Source: a virus. Taken from it: a stretch of DNA of 16,665 bases. Below are positions 1-16,665 of this stretch, piece after piece. Every line of letters begins with the position of its first letter. Within the stretch, counting starts at the first letter, position 1. The stretch lies in UHGV virus genome UHGV-0187499. One strand, given 5' to 3'. The notes below the pieces were generated by a model. The model made no database searches. It was not told the DNA's origin and saw only the letters and a list, made by a program, of their open reading frames with translations. Both the position numbers and the translations under genes were made by a program.

Positions 1-1227
1 CAGGTGGAAGTTGCGCAACGTGGGCTGACTGAAAAGCGTGCTGCTCTTACGGAGATGCAAAAAAAACTTGATGCCCAGAAAGCCATCAACGAGGAATTAC
101 AAGCAAAACGCGATAAATTGTTGTCTGCTAAAGGTGAAAAAACGAAAGAACGAGCGTTTAGCGACCAGCTGCGACATGTAAAACATAATCTTGCCATTGA
201 CGGAAAAACAGTGCTGGATAATGGCGCTGAAGTTAATTATGTCACGTCCGGCAGTGACAATTTCGTTACGATAGTAGCACCTGAAGGTAAATTCAGTATT
301 GATGCCAGTGCTGTCAAAGGAGGCAGTTTGGCAGATGCTGCAACCAAATTACTTAAAGCCTACCGAGAGCATAACGCAGATAAATATAAAGTTGATGTGT
401 TACCAGGCCAGCAGGAAGACCCCGAACCACCACAGACAGACCCCGAGACGAACCCAGTATCACAACCAGAGAGCCAGGATGTAGGTAAATACCACTATGC
501 ACTTCAATCTCGCCCGGCTGGTGTTGGTGCTGTGCCGGATGGAAATAAAGCCGTGCTTGATCGTCCTGACCAGGCTGATCAGTATTACGAATATGCTCGT
601 CACGGTATCATTACGTATGACCGTAAACTGACAGATGAAGAAGTCAGCCAGTACGAGTTGCTCTATCTTCCTGATGAAGATGAGCTGAAAGATTTTGCAG
701 GCCAATTGGTTGTGTCCAGCATGTCGAAACATATTGATGGCTATGTAGACCTGTTTGGCAGTGACCTGAAAACATTCAAGGCGCAAGTGAAAATTCTTTT
801 CCGCAAAGCGTTTCCAAACGTGGCGTATCCACTTGGTGATGGGGAGAACCTTTTCATTATGGACGTATATAACGCCCTTCAAAATCATTCAAACGAAGTA
901 ACGCCAGAGCCTGAATTAGCACCTGTAGTTGAGCCAGAATCACACCCACAAACAGCACCAGAGCAACAGCCAACGCCGGAAGACGCTGAAGAAGCGGCAA
1001 CTGAAGCTGATCAGGAAGCAGATAAAGCGTTGGAGTACCTTAAATCCGTCCCGGTGCAGTTTACATCTCGCGATCTGACGGTAATCAGTGCCGAACTTGA
1101 CCATGTGCAGGAAGCTGCAAACGCTCTTATCAGTGCTGGTCGATACGACGAGAACGAATCAACGGTTGGCGCAGCAGTTGACTACCTGATCAACATTCTG
1201 GCTGAAATTCAGCAGGGAGGTGCTTAA
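1..1227 (+). CDS. Hypothetical phage protein, 5'-truncated at the window edge; N-terminal coiled coil and two acidic Pro/Glu/Gln-rich linkers; possibly a virion or head-internal protein
   Basis: Open frame runs from base 1 (ORF track starts at GTG 4) to TAA 1225-1227. Coiled-coil-like N-terminus (EKRAALTEMQKKLDAQKAINEELQAKRDKL). Linkers PEPPQTDPETNPVSQPESQ and PEPELAPVVEPESHPQTAPEQQPTPEDAEEAATEADQEA. Stop overlaps the next start (TAATG). No family recognised. Confidence 0.55.
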   Translation, partial: QVEVAQRGLTEKRAALTEMQKKLDAQKAINEELQAKRDKLLSAKGEKTKERAFSDQLRHVKHNLAIDGKTVLDNGAEVNYVTSGSDNFVTIVAPEGKFSIDASAVKGGSLADAATKLLKAYREHNADKYKVDVLPGQQEDPEPPQTDPETNPVSQPESQDVGKYHYALQSRPAGVGAVPDGNKAVLDRPDQADQYYEYARHGIITYDRKLTDEEVSQYELLYLPDEDELKDFAGQLVVSSMSKHIDGYVDLFGSDLKTFKAQVKILFRKAFPNVAYPLGDGENLFIMDVYNALQNHSNEVTPEPELAPVVEPESHPQTAPEQQPTPEDAEEAATEADQEADKALEYLKSVPVQFTSRDLTVISAELDHVQEAANALISAGRYDENESTVGAAVDYLINILAEIQQGGA

Positions 1228-1601
1228 TGACTATCTCTGTTTTAGACCGTCTGAAATTGGGTAAAGAGCTATCAGATTTAATGCAGGCGCAGAAAACCGC
1301 GCCAGTATTACAACGCGTCGCCATTGGTAAGCAGATTGTTGATCTGATGCTTAAACTGGGGTTGGGTACTGCCGCTCAACCGATGTCGGAACCGCAACCA
1401 CAACCACAGTCTGATCCTGTTGCAGATGAAGTTCCTAAGATAGTGACTGACTTCCTGGGCGGCGTGTTCACAAAGTCCACACAAATGGAATTTATTGATG
1501 CGCTGCGTGGGATCTCAAACTATGTTGGCGAGTTCCTTACGTTGGAGCAGGCTAAAGAACAGACCATAAGCTGGGTGAAAGCCAACGGTTATGCCGGGTA
1601 A
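1227..1601 (+). CDS. Hypothetical small protein (124 aa), translationally coupled to the upstream gene
   Basis: ATG 1227 overlaps the upstream TAA (TAATG). Contains a PQPQPQ linker. Same strand and operon context as its neighbours. Confidence 0.55.
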   Translation: MTISVLDRLKLGKELSDLMQAQKTAPVLQRVAIGKQIVDLMLKLGLGTAAQPMSEPQPQPQSDPVADEVPKIVTDFLGGVFTKSTQMEFIDALRGISNYVGEFLTLEQAKEQTISWVKANGYAG

Positions 1602-1604
1602 TCA

Positions 1605-1626
1605 AAAGGGGGCGAAATGCCCCTTT
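1605..1626 (+). terminator. GC-rich hairpin just after the 1227-1601 stop; possible weak terminator, attenuator or RNA stability element
   Basis: AAAGGGGGC-GAAAT-GCCCCTTT, about 8 bp stem with a 5-nt loop, followed by a pyrimidine-rich tract (CACTTCTCTGTTCTC) rather than a clean U-run. Confidence 0.3.
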
Positions 1627-1695
1627 CACTTCTCTGTTCTCACATAAATCACACTCTTTTTACACTCACAGCTTTCTCTATAGTTGGAGTGTATT

Positions 1696-3081
1696 TTGAA
1701 CAAATCAGTTACTTCTGCGCTTTCCGAGGCCGCAGATATTAACAGCGTCATTGCTCTGGTTTCTTCATTAGAGAGGAAAGAAACACGCCTGGGGCGAAGT
1801 AGCTACGTTGTCACCAGCAAAGGTGCAGAGGTAAAGACGGCTTTTAAGGTCGTTGATGCCAGCAGTCTGATCATTTCGAACAACCTTGACGGTATGATTA
1901 ACCCGGCCTTCCCGGAAGAACTCCAACCACGAGATCGTACCCGGCTATCCAGCAAACTCCAGGTTAACCGTATTGCCTCCAATTTACGCCCGGCACAATT
2001 AACGGATTCCGGTATGAGCAGCCACGGAGCGCCGATAGTTGGTCCGGACAACGTTGTTGAATCCGGCAACGGAAGGAGTATGGGTATCTGGCGTGCCTAT
2101 GAGCAAGGACAGGCGGATGAGTATCGCCAGTACCTGATCGACCATGCGAAAGAGTTTGGTCTGAATCCTGACGAAATTTCGCAAATGTCTATGCCCGTAC
2201 TAGTGCGAGAAAGACTCACAGATGTAGACCGCGCTCAATTTGCCCGCGATTCAAACATTAGCGATCTGCAAGAGATGGCAGCAAGTGAAAAAGCGTATGC
2301 GGATGCGCAATTTCTCACTGAGAGCGTCATGGCGCTATTTAATCCTTCAGATGATGGAAATCTGCTGGCGCGGTCCAATGATGCGTTTATTCGTGCGTTT
2401 TTGCGCGAAATTGGCGATACAGCGACGGCAGGCTTGCTTACTGCCGATGGGCGTCCCACGAAACAGCTTATCGATCGCATCCAGAATGCAATTTTTGCCA
2501 AAGCGTACAAGGATGAAAGGCTTGTTCGGCTAGTGTCGGAAGAGCCAGATCCGGAAATGCGTAATATCCTGACCGCATTAAATACGGCAGCCAGCGATTT
2601 TGCGCAAATGCAGTCGCTGTCTGGCGACGCTCACCATGACGCAGTAACAGGCTTAGTGGACGGTATAGAGCAGGTTAATGGCCTGGATAAACAGGCTATT
2701 GCAGCGCTACAGGAAGCAATTAACCTTGTTCGTGAAGCAAAAGATAACGGTCAGGCAGTAGAAGAGGTGATCGCACAGCGTGGATTGTTTGGAGATAGCA
2801 CTCCGGAAGCAGAAGCGCTTGCTCTGTTTATTGTTGCCAACAACCGAAGCGCTAAGCGAATGGGGGCCGCTTTCAAGAAACTGGCGCAAAAAATTAACGA
2901 TGAACTTATTCACCAACAACAAGCGTTAGGCGATATGTTCGGCGGCGGAGATGTCGATCTGCGTAGCATTTTATCTGCCGTTTCTGATGAAATTGAGGGT
3001 GAATTTGGCGAAGGGAAAGGTCTGAACTTTGCTATGTTTGAAAATTCTACAGTTCTAAATAATTGCAGTATGGAAAACTAA
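1696..3081 (+). CDS. Hypothetical phage protein (about 461 aa); acidic, Gly-rich C-terminus; candidate head or internal protein
   Basis: ORF track 1684-3081. Preferred start is TTG 1696, with GGAG at 1686-1689 six nt upstream; TTG 1684 is an alternative. No Walker A, so not a terminase large subunit. Sits directly upstream of the portal-like gene. Confidence 0.55.
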   Translation: MNKSVTSALSEAADINSVIALVSSLERKETRLGRSSYVVTSKGAEVKTAFKVVDASSLIISNNLDGMINPAFPEELQPRDRTRLSSKLQVNRIASNLRPAQLTDSGMSSHGAPIVGPDNVVESGNGRSMGIWRAYEQGQADEYRQYLIDHAKEFGLNPDEISQMSMPVLVRERLTDVDRAQFARDSNISDLQEMAASEKAYADAQFLTESVMALFNPSDDGNLLARSNDAFIRAFLREIGDTATAGLLTADGRPTKQLIDRIQNAIFAKAYKDERLVRLVSEEPDPEMRNILTALNTAASDFAQMQSLSGDAHHDAVTGLVDGIEQVNGLDKQAIAALQEAINLVREAKDNGQAVEEVIAQRGLFGDSTPEAEALALFIVANNRSAKRMGAAFKKLAQKINDELIHQQQALGDMFGGGDVDLRSILSAVSDEIEGEFGEGKGLNFAMFENSTVLNNCSMEN

Positions 3082-3145
3082 GCCAACCGCTGAAATCACA
3101 TACTGATTATGCTGCCGCAAAACTGGAAACAATTTGCGGTGATTC

Positions 3146-4828
3146 ATGGCAACGAAAGACAAAAACAAAGGCTTTCTGTCAGCATTGAAGAAAGCCTTCA
3201 ACGGTGGTGATGTTACGCCCGCCGATCCGGTCGTTTTTACGAGCGGGCATAGTGTCGTTGCTCGTTCCGGCCTGTCTGCTTTACGTCCAGGTATACTGGG
3301 GAGCAACAGCGATGGCATGACGAGTGCAGCAGATTCAATTTCTTTATCCGCTGAACTGCCCGGCGAGCGCCTGCAAAAGTACAACATCCTGGAAACGATG
3401 GCTAAAAGCCCGACTATCTCGACGGCTTTAAACATTCACATTGCACATGCGCTTGCGCCTTCAAAAAAAACCGGACAAGCATTCATCCTTTCGCCAAAGG
3501 ATGGTTCCGATGCTGAGGCAGTAAGTAGATGTGAAGAGTTAACCGCTGATTTGGGGGCGATGATTAATGACGGACTTCCTTCATGGGCCATGATTATGGC
3601 TATCTTTGGGGTGTCTTATGTCCGACCTTATGCTGAACAGGGCAGGGGGATAACAGGCATTGAGTCCAGTTATTACACTCTGCCACACTTCGTCCAGGAG
3701 TTTTATCGTGGTAGCCAGCTGGTAGGTTTCAGTGGTGATTACATTCTGGATACGCATAGTTTGCGCAGAGTAATAACCGAACCGTGGAATCTGGTTTCCA
3801 TGAAAAATCCCTATTGGACACCACAGCATAAAGTTATTCCGGTTAGCTACGGCACAAAAGGGTACTCACTGTTAAGTGATCAGGCTGATAAGCCGTTAAT
3901 GGAGACGCAGAATTACGGAACTTCATTCCTGGAATACAGCTATGAACCTTACCTTAATTTATGTGCTTCGCTCGCCGCGCTGAAATCAACGCGAAATAAT
4001 GCAGCCAAAATTGACCGCCTGATTGCTCTTACGACGAACACACTGGACCCGGTTAATGCGGCGAACTATACGCGTGGCGTCAGCCAGGCATTGAAGCGTC
4101 ATAGTGACCTGGTGGCGCAAAGGTCGATTAATGCCAACGCTATTCCGACTGTGCTTAACCATCTGATACCTGTTATGGGAGACGGGAAGAACGGCATCAC
4201 CATTGATACGCAATCCATACCCGCAGATATCAGTGGTATCGAAGACGTTATGTTTCACCTCCGGCAGCTTGCTGCAAGCCTCGGCATTGACGCAACAATG
4301 CTTGGCTGGGCTGATCAGATGAGCGGAGGGCTTGGAGAAGGCGGCTGGCAGCAAACTGCTATCCAGGCTGCATTGCGTGCGAACTGGATCAGACAGGCCG
4401 CCCAGCGAACTATTTATCGGCTTCTGGACATTCACCTCGCTTATAAATACGGCAAGGTTTACACCGAAACAAACCGCCCTTATGACGTGCAATTCAACTC
4501 AATGAACACTGCTATCCAGGAAGAGGAAAACCGAGAACTGGATGCACGCGCCAACTTTGTTGCTGTCATCTCCCAAATTATGGACCAGATCCAGAACAAC
4601 CCGAAACTGGCTGGTAGCGACGCGTTTATGCGTTATCTGTTCACTGAGCAGTTGCACATCGACGATGACACTCTCAACACCATGATCAAAGAGTTTAAGG
4701 CGAATGAATCAGAGCAAAACAACGAGCATGGTATGTACGAATCCGCGCCGTTGTCGTCCGGTGACGATCCGGAAAACTGGACGCCAGAACAGTTAATAAA
4801 CTTTGCAAAATTTGTGATGAGCAATTAA
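3146..4828 (+). CDS. Portal-like protein (candidate), 560 aa
   Basis: 560 aa with no NTPase motifs, an acidic C-terminal tail, and a position immediately upstream of a protease/scaffold-like gene that it abuts closely. The assignment rests on size and position, not on a recognised motif. Confidence 0.5.
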   Translation: MATKDKNKGFLSALKKAFNGGDVTPADPVVFTSGHSVVARSGLSALRPGILGSNSDGMTSAADSISLSAELPGERLQKYNILETMAKSPTISTALNIHIAHALAPSKKTGQAFILSPKDGSDAEAVSRCEELTADLGAMINDGLPSWAMIMAIFGVSYVRPYAEQGRGITGIESSYYTLPHFVQEFYRGSQLVGFSGDYILDTHSLRRVITEPWNLVSMKNPYWTPQHKVIPVSYGTKGYSLLSDQADKPLMETQNYGTSFLEYSYEPYLNLCASLAALKSTRNNAAKIDRLIALTTNTLDPVNAANYTRGVSQALKRHSDLVAQRSINANAIPTVLNHLIPVMGDGKNGITIDTQSIPADISGIEDVMFHLRQLAASLGIDATMLGWADQMSGGLGEGGWQQTAIQAALRANWIRQAAQRTIYRLLDIHLAYKYGKVYTETNRPYDVQFNSMNTAIQEEENRELDARANFVAVISQIMDQIQNNPKLAGSDAFMRYLFTEQLHIDDDTLNTMIKEFKANESEQNNEHGMYESAPLSSGDDPENWTPEQLINFAKFVMSN

Positions 4829-4841
4829 CCGGAGGGAAATA

Positions 4842-5840
4842 ATGCAATCACTGAATACTGTTACGGATCGCTTCTCCCTGGTAGAGAAAATCCGCAAACA
4901 CACACCGCAGAACAACCGAAATTACGTCATTCAGTCGGTACGAGACACATTCAACTCGCCAGAAACAAAAGAGCGTATCGCGCTGGGTGAGATGTATGGT
5001 TATTACGGTCATGGTCGCCGGGCGATGCACTATAACAAAACGAAAAGCCTGAACTTGCCGGAAGTCTCTGTTGTGATGGTAGATGGGAAGCCTGTTGTAT
5101 TGGAGAACGTGCCATCCAACAGGACTATCGACATTTCGATTGACGACAACGGCATTGTTACCCATACGCAGGAAATACTGGATACAGACACCGGGCGTAT
5201 TGTTCAGGGCATGATTAATTCTGGTGCTGGTGGTTGGTCGTGGGCTACATCTGGTCCAGATTCATCGGTATCCCTGGTAAAGTCTTTCCACGGCTTTGAT
5301 TACGTAACTGTGCCTAACTATATCAGCCTCGACAAGAAAAGCCTGATGCTTGAATCAGCAGAAGAGCGCGATGCGGCTATTCATGCAGCACTTATCGAAC
5401 AAGGTTTTACCGATAACGCTGCTACGGATCTGGTTCACCACTTTTCAGCAATGAAAAATCAGCAAGCCATGCTCGAATCTGCACATCGTGAAGCCCTGGA
5501 ATCAGAATTGATGCTCCTTGAAGTGGAAAACATACAGCTTCGAGATAAGCTGCGCGCTCAAACAGCGATGATGGAAAGCCAGGGGGAAAATGCAAAGCAA
5601 TGCCGCCGGATTTTGCGTGACGCTATCCAGGAAATGCCTGTTTTTATCAGCGCAGAACAGCGTCGGGCGCTCTGCCGTATGCAGTCTGAAGATGATGCTC
5701 GCATAGTGGCTGCGATGCTTGAATCTCTGGGGGCAAATGCGACTTATGGCTTGCCGATATCAGGCAAGAAAGAGCCGGAGTTATCGCCGAAGGAGAGCAA
5801 AAATACTACCCCATTACTCTTCGTTTCGCGACGGGTATAA
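4842..5840 (+). CDS. Head-maturation protease / scaffold-like protein (candidate), 332 aa
   Basis: Strong RBS: GGAGGG at 4831-4836, five nt before ATG 4842. Globular N-terminal half (GYYGHGRR, SGAGGWSWATSG) and coiled-coil, helix-rich C-terminal half, as in protease-scaffold fusions. Lies directly downstream of the portal-like gene. Confidence 0.4.
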   Translation: MQSLNTVTDRFSLVEKIRKHTPQNNRNYVIQSVRDTFNSPETKERIALGEMYGYYGHGRRAMHYNKTKSLNLPEVSVVMVDGKPVVLENVPSNRTIDISIDDNGIVTHTQEILDTDTGRIVQGMINSGAGGWSWATSGPDSSVSLVKSFHGFDYVTVPNYISLDKKSLMLESAEERDAAIHAALIEQGFTDNAATDLVHHFSAMKNQQAMLESAHREALESELMLLEVENIQLRDKLRAQTAMMESQGENAKQCRRILRDAIQEMPVFISAEQRRALCRMQSEDDARIVAAMLESLGANATYGLPISGKKEPELSPKESKNTTPLLFVSRRV

Positions 5841-5868
5841 CCGCTGAATGAAGTTAAATTTCTAACAT

Positions 5869-6040
5869 AGTGTATTTATATACACTGTTGATCCTGTCCG
5901 ATGTGATCGAGTAGGATCGCGGTCACTGCTCCGGTAGCGATTGCCAAAAAAAGCAAAAGCCGCTGAGAAGCGGCTTTTGGGTGTATAAATCCACTGGCAT
6001 AGATTTATACGGTAGATAGATTTTTTCACGGAACTATCTG
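5869..6040 (+). promoter_or_regulatory. Dyad-rich, GATC-dense control region upstream of the HTH protein gene
   Basis: Inverted repeat AGTGTA-N6-TACACT (5869-5886). Three GATC sites within 29 bp (5890-5893, 5905-5908, 5915-5918), inside the dyad GATCCT...AGGATC. 9-bp inverted repeat GTATAAATC (5983-5991) / GATTTATAC (6002-6010). Inverted repeat AGATAG (6014-6019) / CTATCT (6034-6039) directly abutting GTG 6041. Confidence 0.35.
5955..5978. terminator. Rho-independent terminator closing the head-gene operon; possibly bidirectional
   Basis: Stem GCCGCT / AGCGGC with a GAGA loop, flanked by an A-tract upstream (AAAAAAAGCAAAA) and TTTT downstream, so it could terminate in both directions. Confidence 0.55.
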
Positions 6041-7003
6041 GTGAATATTTTAAATTCAATTTCAGTAACTTTCAACACTTCTGAGTATAAAAACAACACT
6101 GAATACCACAAAAAAATCAAAGGTCATCAGTTGAGTTTTTTTGCTCGTCATAGCGGTTTTCTTTCCCCTTCACATAGCGCCATTATTGCCGAGTTCGCCA
6201 ACCTGGCAGGAGCTACCGATGAATACATGATCCGTCGCTCATATGCTGATATGTCCGAGATTACAGGACGCAGTATTTCTACTGTGCGCCGGGCATTTGC
6301 TGAAGCGACGAAGTGCGGAATGCTTGTTAAGCAACATCAGGTAGCGAATAACAATGCTCAGGTGTGTAACGTATACCGGTTTACAACACAATTTCTCCAC
6401 TTCATTCATGTAGCAATGGAGATAGGGGGTAAGCAGGGCATCAAATTTGCGAACGCCACAAAACTGGTTAAGCAGTTGATTTCAAAGGTTCGGTATTTTT
6501 TTGAAACTGGGAACCCCCTGTTCAAATTGAACAAGTCCCCCCATGTTCAAAATGAACAGCCAATAGAAAATAAGAGTCACTCTATAGCCAAAAGAAGAGA
6601 AAGATCATGCGCGGTTCAGCCAAAGGCTTCACCAGCGGATAGTTCTCAAGCGGATAATGGGATGCTGGATAAAAAACCAGTAATCAGGGAAGAACATACC
6701 AACCACTGCCTGGCGGCGGCAAAAGCGAGAGCTGCAAAGCGTCGTTCAGACGAGGGGCACGCAAAACGGCAGGCTCTGTATCGTACCGCTGAAAAGCTGG
6801 CAAAAAAATTTGCATGGATACGTAGTGCCGCTACCGCAGTGAATAAGCCTAAACAATCCAGTGCCCTGGATTTCTCAATGGATTATTCTGGCTCCCAGGG
6901 GTGTGCAACCATTGGTGAAGCCTTTGACCTGATGAAACAGCGTGGCTATCGGTCTGAATTTGACCGGGAGGATTGGTCAATCCCTGCGGGATTTAGGGGA
7001 TGA
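6041..7003 (+). CDS. HTH DNA-binding protein; candidate replication initiator or regulator; start codon uncertain
   Basis: HTH-like segment MSEITGRSISTVRRAFAEATKCGMLVKQ and a basic C-terminal region (KRRERS..., KARAAKRRSDEGHAKRQ). The first 80 nt of the maximal ORF are AT-rich and may be leader. Alternative in-frame starts are TTG 6131 (AAAGG seven nt upstream) and ATG 6227, which is preceded by an AGGAG-driven 3-codon mini-ORF whose TGA overlaps it. Stop is TGA 7001-7003. Confidence 0.5.
   Translation: MNILNSISVTFNTSEYKNNTEYHKKIKGHQLSFFARHSGFLSPSHSAIIAEFANLAGATDEYMIRRSYADMSEITGRSISTVRRAFAEATKCGMLVKQHQVANNNAQVCNVYRFTTQFLHFIHVAMEIGGKQGIKFANATKLVKQLISKVRYFFETGNPLFKLNKSPHVQNEQPIENKSHSIAKRRERSCAVQPKASPADSSQADNGMLDKKPVIREEHTNHCLAAAKARAAKRRSDEGHAKRQALYRTAEKLAKKFAWIRSAATAVNKPKQSSALDFSMDYSGSQGCATIGEAFDLMKQRGYRSEFDREDWSIPAGFRG
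6514..6559. repeat. Two tandem palindromic iteron-like repeats embedded in the HTH protein coding sequence; origin- or operator-like
   Basis: CCCCC-TGTTCA-AAT-TGAACA (6514-6533) and CCCCCCA-TGTTCA-AAA-TGAACA (6536-6558), period about 25 bp, followed by a purine-rich A-tract region (6562-6606). Confidence 0.6.
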
Positions 7004-7046
7004 CCTGTGTGTCTACAAAACATCCCAATGATCGGAAAATGCTCGC

Positions 7047-7112
7047 TCGATGATTTGTATTAGAAAATTAATTTGCTGTTTCTAAATCGGAATGTATGAT
7101 CTGCATCATCGA
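7047..7112 (+). promoter_or_regulatory. Candidate sigma70 promoter bracketed by an 8-bp inverted repeat
   Basis: TTGCTG (7073-7078), 16-nt spacer, TATGAT (7095-7100). Flanked by TCGATGAT (7047-7054) and ATCATCGA (7105-7112). Inner dyad TTAGAAA (7060-7066) / TTTCTAA (7079-7085) overlaps the -35. Confidence 0.3.
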
Positions 7113-7141
7113 CTGAAGTCATCCATTGCTGAAATTTTTAG

Positions 7142-7170
7142 TTGATCTTCCATGTTTTCAGGCTTATATT
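7142..7170 (+). promoter_or_regulatory. Candidate sigma70 promoter for the antisense-RNA / antirepressor operon
   Basis: TTGATC (7142-7147), 17-nt spacer, TATATT (7165-7170); the predicted start site would lie about 25 nt upstream of target copy 1. Confidence 0.3.
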
Positions 7171-7200
7171 CATGCCGTCGTAGCAAATTCTGCGACCAGG

Positions 7201-7222
7201 TTTGACAGCCTGAATGATTGTG
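7201..7222 (+). promoter_or_regulatory. Upstream copy of the antisense target pair (a1/b1-like): TTTGACAGC ... TGATTGTG
   Basis: TTTGACAGC at 7201-7209 and TGATTGTG at 7215-7222. This is a direct repeat of the pair at 7370-7406 and is complementary to CTGTCAA and CACAATC in the candidate RNA. Confidence 0.4.
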
Positions 7223-7290
7223 CGGACAACCGCAGATTTCCGATATTGCGGTATTTTTGTGTCCGTTAAACCGCGTTACGCCCAAATTAT

Positions 7291-7364
7291 GGTGGGGCGT
7301 GATGGGGAGGCTTCGGCCTGCTGGTTTCACAATCGCCAGTCTGTCAACCCTGTCACGTCCTGCC
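7291..7364 (+). ncRNA. Candidate c4-like antisense regulatory RNA, about 74 nt, structured
   Basis: Hand fold: a 12-bp closing stem (7291-7302 with 7353-7364, including three G-U pairs); a C(UUCG)G tetraloop hairpin at 7308-7319; a second hairpin (stem 7320-7324 / 7336-7340) presenting CACAATC (7328-7334) in its loop; and single-stranded CTGTCAA (7341-7347). Both boxes are complementary to both target copies. Confidence 0.4.
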
Positions 7365-7369
7365 ACCTG

Positions 7370-7409
7370 TTTGACAGCGGGTAGCAGGTTGTTAAACCTG
7401 ATTGTGAGG
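7370..7409 (+). promoter_or_regulatory. Downstream copy of the antisense target pair (a2/b2-like), overlapping the RBS of the 74-codon ORF
   Basis: TTTGACAGC at 7370-7378. TGATTGTG at 7399-7406 overlaps the Shine-Dalgarno GTGAGG (7404-7409), eight nt before ATG 7418. Confidence 0.4.
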
Positions 7410-7417
7410 CCGTAACT

Positions 7418-7642
7418 ATGGTTAACGCCAATCCTTGCTCACGTCCAGAATTCATCTGGCGTTTCCACTCCCTGCAAAAACACTGCGATCACTTCGCAAT
7501 TGCCGCAACCGAAAAAGAAGCCCGTTCTCTGATCCCTGATCAGTATGGTGTTCTTACTGGTCGTTTCTCTACTTCCCCACAACCAAACACTAATCCTTGG
7601 TATCGCAATATTACCAATCCCGGCATTGCGGAGGCACATTGA
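7418..7642 (+). CDS. Small leader ORF (74 aa), translationally coupled to the downstream antirepressor-like gene; icd-like by position
   Basis: GAGG eight nt upstream of ATG 7418. Stop TGA 7640-7642 overlaps ATG 7642 of the next gene. Its RBS is covered by the b2-like box. Confidence 0.5.
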   Translation: MVNANPCSRPEFIWRFHSLQKHCDHFAIAATEKEARSLIPDQYGVLTGRFSTSPQPNTNPWYRNITNPGIAEAH

Positions 7643-8349
7643 TGGATATCTGCATTCTTGAAAAGCCATCAATGACCAGCATTGAGATCGCGGAACTGGT
7701 GGGAAAACGTCATGACAATGTGAAGCGTACCATTGAAACATTAGCCGAATCCGGCGTTATTGTTCGTCCTCAAATTGAGGATGAACCAAAAATAGATGTA
7801 ATGGGGCGTTCTCGATTAATTCAGGTGTTTCGATTTAGCGACGAGCAAGGCAAACGAGACAGTATCATTGTAGTCGCACAGCTTTGTCCTGAGTTTACTG
7901 CCCGGCTTGTGGACCGCTGGCGCGAACTGGAAGAACAAGTACGCCAGCCGTTGACCGAAATAGAGATGATCGCCGCAATGGCTGCAAATGCAGTTCAGCA
8001 GCAAAAGCGGCTTCATGTTGTTGAGTCAAAGGTTAGCCAGGTGGTAGAAACCGTCGAGCAAATCAAGAAAGGCAATATTCCGGAAGGCTACATTGGCTAC
8101 CGCCAGCTGGCGGCAAAATGCGGCCTGACCGAAGCCAAATGTCGCAACCTGGTTAACGCTTTCCGGATTCCCACCGATACACATGAGTTTTTAACTCCAG
8201 AGGGGGTATTGTCGCGTCGTTCCATCGTAGCCTTATCTCCCTTCATGAATGCTTTTAACCGGATGATGTCGGAGGCTGAACACCGAGGAAAACGCTGGTA
8301 TCACCCCAAAATGGGGCAATTCCAGGTGATCGGTTGGGGAGGTGAATGA
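7642..8349 (+). CDS. Rha-family phage regulatory / antirepressor-like protein (235 aa)
   Basis: N-terminal motif MTSIEIAELVGKRHDNVKRTIETL matches the Rha-family signature. GGAGG at 7629-7633, eight nt before ATG 7642. The ORF-track start at 7597 is an upstream in-frame extension that overlaps the leader ORF. Confidence 0.75.
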   Translation: MDICILEKPSMTSIEIAELVGKRHDNVKRTIETLAESGVIVRPQIEDEPKIDVMGRSRLIQVFRFSDEQGKRDSIIVVAQLCPEFTARLVDRWRELEEQVRQPLTEIEMIAAMAANAVQQQKRLHVVESKVSQVVETVEQIKKGNIPEGYIGYRQLAAKCGLTEAKCRNLVNAFRIPTDTHEFLTPEGVLSRRSIVALSPFMNAFNRMMSEAEHRGKRWYHPKMGQFQVIGWGGE

Positions 8350-8546
8350 TGGACATCATGCAGGCGGTAAAAAAAATCAGGGAAGAACAGGCTGAAGTGT
8401 GCCGCCGTAAAGCATGGAGTGTTGGTGTATGGGCCTGGCCTGATAATTACTCTACTACCGGATGGTTTTGTATTAATGGACTCCAGATCCGGGAAGTTTA
8501 TTTATCGACGGCTGATATAGTCGGTAATGATTGGATCGTGACTTGA
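8346..8546 (+). CDS. Small hypothetical protein (65-66 aa) coupled to the Rha gene; Trp-rich; possible small accessory or anti-defence protein
   Basis: ATG 8346 or 8349 overlaps the Rha TGA (8347-8349). GGGGAGG at 8336-8342 favours ATG 8349. Contains KAWSVGVWAW and a C-terminal ...DIVGNDWIVT. Confidence 0.5.
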   Translation: MMDIMQAVKKIREEQAEVCRRKAWSVGVWAWPDNYSTTGWFCINGLQIREVYLSTADIVGNDWIVT

Positions 8547-8554
8547 AGCGTGAT

Positions 8555-8579
8555 GCCCCGGCCTGGCCGGGGCTTTTTT
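8555..8579 (+). terminator. Rho-independent terminator after the Rha operon
   Basis: GCCCCGG-CCTGG-CCGGGGC followed by TTTTTT (8574-8579). Confidence 0.65.
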
Positions 8580-9064
8580 CATGCCTCATTAGTTGAGGTT
8601 GCTGCGCCTCCGACTGGTAACAGAGCGGTATTGCGTGGTTCGCCAGCAGGCCAGCGATAGCCAGACACTCTTGATGTTGGGAATGCGCGAATATTAACCG
8701 CATCCCCCTGGTTCCCACCCAGGACAAGCAGATCGCCATTGGCGCGGCGTCCGACAACGAAGCCTACGTGCCCACCGCCTACGCGGGTAAATACAACGAT
8801 ACATCCGTATGCCGGTGTATCTAATTTCTCGCCCCAATCCAGATAGGATTTTGCCGACTCAAATCTTGTTGAGCGGATGCCTACACGTTCCAGCATTGCA
8901 CCGACAAATGCTGCGCACCACGGCGTTTCATCGTCTTTAATTCCGCCGCGCTTGATGTCGCGCCAGAACTGAACGATTTCAGGGTTGTGTTTAGCGCCTT
9001 TTATTTCAGTCAGGCCAATGTGCTTACGGGCTTCAATTAGCCAGCGAGGTTCAATGTTTGCCAT
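8579..9064 (-). CDS. Cys/His peptidase-like protein (CHAP / NlpC-P60-like; resembles the TIGR02594 family as recalled), putative peptidoglycan hydrolase
   Basis: Minus-strand ORF of 161 aa with a strong RBS (GGGAGA five nt before ATG, read on the minus strand). Cys in PWCAAFVG and His in GGGHVGFVVG have the spacing of papain-like cell-wall peptidases. It is the only clear minus-strand gene in the window. Confidence 0.7.
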   Translation of the reverse strand: MANIEPRWLIEARKHIGLTEIKGAKHNPEIVQFWRDIKRGGIKDDETPWCAAFVGAMLERVGIRSTRFESAKSYLDWGEKLDTPAYGCIVVFTRVGGGHVGFVVGRRANGDLLVLGGNQGDAVNIRAFPTSRVSGYRWPAGEPRNTALLPVGGAATSTNEA

Positions 9065-9119
9065 ATTTTTCTCCCGGTCATGGGTTAATAAGTAGGCAAA
9101 CTATGGGGAGTATGTGATT

Positions 9120-9147
9120 TTGACGGTAGTATCTTCCCCGTGAAAAT
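9120..9147 (+). promoter_or_regulatory. Candidate promoter for the giant methyltransferase-helicase gene
   Basis: TTGACG (9120-9125), 16-nt spacer, GAAAAT (9142-9147). If this -10 is real, GTG 9140 cannot be the start codon, which supports TTG 9215. Confidence 0.3.
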
Positions 9148-9214
9148 AACATTCTCCATACCCTCTCAACCGTACCGCATAGCGGATTTTTTACGGTTTA
9201 GAGGGGGTAATCCT

Positions 9215-12200
9215 TTGGATAAACTACTTCATTCAATCAGTGAAGCCTCCAGCTTAGGCGAACTGATTGAGATTGTTAGTCGGTTGCATAAATTACGTGC
9301 TGTTGCGACCTTTGGCGTTAAGAAAGTCGATGGTGTCAGCATTCAAAAAACACGGCGGGCAGCAAACAACGCCGCAGTAGAGCTTCTTAATTCCCTTCCG
9401 CCCGGCTTCGATGGGGCGAAATTAACTGACGAACAGCGTCAGATTCTTGCCGGGTATACCGGTGAAGGCGGCCTGACAGATGGTGAGGGCAGCCAATACG
9501 AATACTACACGCCACAGTTTATGGCTGAAGGTATATGGGATCTGTTTGCTGACTACGGTATTGATGGCGGGCACGTACTGGAACCATCAGCGGGCACAGG
9601 TATTTTCCAGGAGACAAAACGACAGGGCATGATAATGACCAGCGCCGAACTGTCTCCGATTTCCGGTCGAATAAACCAGCTTTTGCACCCGGAAGACGAT
9701 GTGAATATCGGGGCGTTTGAGGCGCTGGCGGCGAAAGACGCAACGTATGATCACGCTGTTGGTAACGTACCGTTTGGTGAAGGGCGTTCCGGTGTCGCCG
9801 GGCTTGATCCGGCATATGCAAACGAGAAGAACGTTGGCAATTACTTTGTGCTGCGCACTATCGACAAGGTTAAGCCAGGTGGGCTTATCGTATTGGTGGT
9901 GCCGAATGGCATGACCGATGGTACGAAATATAAAAAATTGCGCGATAAAGTCAGCCGTAAAGCGGAATTTTTGGGCGCACATCGTATGCCTTCCGGTACG
10001 TTCAGCGAATCCGGTACAGATACCGTGGTGGACGTATGGGTATTGCGTAAACACCCGGAAACCTTCCTGGAGATGATCCCCGACACGGATGATTCAACAC
10101 TCAAATCGGCAAACGTCCTTTGGGATGCCTTCCTCAAAGGAAAATGGTTTACAACCGAAGGGAAGCGATTTGTTTACGGCGACATGGAACGTACCAGCTT
10201 CCGCAATACCCTGGTGGTGAAAAAGGACGGTCGTGTATCCAATGAGTCGATGAAAACCGCGCTATCTCGTCGCTTTGATAGTCGCATTAATTGGGATTTG
10301 CTCGGCGTAACTACTCAGGCATGGCAGGGCGCGAAAGTGGGCGATAAACGCCTAGTAGGCGGCATCTGGCATGAGTTTGATGGCCTGAAATGGGTCAAGG
10401 ACACGACAACCAAATCCTCCGCGCTTGATGTAAGTCGATATGGTGTTTCGACATTCGGTGATCTGCAAACAACGTTCCAATCAACAAACGGCATTCTGGC
10501 TCTGTCATGGGGGCAGATATCCGCGATCGCTTCCGACTATCCATCGGTTATCAGTGATGAAGTAGCGGCAATGATTCGCTTTGCTGGGAAACAACGCGAA
10601 AAAGACCGTGAGCGCATTATGCGCGGTGCGCTGATCGGGCAACTTATCAATAAAGCGCTGGATAAGCGTAACCTTGGTGAAAACGTCGATGATGAACTGG
10701 CTGATGCCGCACGTCTGACGGCTGCCGAAGTTGCTAAATATGGCCCACCACACGCCATTAAGCTAAACGACATTACCGAAGCGGGCGCGAAGAACTGGCT
10801 GACATTCACCGGGAACGTCAATCAGGACGGTGAAGCATCCGATCTGCTGTCCGGACGGCTTGATGTTAGCAAAGGGGCTGCTGGTATTGATTTCACTCGT
10901 CCGGAACAGGTTGTGACACACCTTTTCAGCGATGTTGCCCTTAATCCTATCAATCTTGATGACTTCCGCGAGGCGTTTAAAGGCGAACTGCCAGAAGACG
11001 ACGATCAAGCACTGGAATACCTGGCGAAATTCGACGATATCGCTATTGATGGATATGGTTGCCTGCTACCGATGGGCCGTGCCACTAGCGGTGATATTAA
11101 ATCAAAAGTGGCACTGCTGGTGGGCTGGCGAGACGCGTCCACAGGAGAGCGGAAGGCCAACTTTGAGCGCCAGCTTTCAAAAATCGAAGAGAAACGCACG
11201 TTTACACCGCTGAACAAAGTCACGGTAAACCTTAACGCACGGTGGTTGGATCGCCGCCTGATAAAAGAGTTCCTGGCAGAGCAGGGCTATGACGAGTTTA
11301 AGTATACAGAACCCGACCTTAAGGTTGAGAACGGCATTCTGGTATCCCCGGACGATTACGAAGGTAAGGACGGGGTATTTACTGGCTACCAGCTACGAAC
11401 CGTAAACGGCAAAAACGGGAACGAGTTCAAGAAAGCGAATAACAAAGATGGCTTCCTGAATCAGCTTGAGAACTACCTGAACGGTGTTAAACCGCGCGGA
11501 CAGAACGCTAACGAGTACCTGGACAAAATCGCCCAGCTTGAGACGAGTTTTAACGACTGGTTAAGAACTCACCCGCAGGCAGACCAGATCGCCCGCGATT
11601 ATAACGACGCCTTTAACGGTTATATTCCATTTACCCATTCAGACGCACCCCTGGGGCTTGAAGGCATCAGCGGGAAACGTATACCGCTTTCTTACCAGAA
11701 CGAAGAAGTTCGTCGTCTGTCGGAAGATGGGCGCGGTATTATGGGATTCGGAACTGGTTTGGGTAAAACGACGACCGCGCTGGCACTGGAAGCCTATAAC
11801 TTTGAAACCGGGCGAACCAAACGTACCTGTATCGTTGTTCCAAAGGCCGTATACCAGAACTGGTATCACGAGGCACAGAGCTTCTACAGTGCAGATGCCT
11901 TCGCCAATATGATGTTTATCGGTCTGGACGAAGTGCGCGATGGTGACGGAAATATTCAGACTGCCCCAGTGCTCGACCAGGACGGCACCCCGCGACTTGA
12001 TAACGACGGCAATCCGATCACCCGTAATGTTGTTAAAGAATCCGCCAGTGCCGTTATCGCTCAACGCATGAACATGATCCCATCGTCGAACTGGCGAACG
12101 GTCATCATGACAAAAGAGCAGTTCGCATCTATCCCGTTGCGCGATGAAACCATCGGAGAAAACTCACAGCAGGCTGTCTTTAATGCCGCCGAAATGGGGC

Positions 12201-15200
12201 GTCTTGACCTGGCGTCAGGCAAGCACCGTGATGCGCAGAAGAAGAACAAGATTAAGGACCAGGCCGCGAATACCGGTACAGCGAAGAAGCAGAATATCCC
12301 GTACTTTGAGGATATGAACTTCGATAGCGTAATTGCCGACGAAGGGCACAACTACCGCAACTCCTTTGGTGCCGGGCGTGAAGCGGGGCAACTGGCATAT
12401 TTACCTAATCCGGCGGTATCCAAAATGGCCCGTGACATGGCTGTAAAAGCTGCGTACATGATGAAACGTCACAATGGGCGCGGCGTCGTAATGCTGACAG
12501 CAACTCCGCTGGTTAATAGCCCTATTGACGCCTTCAACATGCTGTCAACGGTGATCCCTCAGCACGAGTGGATGCACATGGGAATTATTACCCCTGACGA
12601 CTTTGTGCGAGTGTTCGGTAAAACAGCCACTGTTCAGGTCCAGAAAATTTCTGGCGAAGTGGAAGAGAAACAGGGGCTGGTGGGCTTCCAGAACCTTGAT
12701 GGTCTGCGTGGCATTTTCCACCGCTGGACAACGCTTAAAACGGCTTCCGATGTTGGTGCAACGGTAAAAATCCCGGATATCGTCGAAAACACCTTGCAGA
12801 TCCCAATGACTCCAGAGCAGCAAGCAGCTTATGAAGAGCTTCGTAAACGCGCGCAGGAGTTAAGTAGTAAAGATGCGCTGACGGTCGATGAAAACGGGCA
12901 TATCACAAACGAAAAACCGGATGATTTCATCTTCTCCATCATCCGCGACATGGATAAGGTTGCTATAGATCCTGATCTGTATGCCAGTGCGATTACATTC
13001 CAGTTCCCCGTTGAGCTTGCAGACAAGGTAAAAGCTATTGCTGATGCCCTGCCAAAAGTAGCTGGCGGTAAAGTGGCAGATGATGCAGACGAGGCCGAAG
13101 AAGATGGCGCTGGTGGGCTGGTCAGTACGCGTACCAGCAAGGTAGTGAAGACCACCTTTAGCGAACATCCGTCGCATGTTGAAATACGTGCTGGCATTGA
13201 ACTGGAAGCTGAAATACTGAAGGCCATTGCGGCTGCCGGTATTGATATGCAGCAGGTATCACACCCCATCCCGCCGAAGTATGCCGCGCTGATCGAAAAC
13301 CTTCGTGAAGGTCTGAAGAACGGTAAACAAATCGTCTTCATTGATGAAAAAGCCCAGCACCAGAAGCTGCGCCGTATTATTGCCAGTGCACTGCAAATGC
13401 CGGAGCAGGAGATAGGCATTATCAATGCGACGACAGTTAGCCAGGCTGGCGGCGTCAAGCTGAAGAAGGTGAATAAGCCGACTGAACCTACGCCAAACAA
13501 AGACGGTGAATACAAAGAAGGCGCATGGGAAACCTACTACAGTAAACTGGCCCAATATGAGGATTATCTCTCTGCTAAAAATGATGCTGGCCTTGAGGGG
13601 ATGGAAGGTATTGCTGCCGACTATAACGAAGGGCGCACGCGAATCATTATCTGTAACAAGAAAGCCGAAGTAGGTATCAACCTGCATATTGGAACGACCG
13701 ATATTCACCACCTGACACTACCCTGGACTCCTGCCAGTATCGACCAACGAAATGGGCGAGGTGCGCGCGTAGGTTCTCCGCAAGAGAAGGTTAATGTTCA
13801 CTATTATTGTGGCAAAGGCACATTCGATGACTTCCGTCTGGATACGCTTAAACGTAAGAAAGACTGGATCAAGATGGTGATGACCTCCGATATGTCAGAG
13901 ATCGCCAATGGTGATGCGGATGACGCTGATGAACGCGCCATTATGCTGGCGGCAAATCCGGAAGAACGACGCGCAATTATGGCTCGTCAGTCGAAAGAAC
14001 GTGAGGAACGCCTGCGACTTAAAGCGCAACGCGAAGCCAATAATGCTCTCGATAACTACCTGAAAGCGGCGAATGCTGCCGGGAAGGATATCGGCATGAT
14101 GGAGGCAGAACTGAAAAGCGCGATGGAGCAGGTGCAACGATACCAGAGTGATCTGGATGGACTGATTAAGAGCGGCATCAACAAAAACGGACAGAAATAT
14201 ACGCTTTCAGCACTAAGCAAAGCTAAAAAAAGTGTGCGTGAATTGCGATTTGCAATCACCAGGGCGAAGGACGCGGATACTGTTATGAAACGCTCTCGTG
14301 GTGATGTGGAGCGTGCTATTAAGTCTGGTGTGCTGGATATCAGTATCGATGTTATTCAGAACCCGCAGGAGTATATTCGCACTGGCAAGAACATCCTGTT
14401 GCATAAAGGTAGTTACTACCGTGCAGTCATTAATGCTGAATACGAGACAACGGCGATTGTACGCGTGACACAAATTGAGAGCGAAAAAGCGCAATTCACC
14501 TGCCGCGTCGCCTGGCTGGATAGAGCAAGTCGCCACTCTCGTTCTCCTGGCTCAACCATGACATTACCGTTTGACTCAGTGGTTGAAGCGGTAACATTTG
14601 AAGAGGGGGTGGCTGAATCACGAGAAATAGCGGCACGTGGTGTTCAAAGCCACCAGCTTTCAACCTCTCTTTCTCGCGATCAATTCTATGACGCTATTCG
14701 TAGCGGTGTTATGCGGGTAACTGGGAAAGATCGTGGCGGTTGGCAAGGAGCACCGGATGTAAACTATTGGGCTTATCGTAACGCCAATGGTCAGATTCAA
14801 ATGGCCTTTACCTATGGCGGGATGATTGGTAAAAAAATTAGCGCATCTGGAAGTGACGAGATAGCACCTGAACAATGGATTTATCCTGATGTAAACGACG
14901 AAGCATTAAAACGCGAAGTCGCGAAAATCCAGACAGGTGATAACCCACTTCGTATTTCAGAGGCAGAAGGTTTTCTCCGTGCATTGTTTGGCTTCGATTA
15001 TGAGCAAGGTATGGAGGCATGGGGCGCTCAGGCCACTATGGATGATGTGGTCAGGGCGTTCGATGGCTGGATGGCAGGGCGCGATCTCTCCGGGCGTTCA
15101 CTTGAAAAAGTGACTCAGGAAGATGTCCGCAGCTTGTTCCGCAAGCCAAATGGAGAAGGCCTGGAAACGTACTGGCGAGGCGTGCTTTCTTTCCGCGATT

Positions 15201-16057
15201 TCCAGGGGCGCATGAAAGCCTTCACCAATGGTTCGGAGATTTCGCAGATGTTCGAACAACTGCGAACGTCCAAAATCACAACCAAAATTGAGAAAACACG
15301 CATGGCGCTAAATGCATGGCGTGATGCGCTGTTTGATCAGTACAAAATGCAAAGTGATGCAGATGGTTGGGCGTCACTTGCCTCGTTGGCAGATCAGTCA
15401 GTTTACAGTGCGCAACTAAGCATTTCTAATGCCGATAATCCGCTTGAAACATCTGCAACAGTCTGGATTAAAGCGGGGGCGTTAATTCATGCATTTGAGG
15501 ATAAAAGCATTACCCGTGATGATTTCGCAGATGCAGATAGCTTGAATCGTCTTGTCGGGATGGCTATACGCCATGCTAACGCCTTAAAAGCGGGCAGGTA
15601 TGTGGAAGAGTTGCCTGATGCTCTGAAATCTGCAACGTGGGATGACTTTGTGTCGCTTAAAAATGGTGGCGCTACGGAGTCAGAGATTGCTGAACGTCTT
15701 GCGGCGGCTAAGACTGAACGGGAAGAACAGGCTGATGCAGCAGAGATCAAGGCTGACGAGGCAGCAAATGATGATTACATTATCGTGGTAAACGATAAGC
15801 CTATTCGCGCCAAAGCACGTGTACGCGGGCGCTGGTGGAGCGTAAGTGAAGACGCTGGTGCTGTTTATCTCATTGCCGATCAGCCCGGTTCCTCGACAAT
15901 ACGGAACGCCAAGGACGCGATTAAGAAGATTGGCGGGCGTTTCTGGAATTTTGAAGCAAACCCGGTTGCTGATGTGAACTTTGACCGTCCGGCATGGATG
16001 GTATCTACTCGTTACTCGGTAGATGAACTACGTAAAATAATCGCCGATGCGGCTTAA
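9215..16057 (+). CDS. darB: DarB-like giant anti-restriction protein: N6-adenine methyltransferase fused to an SF2 helicase with a long C-terminal extension (about 2280 aa)
   Basis: Methyltransferase motifs: YYTP (9503-9514), EPSAGTG (9581-9601), GNVPFG (9761-9778). Helicase motifs: GFGTGLGKTTTA (11744-11779), DEGH (12338-12349), TATP (12497-12508), QRNGRGARVG (13745-13774). Preferred start is TTG 9215 with GAGGGGG seven nt upstream; the ORF-track start GTG 9140 has no RBS and rare codons (ATA three times, AGA, CGG, GGG). Stop is TAA 16055-16057. Confidence 0.85.
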   Translation: MDKLLHSISEASSLGELIEIVSRLHKLRAVATFGVKKVDGVSIQKTRRAANNAAVELLNSLPPGFDGAKLTDEQRQILAGYTGEGGLTDGEGSQYEYYTPQFMAEGIWDLFADYGIDGGHVLEPSAGTGIFQETKRQGMIMTSAELSPISGRINQLLHPEDDVNIGAFEALAAKDATYDHAVGNVPFGEGRSGVAGLDPAYANEKNVGNYFVLRTIDKVKPGGLIVLVVPNGMTDGTKYKKLRDKVSRKAEFLGAHRMPSGTFSESGTDTVVDVWVLRKHPETFLEMIPDTDDSTLKSANVLWDAFLKGKWFTTEGKRFVYGDMERTSFRNTLVVKKDGRVSNESMKTALSRRFDSRINWDLLGVTTQAWQGAKVGDKRLVGGIWHEFDGLKWVKDTTTKSSALDVSRYGVSTFGDLQTTFQSTNGILALSWGQISAIASDYPSVISDEVAAMIRFAGKQREKDRERIMRGALIGQLINKALDKRNLGENVDDELADAARLTAAEVAKYGPPHAIKLNDITEAGAKNWLTFTGNVNQDGEASDLLSGRLDVSKGAAGIDFTRPEQVVTHLFSDVALNPINLDDFREAFKGELPEDDDQALEYLAKFDDIAIDGYGCLLPMGRATSGDIKSKVALLVGWRDASTGERKANFERQLSKIEEKRTFTPLNKVTVNLNARWLDRRLIKEFLAEQGYDEFKYTEPDLKVENGILVSPDDYEGKDGVFTGYQLRTVNGKNGNEFKKANNKDGFLNQLENYLNGVKPRGQNANEYLDKIAQLETSFNDWLRTHPQADQIARDYNDAFNGYIPFTHSDAPLGLEGISGKRIPLSYQNEEVRRLSEDGRGIMGFGTGLGKTTTALALEAYNFETGRTKRTCIVVPKAVYQNWYHEAQSFYSADAFANMMFIGLDEVRDGDGNIQTAPVLDQDGTPRLDNDGNPITRNVVKESASAVIAQRMNMIPSSNWRTVIMTKEQFASIPLRDETIGENSQQAVFNAAEMGRLDLASGKHRDAQKKNKIKDQAANTGTAKKQNIPYFEDMNFDSVIADEGHNYRNSFGAGREAGQLAYLPNPAVSKMARDMAVKAAYMMKRHNGRGVVMLTATPLVNSPIDAFNMLSTVIPQHEWMHMGIITPDDFVRVFGKTATVQVQKISGEVEEKQGLVGFQNLDGLRGIFHRWTTLKTASDVGATVKIPDIVENTLQIPMTPEQQAAYEELRKRAQELSSKDALTVDENGHITNEKPDDFIFSIIRDMDKVAIDPDLYASAITFQFPVELADKVKAIADALPKVAGGKVADDADEAEEDGAGGLVSTRTSKVVKTTFSEHPSHVEIRAGIELEAEILKAIAAAGIDMQQVSHPIPPKYAALIENLREGLKNGKQIVFIDEKAQHQKLRRIIASALQMPEQEIGIINATTVSQAGGVKLKKVNKPTEPTPNKDGEYKEGAWETYYSKLAQYEDYLSAKNDAGLEGMEGIAADYNEGRTRIIICNKKAEVGINLHIGTTDIHHLTLPWTPASIDQRNGRGARVGSPQEKVNVHYYCGKGTFDDFRLDTLKRKKDWIKMVMTSDMSEIANGDADDADERAIMLAANPEERRAIMARQSKEREERLRLKAQREANNALDNYLKAANAAGKDIGMMEAELKSAMEQVQRYQSDLDGLIKSGINKNGQKYTLSALSKAKKSVRELRFAITRAKDADTVMKRSRGDVERAIKSGVLDISIDVIQNPQEYIRTGKNILLHKGSYYRAVINAEYETTAIVRVTQIESEKAQFTCRVAWLDRASRHSRSPGSTMTLPFDSVVEAVTFEEGVAESREIAARGVQSHQLSTSLSRDQFYDAIRSGVMRVTGKDRGGWQGAPDVNYWAYRNANGQIQMAFTYGGMIGKKISASGSDEIAPEQWIYPDVNDEALKREVAKIQTGDNPLRISEAEGFLRALFGFDYEQGMEAWGAQATMDDVVRAFDGWMAGRDLSGRSLEKVTQEDVRSLFRKPNGEGLETYWRGVLSFRDFQGRMKAFTNGSEISQMFEQLRTSKITTKIEKTRMALNAWRDALFDQYKMQSDADGWASLASLADQSVYSAQLSISNADNPLETSATVWIKAGALIHAFEDKSITRDDFADADSLNRLVGMAIRHANALKAGRYVEELPDALKSATWDDFVSLKNGGATESEIAERLAAAKTEREEQADAAEIKADEAANDDYIIVVNDKPIRAKARVRGRWWSVSEDAGAVYLIADQPGSSTIRNAKDAIKKIGGRFWNFEANPVADVNFDRPAWMVSTRYSVDELRKIIADAA

Positions 16058-16062
16058 CAGAT

Positions 16063-16093
16063 AAGGAGCGGCCCCAGCCGGGGCCGAATTTGA
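16063..16093 (+). promoter_or_regulatory. Hairpin between a Shine-Dalgarno sequence and the start codon of the gene after darB; possible split RBS or RNA processing/stability element
   Basis: AAGGAG (16063-16068), then a 7-bp stem CGGCCCC / GGGGCCG with an AGCC loop (16069-16086), then AATTTGA and ATG 16094. There is no U-tract, so it is not a typical terminator. Confidence 0.35.
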
Positions 16094-16528
16094 ATGACGA
16101 CATTAATTGATACAGTTAAACCGACAGAATCTTACCTTGAAGAAATTTTGCCGCAGGCGCTCAATGGCAGGAGTGAAGACGAGTTCCTGACAGTATATCT
16201 CGCTGGGATGGTTGAAAGACTAAAGAAAGATCCACAGCTTTATCACCTTTATGGTCCGTGGTGGCCTGCGCTTAAAACGATATTGCTGGAGCGCGGCGAC
16301 ACATCATTTGGACAGGTTGTAGATAGCGATGTGGCAGAGATCTACAGAATGAGTCGCCCGGCGCTTACGGTTTTAGCTGGACATCTGTATTCGAGCGATC
16401 GCCTGGAAAATGACGCGGTATACAATCCCGTTCATGCTCTGGAAGTCGCGGCTTATGCCGATGATACAGAGCCATATGTATACACAAGCTACGATGAGTC
16501 TATAGAGAAATATCGAATTATGGGGTAG
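16094..16528 (+). CDS. Hypothetical protein (144 aa) co-transcribed downstream of darB
   Basis: ORF with ATG 16094 and TAG 16526-16528, same strand, 36 nt after the darB stop. No family recognised. Confidence 0.55.
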   Translation: MTTLIDTVKPTESYLEEILPQALNGRSEDEFLTVYLAGMVERLKKDPQLYHLYGPWWPALKTILLERGDTSFGQVVDSDVAEIYRMSRPALTVLAGHLYSSDRLENDAVYNPVHALEVAAYADDTEPYVYTSYDESIEKYRIMG

Positions 16529-16530
16529 TC

Positions 16531-16665
16531 ATGCGAAAGAACCGTCGGTTTACGCTCGAAGACCTAAAGGAATATTCCATATCGAAGGGGTATGTCCTTG
16601 AGTTCCACCGTTACAAGAAGGTTTTTACGCTGCGAAAAGCAGAAAACCCGGCGAGCTGGAGCTGG
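16531..16665 (+). CDS. Hypothetical protein, 3'-truncated at the window edge
   Basis: ATG 16531 lies 3 nt after the previous stop, with GGGG five nt upstream. Open for 45 codons to the window end (MRKNRRFTLEDLKEYSISKGYVLEFHRYKK...). It is not in the ORF track because no stop lies inside the window. Confidence 0.4.
   Translation, partial: MRKNRRFTLEDLKEYSISKGYVLEFHRYKKVFTLRKAENPASWSW

Follow-up and report, generated by a model that had tools for sequence, protein, structure and literature searches.

Counter-transcript control of plasmid rep genes is represented by CopA/CopT of R1, the Inc RNA of ColIb-P9 and RNAI/II of pT181, while the promoters of IS10 (pIN), of the Tn5 transposase gene and of dnaA (P2), all with GATC in their hexamers, are sensitive to Dam or SeqA. 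In phage P1, the lytic initiator gene repL still drives replication of its own plasmid when expressed from a foreign promoter. Its expression is reportedly damped by an antisense RNA from the promoter P53as, an RNA attributed to Heinrich et al. 1995 (Nucleic Acids Res 23:1468). The P1 GenBank record (AF234172) annotates a terminator, three Dam sites, the promoter PkilA (formerly P53), the C1 operator OrepL (formerly Op53) and the antisense promoter PaskilA (formerly P53as). The three sites, at the promoter of the P1 lytic replicon, are described there as 'Dam methylation sites within the regulatory region of kilA' (AF234172). The start of PaskilA is mapped, and the distance from it to the T7 terminator is about 180 nt (AF234172). 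The lytic origin is annotated inside repL itself (AF234172; PMC9948254).

The stretch of DNA analysed here (the window, 16,665 nucleotides) is, to judge by its sequence, that of a D6-type, P1-like phage-plasmid. Of 5426 complete E. coli genomes, 97 have an element of this type on a plasmid, and such elements also occur in Salmonella and Shigella. The region studied is a 200-bp gap with pro, encoding the head protease, on one side and repL, encoding the lytic replication initiator (320 aa, GTG start; 6041..7003, plus strand), on the other. The identity of repL follows from homology to D6 orf20 and P1 RepL. Its product shares 97.8% identity with that of D6 orf20, annotated as 'lytic replication protein'; the alignment to P1 RepL covers 92% of its length at 27% identity (E about 1e-15). 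Precomputed Pfam assignments place it in PF26868 Phage_P1_RepL, and the local copy of Pfam gives only a sub-threshold match to HTH_36, a weak helix-turn-helix signal. The first-pass annotation had likened the gap to initiator or repressor promoters and to control regions of P1-like elements, and the identity and context of repL support a regulatory leader ahead of an initiator gene in such an element. Among close relatives, 5851-6100 is almost invariant while the 3' end of pro has strongly diverged. The gap is probably the control region of the lytic replicon, assembled from parts of the P1 Op53/P53/P53as type in a different order, and would decide between the quiet plasmid state and the onset of lytic replication in D6-type phage-plasmids.

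The repeats and the three GATC sites listed in the first-pass annotation are all present; a terminator, a C1-type operator and an antisense promoter had been missed. The candidate C1-repressor-type operator is on the minus strand at 5855..5871, with the core TGTTAGAAA at 5859-5867. No 9-10-mer is more over-represented in the D6 genome than this core, which is similar to the P1 operator ATTGCTCTAATAAATTT. Seven of its 12 exact copies in D6 fall in the annotated gaps before c1, c4, ref, pmgS, pdcB, hrdC and gene 23, and the remainder are beside gene ends or just within them. A matrix of the 12 D6 sites, which supplies a consensus for the D6-type C1 operator, has only two matches of at least 8 bits in the window: 5855-5871 (19.6) and a site ahead of the c4/icd/ant immunity operon (7050..7076, plus strand; 26.5). 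These two C1-type operators bracket repL. The second is followed by the c4-a1b1 (7164-7216) and C4 (7285-7370) RNA families, which alone reach the Rfam gathering score over the window (7164-7370). The operator core is retained in the S. dysenteriae and E. fergusonii relatives, the pro-repL site of phage D6 has a mismatch in it, and a TTTCTAA remnant is found in all lineages at a constant 22-nt distance from the -35 hexamer of the adjoining promoter.

This candidate sense promoter, P-up (5888..5917, plus strand), consists of the -35 hexamer TTGATC (5888-5893), an 18-bp spacer and the -10 hexamer TAGGAT (5912-5917), with a predicted start near 5925. The operator extends from about -70 to -54 relative to this start (centre about -62) and so is not over the core promoter. 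Four lineages, reaching down to 33% RepL identity, share both hexamers and the 18-bp spacing without change, while the spacer is hypervariable. With a promoter score of 9.4, P-up ranks joint 9th in the window; in the distant lineages it is the sole sense-strand candidate scoring at least 7 ahead of repL, and it is the probable repL promoter. Further downstream, the weaker candidate P2 (TTGGGT-17-TAGATT, score 9.1; 5977..6005, plus strand), which a 9-bp dyad overlaps, retains its TTG and TAGATT in S. dysenteriae and E. fergusonii, with a spacer of 18 bp. No counterpart of P2 is found in the distant lineages, and it may be a second sense promoter in the D6 clade.

Directly 5' of the P-up -35 is the A/T-rich palindrome AGTGTAT-TTAT-ATACACT (5869..5886), previously given as AGTGTA/TACACT, the arms of which are in fact 7 bp long. 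Its right arm and the next bases, (A)TACACTG, are kept in all lineages and the left arm partly so; the D6 genome contains no second copy. It could represent an UP-like element or be bound by some further factor. A late promoter dependent on Lpa was considered for this palindrome and rejected, as a -22 box and -10 in register were not found. The -22 box of the P1 LPpro type (AAGTGACTA, 4 nt, then TAAATT) is absent from 5841-6040; the reference for this search was one P1 late promoter (LPpro), and matches across the window were at chance level.

Dyads in 5841-6040 are far denser than in dinucleotide shuffles of the same segment: two have perfect arms of at least 9 bp, against a shuffle mean of 0.01, and three distinct ones have arms of at least 7 bp, against a mean of 0.22. 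The strongest, overlooked in the first-pass annotation, is a putative bidirectional intrinsic terminator (5946..5983), with an A7 run (5946-5952) and a perfect 11-bp stem (5954-5979) formed by the arms CAAAAGCCGCT/AGCGGCTTTTG around a GAGA loop. A terminator scan calls it on the minus strand, with the tail CTTTTTTTGG. The stem is conserved and the loop variable (GAGA, GGGG or CCCCCA). All lineages, and P1 as well, have an equivalent terminator, whose minus-strand T-run is as long or longer; in lineage L035 there are six T on the sense strand. The position of the terminator between P-up and repL fits a simple promoter model awkwardly.

The candidate antisense promoter Pas (6047..6075, minus strand; -35 TTGAAA 6075-6070, 17-bp spacer, -10 TAAAAT 6052-6047) is located within codons 3-12 of repL. 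Pas matches 10 of the 12 sigma-70 consensus positions, and is the top-scoring promoter candidate on either strand of both the window and the whole D6 genome. The same scoring applied to the P1 region returns the annotated P53as promoter as the top match. Both Pas hexamers are unchanged in every D6-clade variant as well as in S. dysenteriae and E. fergusonii, with a variable spacer. The gap's best promoter-like site faces the terminator from the repL side in each lineage, a geometry common to four lineages and P1. Pas and the terminator define a predicted antisense RNA of about 95 nt (5946..6040, minus strand), complementary to the repL leader including its Shine-Dalgarno sequence.

The third dyad, the 9-bp dyad and the terminator would form the hairpins of this RNA. 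It is predicted to fold into three clean hairpins (MFE -33.2 kcal/mol, z = -6.1), and z values of -4.8 to -8.4 are obtained for the annotated P1 RNA and for the equivalent RNAs predicted in three other lineages. The minus strand outfolds the plus strand in four of five lineages, and G.U pairs favour the minus strand. Stem-loop 1 corresponds to the dyad AGATAG-N14-CTATCT (6014..6039, minus strand), with arms at 6014-6019 and 6034-6039. As had been noted, this dyad abuts the start codon, ending one base short of the GTG at 6041 and enclosing the Shine-Dalgarno sequence GGAA (6030-6033), to which the predicted UUCC loop is complementary. The fold local to the start codon is not unusual (z = -1.6). 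Stem-loop 2 is the 9-bp dyad GTATAAATC-N10-GATTTATAC (5983..6010, minus strand), confirmed with arms at 5983-5991 and 6002-6010 and 10 nt between them; its stem is lengthened to 12 bp by G.U pairs on the minus strand. Each arm has an invariant 7-bp core and the 10-bp spacing is fixed, while the spacer varies. Within this dyad 97.7% of cells are paired, and the covariation of the hairpins is thin, with two pairs altered on both sides in one lineage, a pattern that a dyad-symmetric protein site would also give. A direct repeat, CGGTAG, is present at 5932, in the body of the P-up transcript, and at 6010, at the base of stem-loop 2 (GGCGTAG in S. dysenteriae); its occurrence is at chance level.

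The conservation of the hairpins is uneven. The AGATAG/CTATCT dyad is kept within the D6 clade only and is not conserved in 75%-identical relatives. At its position, S. dysenteriae and E. fergusonii have other sequence and a 45-nt insertion that folds into two different hairpins; in S. dysenteriae the insertion adds an extra hairpin and leaves the pattern undisturbed. In the distant lineages Pas is about 95 nt upstream of the start codon, hence overlap of the antisense RNA with the Shine-Dalgarno sequence is not general. No known RNA family was found in 5780-6140, where the best Rfam match reaches 21.6 bits and the cut-off is 55. Coding by the minus-strand ORF at 5862-6059 (65 aa) is excluded because near-identical relatives differ by one-base indels in its A and T runs. 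A leader peptide running from the GTG at 5981 to the TAG at 6019 was likewise rejected, its start codon being missing in S. dysenteriae and E. fergusonii.

The search for further lineages added none from the reference genomes. A metagenome scan returned D6- and S. dysenteriae-type loci only, and a scan of IMG/VR with the promoter pattern returned the known lineages and chance matches in unrelated coding DNA. The plasmid pSa1423-90k, considered as a 45%-identical relative, was left out as a noisy assembly with frameshifts.

From the gene identities, the presence and conservation of these elements and the predicted folds, we infer a scheme of binding, transcription, termination and methylation dependence. 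Prophage C1 at the 5855-5871 operator, beside the A/T-rich palindrome, would keep P-up off, possibly by hindering upstream contacts of RNA polymerase or by pairing with the operator beyond repL. Because both hexamers contain GATCs, the activity of P-up may also respond to Dam methylation or, after replication, to bound SeqA. Sense transcripts would encounter the terminator, which is better built for the minus strand, about 30 nt past the predicted P-up start, and would have to read through it to reach repL. Pas, the strongest promoter-like site of the element, would fire back towards the terminator to give the antisense RNA of about 95 nt and, having no operator, would be constitutive. The antisense RNA and converging transcription would damp leaky repL expression, as reported for P1 P53as, whether through a block to translation, RNA cleavage or transcriptional interference. 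A variant layout, not described for P1, seems distinctly unlikely: P-up, with its C1 and Dam marks, would be parted from repL by the conserved bidirectional terminator at which a very strong counter-transcript also ends, and would mostly yield a sense RNA of ~60-80 nt, repL would be expressed by regulated read-through, and the short RNA, the 3' end of which is predicted to be complementary to that of the antisense RNA, would titrate the latter at induction. In its favour, the promoter-terminator order is preserved down to 33% RepL identity, and the distant lineages show no sense promoter besides P-up.

Another reading would place the main control in the GATC cluster: methylation by Dam or the phage Dmt would switch P-up, or SeqA would sequester it, and repL transcription would be coupled to the replication or methylation state, as at IS10 pIN or dnaA P2. 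The three sites (5890..5918) are GATC1 at 5890, within the P-up -35, GATC2 at 5905, in the spacer, and GATC3 at 5915, overlapping the -10; GATC2 and GATC3 are 10 bp apart. The first-pass annotation had stressed the density of three GATCs in 29 bp, and this is the only run of at least three sites in that distance in both the window and the 91-kb D6 genome. However, the count alone is not significant, because such a cluster would be expected somewhere in the window, with its 73 GATCs (1 per 228 bp), with P of about 0.33, and somewhere in the D6 genome with P of about 0.70. The weight of the cluster instead comes from its location and from comparison with relatives. Each of the four lineages has one to four GATCs around the promoter, with partial turnover of positions (two to four at shifted positions in other lineages), a modest enrichment with P = 0.0003, or 0.034 when the invariant site is left out. 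D6 also encodes an adenine methylase, and one of the three Dam sites annotated at the P1 lytic-replicon promoter is in its -35. Against this, GATC3 is the sole invariant site: GATC1 is lost in S. dysenteriae and L012 and GATC2 in S. dysenteriae and E. fergusonii, leaving one GATC in S. dysenteriae and two in E. fergusonii and L036. TTGATC and TAGGATC may have been retained merely as good hexamers, and no published test of the P1 Dam sites was found in the literature searched. The likeness to Dam-controlled P1 elements that had been proposed is supported by the position of GATC1 and GATC3 in the conserved -35 and -10 and by the three Dam sites of the P1 record, and weakened by the loss of two GATCs in close relatives; GATCs as the main control of P-up are a tentative and somewhat unlikely possibility. 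Folding of the GATC region as a conserved hairpin was also considered and rejected, as three haplotypes fold well, four others do not, and compensatory changes are absent.

It appears unlikely that the dyads serve as binding sites of a dimeric repressor protein, in the simplest case RepL acting on its own promoter, with the 9-bp dyad acting over P2 and the last dyad blocking initiation. The invariant 7-bp arm cores, the fixed 10-bp spacing and the variable spacer fit a dimer site, the right arm of the 9-bp dyad overlaps the -10 of the conserved candidate P2, and RepL has its weak helix-turn-helix signal; such binding would moreover be compatible with the antisense RNA model. Yet the only copy of GTATAAATC in the 91-kb D6 genome other than these arms is inside a tail-fibre assembly gene, and repL, the site of the P1 origin, contains none. 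Nor is the motif present in the leaders of RepL homologues that share 33-35% identity. Both observations argue against the proposed autoregulation by the 320-aa protein. Additionally, the spacer retains extra pairing beside the arms, partly in G.U pairs that only the minus strand can form, and the third dyad is both unconserved and, taken alone, at chance level, about 0.9 dyads with arms of at least 6 bp being expected per 200 bp. With the 9-bp dyad, the third dyad and the terminator together forming the predicted antisense RNA hairpins, these dyads are better attributed to that RNA than to protein operators as originally suggested.

That nothing in the gap is special except the terminator, as the end of the late prt-pro operon, with the other dyads and the GATCs arising by chance in an A/T-rich spacer, is very unlikely. 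The window-wide P of the GATC cluster and the chance expectation of the 6-bp dyad are in keeping with this, and pro does need a terminator. However, the near-invariance of 5851-6100 beside the diverging end of pro, the discrete blocks kept down to 33% RepL identity, the dyads of at least 9 bp that never or almost never arise in shuffles, and the rank of Pas as the best promoter match of the whole genome are all contrary to it. That the leader is or contains the lytic origin oriL, its dyads, A/T-rich stretches and GATCs serving initiation rather than transcription control, is extremely unlikely, since, although these features are often combined in origins and ATATACACT matches a DnaA box at 7/9, that box degrades in relatives, the P1 origin is annotated inside repL (PMC9948254), and iterons are absent from the leader while the repL of the window has its own candidates, two units of a C-run and GTTCAAA(T/A)TGAAC at 6514-6557, which are kept in S. 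dysenteriae.

The pro-repL gap as a control region combining C1 operator, sense promoter and counter-transcript can be set beside each of the described systems. Like IS10 pIN, Tn5 and dnaA P2, it has a GATC in a -35, a GATC overlapping a -10, and a further GATC one helical turn from the -10 site; it differs in that the -10 GATC alone is conserved across relatives. With the CopA, Inc and RNAI systems it shares a short multi-hairpin RNA directed against the leader of a rep mRNA, predicted to be constitutive and with one loop facing the ribosome-binding region. Here, though, the replicon is a lytic, induced one under a prophage repressor, rather than one held at a steady-state copy number, and neither a leader peptide nor a pseudoknot is evident. 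Attenuation of the pT181 type was rejected because the terminator is at the far end of the antisense target and is transcribed before it; an alternative anti-terminator pairing is also absent from the predicted fold.

The closest counterpart is the P1 lytic replicon. Both have a RepL-family initiator downstream, a C1-type operator (a candidate one here), a sigma-70 promoter (likewise a candidate here) with a GATC in its -35 and three GATCs within less than 30 bp. In both, the first gene has at its 5' end a strong antisense promoter, predicted in the present case, which points towards a bidirectional terminator with a long minus-strand T-run, and a second operator is found just past repL (Op55 in P1, the c4 operator here). 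By contrast, the control regions have no sequence similarity, the GATC in the -35 being all that is common by eye, and nucleotide searches with the control region returned D6-type records only. Here repL follows its leader directly, and kilA, which is not annotated beside repL in D6 or its relatives, is absent between promoter and initiator. The operator is centred at about -62 rather than over the -10, and immI comes after repL rather than before it. The terminator is downstream of the sense promoter, where in P1 it is upstream, so the D6-type antisense RNA (about 95 nt, against 180 nt in P1) would not reach the promoter or the GATC cluster. The sequence comparison suggests that the P1 design, a repressor-controlled promoter with a constitutive counter-transcript ending at a two-way terminator, has been kept though the sequences have diverged beyond recognition. 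Such conservation speaks for an antisense arm that is essential to the switch rather than an oddity of P1. The conceptual gain is modest, because this kind of control was already known, but the comparison yields unannotated parts that can be tested, namely an operator consensus of the D6 type, the probable promoter of repL and a candidate antisense RNA. Hence the pro-repL gap is best read as an ordinary, previously unannotated relative of the known P1 control system with a rearranged layout.

The 1.5 kb spanning the inverted repeats and GATC sites shares, by nucleotide search, 98.3% identity with Escherichia phage D6, which is P1-like and exists as a plasmid in its prophage state, and 99.8% with Shigella and E. 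coli plasmids of ~92 kb. The cluster lies in the 200 bp gap between orf21 (window 4842-5840) and orf20 (window 6041-7003), described in the D6 record as 'head processing protease, similar to P1 pro' and 'lytic replication protein, similar to P1 repL' respectively. The 320-aa 'HTH protein' of the first-pass annotation is, on homology, RepL. It has 27% identity to P1 RepL with 92% of the length covered, and its precomputed Pfam family is PF26868 (Phage_P1_RepL); a local copy of Pfam gave only a sub-threshold HTH_36 match. The same leader is present in 97 of 5,426 complete E. coli genomes, always on plasmids and never on the chromosome. A sharp mosaic boundary is seen at window ~5781-5850, comprising the 3' end of pro and the first bases past its stop. 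Up to ~40% of positions differ among D6-clade relatives over the final ~70 nt of pro and the next ~10 nt, and the leader from 5851 onwards is nearly invariant, which suggests either that recombination broke here or that the leader is under strong constraint. Further upstream, a ddrB-like ORF directly adjoins prt in the window (1684-3146) and the Shigella plasmid, and phage D6 (L001 4038-6547) has two additional small ORFs, orf24 and orf23 (~1.1 kb), between them, as read from ORF coordinates only, without alignment.

All three dyads of the first-pass annotation (5869-5886, 5983-6010 and 6014-6039) and its three GATC sites (5890, 5905 and 5915) are found where it placed them. The density of dyads is far above that of dinucleotide shuffles, with two having arms of at least 9 bp (mean 0.01 in shuffles) and three distinct ones having arms of at least 7 bp (mean 0.22), although the 6 bp dyad taken alone is at chance level. 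The three-GATC cluster is the sole one of its kind in both the window and the entire D6 genome. The argument from an expectation of one GATC per 256 bp is nevertheless insufficient alone, because such a cluster would arise somewhere by chance with P ~0.33 in the window and ~0.70 in D6.

Leaders from four lineages in total were compared: 15 distinct sequences from the D6 clade, those of S. dysenteriae and E. fergusonii plasmids (RepL identity 64-65%), and those of Enterobacter hormaechei-type contigs and one metagenome contig (RepL identity 33-35%), in which prt-pro-gap-repL synteny is kept. The strongest dyad of the region, overlooked in the first pass, is an 11 bp perfect stem at 5954-5979. 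It is bordered by A7 and, at its other end, by a T-run, and is called by a terminator scan on the minus strand. In every lineage this terminator lies inside the sense leader, in the order promoter, terminator, gene, and in all of them the minus-strand T-run is at least as long as that on the plus strand. The hairpins of the S. dysenteriae (3107-3132) and E. fergusonii plasmids have loop regions that are exact reverse complements (GCCGCTGGGGGGCGGC and GCCGCCCCCCAGCGGC); the hairpin has flipped, in keeping with a terminator working in both directions.

Upstream of the terminator, neither the sequence nor the spacing of CACTG-TTGAT(C/T)-N18-TAGGATC changes in any of the leaders compared, while its 18 bp spacer is hypervariable, with three haplotypes within the D6 clade alone. 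Because the hexamers are conserved and the spacer is free, this has the signature of a sigma-70 promoter, the candidate sense promoter P-up (-35 at 5888-5893, -10 at 5912-5917; score 9.4, joint ninth in the window). The first GATC forms the end of the -35, the second lies in the spacer and the third overlaps the -10. Only the third is invariant across lineages; the first is absent from S. dysenteriae and leader L012, the second from S. dysenteriae and E. fergusonii, and in the distant lineages two to four GATCs surround this promoter at different positions. GATC enrichment across the four lineages has P = 0.0003, and with the invariant site set aside P = 0.034. From this partial conservation, the enrichment and a parallel in P1, Dam sensitivity of P-up is therefore plausible only. 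An imperfect hairpin formed by the GATC region is not conserved across the sequences compared. A weaker candidate sense promoter, P2 (TTGGGT-17-TAGATT, 5977-6005), which may be used in the D6 clade, is overlapped by the second dyad.

K-mers were counted over the D6 genome, with no prior motif. The commonest repeated 9-12-mer is TGTTAGAAA(A), the core of which has 12 exact copies; seven are in annotated gaps, including those ahead of c1, c4/icd/ant, ref, pmgS and gene 23, and the remainder adjoin, or are just within, gene ends. The family consensus, approximately tttgTGTTAGAAAacta, resembles the P1 operator ATTGCTCTAATAAATTT. This likeness and the genomic distribution suggest a putative D6-type C1 operator. 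No site of the family is annotated in the D6 GenBank record. A matrix built from the 12 sites gives only two matches of at least 8 bits in the 16.7 kb window: one before c4 (7050-7076, 26.5 bits), and one on the minus strand by the first dyad (5849-5875, core 5859-5867, 19.6 bits), which shares that dyad's first three bases. The latter core is retained in the ~75%-identical S. dysenteriae and E. fergusonii plasmid leaders and has one mismatch in D6 proper; every lineage retains an operator remnant, TTTCTAA, at a distance of exactly 22 nt 5' of the P-up -35. Examples of the family in D6 are found at 191-217, 4624-4650, 10313-10339, 21258-21284, 76628-76654 and 64108-64153, the last being an inverted pair, and weaker copies exist besides the 12 exact cores, including one ahead of lpa.

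A promoter scan also predicts an antisense promoter, Pas (TTGAAA-17-TAAAAT, 6075->6047, minus strand), within repL codons 3-12. No other site, on either strand of the window or of the full 91 kb D6 genome, scores as high under a simple sigma-70 weight matrix. The Pas hexamers show no change in any D6-clade variant or in S. dysenteriae and E. fergusonii, and its spacer and flanks vary despite lying in coding sequence. A transcript from ~6040 to the terminator T-run would be ~95 nt, with a predicted fold of three clean hairpins (MFE -33.2 kcal/mol, z = -6.1). The first of these, SL1, is the third dyad (AGAUAG/CUAUCU) and has in its loop UUCC, the complement of the repL Shine-Dalgarno GGAA; the 9 bp dyad gives SL2, reaching 12 bp via G.U pairs present on the minus strand only; SL3 is the terminator stem. 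Hence the second and third dyads are predicted to be hairpins of an antisense RNA. In S. dysenteriae the stretch from the second dyad to the start codon is different in sequence and 45 nt longer, and the predicted RNA has four hairpins in a row (z = -8.4). For the two distant lineages too, the top-ranked promoter-like site in the gap lies on the minus strand, aimed at the terminator (TTGCGC/TTGCGT-16-TATAAT), both RNAs folding with z = -4.8. The same scoring applied to P1 places the annotated P53as promoter top, and the P1 RNA has z = -5.8; the size of this RNA is ~180 nt, as is the distance from its mapped start to the terminator. Once the terminator is excluded, four of five lineages, P1 included, have a better fold for the minus-strand RNA than for the plus strand. 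When 11 distinct sequences are aligned, 96% of cells pair, but covariation support is thin, because the two SL2 pairs changed on both sides fall in a single lineage. A short direct repeat (CGGTAG at 5932-5937 and 6010-6015; GGCGTAG at ~3094-3100 and ~3167-3173 in the S. dysenteriae plasmid) has one copy within the short transcript predicted from P-up and the other in the linker immediately 3' of the second dyad, and would allow the short sense RNA to pair with the SL1-SL2 linker of the antisense RNA; its length is at chance level.

The autoregulation proposed in the first pass would make the second dyad a protein operator. This is possible, but the D6 genome has no other relevant copy of the motif, and neither repL nor the leaders of the distant RepL homologues contain it. 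That the leader holds the lytic origin is unlikely, as P1 oriL is placed inside repL and the window repL carries its own candidate iterons (6514-6557). These are two tandem units, 25 bp apart, in which a palindrome follows a C-run (CCCCCTGTTCAAATTGAAC and CCCCCCATGTTCAAAATGAAC). They are conserved in S. dysenteriae repL (64-65% protein identity), whereas the E. hormaechei-type, JGI and P1 repL genes lack them, and RepL may bind them as iterons of the lytic origin. Three further readings of the gap were tested and rejected: a late promoter, membership of a known RNA family, and an ORF on the minus strand. In the metagenome contig (2501-2583), the TTG start called for the RepL homologue is probably wrong, because an ATG-ATG at ~2580 after GAGGG better fits the N-termini of its relatives; the gap would then be ~385 bp.

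The region most probably works as follows. In the prophage, C1 would occupy the operator beside P-up and that past repL, holding sense transcription low. Pas, having no operator, would continuously supply antisense RNA and polymerases running against any sense transcript. On induction P-up would fire, and part of the transcripts would pass the terminator, weaker on the sense strand, such that RepL is made. The operator, at about -62, may block upstream polymerase contacts with the A/T-rich palindrome or, alternatively, loop to the second operator. A further layer of control, by methylation or SeqA, may come from the GATCs within the hexamers of P-up.

Directly 3' of repL in the window is the immunity region immI (7050-7420). 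It begins with the C1-type operator at 7050-7076 and a strong promoter having the second-best window score and a GATC in its -35 (TTGATC-17-TATATT, 7142-7170); the Rfam matches c4-a1b1 (7164-7216) and C4 antisense RNA (7285-7370) come next, and icd (7418-7642) and an anti-repressor after these. P1 has the opposite arrangement, immI preceding kilA-repL, and no immI follows repL in the S. dysenteriae, E. fergusonii or E. hormaechei-type relatives.

The P1 lytic replicon (AF234172) has the order terminator, Dam sites, operator OrepL, antisense promoter PaskilA. A hairpin terminator past ant, with T7 on the minus strand, is followed by three 'Dam methylation sites within the regulatory region of kilA' in a 23 bp span, the third within the -35 (TGGATC) of PkilA (formerly P53); the C1 operator OrepL (formerly Op53) covers the -10, and PaskilA (formerly P53as) has its start mapped 19 nt (20th base) inside kilA, ~180 nt from the terminator. 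C1 represses P53 through Op53, and lytic replication of P1 requires repL transcription (PMC9948254). The region studied here, none of whose control parts are annotated in the D6 record, would work like the P1 Op53/P53/P53as module in controlling a homologous gene, its activities being predicted. It has no sequence in common with that module, however, and lacks kilA; its terminator sits between the sense promoter and the gene, and its operator, instead of covering the promoter, is placed upstream. The region is a rearranged member of an already known type of control system, useful for annotation but no surprise to a P1 specialist.

What the first reader, a model, noticed from the sequence alone, without database searches (positions are those of the whole stretch)
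6514..6606. Tandem palindromic iterons plus an adjacent purine-rich tract inside an HTH protein gene: embedded origin candidate
Two C-rich-prefixed palindromes TGTTCA-N3-TGAACA, 25 bp apart, lie in the predicted linker between the HTH domain and the basic C-terminal region, and are followed by an A/G-rich stretch. Origins embedded in their initiator gene are established for lambda (dyad-symmetric iterons inside O, followed by an AT-rich region) and for P1 oriL inside repL. The same logic may apply here, which would make the 320-aa protein a cis-acting replication initiator. An operator for a different regulator is the alternative.
Basis: partly seen in the sequence, partly recalled or inferred. 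Interest (0 to 1): 0.55.

Follow-up and report, generated by a model that had tools for sequence, protein, structure and literature searches.

The report
Lytic replication origin inside repL
The two small palindromes and the purine-rich stretch are very probably the lytic replication origin of a phage D6-like plasmid-prophage, buried in the gene for its own initiator protein RepL, matching the origin mapped by experiment in phage P1.

Summary
Two exact TGTTCA-N3-TGAACA palindromes (6519-6533, 6544-6558), each preceded by a C-run, are followed by a purine-rich A+T tract (6559-6606).

The window is a phage D6-like member of the P1 group. The 320-aa ORF (6041-7003) is D6 orf20, annotated as RepL, and is a distant homologue of P1 RepL (27% identity).

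The element lines up with the 88-bp fragment of P1 repL that is enough for RepL-driven replication in trans (Huan et al. 2023). That fragment holds a C-run, TGTCA-N3-TGACG and the AT-rich 'AT2' tract.

The constraint is on the DNA, not the protein:
- The two copies are read in different frames.
- In 22 D6-type sequences, 0 of 24 arm positions vary while 5 of 6 spacer positions do.
- Fourteen RepL lineages keep the same layout with lineage-specific half-sites (TGTTCA, TGATCA, TGTCA).
- These half-sites track the sequence of the predicted recognition helix.
- The element lies in a predicted disordered linker.
- The palindrome occurs nowhere else in the 91-kb D6 genome.

Verdict: this is an oriL core, a new member of a known kind. 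What is new is a concrete candidate RepL recognition site. Nothing has been shown functionally for this element.

The parts
6041..7003 (+). repL: gene for the lytic replication initiator (320 aa). It has an N-terminal winged-helix domain, a disordered linker and a C-terminal helical region.
   Evidence: It is the ORF listed. It is 97.8% identical to D6 orf20 'lytic replication protein' and 27% identical to P1 RepL at E 1e-15. It matches PHROG 2418 at E 3.6e-130. Close homologues carry PF26868.
6514..6518 (+). C-run prefix of iteron 1 (CCCCC)
   Evidence: It is invariant in 22 D6-type sequences. An equivalent C-run precedes each P1 palindrome. The TGATCA-type lineages have CGGTC in this position.
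6519..6533 (.). Iteron 1 (distal): perfect palindrome TGTTCA-AAT-TGAACA, proposed binding site for a RepL dimer
   Evidence: The match is exact. The arms are invariant and the spacer is variable in the D6 clade. It encodes PLFKLN, in a different frame from copy 2.
6537..6542 (+). C-run prefix of iteron 2 (CCCCCC)
   Evidence: It is invariant in the D6 clade, while the flanking positions 6536 and 6543 vary.
6544..6558 (.). Iteron 2 (proximal to the tract): perfect palindrome TGTTCA-AAA-TGAACA. It corresponds to the only palindrome retained in the P1 88-bp minimal target.
   Evidence: It encodes HVQNE in frame +1 relative to copy 1. The natural variant L098 keeps only this proximal copy.
6559..6606 (+). 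Purine-rich A+T tract ending in GATC (6603-6606). It is the positional and partial sequence homologue of P1 'AT2' and the proposed DNA-unwinding element.
   Evidence: Its composition is given. The block CCAATAGAAAATAAGAGTCAC matches P1 CAATAAAGAATAAGAAGTCAC across a 1-nt frame shift. 6595-6608 is invariant in the D6 clade. In the TGATCA-type lineages the peak of synonymous-site conservation runs from the iterons through this tract. P1 AT2 is required for RepL-driven replication (PMC9948254).
6469..6481 (-). Exact match to the IHF consensus WATCAANNNNTTR (AATCAACTGCTTA), 33 bp upstream of the first C-run. This part is tentative.
   Evidence: About 0.015 matches are expected by chance in the 500 bp scanned. 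P1 has an annotated IHF site in a similar position, nt 415-438 of repL, but it is dispensable there.
6613..6630 (.). GGTTCAGCCAAAGGCTTC, the longest invariant run in the D6-type alignment. It sits where P1 has a GC-rich palindrome. Its role is unknown and this part is tentative.
   Evidence: The palindrome here has only 4-bp arms (AGCC-AAA-GGCT), which is not above the gene's background.

Best explanation
Window 6514-6606 is the core of the lytic replication origin (oriL) of a phage D6-like, P1-group phage-plasmid. It lies inside the part of repL that encodes a disordered linker.

Proposed mechanism:
1. RepL dimers use their N-terminal winged-helix domains to bind the two 15-bp dyad-symmetric sites TGTTCA-N3-TGAACA. 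Each site has a 5' C-run, and the two starts are 25 bp apart.
2. Binding at the proximal site helps melt the adjoining 48-bp purine-rich A+T tract, possibly with IHF bound just upstream.
3. The host or phage replisome is loaded there for theta replication during lytic growth.

What is shown: the sequence features; homology of the protein to P1 RepL; collinearity of the DNA with the experimentally defined P1 minimal target; and selection acting on the DNA rather than on the peptide.

What is inferred: that RepL contacts the palindromes rather than the tract; that the tract is the unwinding element; and that the element fires as an origin in this replicon.
For: 1. Identity of the gene. The region is 98.3% identical in DNA to phage D6 and 99.8% identical to many roughly 92-kb E. 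coli and Shigella plasmids. D6 annotates the ORF as RepL. tblastn to P1 RepL gives E 1e-15. Both proteins share PHROG 2418, and homologues carry PF26868.

2. Experimental anchor in P1. The 88-bp T5 fragment is ccccctccccc-TGTCAGGATGACG-tgg-AT2-agtttccggcggtgccgg. It supports RepL-dependent amplification in trans as well as full-length repL does. Eleven synonymous changes in AT2 abolish the cis effect (PMC9948254). The window has the same order of elements at the same relative position in the gene.

3. DNA-level constraint.
- The two copies are 25 bp apart and so are read in different frames (PLFKLN against PHVQNE).
- Among 22 distinct D6-type sequences, including a lineage with 65% amino-acid identity, 297 of 804 columns vary. 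None of the 24 arm positions varies (P about 6e-6, allowing for codon position), while 5 of 6 spacer positions do.
- In five TGATCA-type lineages, 17% of third codon positions are invariant overall, against 6 of 8 in the arms (P 5e-4). All 20 Asp codons in the arms are GAT. The peak of synonymous-site conservation starts at the iterons.

4. Conserved layout with lineage-specific half-sites in 14 lineages. Dyad symmetry is kept through changes on both arms: 89.5% of cells are complementary, against 20-52% when the partner is slid, with 17 double changes and 0 of 500 shuffles as high.

5. The half-site follows the predicted recognition helix. S(I/V)STVRRA goes with TGTTCA or TGCTCA, S(E/V)GTVRRA with TGATCA, and S(Q/V)STV(V/L)RA with TGTCA. 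L089 resembles the TGATCA group in its flanking DNA but has both the D6-type helix and a D6-like half-site.

6. The palindrome is unique in the 91-kb D6 genome.

7. It sits in an AlphaFold2-disordered linker, residues 161-213, where peptide constraint is weakest.

8. The nearest structural matches of the N-terminal domain are MarR/ArsR-type winged helices, which bind palindromes as dimers. These matches are weak.
Against: There is no functional data for any D6-type element.

In P1 the palindromes were never mutated on their own. Mutating AT2 alone kills the cis activity with the palindromes intact (the AT2 primers leave TGTCAGGATGACG unchanged). So the palindromes are not sufficient, and RepL could instead recognise the tract.

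The tract is only 65% A+T, against about 77% by my count in P1 AT2, and it is not the least stable DNA of the region.

No GC-skew turning point occurs at repL in the window or in D6.

There is no exact DnaA box.

P1-clade sequences are too alike to test the arms, and 2 of 47 carry a change in the distal copy.

The link between recognition helix and half-site rests on only three or four independent groups.
Confidence: 0.78

Rival explanations
1. The palindromes are an operator, not an origin. RepL or another winged-helix regulator binds inside repL to block or tune transcription or translation of repL (autoregulation), and replication starts elsewhere.
For: Dyad-symmetric 15-bp sites are typical operators for MarR-like winged-helix dimers. 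The half-site tracking the RepL helix fits RepL binding but does not say what the binding is for. No GC-skew signal occurs at the site.
Against: The homologous P1 segment is sufficient in trans for RepL-dependent amplification of an unrelated plasmid. That is an origin property, not an operator property. The site is always joined to a conserved A-rich purine tract. It is unique in the D6 genome, so it is not part of a regulon. The two roles are not exclusive: an origin site could also autoregulate.
Confidence: 0.1
2. The element acts as a folded single strand. A hairpin or cruciform would form within each palindrome or between the two copies. It would serve as a priming or primosome-assembly signal, a nicking site, or an mRNA structure.
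For: The two copies can pair. The 53-nt DNA folds at -10.9 kcal/mol with z -5.0, and the Enterobacter version forms a perfect 19-bp hairpin at -23 kcal/mol with z -8.5. RNAalifold predicts the inter-copy helix with compensatory changes. The imperfect P1 arms become fully paired if G-T pairs are allowed.
Against: Any duplicated palindrome gives these signals, so they do not discriminate. Spacers are complementary between copies in only 2 related lineages of 14. In L089 the asymmetric site TGCTCA...TGAACA is repeated directly, not inverted. L098 and the P1 T5 fragment have a single copy, which leaves only a 5-bp stem with a 3-nt loop. The RNA fold of the window region is not unusual (z -1.4). 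The P1 version folds no better than shuffled sequence (z -0.6).
Confidence: 0.08
3. It is a protein-level repeat or a chance feature. The DNA repeat would merely reflect a duplicated peptide motif in the linker, such as P-C-Q-N-D in P1 or R-S-D-Q-x-D in the Enterobacter type.
For: In lineages with 24-bp spacing the two copies are in the same frame and do give a peptide repeat.
Against: In the window the copies are in different frames and encode unrelated peptides. Synonymous positions in the arms are frozen while amino acids encoded by the spacers change freely. The peptide differs completely between lineages, yet the DNA layout is kept. The region is predicted to be disordered. About 0.001 exact matches are expected by chance.
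Confidence: 0.02

Closest known systems
Bacteriophage P1 lytic replicon: RepL and oriL inside repL (Sternberg & Cohen 1989; Lobocka et al. 2004; Huan et al. 2023, PMC9948254)
   Same: The initiator is homologous (PF26868, PHROG 2418). The cis element lies in the second half of the initiator gene. The order of elements is the same: C-run, then a 5-6-bp-arm palindrome with a 3-bp spacer (two copies, 24-25 bp apart), then the block CAATA..AATAAGA.GTCAC, then an A-rich tract ending in GATC. An IHF-type site lies just upstream.
   Different: The proteins share only 27% identity. The half-site is TGTTCA (6-bp arms, perfect) rather than TGTCA (5-bp arms, imperfect in P1). Spacing is 25 bp rather than 24, so the copies fall in different frames. 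There is no DnaA box next to the first C-run. The tract is less AT-rich. The GC-rich palindrome downstream of AT2 in P1 has no convincing counterpart here. The gene context differs: there is no kilA and no P1-type C1 operator. Here repL follows the head protease gene and a terminator and precedes c4-icd-ant, whereas in P1 it follows c4-icd-ant-kilA.
Phage lambda ori inside gene O
   Same: The origin lies in the linker-coding part of the initiator gene. Dyad-symmetric iterons are followed directly on the sense strand by a purine-rich A+T tract: lambda CACAAAAGACACTATTACAAAAGAAAAAAGAAAAGATTATT, compared with GACAAAAGAAAAGAAGAC in the Enterobacter-type RepL and CCAATAGAAAATAAGAG here.
   Different: Lambda has four 18-bp iterons and this element has two 15-bp sites. 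No significant sequence similarity between RepL profiles and lambda O was found (hhalign probability below 1%). The only links are weak and indirect, through 'O-like' PHROGs 391, 345 and 678. No lambda P-like loader gene lies next to repL.
Iteron-controlled plasmid origins with Rep_3-family initiators (for example P1 oriR/RepA; D6 orf42)
   Same: The initiator has winged-helix DNA-binding domains, and repeated binding sites lie next to an AT-rich unwinding region.
   Different: Those origins are non-coding, with several 17-22-bp direct repeats and DnaA boxes. RepL is not a Rep_3 protein. D6-type elements carry a separate Rep_3 plasmid replicon.

Membership tests
P1-type lytic replicon (RepL / oriL) | The initiator belongs to the RepL family (Pfam PF26868 Phage_P1_RepL) | tested here: met
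   tblastn to P1 RepL gives 27% identity over 92% of the length, E 1e-15. The window protein matches PHROG 2418 at E 3.6e-130 and P1 RepL matches it at 8.8e-157. The cluster 98% identical to the window protein carries PF26868. The family name is confirmed. The local Pfam copy lacks this model.
P1-type lytic replicon (RepL / oriL) | The cis-acting origin lies inside the second half of repL and is collinear with the 88-bp P1 minimal target | tested here: met
   The element occupies nt 474-566 of the 963-nt gene. P1 T5 has the same order of C-run, palindrome, AT2-like block and GATC.
P1-type lytic replicon (RepL / oriL) | An AT-rich AT2-type tract next to the palindrome | tested here: met
   6559-6606 is 65% A+T and 69% purine, shares the AATAAGA.GTCAC block with P1 and ends in GATC. 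It is less AT-rich than P1 AT2.
P1-type lytic replicon (RepL / oriL) | RepL-dependent replication of DNA that carries the element | not testable with these tools
   This needs a replication assay. It has been shown only for P1 (PMC9948254).
P1-type lytic replicon (RepL / oriL) | A kilA-repL operon under a C1-repressed promoter (P53/Op53) | tested here: not met
   No kilA is present. repL follows the pro gene and a terminator hairpin. No match to the P1 C1 operator with 4 or fewer mismatches exists anywhere in the window. This is a difference in regulation, not in the origin itself.
P1-type lytic replicon (RepL / oriL) | DnaA boxes flanking the origin core | tested here: not met
   No exact TTWTNCACA occurs in or near repL. 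The P1 boxes are dispensable in plasmid assays.
Lambda-type origin (O protein with iterons in gene O) | The initiator is homologous to lambda O | tested here: inconclusive
   hhalign of RepL profiles against lambda O gives probabilities of 0.8% and 0.15%. There are weak hits of RepL-family proteins to 'O-like' PHROGs 391, 345 and 678 at about 1e-7, partly on profile regions that lambda O also matches.
Lambda-type origin (O protein with iterons in gene O) | Four tandem 18-19-bp iterons with internal dyad symmetry | tested here: not met
   There are two 15-bp dyad-symmetric sites here. One lineage has a single site.
Lambda-type origin (O protein with iterons in gene O) | A purine-asymmetric AT-rich tract directly 3' of the iterons, all within the linker-coding part of the initiator gene | tested here: met
   
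Rep_3 iteron plasmid origins | A Rep_3 (PF01051) initiator and a non-coding array of 17-22-bp direct repeats | tested here: not met
   There is no Rep_3 hit. The element lies inside a coding region. The Rep_3 replicon of D6 is a separate locus, orf42.

The most novel reading that the evidence does not exclude
The C-run-prefixed palindromes are the long-sought recognition sites of RepL. Their half-sites (TGTTCA, TGATCA, TGTCA) would co-evolve with the recognition helix and so define mutually orthogonal RepL/oriL specificity groups among P1-like phage-plasmids. The 'iterons, then purine tract, inside the initiator's linker' design would then be shared with lambda O through common ancestry rather than convergence.
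Probability: 0.35. Interest if true: 0.6.

Novelty: new member of a known kind. Interest (0 to 1): 0.45.

Why it matters
[quoted passage not shown] Comparing the D6-type, Enterobacter/Klebsiella-type and P1-type genes points to one short dyad-symmetric site as the likely RepL target, separate from a generic unwinding tract. It also gives natural specificity variants with which to test this.

Two practical uses follow. RepL/oriL pairs are already used as inducible copy-number amplifiers in biosensors and recorders, and orthogonal pairs would extend that toolkit. The element also marks where lytic replication should start in D6-like phage-plasmids, which are common in E. coli, Salmonella and Shigella.

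Tried and rejected
- GC skew: there is no turning point at repL in the window or in the whole D6 genome. Skew follows gene orientation.
- Homology to lambda O: not supported by hhalign with an 8-sequence or a 19-sequence profile.
- Solved structures and Foldseek: only generic winged-helix matches such as MarR, ArsR and TFE, all with E above 1e-3.
- A third element, a GC-rich palindrome after the tract as in P1 and lambda: significant in P1, L099, L004 and L087 but not in the window.
- DnaA boxes and a 13-mer-type repeat: nothing convincing.
- P1 C1 operator or any repeated operator upstream of repL: none found. The promoter scan found no + strand promoter upstream.
- RNA structure of the region: not unusual.
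- NCBIfam gave no hit. The local Pfam copy lacks PF26868.
- The genome-contig scan returned only two P1-type loci.
- P1-clade sequences are 95-100% identical and so uninformative about the arms.
- The literature held here contains no description of RepL iterons or of a D6-type oriL. The D6 genome paper itself was not found in the library.

Full report
WHAT IS THERE

The sequence at 6514-6606 reads CCCCC-TGTTCAAATTGAACA-AGT-CCCCCC-A-TGTTCAAAATGAACA-G followed by CCAATAGAAAATAAGAGTCACTCTATAGCCAAAAGAAGAGAAAGATC.

The two TGTTCA-N3-TGAACA palindromes are exact. They are the only exact copies in the window and in the complete 91,159-bp genome of phage D6. Their starts are 25 bp apart. Only three runs of five or more C occur on the + strand of the window, and two of them are the prefixes. 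The following 48 bp are 65% A+T and 69% purine and include the most purine-rich 40-mers of the gene.

WHERE IT COMES FROM

The region is 98.3% identical to Escherichia phage D6 and up to 99.8% identical to many roughly 92-kb plasmids of E. coli, Shigella and Salmonella. These are P1-group phage-plasmids.

The ORF at 6041-7003 is D6 orf20, annotated 'lytic replication protein, similar to P1 repL'. It is 27% identical to P1 RepL over 92% of its length (E 1e-15). It shares PHROG 2418 with P1 RepL. Its close homologues carry Pfam PF26868, Phage_P1_RepL.

An exhaustive profile search found only 33 representative clusters at E up to 0.001 among 1.84 billion proteins, so the family is small.

THE EXPERIMENTAL ANCHOR

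In P1, oriL is annotated as lying inside repL. Huan, Brown and Wang (2023, PMC9948254) reported three relevant results:
- Eleven synonymous changes in a 43-bp AT-rich region, 'AT2', abolish RepL-driven amplification in cis.
- An 88-bp fragment, T5, supports amplification in trans as well as the full gene does.
- The IHF and DnaA sites are dispensable.

Their supplement gives T5 as ccccctccccc-TGTCAGGATGACG-tgg-CAATAAAGAATAAGAAGTCACAAGTTAAAAAAACAAAAAGATC-agtttccggcggtgccgg. The paper notes a 'cytosine/guanine rich' sequence before AT2 but never mentions palindromes or iterons.

In full, P1 reads CCCCCA-TGTCAAAATGATA-CCCCCTCCCCC-TGTCAGGATGACG-TGG-CAATAAAGAATAAGAAGTCAC...GATC. This is the layout of the window element, at the same relative position in the gene.

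IS THE CONSTRAINT ON DNA OR ON PROTEIN?

Four lines of evidence point to DNA.

1. Because the copies are 25 bp apart, they are read in different frames. They encode PLFKLN and PHVQNE.

2. I collected 22 distinct D6-type sequences, including a lineage with 65% amino-acid identity (70% at the nucleotide level). In these, 297 of 804 columns vary, but none of the 24 arm positions does. Eight of those arm positions are third codon positions. Allowing for codon position, P is about 6e-6. Five of the six spacer positions vary, which changes the encoded amino acids.

3. In five lineages of the Enterobacter/Klebsiella/Raoultella type (56-81% identical to one another), 17% of third codon positions are invariant overall, against 6 of 8 in the arms (P 5e-4). 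All 20 Asp codons inside the arms are GAT, although GAC makes up 27% of Asp codons in these genes. The 15-codon window with the most invariant third positions begins at the iterons and runs on into the purine tract.

4. AlphaFold2 places the element in a disordered linker (residues 161-213). This lies between a confident winged-helix domain (19-157) and a long helix (217-266).

COMPARATIVE ANATOMY

Fourteen RepL lineages show the same design:
- a short 5' prefix, either a C-run or CGGTC;
- a palindrome with 5-6-bp arms and a hypervariable 3-bp spacer;
- a second copy 24-25 bp downstream;
- an A-rich purine tract.

The half-site differs between lineages:
- TGTTCA in the D6 type;
- TGCTCA/TGAACA in L089;
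- TGATCA in the Enterobacter type;
- TGTCA in the P1 type.

The inner three base pairs (TCA/TGA) are invariant. The outer positions change on both arms together. Of the cells counted, 89.5% are complementary, against 20-52% when the partner column is slid. There are 17 double changes, and 0 of 500 shuffles score as high.

The half-site follows the start of the predicted recognition helix:
- S(I/V)STVRRA goes with TGTTCA-like sites;
- S(E/V)GTVRRA goes with TGATCA;
- S(Q/V)STV(V/L)RA goes with TGTCA.

L089 resembles the TGATCA group in its flanking DNA (prefix and purine tract) but has both the D6-type helix and a D6-like half-site. This rests on few independent groups, so I treat it as supportive only.

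One natural variant, L098, has lost exactly one 24-bp unit and keeps only the copy next to the tract. This agrees with P1 T5, which also holds only the proximal copy.

MECHANISM

I conclude that the element is the oriL core. The most likely reading has three steps:
1. RepL dimers bind the palindromes through the winged-helix domain.
2. The adjacent purine tract is the unwinding element.
3. The replisome is loaded there.

An exact IHF consensus lies 33 bp upstream of the first C-run (6469-6481, minus strand). P1 has an annotated IHF site in a similar position, although it is dispensable there.

Several points remain inferred. In P1 the palindromes have never been mutated separately. AT2 mutations alone abolish the cis activity with the palindromes intact (primers). 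So the palindromes are not sufficient, and binding of RepL to the tract is not excluded.

RIVAL READINGS

- A pure operator is unlikely. The P1 homologue is sufficient for replication in trans, and the site is unique in the genome.
- A hairpin or cruciform is not excluded, but it is not specifically supported either. The folding and covariation signals are what any duplicated palindrome gives. Spacers are complementary between copies in only two related lineages. In L089 the asymmetric site is directly repeated. Single-copy versions exist.
- A peptide repeat is excluded by the frame difference.

COMPARISON WITH KNOWN SYSTEMS

This is a member of the P1 RepL/oriL kind. The differences from P1 are:
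- a different half-site;
- 25-bp spacing;
- no adjacent DnaA box;
- a less AT-rich tract;
- no convincing downstream GC palindrome;
- different wiring, with no kilA and no P1-type C1 operator;
- a different position for repL, which here sits between the head protease gene and the c4-icd-ant immunity region.

The resemblance to the lambda origin in layout is real. Lambda has dyad iterons followed by the purine tract CACAAAAGACACTATTACAAAAGAAAAAAGAAAAGATTATT inside the O linker. Homology between RepL and lambda O could not be shown. Only weak, indirect PHROG links exist.

VERDICT

The finding rediscovers, in a divergent lineage, the origin-within-initiator arrangement of P1. Its added value is a specific, testable candidate for the RepL recognition site.

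Noticed in passing
window 7164-7216 and 7285-7370 (+): Rfam finds the a1/b1 target region of C4 (RF03163, 54 bits) and a C4 antisense RNA (RF01695, 68 bits) just upstream of icd (7418-7642). So an immI-type immunity module lies immediately downstream of repL. In P1 the order is c4-icd-ant-kilA-repL.
   Followed up: partly
window 5954-5979 and 5984-6009: A strong hairpin (CAAAAGCCGCT/AGCGGCTTTTG) ends the pro operon. It is followed by an inverted repeat, TATAAATC-N10-GATTTATA, about 30 bp upstream of the repL start. This could be the promoter or operator that controls repL. It does not resemble the P1 C1 operator and is not repeated elsewhere in D6.
   Followed up: partly
L004 1929-1967 and L091 1088-1126 (Enterobacter-type repL): In these lineages each iteron is TGATCA-N3-TGATCA, so the origin core carries four GATC Dam sites. 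In these two related lineages the two copies together form a perfect 19-bp hairpin (-23 kcal/mol, z -8.5). This suggests methylation-sensitive initiator binding in that branch.
   Followed up: no
L002 2980-2996 (P1), also L099, L095, L097, L004, L087: A GC-rich palindrome (P1: TTCCGGC-GGT-GCCGGAA) lies just after the AT-rich tract. Its arms are conserved and its centre varies in several RepL lineages, and most of it is included in the P1 88-bp minimal target. It is absent or only 4 bp long in the window.
   Followed up: partly
L098 1678-1692 and L099 about 1700-1730: These are natural origin variants. L098 has lost exactly one 24-bp iteron unit. L099, whose RepL is 84% identical to P1 RepL, lacks the 3' part of AT2 including the GATC.
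   Followed up: no
window 3081-3146, compared with L001 5228-6162: The window goes almost directly from the ddrB-like ORF (1684-3081) to the portal gene (3146-4828). D6 has two extra small ORFs, orf24 and orf23, between them.
   Followed up: no
window 6628-6656: A 14-nt direct repeat, TTCACCAGCGGATA / TTCTCAAGCGGATA, with 15-bp spacing lies in the most variable part of repL in the D6 clade. It is probably of no consequence.
   Followed up: no

Follow-up and report, generated by a model that had tools for sequence, protein, structure and literature searches.

The window, i.e. the whole stretch of 16,665 nucleotides that we analysed, is a D6-like E. coli phage-plasmid related to P1. The window and phage D6 have their genes in the same order, darA-ddrA-ddrB-prt-pro-repL-(c4)-icd-ant(Rha/Roi-like)-small ORF-peptidoglycan hydrolase(-)-darB, and positions 6900-7705 are 96% identical to D6 at the DNA level. 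D6-like prophages have been described to carry c4, icd and an anti-repressor beside a peptidoglycan hydrolase gene (PMC6799933). The window differs from D6 by the absence of orf24 and orf23, by its anti-repressor (Ant), which is 86% identical and diverges in the N-terminal third, and by one of the two box types described below, box b (ACTTAC/GTAAGT in D6, GATTGT/ACAATC in the window).

Between repL and icd we read, all on the + strand, two copies of TTTGACAGC (7201-7209 and 7370-7378) and two copies of TGATTGTG (7215-7222 and 7399-7406). The first repeat contains TTGACAG, called box a1 (7202-7208) and box a2 (7371-7377), and the second contains GATTGTG, called box b1 (7216-7222) and box b2 (7400-7406). 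Their reverse complements, box b' (CACAATC, 7328-7334) and box a' (CTGTCAA, 7341-7347), are located between the copies. All six boxes are perfect, a' and b' being complementary to their targets at seven of seven positions, and the two duplicated targets and two antisense boxes reported in the earlier note are thus all found in the sequence. The identification of a1, b1, a2 and b2 agrees with the annotation of P1 and with covariation; a1 is also situated in the loop of a hairpin CAGG...CCTG and inside an Rfam c4-a1b1 match. From comparison with P1, P7 and D6 and from a survey of box codes, b' is a P7-type allele and a' a P1/D6-type allele. The earlier note had also placed the second target copy over the Shine-Dalgarno sequence of a 74-codon ORF; indeed GAGG (7406-7409) shares one base with the second GATTGTG, so that b2 and the Shine-Dalgarno together occupy 7400-7409, and the ATG of the ORF is at 7418.

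Counted over the whole window, the heptamers are unremarkable by number, with 5 copies of TTGACAG for 2.1 expected and 3 copies of GATTGTG for 2.9 expected. Nevertheless, every GATTGTG site of the window and three of the five TTGACAG sites are found within 206 bases, interleaved in the order a-b-b'-a'-a-b. When we scanned for any six-box arrangement of two 7-mers with a span of at most 260 bases, the present module was the single match in the window, and such a module was present in one of 1000 dinucleotide-preserving shuffles, both strands counted. Since the geometry of the module is identical when read from either strand, the strand was assigned from the Rfam matches, the Shine-Dalgarno and ATG, and homology.

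The region between the first and second target copies matches the Rfam family C4 (RF01695) at 7285-7370 with 68.4 bits for a threshold of 45, on par with the positive controls P1 (68.8 bits), P7 (69.6 bits) and D6 (69.6 bits). From this match, from the mapping of the c4 misc_RNA of P1 and from the fold energy, we predict a mature c4 antisense RNA of 77 nt at 7291-7367 (+). Folding, which the earlier note had proposed as a check, gave a stable structure with a minimum free energy of -42 kcal/mol (z = -4.58), in which a long stem closes two hairpins; b' occupies the loop of hairpin 2, and a' lies in a single-stranded joint. The c4 of the window differs by 2 nt from that of P1, by 3 from that of P7 and by 4 from that of D6, and of 210 c4 copies taken from fetched loci, 21 have exactly the same 77-mer. 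The processing-site sequence of P1 c4, AUUAU|GGUGGGG, is kept in the window and the 3' end, ...GCCACC, is the same as in P1. According to PMC5320573, RNase P makes the 5' cut of c4 in P1 and P7 at this same AUUAU|GGUGGGG sequence.

The DNA of the region is 94% identical to immI of P1 and P7 over 274 bases. The elements of the module, a1, b1, c4 (with b' and a'), a2 and b2 over the icd Shine-Dalgarno, follow one another in the same order and at the same distances. The a1, b1, c4 RNA, a2, b2 and icd start of P1 map base for base to 7202-7208, 7216-7223, 7291-7367, 7371-7377, 7400-7407 and 7418 of the window, and both elements have a homologous promoter -10, a homologous Icd and an icd stop that overlaps the next start. 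The neighbours differ: upstream there are sim genes in P1 and P7 and repL in the window, and downstream the payload is Ant1/Ant2 in P1 and an unrelated 235-aa Rha-family protein in the window. Taken together with the covariation of the boxes, the Rfam matches and the 94% identity indicate that the region is directly homologous to the immI c4 module of P1 and P7. The proposal that it follows the c4/icd/ant paradigm of P1 is supported, the Rfam C4 and c4-a1b1 models both scoring above threshold. The c4 switch found here is therefore an already described element and no discovery; c4-icd-ant has counted as a textbook example of antisense control since 1990.

Two genes follow the module on the + strand. 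The first, icd (7418-7642, 74 codons), is a leader ORF for an Icd-like cell-division inhibitor with 61% identity to P1 Icd (E = 8e-27), and the gene at this place carries an Icd-like annotation in D6 and RefSeq plasmids. The second (7642-8349) encodes the 235-aa protein, assigned to the Rha family (Pfam Phage_pRha, 36.6 bits) and 86% identical to the D6 'anti-repressor Ant'; it is, by homology, a candidate anti-repressor. By BLASTP it has no similarity to P1 Ant1 (E = 0.37). The icd stop overlaps the ATG of the Rha-family gene in TGATG (7640-7644), suggesting that the translation of the two genes is coupled. Among contigs with one genome per species, a search for relatives of Icd yielded no confirmed loci and the exact c4 core found three.

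Upstream, the only promoter-like site between 6950 and 7700 is a sigma-70-type site, TTGATC-17-TATATT, at 7142-7170 (+); it was detected by a promoter scan and its -10 aligns with that of the P1 promoter P1c4 (formerly P51b). This equivalent of the constitutive P51b is the sole promoter found, no counterpart of the promoter P51a or of the C1-controlled Op51 operator of P1 being detected in the window. A search for the P1-type C1 operator ATTGCTCTAATAAATTT gave no match with up to 3 mismatches; the best score in the window was 12/17, located elsewhere. Because no P1-type C1 operator is present upstream, the control of the promoter may differ from that in P1. Transcription most likely starts near G7177, where a start is expected for this promoter and where the isrK model match presented below also begins. 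As a separate observation, the sequence ATTGCTGAAATTTTTAG at 7125-7141 has the ATTGCT half of the C1 operator and is present as a single copy in the window.

Covariation of the boxes with their targets, whose absence the earlier note had named as refuting its reading, was determined in a set of 53 distinct homologous sequences and is near-perfect, so that the reading passes this check. We observed that a1:a' is paired in 100% of the cells, with 4 of 7 pairs changed on both sides, and b1:b' in 99.7%, with 6 of 7 pairs changed on both sides, while a2:a' and b2:b' are each paired in 98.4%. All the pairing failures trace to one misaligned row, and each box pairing has both-side changes in 2-6 of its 7 pairs. 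The covariation of a1/b1 with a'/b' is as tight as that of a2/b2. When the partners were slid by 1-3 columns as a control, pairing fell to 33-54%. In a second, independent collection of 63 loci from genomes and metagenomes, the box sets matched perfectly in 59. Mismatched sets are seen in the loci L164, L167, L183 and L185.

Among 118 viral contigs we counted at least 13 box codes, built from two major alleles of a and six or more of b; all ten combinations of the two main a and five main b alleles are present. Some elements carry two or three stacked complete modules, all with different codes, and the six-box layout with other codes is found in phiV10, a Klebsiella phage, a second D6 locus and an Arsenophonus plasmid. 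In this combinatorial pattern a and b assort independently of one another, each being kept in register at three sites, and the two boxes may act as digits of specificity. The code of the window combines the a box of P1 with the b box of P7, and this code is also found in 11 of the 118 viral contigs and in 8 of the 63 other loci.

The first target pair lies in a structured leader. The Rfam model c4-a1b1 (RF03163) matches 7164-7216 with 54.4 bits (threshold 46.7), and the P1, P7 and D6 controls score equally. The isrK Hfq-binding RNA model (RF01394) matches 7177-7258 over its full length (1-77 of 77, E = 3.4e-8 in a 351-base search) with 43.0 bits, which is below the gathering score of 50. From these matches, from compensatory changes and from hairpin energy, we consider 7177-7258 (+) as an IsrK-type leader RNA containing a1 and b1. 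Its parts are, from 5' to 3', hairpin 1 (7177-7196), the a1 hairpin (7197-7212), b1 and a terminator-like hairpin (7229-7252) followed by a U tract (7254-7258), all on the + strand; compensatory changes are seen in hairpin 1 and in the terminator stem. The terminator-like hairpin has -8.5 kcal/mol, within the range of the isrK family members, and is conserved among relatives together with U tracts. The U tract of the window is interrupted (AUUUUUG), so that termination at this hairpin may be weak. A generic terminator scan did not report the 7229-7252 hairpin, whose loop of more than 8 bases exceeds the limits of the scan. The isrK loci of Gifsy-1, phiV10 and Klebsiella phages have the same parts as the window, namely hairpin 1, a hairpin with a1 in its loop, a b1 linker, a terminator hairpin (terminator-like in the window) and a U tract, followed by a C4-type RNA and by an anti-repressor-type gene under translational control, which is predicted for the window. 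The relatives L130, L213, L214 and L215 score 51-80 bits, and in L130, phiV10, the Klebsiella phage and the second D6 locus an isrK match above threshold is directly followed by C4 and then by an anti-repressor gene. A long-range helix predicted between 7197-7212 and 7385-7400 was set aside: the changes in it are mostly one-sided, D6-type sequences have lost part of it, and it stays a prediction.

From its sequence, structure, homology and covariation we are highly confident that the region is an immI-type c4 immunity module, with a mechanism whose processing, repression and payload role we carry over from experiments on P1 and P7. The known mechanism is summarised in PMC5320573, PMC8546580 and PMC12197685. 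A transcript reading through the whole region would carry, in order, the a1/b1 leader, c4, the a2/b2 targets, icd and the Rha-family anti-repressor gene, and the 77-nt c4 RNA (7291-7367) would be excised from it. The folded c4 would expose b' in a loop and a' as a single strand, which would pair with b2 (7400-7406) and a2 (7371-7377). Since b2 overlaps the icd Shine-Dalgarno, the b2:b' pairing would cover it and ribosomes would be unable to load on icd; since the start of the anti-repressor gene overlaps the icd stop, the anti-repressor would remain untranslated too. Without anti-repressor, the prophage would be kept repressed and immune. The specificity of this immunity would be set by the two boxes, by analogy with P1 and P7, for which a difference of 4 nt is reported to be enough to make the two phages heteroimmune (PMC5320573).

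The strict Watson-Crick covariation of direct and inverted repeats would, taken alone, also be compatible with heptamers acting as DNA operators of a sequence-specific protein that co-evolves with its sites. The earlier note had already doubted a simple protein operator, and we reject this reading as extremely improbable. Indeed, the boxes occupy unpaired parts, a loop and a joint, of an RNA fold that is backed by the Rfam model, by G-C/G-U alternation in the c4 stem and by the z-score of -4.58, and in the Klebsiella phage homologue b2:b' contains a G.U wobble in place of a Watson-Crick pair, suggesting that pairing takes place at the RNA level. The codes also assort independently of the linked proteins: among relatives with c4 both payload classes occur, with the same box codes, and as the N-terminus of Icd is conserved, no nearby protein covaries with the boxes. 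Moreover, action at the RNA level was demonstrated by experiment for the P1/P7 homologues (Citron & Schuster 1990, cited after PMC5320573). A protein could also be encoded by the region itself, as a small C4 repressor: ORFs of 56, 65 and 86 codons span it (7214-7384, 7218-7415 and, on the minus strand, 7106-7366), X15639 annotates 'c4: CDS' and RCS47 a 'transcriptional regulator C4'. Such a protein is ruled out, to the point that we give it practically no weight, by a 1-nt indel at 7276-7277 among close homologues (CCGTTAAACC versus CCGT-AAACC in P1 and many others), which shifts the frame of all three ORFs and leaves the c4 structure and boxes unaffected; furthermore the variable positions cluster in the boxes, where the changes compensate one another in the RNA and do not follow a synonymous pattern. 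That the module is a decayed remnant with no regulatory role in this element is very unlikely as well. The missing P1-type C1 operator and the replacement of the Ant1/Ant2 payload would fit such decay, but the six boxes are perfectly complementary, the c4 77-mer and the box code recur in other elements at the frequencies given above, phage D6 has the same arrangement, and the promoter, Shine-Dalgarno, icd and coupled Rha-family ORF are all intact.

The remaining alternative is a variant of the c4 mechanism and concerns the role of a1 and b1, which the database record of P1 labels only as 'putative' targets. The earlier note had placed them upstream on the c4 transcript; this would hold for read-through RNAs only, because the terminator-like hairpin (7229-7252) intervenes between a1/b1 and c4. 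In the Salmonella prophage Gifsy-1, a Rho-independent terminator forms the end of the short IsrK. This RNA has complementarity to a downstream RNA of about 80 nt that arises by processing, and it activates the translation of orf45-anrP in trans (PMC4825925). Given this precedent of a separately terminated activator of an anti-repressor-like operon, a1/b1 may be an anti-c4 decoy. The most likely addition to the mechanism would then be that many transcripts stop at 7229-7258 and release an IsrK-type RNA of about 82 nt, whose a1 and b1 would bind c4 and oppose its action; the switch would be flipped by a burst of promoter activity. The full-length isrK match, the isrK-C4-anti-repressor adjacency in relatives, the conserved terminator hairpin with its compensatory changes and U tracts, and the tight covariation of a1/b1 with a'/b' all point in this direction. 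On the other side, the isrK score does not reach the gathering threshold, P1-type copies have an interrupted U tract, so that their short RNA may be rare, and the geometry of Gifsy-1 differs from that of the window, the regulated orf45 starting inside the region that yields the processed RNA. The documented effect of the Gifsy-1 short IsrK is activation, which may apply to P1-type modules by analogy. On balance, we regard a decoy that relieves c4 repression as a genuine possibility, held at clearly less than even odds.

If the c4 module is extended by both features, it would form a three-RNA toggle with a two-digit address, in which the a1/b1 IsrK-type RNA (7177-7258) acts as decoy and the independently assorting boxes give the address, a(P1)/b(P7) in the window. 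We put this combined model forward only tentatively, as rather unlikely; the immunological meaning that box combinations may have, and the function of the decoy, go beyond the pattern itself. If true, the decoy would link the long-unexplained a1/b1 of P1 to the activator function of the Gifsy-1 IsrK, and the similarity of the leader to this small-RNA family already provides a testable function for the 'putative' sites of P1. By its published description, the seqA - CI RNA - seqC immunity region of satellite phage P4 also resembles the module: processing of the operon leader yields a small RNA that controls the operon and pairs with complementary boxes on either side of itself (PMC4825925); the CI RNA of P4 differs in that it causes premature transcription termination and no Shine-Dalgarno block.

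The box code can be read from the sequence and predicts co-immunity among P1-like elements. With one box in common with P1 and the other with P7, the element of the window would be well suited to show whether two mismatched nucleotides in one box are enough for heteroimmunity. The region occurs in 536 of the 5426 complete E. coli genomes, at about 660 E. coli genome places, and in about 585 PLSDB plasmids, and in RefSeq/GenBank plasmid records c4 is unannotated or mislabelled as a protein.

The earlier note had placed two repeated target boxes, two antisense boxes and a ribosome-binding site in this region, and by reading 6900-7800 directly we found every one of its coordinates borne out. On the + strand, TTTGACAGC stands at 7201-7209 and 7370-7378 and TGATTGTG at 7215-7222 and 7399-7406; between the copies lie CACAATC (7328-7334) and CTGTCAA (7341-7347), and downstream are the Shine-Dalgarno GAGG (7406-7409) and the ATG of the 74-codon ORF (7418). 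Heptamer counts over the whole window are by themselves unremarkable (TTGACAG, 5 observed for 2.1 expected; GATTGTG, 3 for 2.9). What is remarkable is the clustering of the heptamers within 206 bases in the order a-b-b'-a'-a-b. A search for any six-box set of two 7-mers in this layout, spanning at most 260 bases, returned this module as its single match in the window and found one in only 1 of 1000 dinucleotide-preserving shuffles. Since the box geometry is mirror-symmetric, the strand was assigned from other evidence.

At curated thresholds, Rfam recognized two families in the window, the C4 antisense RNA (RF01695; 7285-7370, 68.4 bits, threshold 45) and the a1/b1 target motif (RF03163; 7164-7216, 54.4 bits, threshold 46.7). 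Both were also matched in the positive controls P1, P7 and D6 (C4, 68.8-69.6 bits; a1/b1 motif, 51-55.9 bits), the C4 match in P1 spanning the annotated c4 gene. Over the 274 bases of 7157-7430, identity with P1 and P7 is 94%, and megablast of 6900-7800 showed phage D6 to be 96% identical over 6900-7705. The features of the P1 RefSeq record were carried onto the window by alignment, all on the + strand: upstream targets a1 (7202-7208) and b1 (7216-7223), the 77-nt c4 RNA (7291-7367), second targets a2 (7371-7377) and b2 (7400-7407), and the icd start (7418). The predicted c4 RNA has a folding energy of -42 kcal/mol (z = -4.58) and consists of two hairpins and a long closing stem, b' occupying the hairpin 2 loop and a' the unpaired joint. 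The earlier observation is confirmed, and its interpretation as an antisense module of the P1 c4/icd/ant type is supported. The module belongs to a long-known system that curated models detect and that is common among E. coli plasmid prophages.

The sole promoter-like site found in 6950-7700, TTGATC-17-TATATT (7142-7170, + strand), has a -10 aligned with that of the P1 promoter P1c4/P51b, and c4, the targets, icd and the next gene all lie downstream of it on the + strand. As the earlier note had stated, the second target copy covers the ribosome-binding site, b2 overlapping the Shine-Dalgarno of icd; further on, the stop codon of icd shares bases with the start of the next gene in TGATG (7640-7644). 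For P1/P7, processing, pairing and repression by c4 are treated in PMC5320573, PMC8546580 and PMC12197685. By analogy, c4 would be cut out of the operon transcript, its 5' end by RNase P, and its a' and b' boxes would pair with a2 and b2, blocking ribosome binding at icd. The downstream anti-repressor would then not be made, and lysogeny and immunity would be maintained. In P1, Rho-dependent polarity on ant also follows the loss of icd translation.

Co-variation had been named as the decisive test. For this purpose, we aligned 120 IMG/VR loci with the invariant c4 core, P1, P7, D6 and relatives found via Icd, which gave 53 distinct sequences. Standard pairs occupy 100% of cells for a1:a' (two-sided changes at 4 of 7 pairs) and 99.7% for b1:b' (6 of 7 pairs); for a2:a' and b2:b' the value is 98.4%, all failures coming from one misaligned divergent row. 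When the partners are shifted by 1-3 columns, pairing falls to 33-54%. The boxes therefore co-vary with both target pairs.

The 118 distinct contigs display 13 codes, or a'/b' allele pairs. The a' box has two main alleles, CTGTCAA (P1 and D6) and CTGCTAA (P7), and the b' box at least six hexamers, among them ACTAAC (P1), ACAATC (P7), GTAAGT (D6), ATTCGT, ATGTAC and ACAAGT; each of the two a' alleles was found with each of the five most frequent b' alleles, 10 pairings in all. Of 63 further loci, collected independently from genomes and metagenomes, 59 show a perfect match within the box set. The other four (L164, L167, L183 and L185) carry, for example, the c4 of one code beside the a1/b1 or b2 of another; these metagenome contigs are all either short or of low coverage, and may represent chimeric assemblies or natural recombinants that are derepressed. 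The window combines the P1 a box with the P7 b box, as do 11 of the 118 contigs and 8 of the 63 loci. Its predicted c4 differs from that of P1 by 2 nt, both in b', from P7 by 3 nt, two of them in a', and from D6 by 4 nt, all in b'; the 4 nt that distinguish P1 from P7 were reported to suffice to prevent cross-reaction (Citron & Schuster 1990, as cited in PMC5320573). Part of the remaining interest of the module lies in this combinatorial code, of which the window copy is a mixed P1/P7 type.

The heptamers could instead be DNA operators, a reading that we disfavour because the boxes fall where an independently supported RNA fold is unpaired, a homologue contains a G.U wobble and no linked protein co-varies with the code. 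It is also unlikely that the antisense module is a decayed remnant, since all its parts are intact and, among the 210 c4 copies taken from the collected loci, 21 have the identical 77-mer. A protein-coding c4 is excluded by 1-nt indels at 7276-7277 in close relatives, which shift all ORFs spanning it; spurious ORFs of 56, 65 and 86 codons lie over c4 (7214-7415, +; 7106-7366, -). The RNA has been mislabelled as a protein in GenBank X15639 ('c4: CDS') and phage RCS47 ('transcriptional regulator C4'), and RefSeq plasmid records leave the repL-icd interval without annotation.

Between b1 and c4 lies a terminator-like hairpin (7229-7252, + strand) followed by AUUUUUG (7229-7258 with the U tract), to which no feature of the P1 record maps. 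Its energy (-8.5 kcal/mol) is within the range of divergent homologues, which retain the hairpin, with compensatory changes in it and an uninterrupted U7 tract after it. By a permissive Rfam search, isrK (RF01394) matched here over its full model (7177-7258, 43.0 bits, E 3.4e-8, below the gathering score of 50), starting exactly at the expected transcription start. At the comparison locus L130, phiV10, a Klebsiella phage and the second D6 locus, isrK reaches 51-80 bits and is followed after 25-45 nt by C4 (66-78 bits) and then by an anti-repressor-type gene. At these loci the c4-a1b1 model overlaps the first part of isrK, and all four keep the six-box layout under codes of their own, the Klebsiella phage showing a G.U wobble at one b2:b' pair. 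From this order, overlap and layout, isrK and c4-a1b1 are descriptions of the same element. Rfam keeps isrK outside the C4 clan, and IsrK and c4 appear as unrelated entries in a 2025 review (PMC12197685).

In Gifsy-1, a Rho-independent terminator ends the short IsrK, the isrK-orf45-anrP mRNA arises by read-through, and IsrK, complementary to a processed ~80-nt downstream RNA, activates orf45-anrP translation in trans; Hershko-Shalev et al. likened it to P4 seqA/CI/seqC, not P1 (PMC4825925). By analogy, the window leader may be set free as an RNA of ~82 nt, binding c4 and counteracting it, and the equivalence with IsrK gives a1/b1 a testable function. Given the sub-threshold isrK score and the interrupted U tract, read-through may prevail in P1-type copies. 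In the minimum-energy fold of 7177-7440, a 16-bp long-range helix is also predicted (7197-7212 with 7385-7400), which joins the a1 hairpin to the a2-b2 spacer and is similar to the 'structure A' of the IsrK locus. By alternating between G.U and A-U, the helix can accommodate either a allele, and it is paired in 93.6% of cells of the 53-sequence alignment, D6-type copies losing the outer pairs.

The window is an E. coli phage-plasmid, D6-like and P1-related, with the gene order darA-ddrA-ddrB-prt-pro-repL-[c4]-icd-ant-small ORF-peptidoglycan hydrolase(-)-darB. A 281-base region of it is carried by 585 plasmids of PLSDB, and 536 of 5426 complete E. coli genomes have it too. The upstream neighbour is repL, whereas P1 has the sim genes, and a search of the window for a P1-type C1 operator found none. 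The gene behind icd encodes a Rha-family protein of 235 aa (Pfam PF09669), which shares 86% identity with D6 'Ant' and is unrelated to P1 Ant1 (E = 0.37); both classes of this payload gene occur behind c4 in relatives, independently of the code. Mosaic breakpoints lie at 7157, 7529 and 7705: similarity to P1 extends only over 7157-7529, and that to D6 (96%) stops at 7705. Residues ~22-80 of the anti-repressor candidate (about 7705-7880), its N-terminal Rha/winged-helix part, are unlike D6, whereas its C-terminal 150 residues are nearly identical. In D6, ddrB and the portal gene are separated by two extra genes, orf24 (a DUF4145 protein) and orf23; the window has neither, its ddrB ending at 3081 and its prt starting at 3146. 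The 2305-codon ORF at 9140-16057 is the counterpart of P1 darB, and its relatives are annotated as SNF2-related or DEAD-box helicase family proteins. An exact enterobacterial c4 core was also seen on a 2.9-kb contig labelled 'MAG: Bacillota bacterium' (L149, JAFAFU010000019.1), probably a mis-binned piece of a P1-like element.

A c4 with icd and an anti-repressor, even in a second copy, has been reported in D6-like prophages (PMC6799933). In D6, a second isrK+C4+icd+ant module lies ~54 kb from the first (L215, 1492-2913), and there is a weak third C4 match (L215, 1064-1143, 40.2 bits). Seven P1-like IMG/VR contigs carry two or three c4 copies each (L039/L102/L131, L042/L077/L126, L080/L089, L081/L124, L092/L118, L125/L138 and L133/L137), with icd and ant behind most copies as far as the collected DNA extends; the b' code differs between copies, ATGTAC being present in 7 of 7. 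The Arsenophonus plasmid paPb2 has two C4 genes (L212, 671-753, -, and 2040-2127, +), and the module inspected there shows the complete arrangement of six boxes in a code peculiar to it (a = TTGATAG, b = ACGAAAG), together with a U7 terminator. Downstream of this module are a small ORF and a transcriptional regulator in place of icd/ant.

Follow-up and report, generated by a model that had tools for sequence, protein, structure and literature searches.

In E. coli and Salmonella, P1-family phage-plasmids are frequent carriers of resistance genes. A small RNA called C4 decides whether such a phage-plasmid remains lysogenic, and which related elements are silenced. The strict P1-type immI operon, which includes the c4 gene, has the order sim - Oc4/P51a - P51b - c4 - icd - ant1/2 - kilA - repL. 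C4 is a 77-nt trans-acting RNA that is responsible for the heteroimmunity of P1 and P7 (PMC12197685). Passages of the Weinberg 2010 supplement describe two boxes of this RNA, a' and b', that pair with the sites a1 and b1 and with the sites a2 and b2, one of which is located at a ribosome-binding site; a1/b1 are proposed there to be competitors of a2/b2 for C4. The same passages report that covariation supports the structure of the C4 family, and that UNCG is the most frequent tetraloop of its P2 hairpin. Homologues of the c4-icd-antirepressor region have been reported in D6-like plasmids (PMC6799933). Neither the RNA family nor its mechanism nor its occurrence in D6-like plasmids is new.

The sar RNA of phage P22 is a cis-encoded, fully complementary antisense transcript that functions without two-box recognition. 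Unlike C4, sar is not a structured RNA that has the same direction as the operon and is processed from its transcript. The likeness between the two is a functional analogy, with no family relationship: sar, in the immI region of P22, is a small RNA that blocks translation of the anti-repressor by pairing at the ant ribosome-binding region (PMC12197685).

We analyzed a stretch of viral DNA of 16,665 nucleotides (UHGV virus genome UHGV-0187499), hereafter called the window. A first-pass annotation made from its letters had proposed that positions 7291-7364 encode a compact structured RNA that resembles c4 and displays antisense boxes for kissing-type pairing.

Identification of a C4 RNA in the window

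On nucleotide identity and gene order, the window is assigned to the D6-like type of P1-family phage-plasmids. Over positions 7100-7700, nucleotide identity to phage D6 is 95.2%, and that to the E. coli plasmid CP099081 is 99.2%. Identity to P1 and P7 is approximately 91% and is limited to 7157-7529 within this interval. Genes are arranged as in D6: portal, head protease and repL-like genes are followed by c4, icd and a Rha/Roi-type anti-repressor gene, and then by a small ORF, a peptidoglycan hydrolase gene on the other strand and a darB-like gene. D6 and the D6-like plasmid prophages pYU39_89 and CP099081 share this genome type and the order prt, pro, repL-like, c4, icd, Rha-type ant, small ORF, hydrolase, darB.

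The candidate RNA is almost certainly the C4 antisense RNA of P1-family phage-plasmids, that is, the product of c4 in the immI operon of a D6-like element, and no observation speaks against this identification. When the whole window was scanned with Rfam models, exactly two matches exceeded the gathering score, RF01695 and RF03163. The former is the C4 antisense RNA family; it matches 7285-7370 on the + strand with 68.4 bits (gathering score 45, E value 8.9e-12) and covers the full model, positions 1-87 of 87. The curated 77-nt C4 RNA of P1 maps to 7291-7367 with 75 of 77 bases identical, and both differences reside in the b' loop. The window, P1, P7 and D6 do not differ in the six bases 5' and the three bases 3' of C4, and the interval 7285-7370, with the 5' leader of 6 nt and the ACC tail, matches P1 except for the two loop bases.

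These comparisons bear out the first-pass annotation, which had noted that its length of about 74 nt is close to the approximately 77 nt of P1 c4. By homology with P1, the mature RNA ends at 7367, three nucleotides (the ACC tail) beyond 7364, and has exactly 77 nt. The two boxes that the annotation had singled out correspond to a' and b' of the P1/P7 system, and each has two perfectly complementary targets. Thus, a reading of the raw sequence alone identified a classic regulatory RNA, and the tools agree with it to the base; standard Rfam annotation also suffices to find this C4 RNA.

Structure and its conservation

ViennaRNA predicts for 7291-7364 (74 nt) a minimum-free-energy (MFE) structure that is identical to the centroid, has a free energy of -40.3 kcal/mol and accounts for 62% of the ensemble. 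The z score is -4.2, and none of 200 dinucleotide shuffles folds as well. The prediction recovers the fold that had been drawn by hand, including the C(UUCG)G tetraloop hairpin at 7308-7319 and a second hairpin whose stem (7320-7324 with 7336-7340) carries an 11-nt loop at 7325-7335. This loop displays UUUCACAAUCG, contains the b' box CACAATC (7328-7334), and is unpaired in both the MFE and the centroid structure. The a' box CUGUCAA (7341-7347), which had been described as single-stranded ahead of the closing stem, forms an unpaired junction in the folds of both the 74-nt RNA and its precursor. The closing stem is longer than was proposed: the 12 base pairs of the hand fold, with their three G-U pairs, are present as the outer part of a stem of 17 base pairs (7291-7307 with 7348-7364).

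The fold of the C4 domain is unchanged inside a 264-nt predicted precursor (7177-7440). The RNA exhibits the three-helix architecture of C4, with a long closing stem, a tetraloop hairpin (P2), a large-loop hairpin that presents b' (P3) and an unpaired a' junction, and its UUCG loop fits the tetraloop preference described for the family.

A covariance model was built from the sequences of the window, P1, P7, D6 and the second CP099081 copy. The divergent third CP099081 copy (A2) was dropped, because its MAFFT alignment was out of register with the structure. The model recovered 104 copies in 100 sources, including five divergent copies at 35-59 bits. Among 19 distinct sequences, in an alignment that leans towards the structure because it was fitted to the model, 99.2% of the cells form standard pairs, and 10 of the 26 pairs are changed on both sides. 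Control values for such two-sided changes are 1.5 ± 1.0 for column shuffles and 0-2 when the 3' partners are slid along the alignment. The fold read from the window is thus conserved in its relatives, and the compensatory changes agree with the published covariation support for the C4 family.

Organization of the operon

In pairwise alignment, the P1 features P1c4, a1, b1, C4, a2, b2 and icd all map onto the window with their order kept. The order in the window is promoter, a1/b1, c4, a2/b2, icd and a Rha/Ant-type anti-repressor gene, and the latter two genes have the orientation of c4. The features are as follows.

7142 to 7170, + strand: putative sigma-70 promoter, equivalent of P1c4 (formerly P51b); found by promoter scan, aligns position for position with P1
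7142 to 7147, + strand: -35 element TTGATC, 17-bp spacer to the -10 element
7165 to 7170, + strand: -10 element TATATT; promoter scan and P1 alignment
7164 to 7216, + strand: c4-a1b1 leader element; Rfam RF03163 with 54.4 bits (gathering score 46.7, E value 1.4e-11)
7202 to 7208, + strand: a1 box TTGACAG (P1-type); P1 a1 site, 7/7 complementary to 7341-7347
7216 to 7222, + strand: b1 box GATTGTG (P7-type); P1 b1 site, which maps to 7216-7223
7291 to 7367, + strand: mature C4 RNA, 77 nt by homology; RF01695, 75/77 identity to P1, folds and compensatory changes
7325 to 7335, + strand: b' loop, 11 nt, with box CACAATC at 7328-7334 (P7-type); from the fold
7341 to 7347, + strand: a' junction CTGTCAA (P1/D6-type); from the fold, 7/7 to a1 and a2
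7365 to 7367, + strand: 3' ACC tail of C4; P1 homology
7371 to 7377, + strand: a2 box TTGACAG, 4 nt past the C4 3' end; P1 a2 site, 7/7 to a'
7399 to 7409, + strand: b2 target with core GATTGTG at 7400-7406; P1 b2 site, which maps to 7400-7407
7406 to 7409, + strand: icd Shine-Dalgarno sequence GAGG, 8 nt upstream of the ATG at 7418
7418 to 7642, + strand: icd, 74 aa; NCBIfam phage_ICD_like (NF033153), 40 bits against 25
7642 to 8349, + strand: Rha/Ant-type anti-repressor gene (Rha/Roi-type), 235 aa; Pfam Phage_pRha and phrog_63

Homology with P1 suggests that the promoter at 7142-7170 is functional. The Rfam consensus of the leader element consists of two hairpins, the second of which (7197-7212) carries a1 in its loop and is directly followed on its 3' side by b1. 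In the precursor fold, only the leader hairpin at 7177-7196 forms, and 7197-7212 is engaged in long-range pairing with 7385-7400. The icd product, a host cell-division inhibitor, is 61% identical to P1 Icd and matches phrog_1426 at 5.7e-39; icd is the first translated gene of the operon. The product of the next gene matches phrog_63, "anti-repressor Ant," at 1.8e-45, and its D6 homologue is annotated as a putative anti-repressor.

The whole b' loop can pair with 7399-7409 to form 11 base pairs, including G-U, that cover the Shine-Dalgarno sequence of icd. The duplex of b' with b1 has 8 base pairs (7215-7222 with 7328-7335). This complementarity exceeds chance: on the + strand of the 16.6-kb window, GATTGTG is confined to 7216 and 7400, and its complement to 7328. 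Predicted energies are -11.7 kcal/mol for the cognate b'/b2 duplex and -8.4 kcal/mol for the cognate a pair. Across alleles, cognate b duplexes are predicted at about -11 to -12 kcal/mol and non-cognate ones at -1 to -7 kcal/mol.

Two segments of the transcript could form a further duplex. The a1 hairpin at 7197-7212 (CAGGUUUGACAGCCUG) and another hairpin, immediately 5' to b2 at 7385-7400 (CAGGUUGUUAAACCUG) can pair over 16 base pairs with a predicted energy of -24.6 kcal/mol. This duplex is present in both the MFE and the centroid structure of the precursor and would flank the C4 domain. With the P7 a allele, its energy is -23.8 kcal/mol, through G-U pairs; it is weaker in P1 (-15.7) and D6 (-13.4).

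Comparison with P1, P7 and D6

The box alleles of the window and of the three reference phages are as follows.

Window: a' CUGUCAA, b' CACAAUC
P1: a' CUGUCAA, b' CACUAAC
P7: a' CUGCUAA, b' CACAAUC
D6: a' CUGUCAA, b' CGUAAGU

Thus, the window combines a P1-type a' with a P7-type b', and all four of its targets carry the matching complements. With P1 C4, the window RNA shares, in addition to 75 of 77 nucleotides, the three-helix fold, the UUCG tetraloop and a'. The surroundings also correspond, with a P51b-type promoter, an a1/b1 leader, a2/b2 with b2 at the icd ribosome-binding site, and then icd. However, b' differs between the two, and b1 and b2 are changed to match.

Upstream of c4, the two operons diverge. 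P1 similarity starts at approximately 7157, and the Oc4 operator and the P51a promoter of P1 are missing from the window. No match to the P1-type C1 operator ATTGCTCTAATAAATTT was found in the whole window with up to three mismatches. The main repressor may thus control this operon differently than it does in P1. The upstream gene is repL-like in the window, whereas it is simABC in P1. The spacer that separates the c4 promoter from the repL-like gene (7004-7156) is without P1 similarity, and only the P51b-type promoter is recognizable there; a D6-specific operator upstream of c4 is possible.

Downstream, the gene that follows icd is of the Rha/Roi type in the window, whereas P1 has Ant1/Ant2. 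BLASTP detects no similarity between the window anti-repressor and P1 Ant1 (E value 0.37). The c4-icd control cassette has thus been kept, and the regulated anti-repressor exchanged. Nucleotide similarity to P1 and P7 ends near 7529, in the middle of icd, and the C-terminal part of Icd and everything downstream are of the D6 type. Position ~7529 therefore marks a mosaic junction within icd, in which 7529-7642 is D6-type.

P7 C4 shares with the window RNA its b' box, the b1/b2 targets and the scaffold. The P7 a' box differs, and it has UUAGCAG as its targets, in contrast to UUGACAG in the window; one stem base also differs, P7 having C in place of U at the equivalent of 7351. The duplex of the window C4 with the P7 a2 site is predicted to be weak (-3.6 kcal/mol, compared with -8.4 kcal/mol for the cognate). 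The window C4 thus matches the P1 targets in a only (-8.4 kcal/mol) and the P7 targets in b only (-11.7 kcal/mol), and is predicted to be half-cognate to each. D6 differs in holding a third b allele, with ACUUACG as its targets. A c4 RNA feature is absent from the D6 GenBank record and from the PLSDB gene table for CP099081.

Proposed mechanism

Our statements on mechanism draw on the curated P1/P7 GenBank annotation, the Weinberg 2010 supplement and a 2025 review. By analogy with P1, constitutive transcription from the promoter at 7142-7170 would produce one RNA that contains the a1/b1 leader, C4, a2/b2, icd and the anti-repressor gene, and the 77-nt C4 RNA (7291-7367) would be excised from this operon transcript. 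RNase P would generate the 5' end of C4, reading the long closing stem and the 3' ACC as a tRNA-like acceptor end; we infer this resemblance from the stem and tail. RNase P cleavage of the P1/P7 C4 precursor was reportedly observed by Hartmann and colleagues in 1995. Such processing is probable in the window as well, given that its sequence does not differ from P1 around the cleavage site and at the 3' end, and near-identity to P1 likewise points to repression in trans.

Free C4 would present b' in the 11-nt hairpin loop and a' in the single-stranded junction, and would pair with a2 and b2 of the operon mRNA, either on the same copy or on a different one. The b'/b2 duplex would hide the icd Shine-Dalgarno sequence and block translation of icd. 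The stop codon of icd overlaps the anti-repressor ATG (TGATG at 7640-7644), which suggests translational coupling, and the block of icd would presumably extend to the anti-repressor through these overlapping codons. With the anti-repressor blocked, we propose that the main prophage repressor would remain active and that lysogeny and superinfection immunity would be kept. The a and b boxes would determine which operons a given C4 silences. Genetic and biochemical work on P1 and P7 makes trans action, the translational block with coupling, and the immunity phenotype likely for this locus too. The repressor targeted by the product of the gene at 7642-8349 is only assumed, because this anti-repressor is without BLASTP similarity to P1 Ant1/2.

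Box alleles and pairing specificity

We scanned IMG/VR for the exact 25-nt core of C4 (7304-7328), which is invariant by construction in this survey, and obtained at least 120 contigs. The six boxes were compared in at least 123 loci (P1, P7 and D6 included), at least 119 of which are complete. The a' box has two main alleles, with at least 76 and at least 46 copies. At least six b alleles occur; b' alleles have at least 42, 25, 23, 15, 14 and 2 copies, respectively, and there are singletons in addition. Among the loci listed, each of the five common b alleles is found with each of the two main a alleles, which makes ten combinations. The combination in the window recurs in at least 11 other public contigs, and the 77-nt RNA is identical each time.

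In 117 of the 119 complete loci among the matches listed, b1 and b2 are both the reverse complement of b'. When b' was permuted among the listed loci (1000 permutations), a mean of 26.6 and a maximum of 39 loci were concordant, figures that overstate significance and independence because the loci are close, non-independent relatives. The a boxes are concordant in 118 of 119 listed loci, compared with a permuted mean of 61 and a maximum of 81, to which the same overstatement applies. Singletons aside, C4 varies among the listed loci only at 7329-7334, 7344-7345 and 7351. The most variable positions are those in b' (7329-7334), and the second site is in a' (7344-7345). Without selection for pairing, the threefold, concordant presence of each b allele would be difficult to account for.

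Some contigs carry two or three c4 genes (for example, L019/L054/L103 and L016/L079/L108). On seven such contigs among those listed, C4 copies share b' in none of 11 same-contig pairs and share a' in 6 of 11. Random pairs of listed loci share b' 21% of the time, and the probability of 0/11 by chance is about 0.07. The co-resident copies thus hint that b is the main discriminator.

We tentatively suggest, as a reading that is possible yet short of probable, that the two boxes of C4 constitute a modular, recombining specificity code, and that the window RNA is a natural recombinant with a P1-type a and a P7-type b. If this is true, the window C4 would represent an immunity type apart from P1 and P7 and half-cognate to each, a single phage-plasmid could operate with several C4 circuits that are orthogonal to one another, and new immunity types would originate from crossovers in the short stretch between the boxes. 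From the box alleles of a plasmid, its immunity and compatibility relations with P1, P7 and D6-type elements can be predicted, and the allele table, a purely computational one, could serve as a ready source of orthogonal small-RNA/target pairs on one scaffold. This mix-and-match system is the only point of the present analysis that may be new.

Among those listed, the sole in-register locus in which a target is discordant with its C4 is L045 (IMGVR_UViG_2565956613_000015). Its b' and b1 boxes are of the AUUCGU type, but its b2 box, GTTAGTG, is P1-type. A copy with the P1-type b is present on another contig of this genome (L077). Recombination between co-resident copies, or a chimeric assembly, may account for L045.

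Alternative explanations

The conserved structure could instead act exclusively in cis, as a leader or attenuator of the icd-ant mRNA in which a2/b2 of the same molecule are sequestered, such that no trans-acting RNA is released. C4 and its targets do belong to a single transcript in which no terminator separates them, the fold of the precursor predicts added long-range pairing around the C4 domain, and a passage of the Weinberg 2010 supplement notes that C4 might sometimes act in cis. However, P1 C4 is a processed 77-nt RNA that acts in trans and is responsible for immunity to a second phage (PMC12197685), and the window copy has 75 of its 77 nucleotides and identical flanks at the processing sites. 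Moreover, the finding that co-resident copies share b' in 0/11 listed pairs, a small sample, is expected only with trans action. We consider a purely cis-acting element very improbable and favor a C4 RNA that is released and acts in trans.

Still smaller is the chance that the locus functions through a small protein or is a degenerate or unrelated hairpin. Three ORFs overlap it (+7214-7384, +7218-7415 and -7106-7366), and c4 is entered as a CDS in one old GenBank record of P1 (X15639), whereas later P1 and P7 annotations give c4 as RNA. The first of these ORFs is open in 28 of 34 in-register relatives, but the second and third are interrupted in 28 of 34 and in 34 of 34 relatives, respectively. 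Variation is limited to two boxes, each matched at two distant sites, which is a signature of nucleic-acid pairing, and the helices exhibit compensatory changes. In view of the interrupted ORFs and the covariation pattern, the coding interpretation was rejected and is effectively refuted. Absence of the P1 operator and P51a region, together with replacement of the anti-repressor, could be read as a rearranged, decaying locus that retains a remnant of c4. Yet all six boxes are perfectly matched, the exact 77-nt sequence exists in at least 11 other public contigs, and the scaffold outside the boxes is almost invariant among the listed loci. The hairpins might also belong to a tRNA-like gene or to a terminator of the upstream repL-like gene. 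ARAGORN predicts 0 tRNA or tmRNA genes in the window, and Rfam gives no tRNA match there. No terminator was detected on the + strand in 6900-7700, and the C4 stem is followed by ACCUGUUUG and not by a U run. Both of these hairpin assignments were rejected on these grounds, and a remnant or other hairpin in general has a negligible probability. The preferred interpretation remains an intact C4 RNA.

Other C4 copies and neighboring genes

CP099081, the 99.2% relative of the window, contains three Rfam C4 RNAs, each of which adjoins an icd-like gene; the window contains one copy only. One of the three corresponds to the copy in the window. C4 copies of the plasmid are located at L125 1869-1954 (- strand) and L126 12640-12727 (+ strand). 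Another copy resides beside a RepB plasmid replicon and has its own a1b1 element, the b' box CAUGUAC and the same a' as the window. The third, a divergent one (76.7 bits), follows an isrK RNA (RF01394) and an ash gene.

Upstream of the portal gene of the window, a 465-aa ORF at 1684-3081 has a strong match to a ddrB-like ParB-superfamily domain (PF18763, 2e-42). At the other end, positions 9140-16057 form a single darB-like ORF of 2305 aa that combines a methyltransferase with an SNF2 helicase, and the same is seen in D6. In CP099081, the darB-like region is annotated as two CDS, 27665-29467 and 29522-34504.

Follow-up and report, generated by a model that had tools for sequence, protein, structure and literature searches.

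Three short open reading frames lie head to tail on the plus strand of the viral genome UHGV-0187499, each sharing nucleotides with the next, and the locus raises the question of what kind of operon they form, how it is controlled and what its last and smallest product does. The analysis covered the window, meaning the whole 16,665-nucleotide stretch of DNA, in which the frames were read directly at 7418–7642 (ORF1), 7642–8349 (ORF2) and 8349–8546 (ORF3). Across 7000–8900 the sequence matches phage D6 (MF356679 / NC_050154) at 94% identity. In D6 the three genes are orf19-orf18-orf17, with order and overlaps unchanged; this is the same system. Identity to the D6 proteins is 100% for Icd, 86% for the Rha protein and 97% for ORF3; the D6 annotation labels them Icd-like, "anti-repressor Ant" and, in the case of orf17, only "hypothetical". 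The locus is almost certainly a C4-controlled secondary immunity operon of the immI type, carried by a D6-like (P1-family) plasmid prophage.

ORF1 extends from an ATG at 7418 to a TGA at 7640–7642, and ORF2 from an ATG at 7642–7644 to a TGA at 8347–8349. The stop and start codons overlap as TGATG (7640–7644 at the first junction), the same overlap joins ORF2 to ORF3, and a GGAGG precedes each by 6–7 nucleotides. An earlier note on this DNA had described the three overlapping frames, and both junctions are indeed present; it had also left the length of the last protein at 65–66 residues. ORF3, which ends with the TGA at 8544–8546, has two possible ATG codons, at 8346 (66 residues) and 8349 (65 residues). 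The TGATG at this junction is kept in 22 of 22 loci, the window included, the triplet upstream of it is GTG in the 21 relatives, and the GGAGG at 8338–8342 lies 6 nucleotides before 8349 and just 3 before 8346. The conserved start is therefore at 8349, and the 65-residue form stands; the unconserved ATG at 8346, 3 nucleotides from the Shine-Dalgarno sequence, was rejected. With this start both junctions share a single motif, GGAGG-N6/7-TGATG, which is kept in all 22 D6-type loci, with GGAGT before the icd/ORF2 junction in one of them.

All 22 D6-type loci that were compared show the three-gene order with both overlaps, as do at least 109 plasmids in PLSDB. These plasmids hold at least 80% of the segment 7100–8600, and among the matches listed all are at least 95% identical. 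The icd gene of the window differs from that of D6 by five synonymous and no non-synonymous substitutions, and dN/dS across 16 icd alleles is 0.04. Because the arrangement recurs in all these loci and plasmids while the changes in icd are nearly all synonymous, it is beyond chance.

A sigma-70-like promoter (TTGATC-17-TATATT; 7142–7170, plus strand) was predicted upstream by a promoter scan. It aligns with the annotated −35 and −10 elements of P1c4, formerly P51b, and is the positional homologue of that P1 promoter. At the other end, a terminator scan identified an intrinsic terminator (8555–8580, plus strand) whose 8-bp stem, GCCCCGGC/GCCGGGGC, consists of G and C only and precedes a run of T; the next gene (8579–9064) is on the opposite strand. 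Minus-strand frames within 7418–8546, such as 7439–7741 and 7816–8016, were set aside, because the plus-strand genes account for the region and are backed by family matches, selection and the D6 annotation.

The leader between the promoter and icd contains the elements of a C4 system. Upstream copies of the C4 target lie in a segment at 7164–7222 (plus strand), with a1 (TTGACAG) at 7202–7208 and b1 (GATTGTG) at 7216–7222, both located by alignment to the P1 annotation and by complementarity to the C4 loops. The corresponding c4-a1b1 element, Rfam RF03163, was matched at 7164–7216 with 54.4 bits (gathering score 46.7). The C4 antisense RNA itself, matched by Rfam RF01695 with 68.4 bits (gathering score 45), is found at 7285–7370 on the plus strand; its mature form would span about 7291–7367, judging from the homologous P1 RNA. 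Its predicted fold has a z score of −3.8 and leaves both loops unpaired, b' (CACAATC) at 7328–7334 and a' (CTGTCAA) at 7341–7347. The second pair of targets is on the icd leader (7371–7409, plus strand), where a2 (TTGACAG) occupies 7371–7377 and b2 (GATTGTG) 7400–7406, at positions that match those annotated in P1. Loop a' is perfectly complementary to a2 and b' to b2, and b2 runs into the Shine-Dalgarno sequence of icd, GAGG at 7406–7409.

The c4-icd-ant logic is textbook P1 biology, and the first part of the locus follows it closely. From the promoter through a1/b1, C4 and a2/b2 to halfway through icd, the DNA is about 91% identical to the immI region of P1/P7, and in both the loops of the antisense RNA pair with a site that overlaps the icd ribosome-binding site. 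The icd stop codon overlaps the next start codon in both, as ATGA in P1 and as TGATG here. Within icd, at 7529, the DNA homology to P1 breaks off, in agreement with the mosaic immunity module that the earlier note had proposed. Beyond that point, icd is followed by Ant1/Ant2 in P1 but by an unrelated Rha/Roi-type protein here, and the third cistron, which is Tad2-like, is extra. In addition, kilA does not follow the operon, repL is upstream rather than downstream as in P1, and the b' loop reads CACAATC where P1 has CACTAAC. A P1-type C1 operator was not found, since the P1 consensus gave no match at up to three mismatches anywhere in the window; a D6-type operator may differ in sequence and could still control the promoter. 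A 17-mer containing ATTGCT adjoins the promoter (7125–7141); it occurs nowhere else in the window and is not proposed as an operator. The mosaic is no special feature of this genome but the usual organisation of D6, and as such already annotated.

ORF1 (7418–7642, plus strand) is an icd-like leader cistron of 74 codons that encodes a putative FtsZ-directed inhibitor of cell division. Its product matches NCBIfam NF033153 (phage_ICD_like) over residues 12–51 with 40 bits (cut-off 25) and phrog_1426 with an E value of 6e-39, and it is 57% identical to P1 Icd. Residues 12–51 of P1 Icd suffice to block division via FtsZ (PMC11897509), and 25 of the 40 residues of this core are identical in ORF1, as counted on the alignment. 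The product thus probably blocks cell division via FtsZ, by analogy with P1 Icd. These matches, together with the upstream C4 and a1b1 elements and the complementarity of the loops near the Shine-Dalgarno sequence, bear out the assignment of ORF1 as an icd-like leader under c4.

ORF2 (7642–8349, plus strand) encodes a winged-helix protein of the Rha/Roi type with 235 residues. Residues 11–98 match Pfam Phage_pRha (PF09669) with 36.6 bits (gathering score 29.9), covering positions 1–91 of the 91 in the model, and the match to TIGR02681 (phage_pRha) scores 18.2 bits, below the cut-off of 45.95. The matches to Phage_pRha and HTH_24 identify the N-terminal domain as a winged helix-turn-helix. BLASTP detected no similarity to P1 Ant1 (E = 0.37), and a PDB sequence search with ORF2 gave no match. 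The protein is thus of the Rha family and not a P1-type Ant, as had been suggested from the sequence. It holds the exact slot that ant1 has in P1, its start overlapping the preceding stop in a similar way, and matches phrog_63, "anti-repressor Ant", with an E value of 2e-45. The anti-repressor labels of PHROG families are annotation rather than tests. On its position in the ant slot and on these labels we give ORF2 an even chance of being an antirepressor, which would most likely antagonise the prophage repressor.

The alternative to which we give the most weight, as a minority reading, is that ORF2, instead of being an antirepressor, acts as a sequence-specific, DNA-binding regulator of the Roi/Rha type, with early lytic genes or replication under its control. 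The module would then be a c4-gated operon for an "early regulator", and its likeness to P1 immI would be confined to the control region. The winged helix-turn-helix of the N-terminal domain would suit this role, and the Pfam search found in ORF2 no ANT/KilAC domain of the kind present in P1 Ant1 (PF03374) and KilA. The Roi proteins of HK022/HK97 and the lambdoid Rha family share with ORF2 both an N-terminal Phage_pRha domain and the C-terminal domain, and the D6 annotators noted the similarity of its counterpart to Roi. A close homologue (P0005) is 62% identical to ORF2 and itself about 60% identical to homologues in Stx and Klebsiella phages. Homologues of about 60% identity in Stx, lambdoid and Klebsiella phages are annotated as "Roi" or "DNA-binding protein" and adjoin cro. 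We know of no antirepressor action in this DNA-binding family of lambdoid phages. The repL gene, moreover, adjoins that of ORF2. Against a purely regulatory role stand the position of ORF2 after icd, exactly where ant1 is in P1, and the labels of its best-matching PHROG families. The lambdoid genes differ in their setting, as they are found in the early right region beside cro, with no c4 or icd on their 5' side and no Tad2-like partner or extension. The pattern of variation can be read both ways. The differences between ORF2 and D6 orf18 cluster at residues 22–66, which are replaced in D6 and hypervariable among related phages; this patch is inside the DNA-binding domain, as a regulator would have it, but it suits the recognition of diverging repressors equally well.

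ORF3 (8349–8546, plus strand), the last cistron, appears to encode a minimal Tad2-like (DUF2829-like) protein of 65 residues. Proteins of the Tad2 class are homotetramers that sequester an immune signalling nucleotide and thereby rescue the phage from Thoeris, CBASS or Pycsar. The sequence of ORF3 alone had no Pfam match at E < 1, and hence none to PF11195, and no match in NCBIfam. Four of its relatives score against PF11195 (gathering score 25), namely P0001 with 16.5 bits (E = 0.012), P0006 with 14.0, P0009 with 11.9 and P0010 with 11.9, in each case with a colinear alignment over most or the whole of the domain. When eight sequences of the ORF3 family were compared with 60 PF11195 proteins by hhalign, residues 1–65 aligned to 5–90 with a P/E value of 4.9e-4 and a probability of 32%. 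A single-sequence AF2 model was too poor to be used (pLDDT 64.9), and an alignment-based model, built on only eight sequences, reached a pLDDT of 82.7. In a Foldseek search of the PDB with this model the top 14 matches were all Tad2 (probability 0.80–0.99, 13 of them at least 0.96; TM 0.54–0.59), and nearly all of the top 22 in BFVD were Tad2-like/DUF2829. ORF3 would thus very likely have a Tad2-like fold, or ancestry in common with Tad2. The tentative suggestion of DUF2829/Tad2 in the earlier note, prompted in part by a C-terminal DW motif, is borne out as regards the fold and distant homology, and the motif aligns with Asp-84–Trp-85 of Tad2.

The comparators within Tad2/DUF2829 (PF11195) were SPO1 gp34.65, ModTad2, HgmTad2 and AcrIIA7, with gp34.65 taken as the SPO1 tad2 gene by its length and residue positions. 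ORF3 has the same order of elements, namely helix α1, a β sheet, a short helix and a final strand, and aligns over its full length with an N-terminal A...R..W and a C-terminal D..(x)4DW, so that W25, D79 and D84-W85 of Tad2 are conserved. Twelve columns are invariant in the ORF3 family at about 60% divergence, among them C18, R19, R20, W23, W28, W30, P31, D56, D61 and W62, which include the counterparts of Tad2 W25 (W23) and D79 (D56). In contrast, N26, G27, K28, W73 and Q77 of Tad2 are unconserved. The roles of W25, N26, W73 and D79 in SPO1 Tad2 have been described (bioRxiv 10.1101/2023.05.01.538930), and the contacts to gcADPR are partly lost in the ORF3 family, where N26 is replaced by S/P/G/N/H and W73 by V/I/F. 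ORF3, at 65 residues against 89 in Tad2, also lacks the β2-β3 insert with helix α2, which forms the dimer interface in Tad2 (bioRxiv 10.1101/2023.05.01.538930). It has a signature of its own, CRR...WxWP, and scores under the Pfam threshold. Its setting is unlike that of Tad2, being an operon for a c4-controlled lysogeny switch, and one paralogue exists as a fusion with a Rha-type protein.

A word-indexed protein search and an exhaustive phmmer search of 1.8 billion proteins returned only the tiny ORF3 family; one further phmmer match, P0004, was rejected as spurious, as it is an 825-residue PKD-repeat protein in which a single stretch of 20 residues was matched nine times. Searches of PDB chains with ORF3 and its four-sequence profile gave matches at chance level (lectins, YvgN) and no Tad2, and the profile gave one weak, irrelevant match among species-representative genomes.

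The D6-like phages carry a second, paralogous cassette (type B), in which the Tad2-like domain is fused to the Rha protein. Here a single Rha protein of 308–313 residues carries the domain at its C terminus, after a Pro-rich linker. The two cassettes differ by about 60% in the ORF3 sequence. Seven type-B loci (L124, L125, L127, L129-131 and L133) have a Rha part that is frameshifted, truncated or deleted, with the Tad2-like part intact. In a plasmid-like contig, L089, a C4 RNA and an a1b1 element are directly 5' of a stand-alone Tad2-like gene, with b2 at its start codon, a terminator 3' and neither icd nor a Rha gene. Roi-type homologues in lambdoid and Klebsiella phages, for their part, occur without the Tad2-like domain. 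These three observations favour autonomy of ORF3, as do its dN/dS of 0.66 and the finding that members of the Tad2 family bind many different immune signals (PMC12393519). We therefore consider it a reasonable working view, held at somewhat less than even probability, that ORF3 is an autonomous sponge that binds a small ligand, or an anti-defence factor, that is kept off in lysogeny. The dN/dS value fits a fast-evolving counter-defence gene, and could also reflect relaxed constraint.

A more doubtful reading makes ORF3 part of the Rha-type antirepressor, as a subunit or domain that can be detached from it, produced in a fixed ratio by translational coupling and acting in oligomerisation, target binding or regulation, loosely like the Ant1/Ant2 pair of P1. 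The type-B fusion fits a physical partnership between the Rha and Tad2-like parts at least as well as it fits autonomy, since the same domain is then the C terminus of the Rha protein; the fusion gene is intact in 16 of the 23 type-B-type loci examined and likewise in D6, as orf82. One locus (L016) pairs a D6-type icd with the fused form, the ORF3 gene overlaps the Rha stop codon in 22 of 22 type-A loci, and the partial loss of the Tad2 ligand pocket also points in this direction. However, L089 has c4 and the Tad2-like gene and no Rha gene at all, the domain has stayed intact in the seven loci with a broken Rha part, and close Roi-type homologues elsewhere work without it. The C-terminal half of the Rha protein has a dN/dS of 0.08, against a divergence of about 60% for ORF3, so that co-evolution is not obvious, and an overlap of one nucleotide can be fused or split by a single indel without functional meaning.

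An improbable extension of this partnership is that the Tad2-like module serves as a ligand sensor within the lysis-lysogeny switch, tethered to the Rha protein in type B and co-translated with it in type A. Binding of a cyclic nucleotide, a cADPR isomer or another immune-signalling nucleotide of the host would then couple the antirepressor to the abortive-infection alarm, and the plasmid prophage would be induced or commit to lysis when signalling immunity fires. It is still less probable that ORF3 is what remains of a once-fused C-terminal domain, in decay or without function, and that its Tad2 likeness is that of any simple α+β fold: the dN/dS, the weak sequence statistics, a frameshift in L019 (also seen as P0003) and a near-complete deletion in L017/L134 would fit, but the 65-residue frame is unbroken in 21 of the 22 type-A loci, its start codon, Shine-Dalgarno sequence and terminator are conserved, the 12 columns remain invariant at such divergence, and a separate lineage (L089) keeps the gene as its sole c4-controlled cistron.

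Taken with ORF3 as an autonomous ligand binder or anti-defence factor, the locus is best described, with fair confidence, as a c4-gated icd–Rha/Roi–Tad2-like operon of a D6-like plasmid prophage. A single transcript from the promoter at 7142–7170 would carry a1/b1, C4, a2/b2, icd, the Rha/Roi-type gene, the Tad2-like gene and the terminator. C4 would be excised from it, and its exposed loops would pair with a2 and b2. Since b2 runs into the icd Shine-Dalgarno sequence, this pairing is expected to block icd translation. Given the TGATG overlaps, expression of ORF2 and ORF3 should depend on passage through icd by ribosomes and, as in P1, by transcription. Translational coupling is predicted here from gene anatomy and from P1, where the annotation describes icd as "apparently required for expression of ant". 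The coupling and silencing in P1 are said to go back to work by Riedel in 1993 and Biere in 1992. The block of icd, together with the coupling, would allow one antisense RNA to silence three proteins in the lysogen, and these would be made only early in infection or once C4 control is overcome. The Rha/Roi-type protein, in the slot of P1 Ant, would then antagonise the prophage repressor through an unrelated architecture, and the Tad2-like ORF3, off during lysogeny, would bind a small ligand or counter a defence. In a weaker form of this proposal, c4 may be a general "silent in lysogeny" switch that gates anti-defence cargo of phage-plasmids, as in the L089 mini-operon.

The icd and Rha-type genes are already annotated publicly, and the operon is known in D6 and in more than 100 plasmids. 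What appears to be new is that ORF3 is Tad2-like and tied to c4 control. A "hypothetical" gene of more than 100 phage-plasmids of E. coli and Salmonella thereby gains a predicted Tad2 sponge fold, and this Tad2-like gene is always found under C4 antisense control, whether it stands by itself, forms a coupled cistron or is fused to the putative antirepressor. P1-family phage-plasmids are major carriers of resistance genes. If ORF3 binds an immune signal, it would be a counter-defence gene of the Tad2 type gated by a lysogeny-immunity RNA, and would offer a testable entry into how P1-family phage-plasmids handle Thoeris, CBASS or Pycsar. If it acts together with the antirepressor, a genetic switch would have co-opted a sponge fold.

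The survey of C4 loops extends these comparisons to the RNA. Each of the two C4 loops matches both copies of its target with perfect complementarity in all 81 loci of the P1/D6 group. The b' loop occurs in five variants and the a' loop in two, in nine combinations with compensatory changes in all, which represents a natural, combinatorial RNA-RNA specificity and predicts immI heteroimmunity groups among the plasmids. The b' loop and b sites are CGTAAGT/ACTTACG in D6 and CACAATC/GATTGTG in the window, and a different immI specificity is therefore predicted for the two.

Over positions 7000–8900 the DNA shares 94% identity with Escherichia phage D6, which is a plasmid prophage of the P1 family; similarity to P1 and P7 is limited to 7157–7529 (about 91%). 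Reading the coordinates from the sequence confirmed the three overlapping genes described in the earlier note, ORF1 (7418–7642, 74 aa), ORF2 (7642–8349, 235 aa), and ORF3 (8349–8546, 65 aa), all on the plus strand. A strong intrinsic terminator with an 8-bp all-GC stem and a T run lies directly 3' of ORF3 (8555–8580, plus strand), and the gene after it is on the opposite strand. The two junctions (7640–7644 and 8347–8351) share one motif, GGAGG followed 6–7 nt on by TGATG, where the stop codon and the following ATG have one base in common. When the window was compared with 21 relatives, TGATG was invariant at both junctions in all 22 loci, as was GGAGG except for a single GGAGT at the first junction. 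An alternative ORF3 start at 8346, giving 66 aa, was rejected; because the ATG at this position is peculiar to the window and is GTG in the other loci, ORF3 is taken as the 65-aa protein called by the D6 annotators.

The system itself is not new: it is the version of P1 immI found in D6. In the D6 record, ORF1 is labelled "inhibition of cell division / Icd-like," ORF2 "putative anti-repressor (similar to HK97 Roi)," and ORF3 "hypothetical." In PLSDB, at least 80% of 7100–8600 is present on no fewer than 109 plasmids of E. coli and Salmonella, those listed all being at least 95% identical, and their RefSeq annotation reads "Icd-like," "Rha family transcriptional regulator," and "hypothetical protein." The first two gene assignments are thus standard annotation, with which the icd-like and Rha-family assignments made earlier from the sequence agree. 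Flanking the operon on both sides are homologues of P1 anti-restriction and virion genes (1–7003 and 8579–16528). On the 5' side these are a darA-like gene (4–1227), ddrA (1227–1601), ddrB (1684–3081), the portal gene prt (3146–4828), pro (4842–5840), and repL (6041–7003), and on the 3' side a TIGR02594/lysozyme-like gene (8579–9064, minus strand), a gene for a darB-like helicase/methylase of 2305 aa (9140–16057), and a ulx-like gene (16094–16528). The window seems about 1 kb shorter than D6 between ddrB and prt, where D6 has a DUF4145 gene and orf23.

ORF1 matches the NCBIfam model phage_ICD_like (40 bits against a cut-off of 25, residues 12–51) and phrog_1426. It is 100% identical to D6 Icd and 57% identical to P1 Icd, with 25 of 40 residues identical over residues 12–51 by our own count on the alignment. 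This core of P1 Icd is sufficient to block division through FtsZ (PMC11897509), and ORF1 probably inhibits division in the same way. The five nucleotide differences from D6 are all synonymous, and dN/dS is 0.04 over 16 alleles, which indicates that ORF1 is translated and constrained as a protein and is more than a leader.

ORF2 matches Pfam Phage_pRha over residues 11–98 (36.6 bits against a gathering score of 29.9), and its best PHROG is phrog_63, "anti-repressor Ant." No similarity to P1 Ant1 was detected (E 0.37), and the ANT/KilAC domain present in P1 Ant1 and KilA is absent from ORF2. The sole pointer to an antirepressor role is that ORF2 occupies the ant slot. A serious alternative is that ORF2 is a Roi-like DNA-binding regulator, since P0005, a close homologue of ORF2 (62% identical to it), is about 60% identical to proteins of Stx, lambdoid, and Klebsiella phages that are annotated as "Roi" or "DNA-binding protein" and whose genes adjoin cro. 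The C-terminal half of ORF2 is conserved between related phages (dN/dS 0.08), with a dN of 0.016 compared with 0.16 for the N-terminal half. Most of the 33 amino acid differences from D6 fall within residues 22–66 (7705–7839), a hypervariable patch in the winged-helix Rha domain that is possibly a specificity determinant.

Upstream of ORF1, Rfam models identify a C4 antisense RNA (7285–7370, 68.4 bits) and an a1/b1 element (7164–7216, 54.4 bits), both on the plus strand. Alignment with the annotated P1 record places, on the same strand, a promoter like P1c4 (P51b) at 7142–7170, the upstream target sites a1 (7202–7208) and b1 (7216–7222), and their copies in the icd leader, a2 (7371–7377) and b2 (7400–7406). 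The icd Shine-Dalgarno sequence GAGG (7406–7409) is 8 nt 5' of the ATG, and b2 extends into it. In the predicted fold of C4 (z −3.8), two loops stay unpaired (7328–7347): CTGTCAA, which is complementary to a1 and a2, and CACAATC, which is complementary to b1 and b2. The 17-mer ATTGCTGAAATTTTTAG (7125–7141), immediately adjacent to the promoter's −35 element, contains ATTGCT, one half of the P1 C1-operator consensus. Overall it has seven mismatches to that consensus, and no second copy was found within the window.

For a survey of C4 and its targets, 84 icd loci were collected from IMG/VR, P1, D6, and others. In 81 of 81 P1/D6-group loci (listed as L001, L002, and L009–L088), each loop matches both copies of its target with perfect complementarity. 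Among these loci, the loop that pairs with the b sites has five variants (CACAATC, CACTAAC, CGTAAGT, CATTCGT, and CACAAGT) and the loop that pairs with the a sites has two (CTGTCAA and CTGCTAA). They occur in nine combinations, each with matching changes at both targets, and the same combinations are found with P1-type and D6-type downstream cassettes alike. This covariation is strong comparative evidence for functional pairing of C4 with its targets in this lineage. That loop differences go with immI specificity is a principle known from P1 and P7 (Citron and Schuster, 1990, as listed in PMC8198154). The b loop is CACAATC in the window, CACTAAC in P1, and CGTAAGT in D6. The combination CACAATC/CTGTCAA differs from both phages, and the window is therefore predicted to have an immI specificity, that is a heteroimmunity type, distinct from D6 and P1 despite its overall identity to D6.

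In the mechanism we propose, a single leader transcript would yield C4 RNA, which would pair with a2 and b2 and occlude the icd ribosome-binding site; icd would then be untranslated and the overlapping downstream cistrons would not be expressed. From this block it would follow that the Icd, Rha-type, and Tad2-like proteins are co-produced at an early stage of infection or once C4 control is escaped, and that the lysogen does not make them. P1 control is also reported to work by ending transcription prematurely inside icd (Biere, Citron and Schuster, 1992). According to a note in the P1 record, icd is "apparently required for expression of ant." The gene layout, the homologies, the covariation of C4 with its targets, the selection on the genes, and the predicted fold of ORF3 come from the data, whereas coupling, division inhibition, antirepression, and ligand binding are inferred.

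ORF3 has no match in Pfam at E<1, matches a PHROG of unknown function (phrog_7385), and gave no useful match in a sequence-level search of the PDB. Its family is tiny, even by exhaustive protein searches. Four diverged relatives show sub-threshold, colinear matches to Pfam Tad2-like/DUF2829 over most or all of the domain, the best at 16.5 bits (E 0.012), and hhalign of eight ORF3-family sequences against 60 PF11195 proteins, out of 200 collected, gave an end-to-end alignment at a probability of only 32% (P 4.9e-4). An AF2 model from eight sequences (pLDDT 82.7) consists of helix α1 followed by four strands, then a short helix and one last strand. In a Foldseek search of the PDB with this model, the top 14 matches are all Tad2 chains from SPO1 and Myroides (probability 0.80–0.99, at least 0.96 for 13), and the next match is below 0.35. 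SPO1 Tad2 was identified as gp34.65. Against BFVD, nearly all of the top 22 or so matches are "Thoeris anti-defense 2-like/DUF2829." The earlier note's tentative link of this ORF to DUF2829/Tad2 is thus supported by the predicted fold.

Trp-23, Asp-56, and Asp-61–Trp-62 of ORF3 correspond to Trp-25, Asp-79, and Asp-84–Trp-85 of Tad2 and are invariant in both families, whereas the Tad2 ligand contacts Asn-26 and Trp-73 are not retained, and the β2–β3 insert with helix α2, which forms the Tad2 dimer interface, is missing (residue roles from bioRxiv 10.1101/2023.05.01.538930). ORF3 falls outside formal Pfam membership and its pocket is remodelled; we conclude that it is a minimal, divergent Tad2-like protein. 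Because Tad2-family members bind very different signals (PMC12393519), the altered pocket is compatible with ligand binding.

The same domain occurs in fused form. P0005 is a 313-aa protein in which the ORF2-like part (residues 1–237) is followed by a Pro-rich linker and an ORF3 homologue (42% identity), and its gene follows a separate C4 RNA and an icd of 71 aa, with the TGATG junction seen in the window. D6 itself has such a cassette at 74022–75178 (L136, NC_050154; orf83/orf82), beside ref, pmgF, and simB, and both cassettes are present on seven single IMG/VR contigs. The fused type (L136, L003–L005, and L114–L133) is a second, paralogous c4-icd cassette of D6-like phage-plasmids; a "second c4/icd region" has been noted before (PMC6799933). 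Among 23 fused-type loci with a readable gene after icd, 16 have an intact fusion of 308–313 aa, and the other seven keep an intact Tad2-like part but have a Rha part that is deleted, truncated, or put out of frame. A stand-alone form is found on L089, a plasmid-like contig of 90 kb that is unrelated and carries ParM/StbA genes. Here (3746–4235) a 68-aa ORF3-family gene comes directly after an a1b1 element and a C4 RNA, with a b2 site at its start and a terminator immediately behind it; the cassette contains no icd and no Rha gene. The variable loop of this C4, TCTTGAGTG, matches CACTCAAGA in the leader and again just 5' of the start codon.

The fused, stand-alone, and Rha-less forms are all linked to c4, and the Tad2-like domain was never found on Roi-type homologues outside c4 cassettes. 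The domain thus goes with C4 control and not with Rha proteins as such. Since it also outlasts loss of the Rha part, we favor an autonomous function for ORF3, and by analogy with its family a sponge or anti-defense role is most likely. That the domain works as a physical partner of the Rha protein is a live alternative, to which the fusion in the paralogous cassette points. Among alleles of the D6-type locus, where the two genes are separate, ORF3 has a dN/dS of 0.66. A literature search returned no description of the structural assignment of ORF3, nor of its occurrence under C4 control in split, fused, and stand-alone form; these two points are what this analysis adds to the known system.

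Several loci show further variation. Upstream of the C4 RNA in the fused-type locus L003, positions 5521–5599 score as Rfam isrK (59 bits) and not as c4-a1b1. L133 retains little of the Rha part; its icd is truncated, and the ORF that comes next (84 aa) has the Tad2-like domain at its end. A natural deletion has removed the Rha gene from L017 and L134, together with the greater part of ORF3, and in L019 and L112 ORF3 is frameshifted, the same allele as the search match P0003.

What the first reader, a model, noticed from the sequence alone, without database searches (positions are those of the whole stretch)
9215..16057. Giant single-chain methyltransferase-helicase fusion with DarB-like architecture and no nuclease or partner restriction gene
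One ORF of about 6.9 kb encodes, from N to C: (i) an N6-adenine methyltransferase core with motif order X (YYTP), I (EPSAGTG), IV (GNVPFG, an NPPF variant), i.e. gamma-class-like as in HsdM; (ii) about 530 aa of unknown function that could hold target recognition; (iii) an SF2 translocase with Walker A, DEGH, TATP and motif VI, with about 400 aa inserted between motifs III and VI; (iv) about 750 aa of C-terminal extension including a coiled-coil stretch. I see no nuclease motif and no restriction partner nearby. Size, domain order and the phage morphogenesis context match what is established for P1 DarB, a virion-packaged protein that protects incoming DNA from type I restriction. The alternative is an orphan epigenetic or defence enzyme. 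The 530-aa linker and the C-terminal third are uncharacterised territory in either case.
Basis: partly seen in the sequence, partly recalled or inferred. Interest (0 to 1): 0.8.

Follow-up and report, generated by a model that had tools for sequence, protein, structure and literature searches.

The report
DarB anti-restriction gene of D6-like phage
The giant gene is the ordinary, already annotated counterpart of phage P1's DarB, a virion-carried methyltransferase-helicase that shields injected phage DNA from type I restriction, here in a D6-like E. coli phage-plasmid.

Summary
One gene (TTG 9215 to stop 16057, 2280 aa) encodes an N6-adenine methyltransferase, a 520-aa linker, an SNF2-type ATPase and a 720-aa C-terminal extension.

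It is not an orphan. It is 88.5% identical to orf15 of phage D6, which GenBank annotates as "similar to P1 gene darB". It is 98% identical to proteins already in NCBI, and 40% identical to P1 DarB end to end. The window is colinear with D6: darA, ddrA, ddrB, portal, protease, repL, c4/icd/ant, darB, ulx.

No nuclease was found by Pfam, PADLOC, NCBIfam or PDB profiles, nor by fold search of two confident AlphaFold models. The linker was not fold-searched on its own.

The catalytic residues of both enzymes are invariant in 21 homologues down to 35% identity. This suggests the mechanism is enzymatic, but it stays unproven, as it does for P1.

One mildly new point: darB, above all its C-terminal third, is the divergence hot spot of an otherwise 97-100% D6-identical backbone. 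The window carries a minority allele that moves by recombination.

Verdict: already known, low interest.

The parts
9215..16057 (+). darB orthologue (D6 type), 2280 aa, TTG start, stop codon included
9215..9304 (+). Residues 1-30. Positional equivalent of the P1 DarB capsid-targeting sequence; predicted helical.
   Evidence: P1 data: PMC9024508. Alignment. AF2 helices 2-9 and 14-25. Only 8 of 30 residues are identical to P1 (my count on the alignment).
9305..9499 (+). Residues 31-95. LPD36-like helical domain with its GxG(G/A/S) motif (G83-E-G85-G86).
   Evidence: Y81, G83, G85 and G86 are invariant. Domain definition from PMC5512222.
9500..10114 (+). Residues 96-300. Gamma-class N6-adenine methyltransferase core: TP motif 9503-9514, motif I 9581-9601, motif IV (NVPF) 9761-9778.
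10115..11674 (+). Residues 301-820. Conserved linker of unknown fold class: small beta elements, then a helical bundle. Contains a conserved RATSGD motif at 622-627.
   Evidence: No Pfam or PDB match. Many invariant residues but no invariant Asp, His or Lys before residue 786. AF2 pLDDT mostly 70-95.
11675..12814 (+). Residues 821-1200. SNF2-type ATPase lobe 1: Walker A 11750-11770, DEGH 12338-12349, motif III 12497-12508.
12815..13594 (+). Residues 1201-1460. Insert between the two ATPase lobes. Partly the SNF2 helical insert; includes an acidic, low-conservation loop around 1285-1305.
   Evidence: PMC5512222.
13595..13894 (+). Residues 1461-1560. ATPase lobe 2 core with motif VI QRNGRGAR (13745-13762). 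The most conserved part of the protein.
13895..14344 (+). Residues 1561-1710. Long antiparallel helical hairpins (coiled coil).
14345..15784 (+). Residues 1711-2190. Fast-evolving C-terminal region: a small Tudor/SH3-like barrel (about 1720-1793), a mixed segment, then a helical domain (about 1896-2187).
   Evidence: Identity 58-80% to D6 and 16-26% to the P1 type. Found only in DarB-length proteins.
15785..16054 (+). Residues 2191-2280. Small alpha/beta C-terminal domain, re-conserved (99% to D6; K2237 and W2261 invariant).
16094..16528 (+). ulx homologue. In P1, Ulx aids DarB incorporation into the head.
   Evidence: 48% identity to P1 Ulx. phrog_1629, 'Ulx-like anti-restriction'. Adjacency kept in a Pseudoalteromonas element. 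Role in P1: PMC9024508.
4..1227 (+). darA homologue; the window cuts off its 5' end.
1227..1601 (+). ddrA homologue, 100% identical to D6 orf26.
1684..3081 (+). ddrB homologue, 465 aa, about half the length of P1 DdrB.
9155..9210 (+). Predicted hairpin in the darB leader that pairs the Shine-Dalgarno sequence (GAGGGGG, 9201-9207) with CCCUCUC.
   Evidence: Free energy -29.6 kcal/mol, z -3.8. 98% conserved in D6. Absent from the P1 leader. Function is inferred only.

Best explanation
The gene is the DarB orthologue of a D6-like, P1-family phage-plasmid of E. coli or its relatives.

Proposed mechanism, with the basis of each step:
- By analogy with P1, the protein is made late in infection. It is loaded into the prohead through its N-terminal segment, helped by DarA, Hdf, DdrA, DdrB and Ulx. 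It is then ejected with the DNA.
- Once in the cell it acts in cis on the entering DNA to prevent cleavage by type I (EcoKI/EcoBI-like) restriction enzymes.
- My committed mechanism: the SNF2 motor moves the protein along the incoming duplex. The fused adenine methyltransferase modifies the DNA and/or the moving complex blocks or displaces type I complexes before they can cut.

Shown here: orthology, domain architecture, the Dar gene context, absence of a detectable nuclease, and strict conservation of both catalytic centres.

Inferred from P1 experiments: packaging, ejection and anti-restriction.

Hypothesis only (Iyer et al. 2017, and my inference from motif conservation): translocation-coupled methylation or displacement.
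For: Orthology:
- 85.3% nt and 88.5% aa identity to D6 orf15, annotated 'defense against restriction, similar to P1 darB'.
- 40% identity to P1 DarB over the whole length.
- Full-length match to phrog_1685, and a match to phrog_10089 'DarB-like antirestriction'.

Context:
- Gene order is colinear with D6: darA-ddrA-ddrB-prt-pro-repL-c4-icd-ant-darB-ulx.
- Ulx lies downstream. The darB-ulx pair is kept even in a Pseudoalteromonas element with 38% DarB identity.

Fold:

Enzymatic mechanism:
- SAM-binding and catalytic residues are invariant: E123, P124, G129, E145, F168, E169, N184, P186, F187.
- ATPase residues are invariant: G846-K851, D1042, E1043, H1045, A1096-P1098, Q1511-R1518.
- Both sets hold in 21 homologues at 35-80% identity.

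No nuclease.

P1 biology:
- DarB is a head protein at about 40 copies per virion, and its N-terminal 30 residues suffice for capsid targeting (PMC9024508).
- Dar acts only in cis (PMC12707154).
- A darB deletion makes P1 sensitive to EcoB and EcoK (PMC11109961).

Need for protection:
- EcoKI (2) and EcoBI (4) sites in the window are not depleted against about 2 expected, so the phage does need protection (the expectation is my arithmetic).
Against: - Nothing has been tested experimentally for the D6 type, as far as the held literature shows.
- The N-terminal 30 residues are only 27% identical to P1, and P1 residues 6-10, implicated in packaging, are not conserved.
- DdrB is half the P1 size, and hdf lies outside the window.
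- Motif IV is NVPF rather than NPP(Y/F).
- The mechanism of P1 DarB itself is undefined. Plasmid-based anti-restriction assays of darB were shown to be an artefact of Chi and EcoKI sites (PMC11109961).
- The specificity for some type I families, but not others, is not explained by non-specific methylation.
Confidence: 0.85

Rival explanations
1. The protein is DarB-like but works as a passive shield. It is an abundant internal head protein that coats or occludes the entering DNA, and the methyltransferase and ATPase activities are dispensable relics.
For: - The classical hypothesis for Dar is physical obstruction, because it acts only in cis (PMC12707154).
- There are about 40 copies per virion (PMC9024508).
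- More than half of the protein (linker and C-terminal third) has no recognisable enzymatic fold.
Against: Every catalytic and cofactor-binding residue of both enzymes is invariant down to 35% identity, while the non-enzymatic C-terminus drifts to 16-26%. Relic domains would not be the most conserved parts.
Confidence: 0.1
2. It is an orphan epigenetic enzyme. In this reading it is a translocating adenine methyltransferase that marks the phage-plasmid's own DNA during replication or lysogeny, for regulation or self-identification, and is not an injected protein.
For: - The methyltransferase centre is intact.
- No cognate nuclease was found.
- The element lives as a plasmid.
Against: - It is orthologous to a protein shown to be a P1 head component.
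- It is linked to ulx and to the dar and head genes.
- darB is non-essential for P1 growth (PMC10695390).
Confidence: 0.04
3. It is a prophage-encoded defence or restriction enzyme (Type ISP-like, or a BREX PglX or DISARM-like component) that attacks or excludes foreign DNA.
For: - Weak PADLOC and NCBIfam hits to DrmD, ZorD and DpdE.
Against: - Those hits cover only generic SNF2 motifs and lie far below the family cut-offs (DrmD 47 bits against 610).
- No nuclease family appears in any of 21 homologues, and no nuclease fold was found.
- The domain order is methyltransferase before helicase. By my knowledge of LlaBIII, Type ISP enzymes run nuclease-helicase-methyltransferase-TRD.
- The window holds no pglZ, brxC, drmA or drmB neighbours.
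Confidence: 0.02

Closest known systems
Phage D6 orf15 (ASR76325.1, 'defense against restriction, similar to P1 gene darB')
   Same: - 88.5% aa identity.
- Nearly the same length (2278 vs 2280 aa) and the same TTG start.
- The same flanking genes; the rest of the window is 97-100% identical to D6.
   Different: - Mosaic divergence inside the gene: dS runs from 0.03 to above 2.
- Residues 1800-2100 are only 58-72% identical.
- D6 orf23 and orf24, between ddrB and prt, are missing from the window.
Phage P1 DarB (AAQ13985.1, 2255 aa)
   Same: - End-to-end homology at 40% identity.
- The same domain order and all catalytic motifs.
- ulx immediately downstream, and dar and head genes in the neighbourhood.
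   Different: - The C-terminal 570 residues are 16-26% identical.
- The capsid-targeting residues are not conserved.
- Local gene order differs. In P1, prt-pro are divergent directly upstream and the EcoP1I mod/res genes follow lxc. Here a hydrolase gene and the c4-icd-ant module lie upstream.
Methylase-SWI2/SNF2 dyad of 'polyvalent proteins' (Iyer, Burroughs, Anand, de Souza, Aravind 2017)
   Same: LPD36-like N-terminal domain with its GxG motif, TP motif, gamma-class adenine methyltransferase, and an SNF2-type ATPase with helical inserts.
   Different: - This protein carries only the dyad plus DarB-specific regions, not the many extra effector domains of the larger polyvalent proteins.
- The C-terminal third is confined to DarB-length proteins (39 cluster representatives out of 1.84 billion).
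Type ISP restriction-modification enzymes (LlaGI/LlaBIII) and type I HsdM/HsdR
   Same: An adenine methyltransferase of the same structural class and an SF2 translocase act on the same DNA.
   Different: - No nuclease domain.
- Opposite domain order.
- No recognisable target-recognition domain.
- No R-M gene partners.

Membership tests
P1 DarB family (virion-delivered methyltransferase-SNF2 anti-restriction protein) | Full-length sequence homology to P1 DarB | tested here: met
   BLASTP gives 941 of 2370 identities, E = 0, end to end. tblastn also matches P1 and its relatives.
P1 DarB family (virion-delivered methyltransferase-SNF2 anti-restriction protein) | Domain order: N-terminal helical domain, gamma N6A methyltransferase, linker, SNF2 ATPase, long C-terminal region, about 2200-2300 aa in all | tested here: met
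   Homologues are 2198-2320 aa.
P1 DarB family (virion-delivered methyltransferase-SNF2 anti-restriction protein) | Linkage to ulx and to the other dar genes and head morphogenesis genes | tested here: met
   ulx at 16094-16528. darA, ddrA, ddrB, prt and pro at 4-5840.
P1 DarB family (virion-delivered methyltransferase-SNF2 anti-restriction protein) | N-terminal capsid-targeting sequence (the first 30 residues in P1) | tested here: inconclusive
   The start position and helical character are conserved. Only 8 of 30 residues match P1, and P1 residues 6-10 are not conserved.
P1 DarB family (virion-delivered methyltransferase-SNF2 anti-restriction protein) | Presence in virions and ejection with the DNA | not testable with these tools
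   Needs virion proteomics. Known for P1 only (PMC9024508).
P1 DarB family (virion-delivered methyltransferase-SNF2 anti-restriction protein) | Protection in cis against EcoK/EcoB type I restriction | not testable with these tools
   Needs plating assays. Known for P1 only (PMC11109961, PMC12707154).
Type ISP / type I / type IIG restriction enzymes | Nuclease domain (Mrr, PD-(D/E)xK, HNH) | tested here: not met
   - No such family in Pfam at E up to 10 on the uncharacterised segments, nor in 21 homologues.
- No PDB profile hit.
- No invariant Asp, His or Lys in the linker before residue 786.
- Caveat: the linker was fold-searched only as part of a model dominated by the methyltransferase.
Type ISP / type I / type IIG restriction enzymes | Target recognition domain next to the methyltransferase | tested here: inconclusive
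   Nothing is recognisable by sequence. The linker could not be searched as a separate domain model.
BREX (PglX) / DISARM (DrmMI, DrmD) | Score above the family cut-off, and partner genes (pglZ, brxC / drmA, drmB) nearby | tested here: not met
   DrmD scores 47.1 bits against a cut-off of 610. The hits are restricted to helicase motifs. The window's other genes are all P1/D6 phage genes.
Polyvalent-protein methylase-helicase dyad (Iyer et al. 2017) | LPD36 GxG(G/A/S) motif, TP motif, N-x-P-(Y/F) motif IV, SWI2/SNF2 ATPase | tested here: met
   G83, G85 and G86; T99 and P100; N184, P186 and F187; and the SNF2 motifs are all invariant. Definitions. Motif IV has Val in place of the first Pro.

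The most novel reading that the evidence does not exclude
The fast-evolving C-terminal third of DarB (residues about 1600-2190) may be an exchangeable specificity module. It would decide which host restriction or defence systems are countered, or which capsid partners are used.

Evidence so far:
- In an otherwise 97-100% D6-identical backbone, this segment is 69-81% identical at the nucleotide level.
- The window's allele occurs in only about 6 of 119 D6-like plasmids.
- It is found with a different portal gene in another plasmid, so it moves by recombination.

If true, DarB alleles would be a natural panel for mapping how the protein recognises its targets.
Probability: 0.2. Interest if true: 0.45.

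Novelty: already known. Interest (0 to 1): 0.15.

Why it matters
As a discovery it matters little. The gene is the annotated DarB counterpart of a known phage lineage that is common on E. coli plasmids.

It has some practical value:
- How DarB works is still unknown nearly 40 years after its description.
- The alignment here shows which parts are under the strictest constraint (both catalytic centres, the linker, the last 90 residues) and which part varies (the C-terminal third).
- That suggests mutagenesis and allele-swap experiments in either P1 or D6-like phages.

Tried and rejected
1. A homologue search with the C-terminal 721 aa alone returned only 12 close fragments and was of no use for an alignment. 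The full-length search was used instead.
3. Off-diagonal BLAST hits seemed to show an internal 1-kb repeat in darB. They were matches to the P1 locus stored in the same file, and a self-BLAST of the window shows no repeat.
4. A scan for P1-type late promoters (AAGTGA box plus -10) found only a one-mismatch candidate at 9112, and the sigma-70 scan was no better than chance. I make no promoter claim.
5. hhalign of the family profile against EcoP1I Res found nothing, but a single-sequence template is weak, so this is uninformative.
6. Piya et al. 2017 (PMC6011833), the main paper on Dar assembly, is not held. Its content is cited only through papers that quote it.
7. Positive selection was rejected. 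dN/dS is at most 0.28 in every bin where it could be computed, and dS is saturated in the divergent blocks. The divergence is therefore old and imported, not recent adaptive change.

Full report
**1. What is in the sequence**

The window has one very long + strand ORF, 9140..16057. The real start is almost certainly TTG 9215.
- It follows a GAGGGGG ribosome-binding site by 7 nt.
- The D6 orthologue is annotated from the same TTG, and the upstream GTG 9140 reads CTG in D6.
- At least 90% of 40 homologues begin at the same alignment column.

The product is 2280 aa. Residues counted from 9215: YYTP 97, EPSAGTG 123, GNVPFG 183, GTGLGKT 846, DEGH 1042, TATP 1095, QRNGRG 1511. Each one is also present in P1 DarB.

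Pfam reports SNF2-rel_dom, ResIII and Helicase_C, plus a borderline N6_Mtase.

In 100-codon bins against D6, dN/dS is 0.02-0.28 wherever it could be computed (dS is saturated in two bins). The whole length is a functional coding sequence.

**2. What it is**

- Megablast against phage genomes finds one relative, phage D6, at 85.3% nt identity over the whole gene. The feature there is annotated 'defense against restriction, similar to P1 gene darB'.
- At the protein level it is 88.5% identical to D6 orf15. Across residues 1-1937 it is 43% identical to DarB of P1 and P1-like phages.
- BLASTP against P1 DarB aligns both proteins end to end (941 of 2370 identities).
- PHROGs places it full length in phrog_1685 and also matches 'DarB-like antirestriction'.
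- A protein 98% identical (a cluster of 406 sequences) is already in NCBI as 'DEAD/DEAH box helicase family protein'. The P1-type cluster holds 16,340 sequences.

The window as a whole is colinear with D6:

| Coordinates | Feature |
|---|---|
| 4-1227 | darA (cut at its 5' end) |
| 1227-1601 | ddrA |
| 1684-3081 | ddrB |
| 3146-4828 | portal |
| 4842-5840 | head protease |
| 6041-7003 | repL |
| 7164-7370 | c4 antisense RNA with its a1/b1 targets |
| 7418-7642 | icd |
| to 8349 | an Ant/Roi-like gene |
| 8346-8546 | a small ORF |
| 8579-9064 (minus strand) | a peptidoglycan hydrolase gene |
| 9215-16057 | darB |
| 16094-16528 | ulx |

These assignments rest.

- Ulx is 48% identical to P1 Ulx.
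- The darB-ulx pair persists in a Pseudoalteromonas element whose DarB is only 38% identical.
- The locus sits on plasmids in 99 of 5426 complete E. coli genomes and never on a chromosome. It matches 586 PLSDB plasmids.

The source is therefore a D6-like member of the P1 family of phage-plasmids.

**3. Structure and the nuclease question**

I built two AlphaFold2 models from a 40-sequence family alignment. Both are confident.
- Residues 1-840: mean pLDDT 82.
- Residues 1560-2280: mean pLDDT 87.

The C-terminal model has four parts:
- three long antiparallel helices (about 1582-1703);
- a small beta barrel (about 1720-1793);
- a helical domain (about 1896-2187);
- a small alpha/beta domain (2188-2280).

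No nuclease family appears in any of these searches:
- Pfam on the uncharacterised segments at E up to 10;
- Pfam on 21 diverse full-length homologues;
- PADLOC and NCBIfam;
- a family profile against all PDB sequences.

The linker has many invariant residues (W311, F312, R357, W385, W528, R622-A623-G626, W677, R680 and others). It has no invariant Asp, His or Lys before residue 786, as a PD-(D/E)xK or HNH site would need.

One limit remains. The linker was fold-searched only inside a model dominated by the methyltransferase, so a very divergent fold there cannot be fully excluded.

**4. Conservation pattern and what it implies**

The following residues are invariant in 21 homologues at 35-80% identity:
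- SAM-binding and catalytic residues of the methyltransferase: E123, P124, G129, E145, F168, E169, N184, P186, F187;
- the ATPase motifs: G846-K851, D1042, E1043, H1045, A1096-P1098, Q1511-R1518.

Motif IV is N-V-P-F. From my own knowledge, the Erm and KsgA adenine methyltransferases work with N-I/L-P-Y, so the Val is compatible with activity.

Conservation by region falls in this order: ATPase lobe 2, methyltransferase, ATPase lobe 1, linker, N-terminus, coiled coil, C-terminal third. The C-terminal third is only 16-26% identical between the D6 and P1 types.

An exhaustive HMMER search with the C-terminal 721 aa finds just 39 cluster representatives among 1.84 billion. All are DarB-length proteins or fragments of them.

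Both enzymatic activities are therefore under strong selection. The C-terminal third is family-specific and fast-evolving.

**5. How it most likely works**

Shown for P1:
- DarB is a head protein at about 40 copies per virion.
- Its first 30 residues suffice to target a reporter to the capsid.
- Ulx and DdrB aid its incorporation (PMC9024508; PMC12810830).
- Deleting darB makes P1 sensitive to EcoB and EcoK (PMC11109961).

The biochemical mechanism 'has not been defined' (same paper). Iyer et al. proposed ATP-driven translocation coupled to adenine methylation of the injected DNA (PMC5512222).

I commit to that enzymatic, in-cis model for this orthologue, with displacement or blocking of type I complexes as a variant. 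The reason is that the catalytic centres are the most conserved parts of the protein. Packaging, ejection and anti-restriction are inferred from P1 and are not shown for the D6 type.

Type I sites are not avoided in the window. It has EcoKI 2 and EcoBI 4 against about 2 expected by my arithmetic. That fits reliance on an active counter-measure.

**6. Rivals**

- Passive shielding is possible, but it fits poorly with the invariant active sites.
- An orphan epigenetic role is contradicted by orthology to a virion protein and by linkage to the dar and head genes.
- A defence or restriction role fails its membership tests. There is no nuclease and there are no partner genes. DrmD, ZorD and DpdE hits are confined to generic SNF2 motifs and lie far below cut-off (47 against 610 bits). 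The domain order is opposite to Type ISP enzymes.

**7. The one thing that is a little new**

Against D6, the window is 97-100% identical in 500-nt bins everywhere except two places:
- the ant gene (7501-8000, 86%);
- darB from about 10500 to 16000 (69-88%, with a better-conserved stretch at 13001-14000).

Within darB, dS jumps from 0.03 to above 2 between adjacent blocks. That is the signature of recombination between old alleles.

Plasmid survey:
- The window's C-terminal allele is matched at more than 90% in only 6 of 119 records. The other 113 are 60-80% identical, and the sampled ones are 65-75%.
- The portal-protease segment is at least 95% identical in 103 of the records.
- One plasmid, NZ_CP091837, shares the darB allele (97.8%) but has a portal region only 81% identical.

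The DarB C-terminal third is thus a recombining, polymorphic module. Whether this reflects different restriction targets or different capsid partners is unknown.

**8. Verdict**

The finding is an already known, annotated and common gene. Interest is low. The residual value lies in the conservation map and the allele polymorphism as guides for experiments on the still unknown DarB mechanism.

Noticed in passing
window 10501-16000, compared with 1-10500: darB is the divergence hot spot of a backbone otherwise 97-100% identical to phage D6. Its C-terminal allele is a minority form (about 6 of 119 D6-like plasmids). It also occurs with a different portal gene in NZ_CP091837, so it moves by recombination.
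   Followed up: partly
window 9155-9210: The darB leader folds into a stable hairpin (-29.6 kcal/mol, z -3.8) that pairs the Shine-Dalgarno GAGGGGG with an upstream CCCUCUC. Together with the TTG start this suggests restrained or regulated translation. It is 98% conserved in D6 and absent from the P1 leader.
   Followed up: partly
window 5226, 11116, 12676, 13109, 14650(-), 15831: There are six Chi sites (GCTGGTGG) against 0.41 expected, five of them on the + strand and five inside darB. P1 darB is reported to carry 11 Chi sites, which cause plasmid-induced restriction alleviation artefacts (PMC11109961).
   Followed up: partly
window 7164-7216 and 7285-7370: Rfam finds the c4 antisense RNA (68 bits) and its a1/b1 target element (54 bits) upstream of icd-ant. 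This is a P1 immI-type immunity module placed directly after repL.
   Followed up: no
window 7501-8000: The Ant/Roi-like anti-repressor gene is the only other segment clearly diverged from D6 (86% nt identity, with neighbours at 95-97%).
   Followed up: no
window 1684-3081: The DdrB homologue is 465 aa and matches only the first 443 of 995 positions of phrog_2299. D6-type phages therefore carry about half of the P1 DdrB (108.7 kDa in P1).
   Followed up: no
window 3082-3145: D6 has two small genes (orf24, orf23) between ddrB and the portal gene. The window has only a 64-nt gap there.
   Followed up: no
window 8555-8573 and 8579-9064 (-): A perfect 8-bp GC hairpin with T-runs on both sides looks like a bidirectional terminator. 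It separates the ant-orf17 unit from a minus-strand TIGR02594-family peptidoglycan hydrolase gene that diverges from darB.
   Followed up: no
window 4842-5840: The P1 Pro (head processing protease) homologue falls in phrog_1801, which PHROGs labels 'tail fiber protein'. This looks like a mislabel in the library.
   Followed up: no
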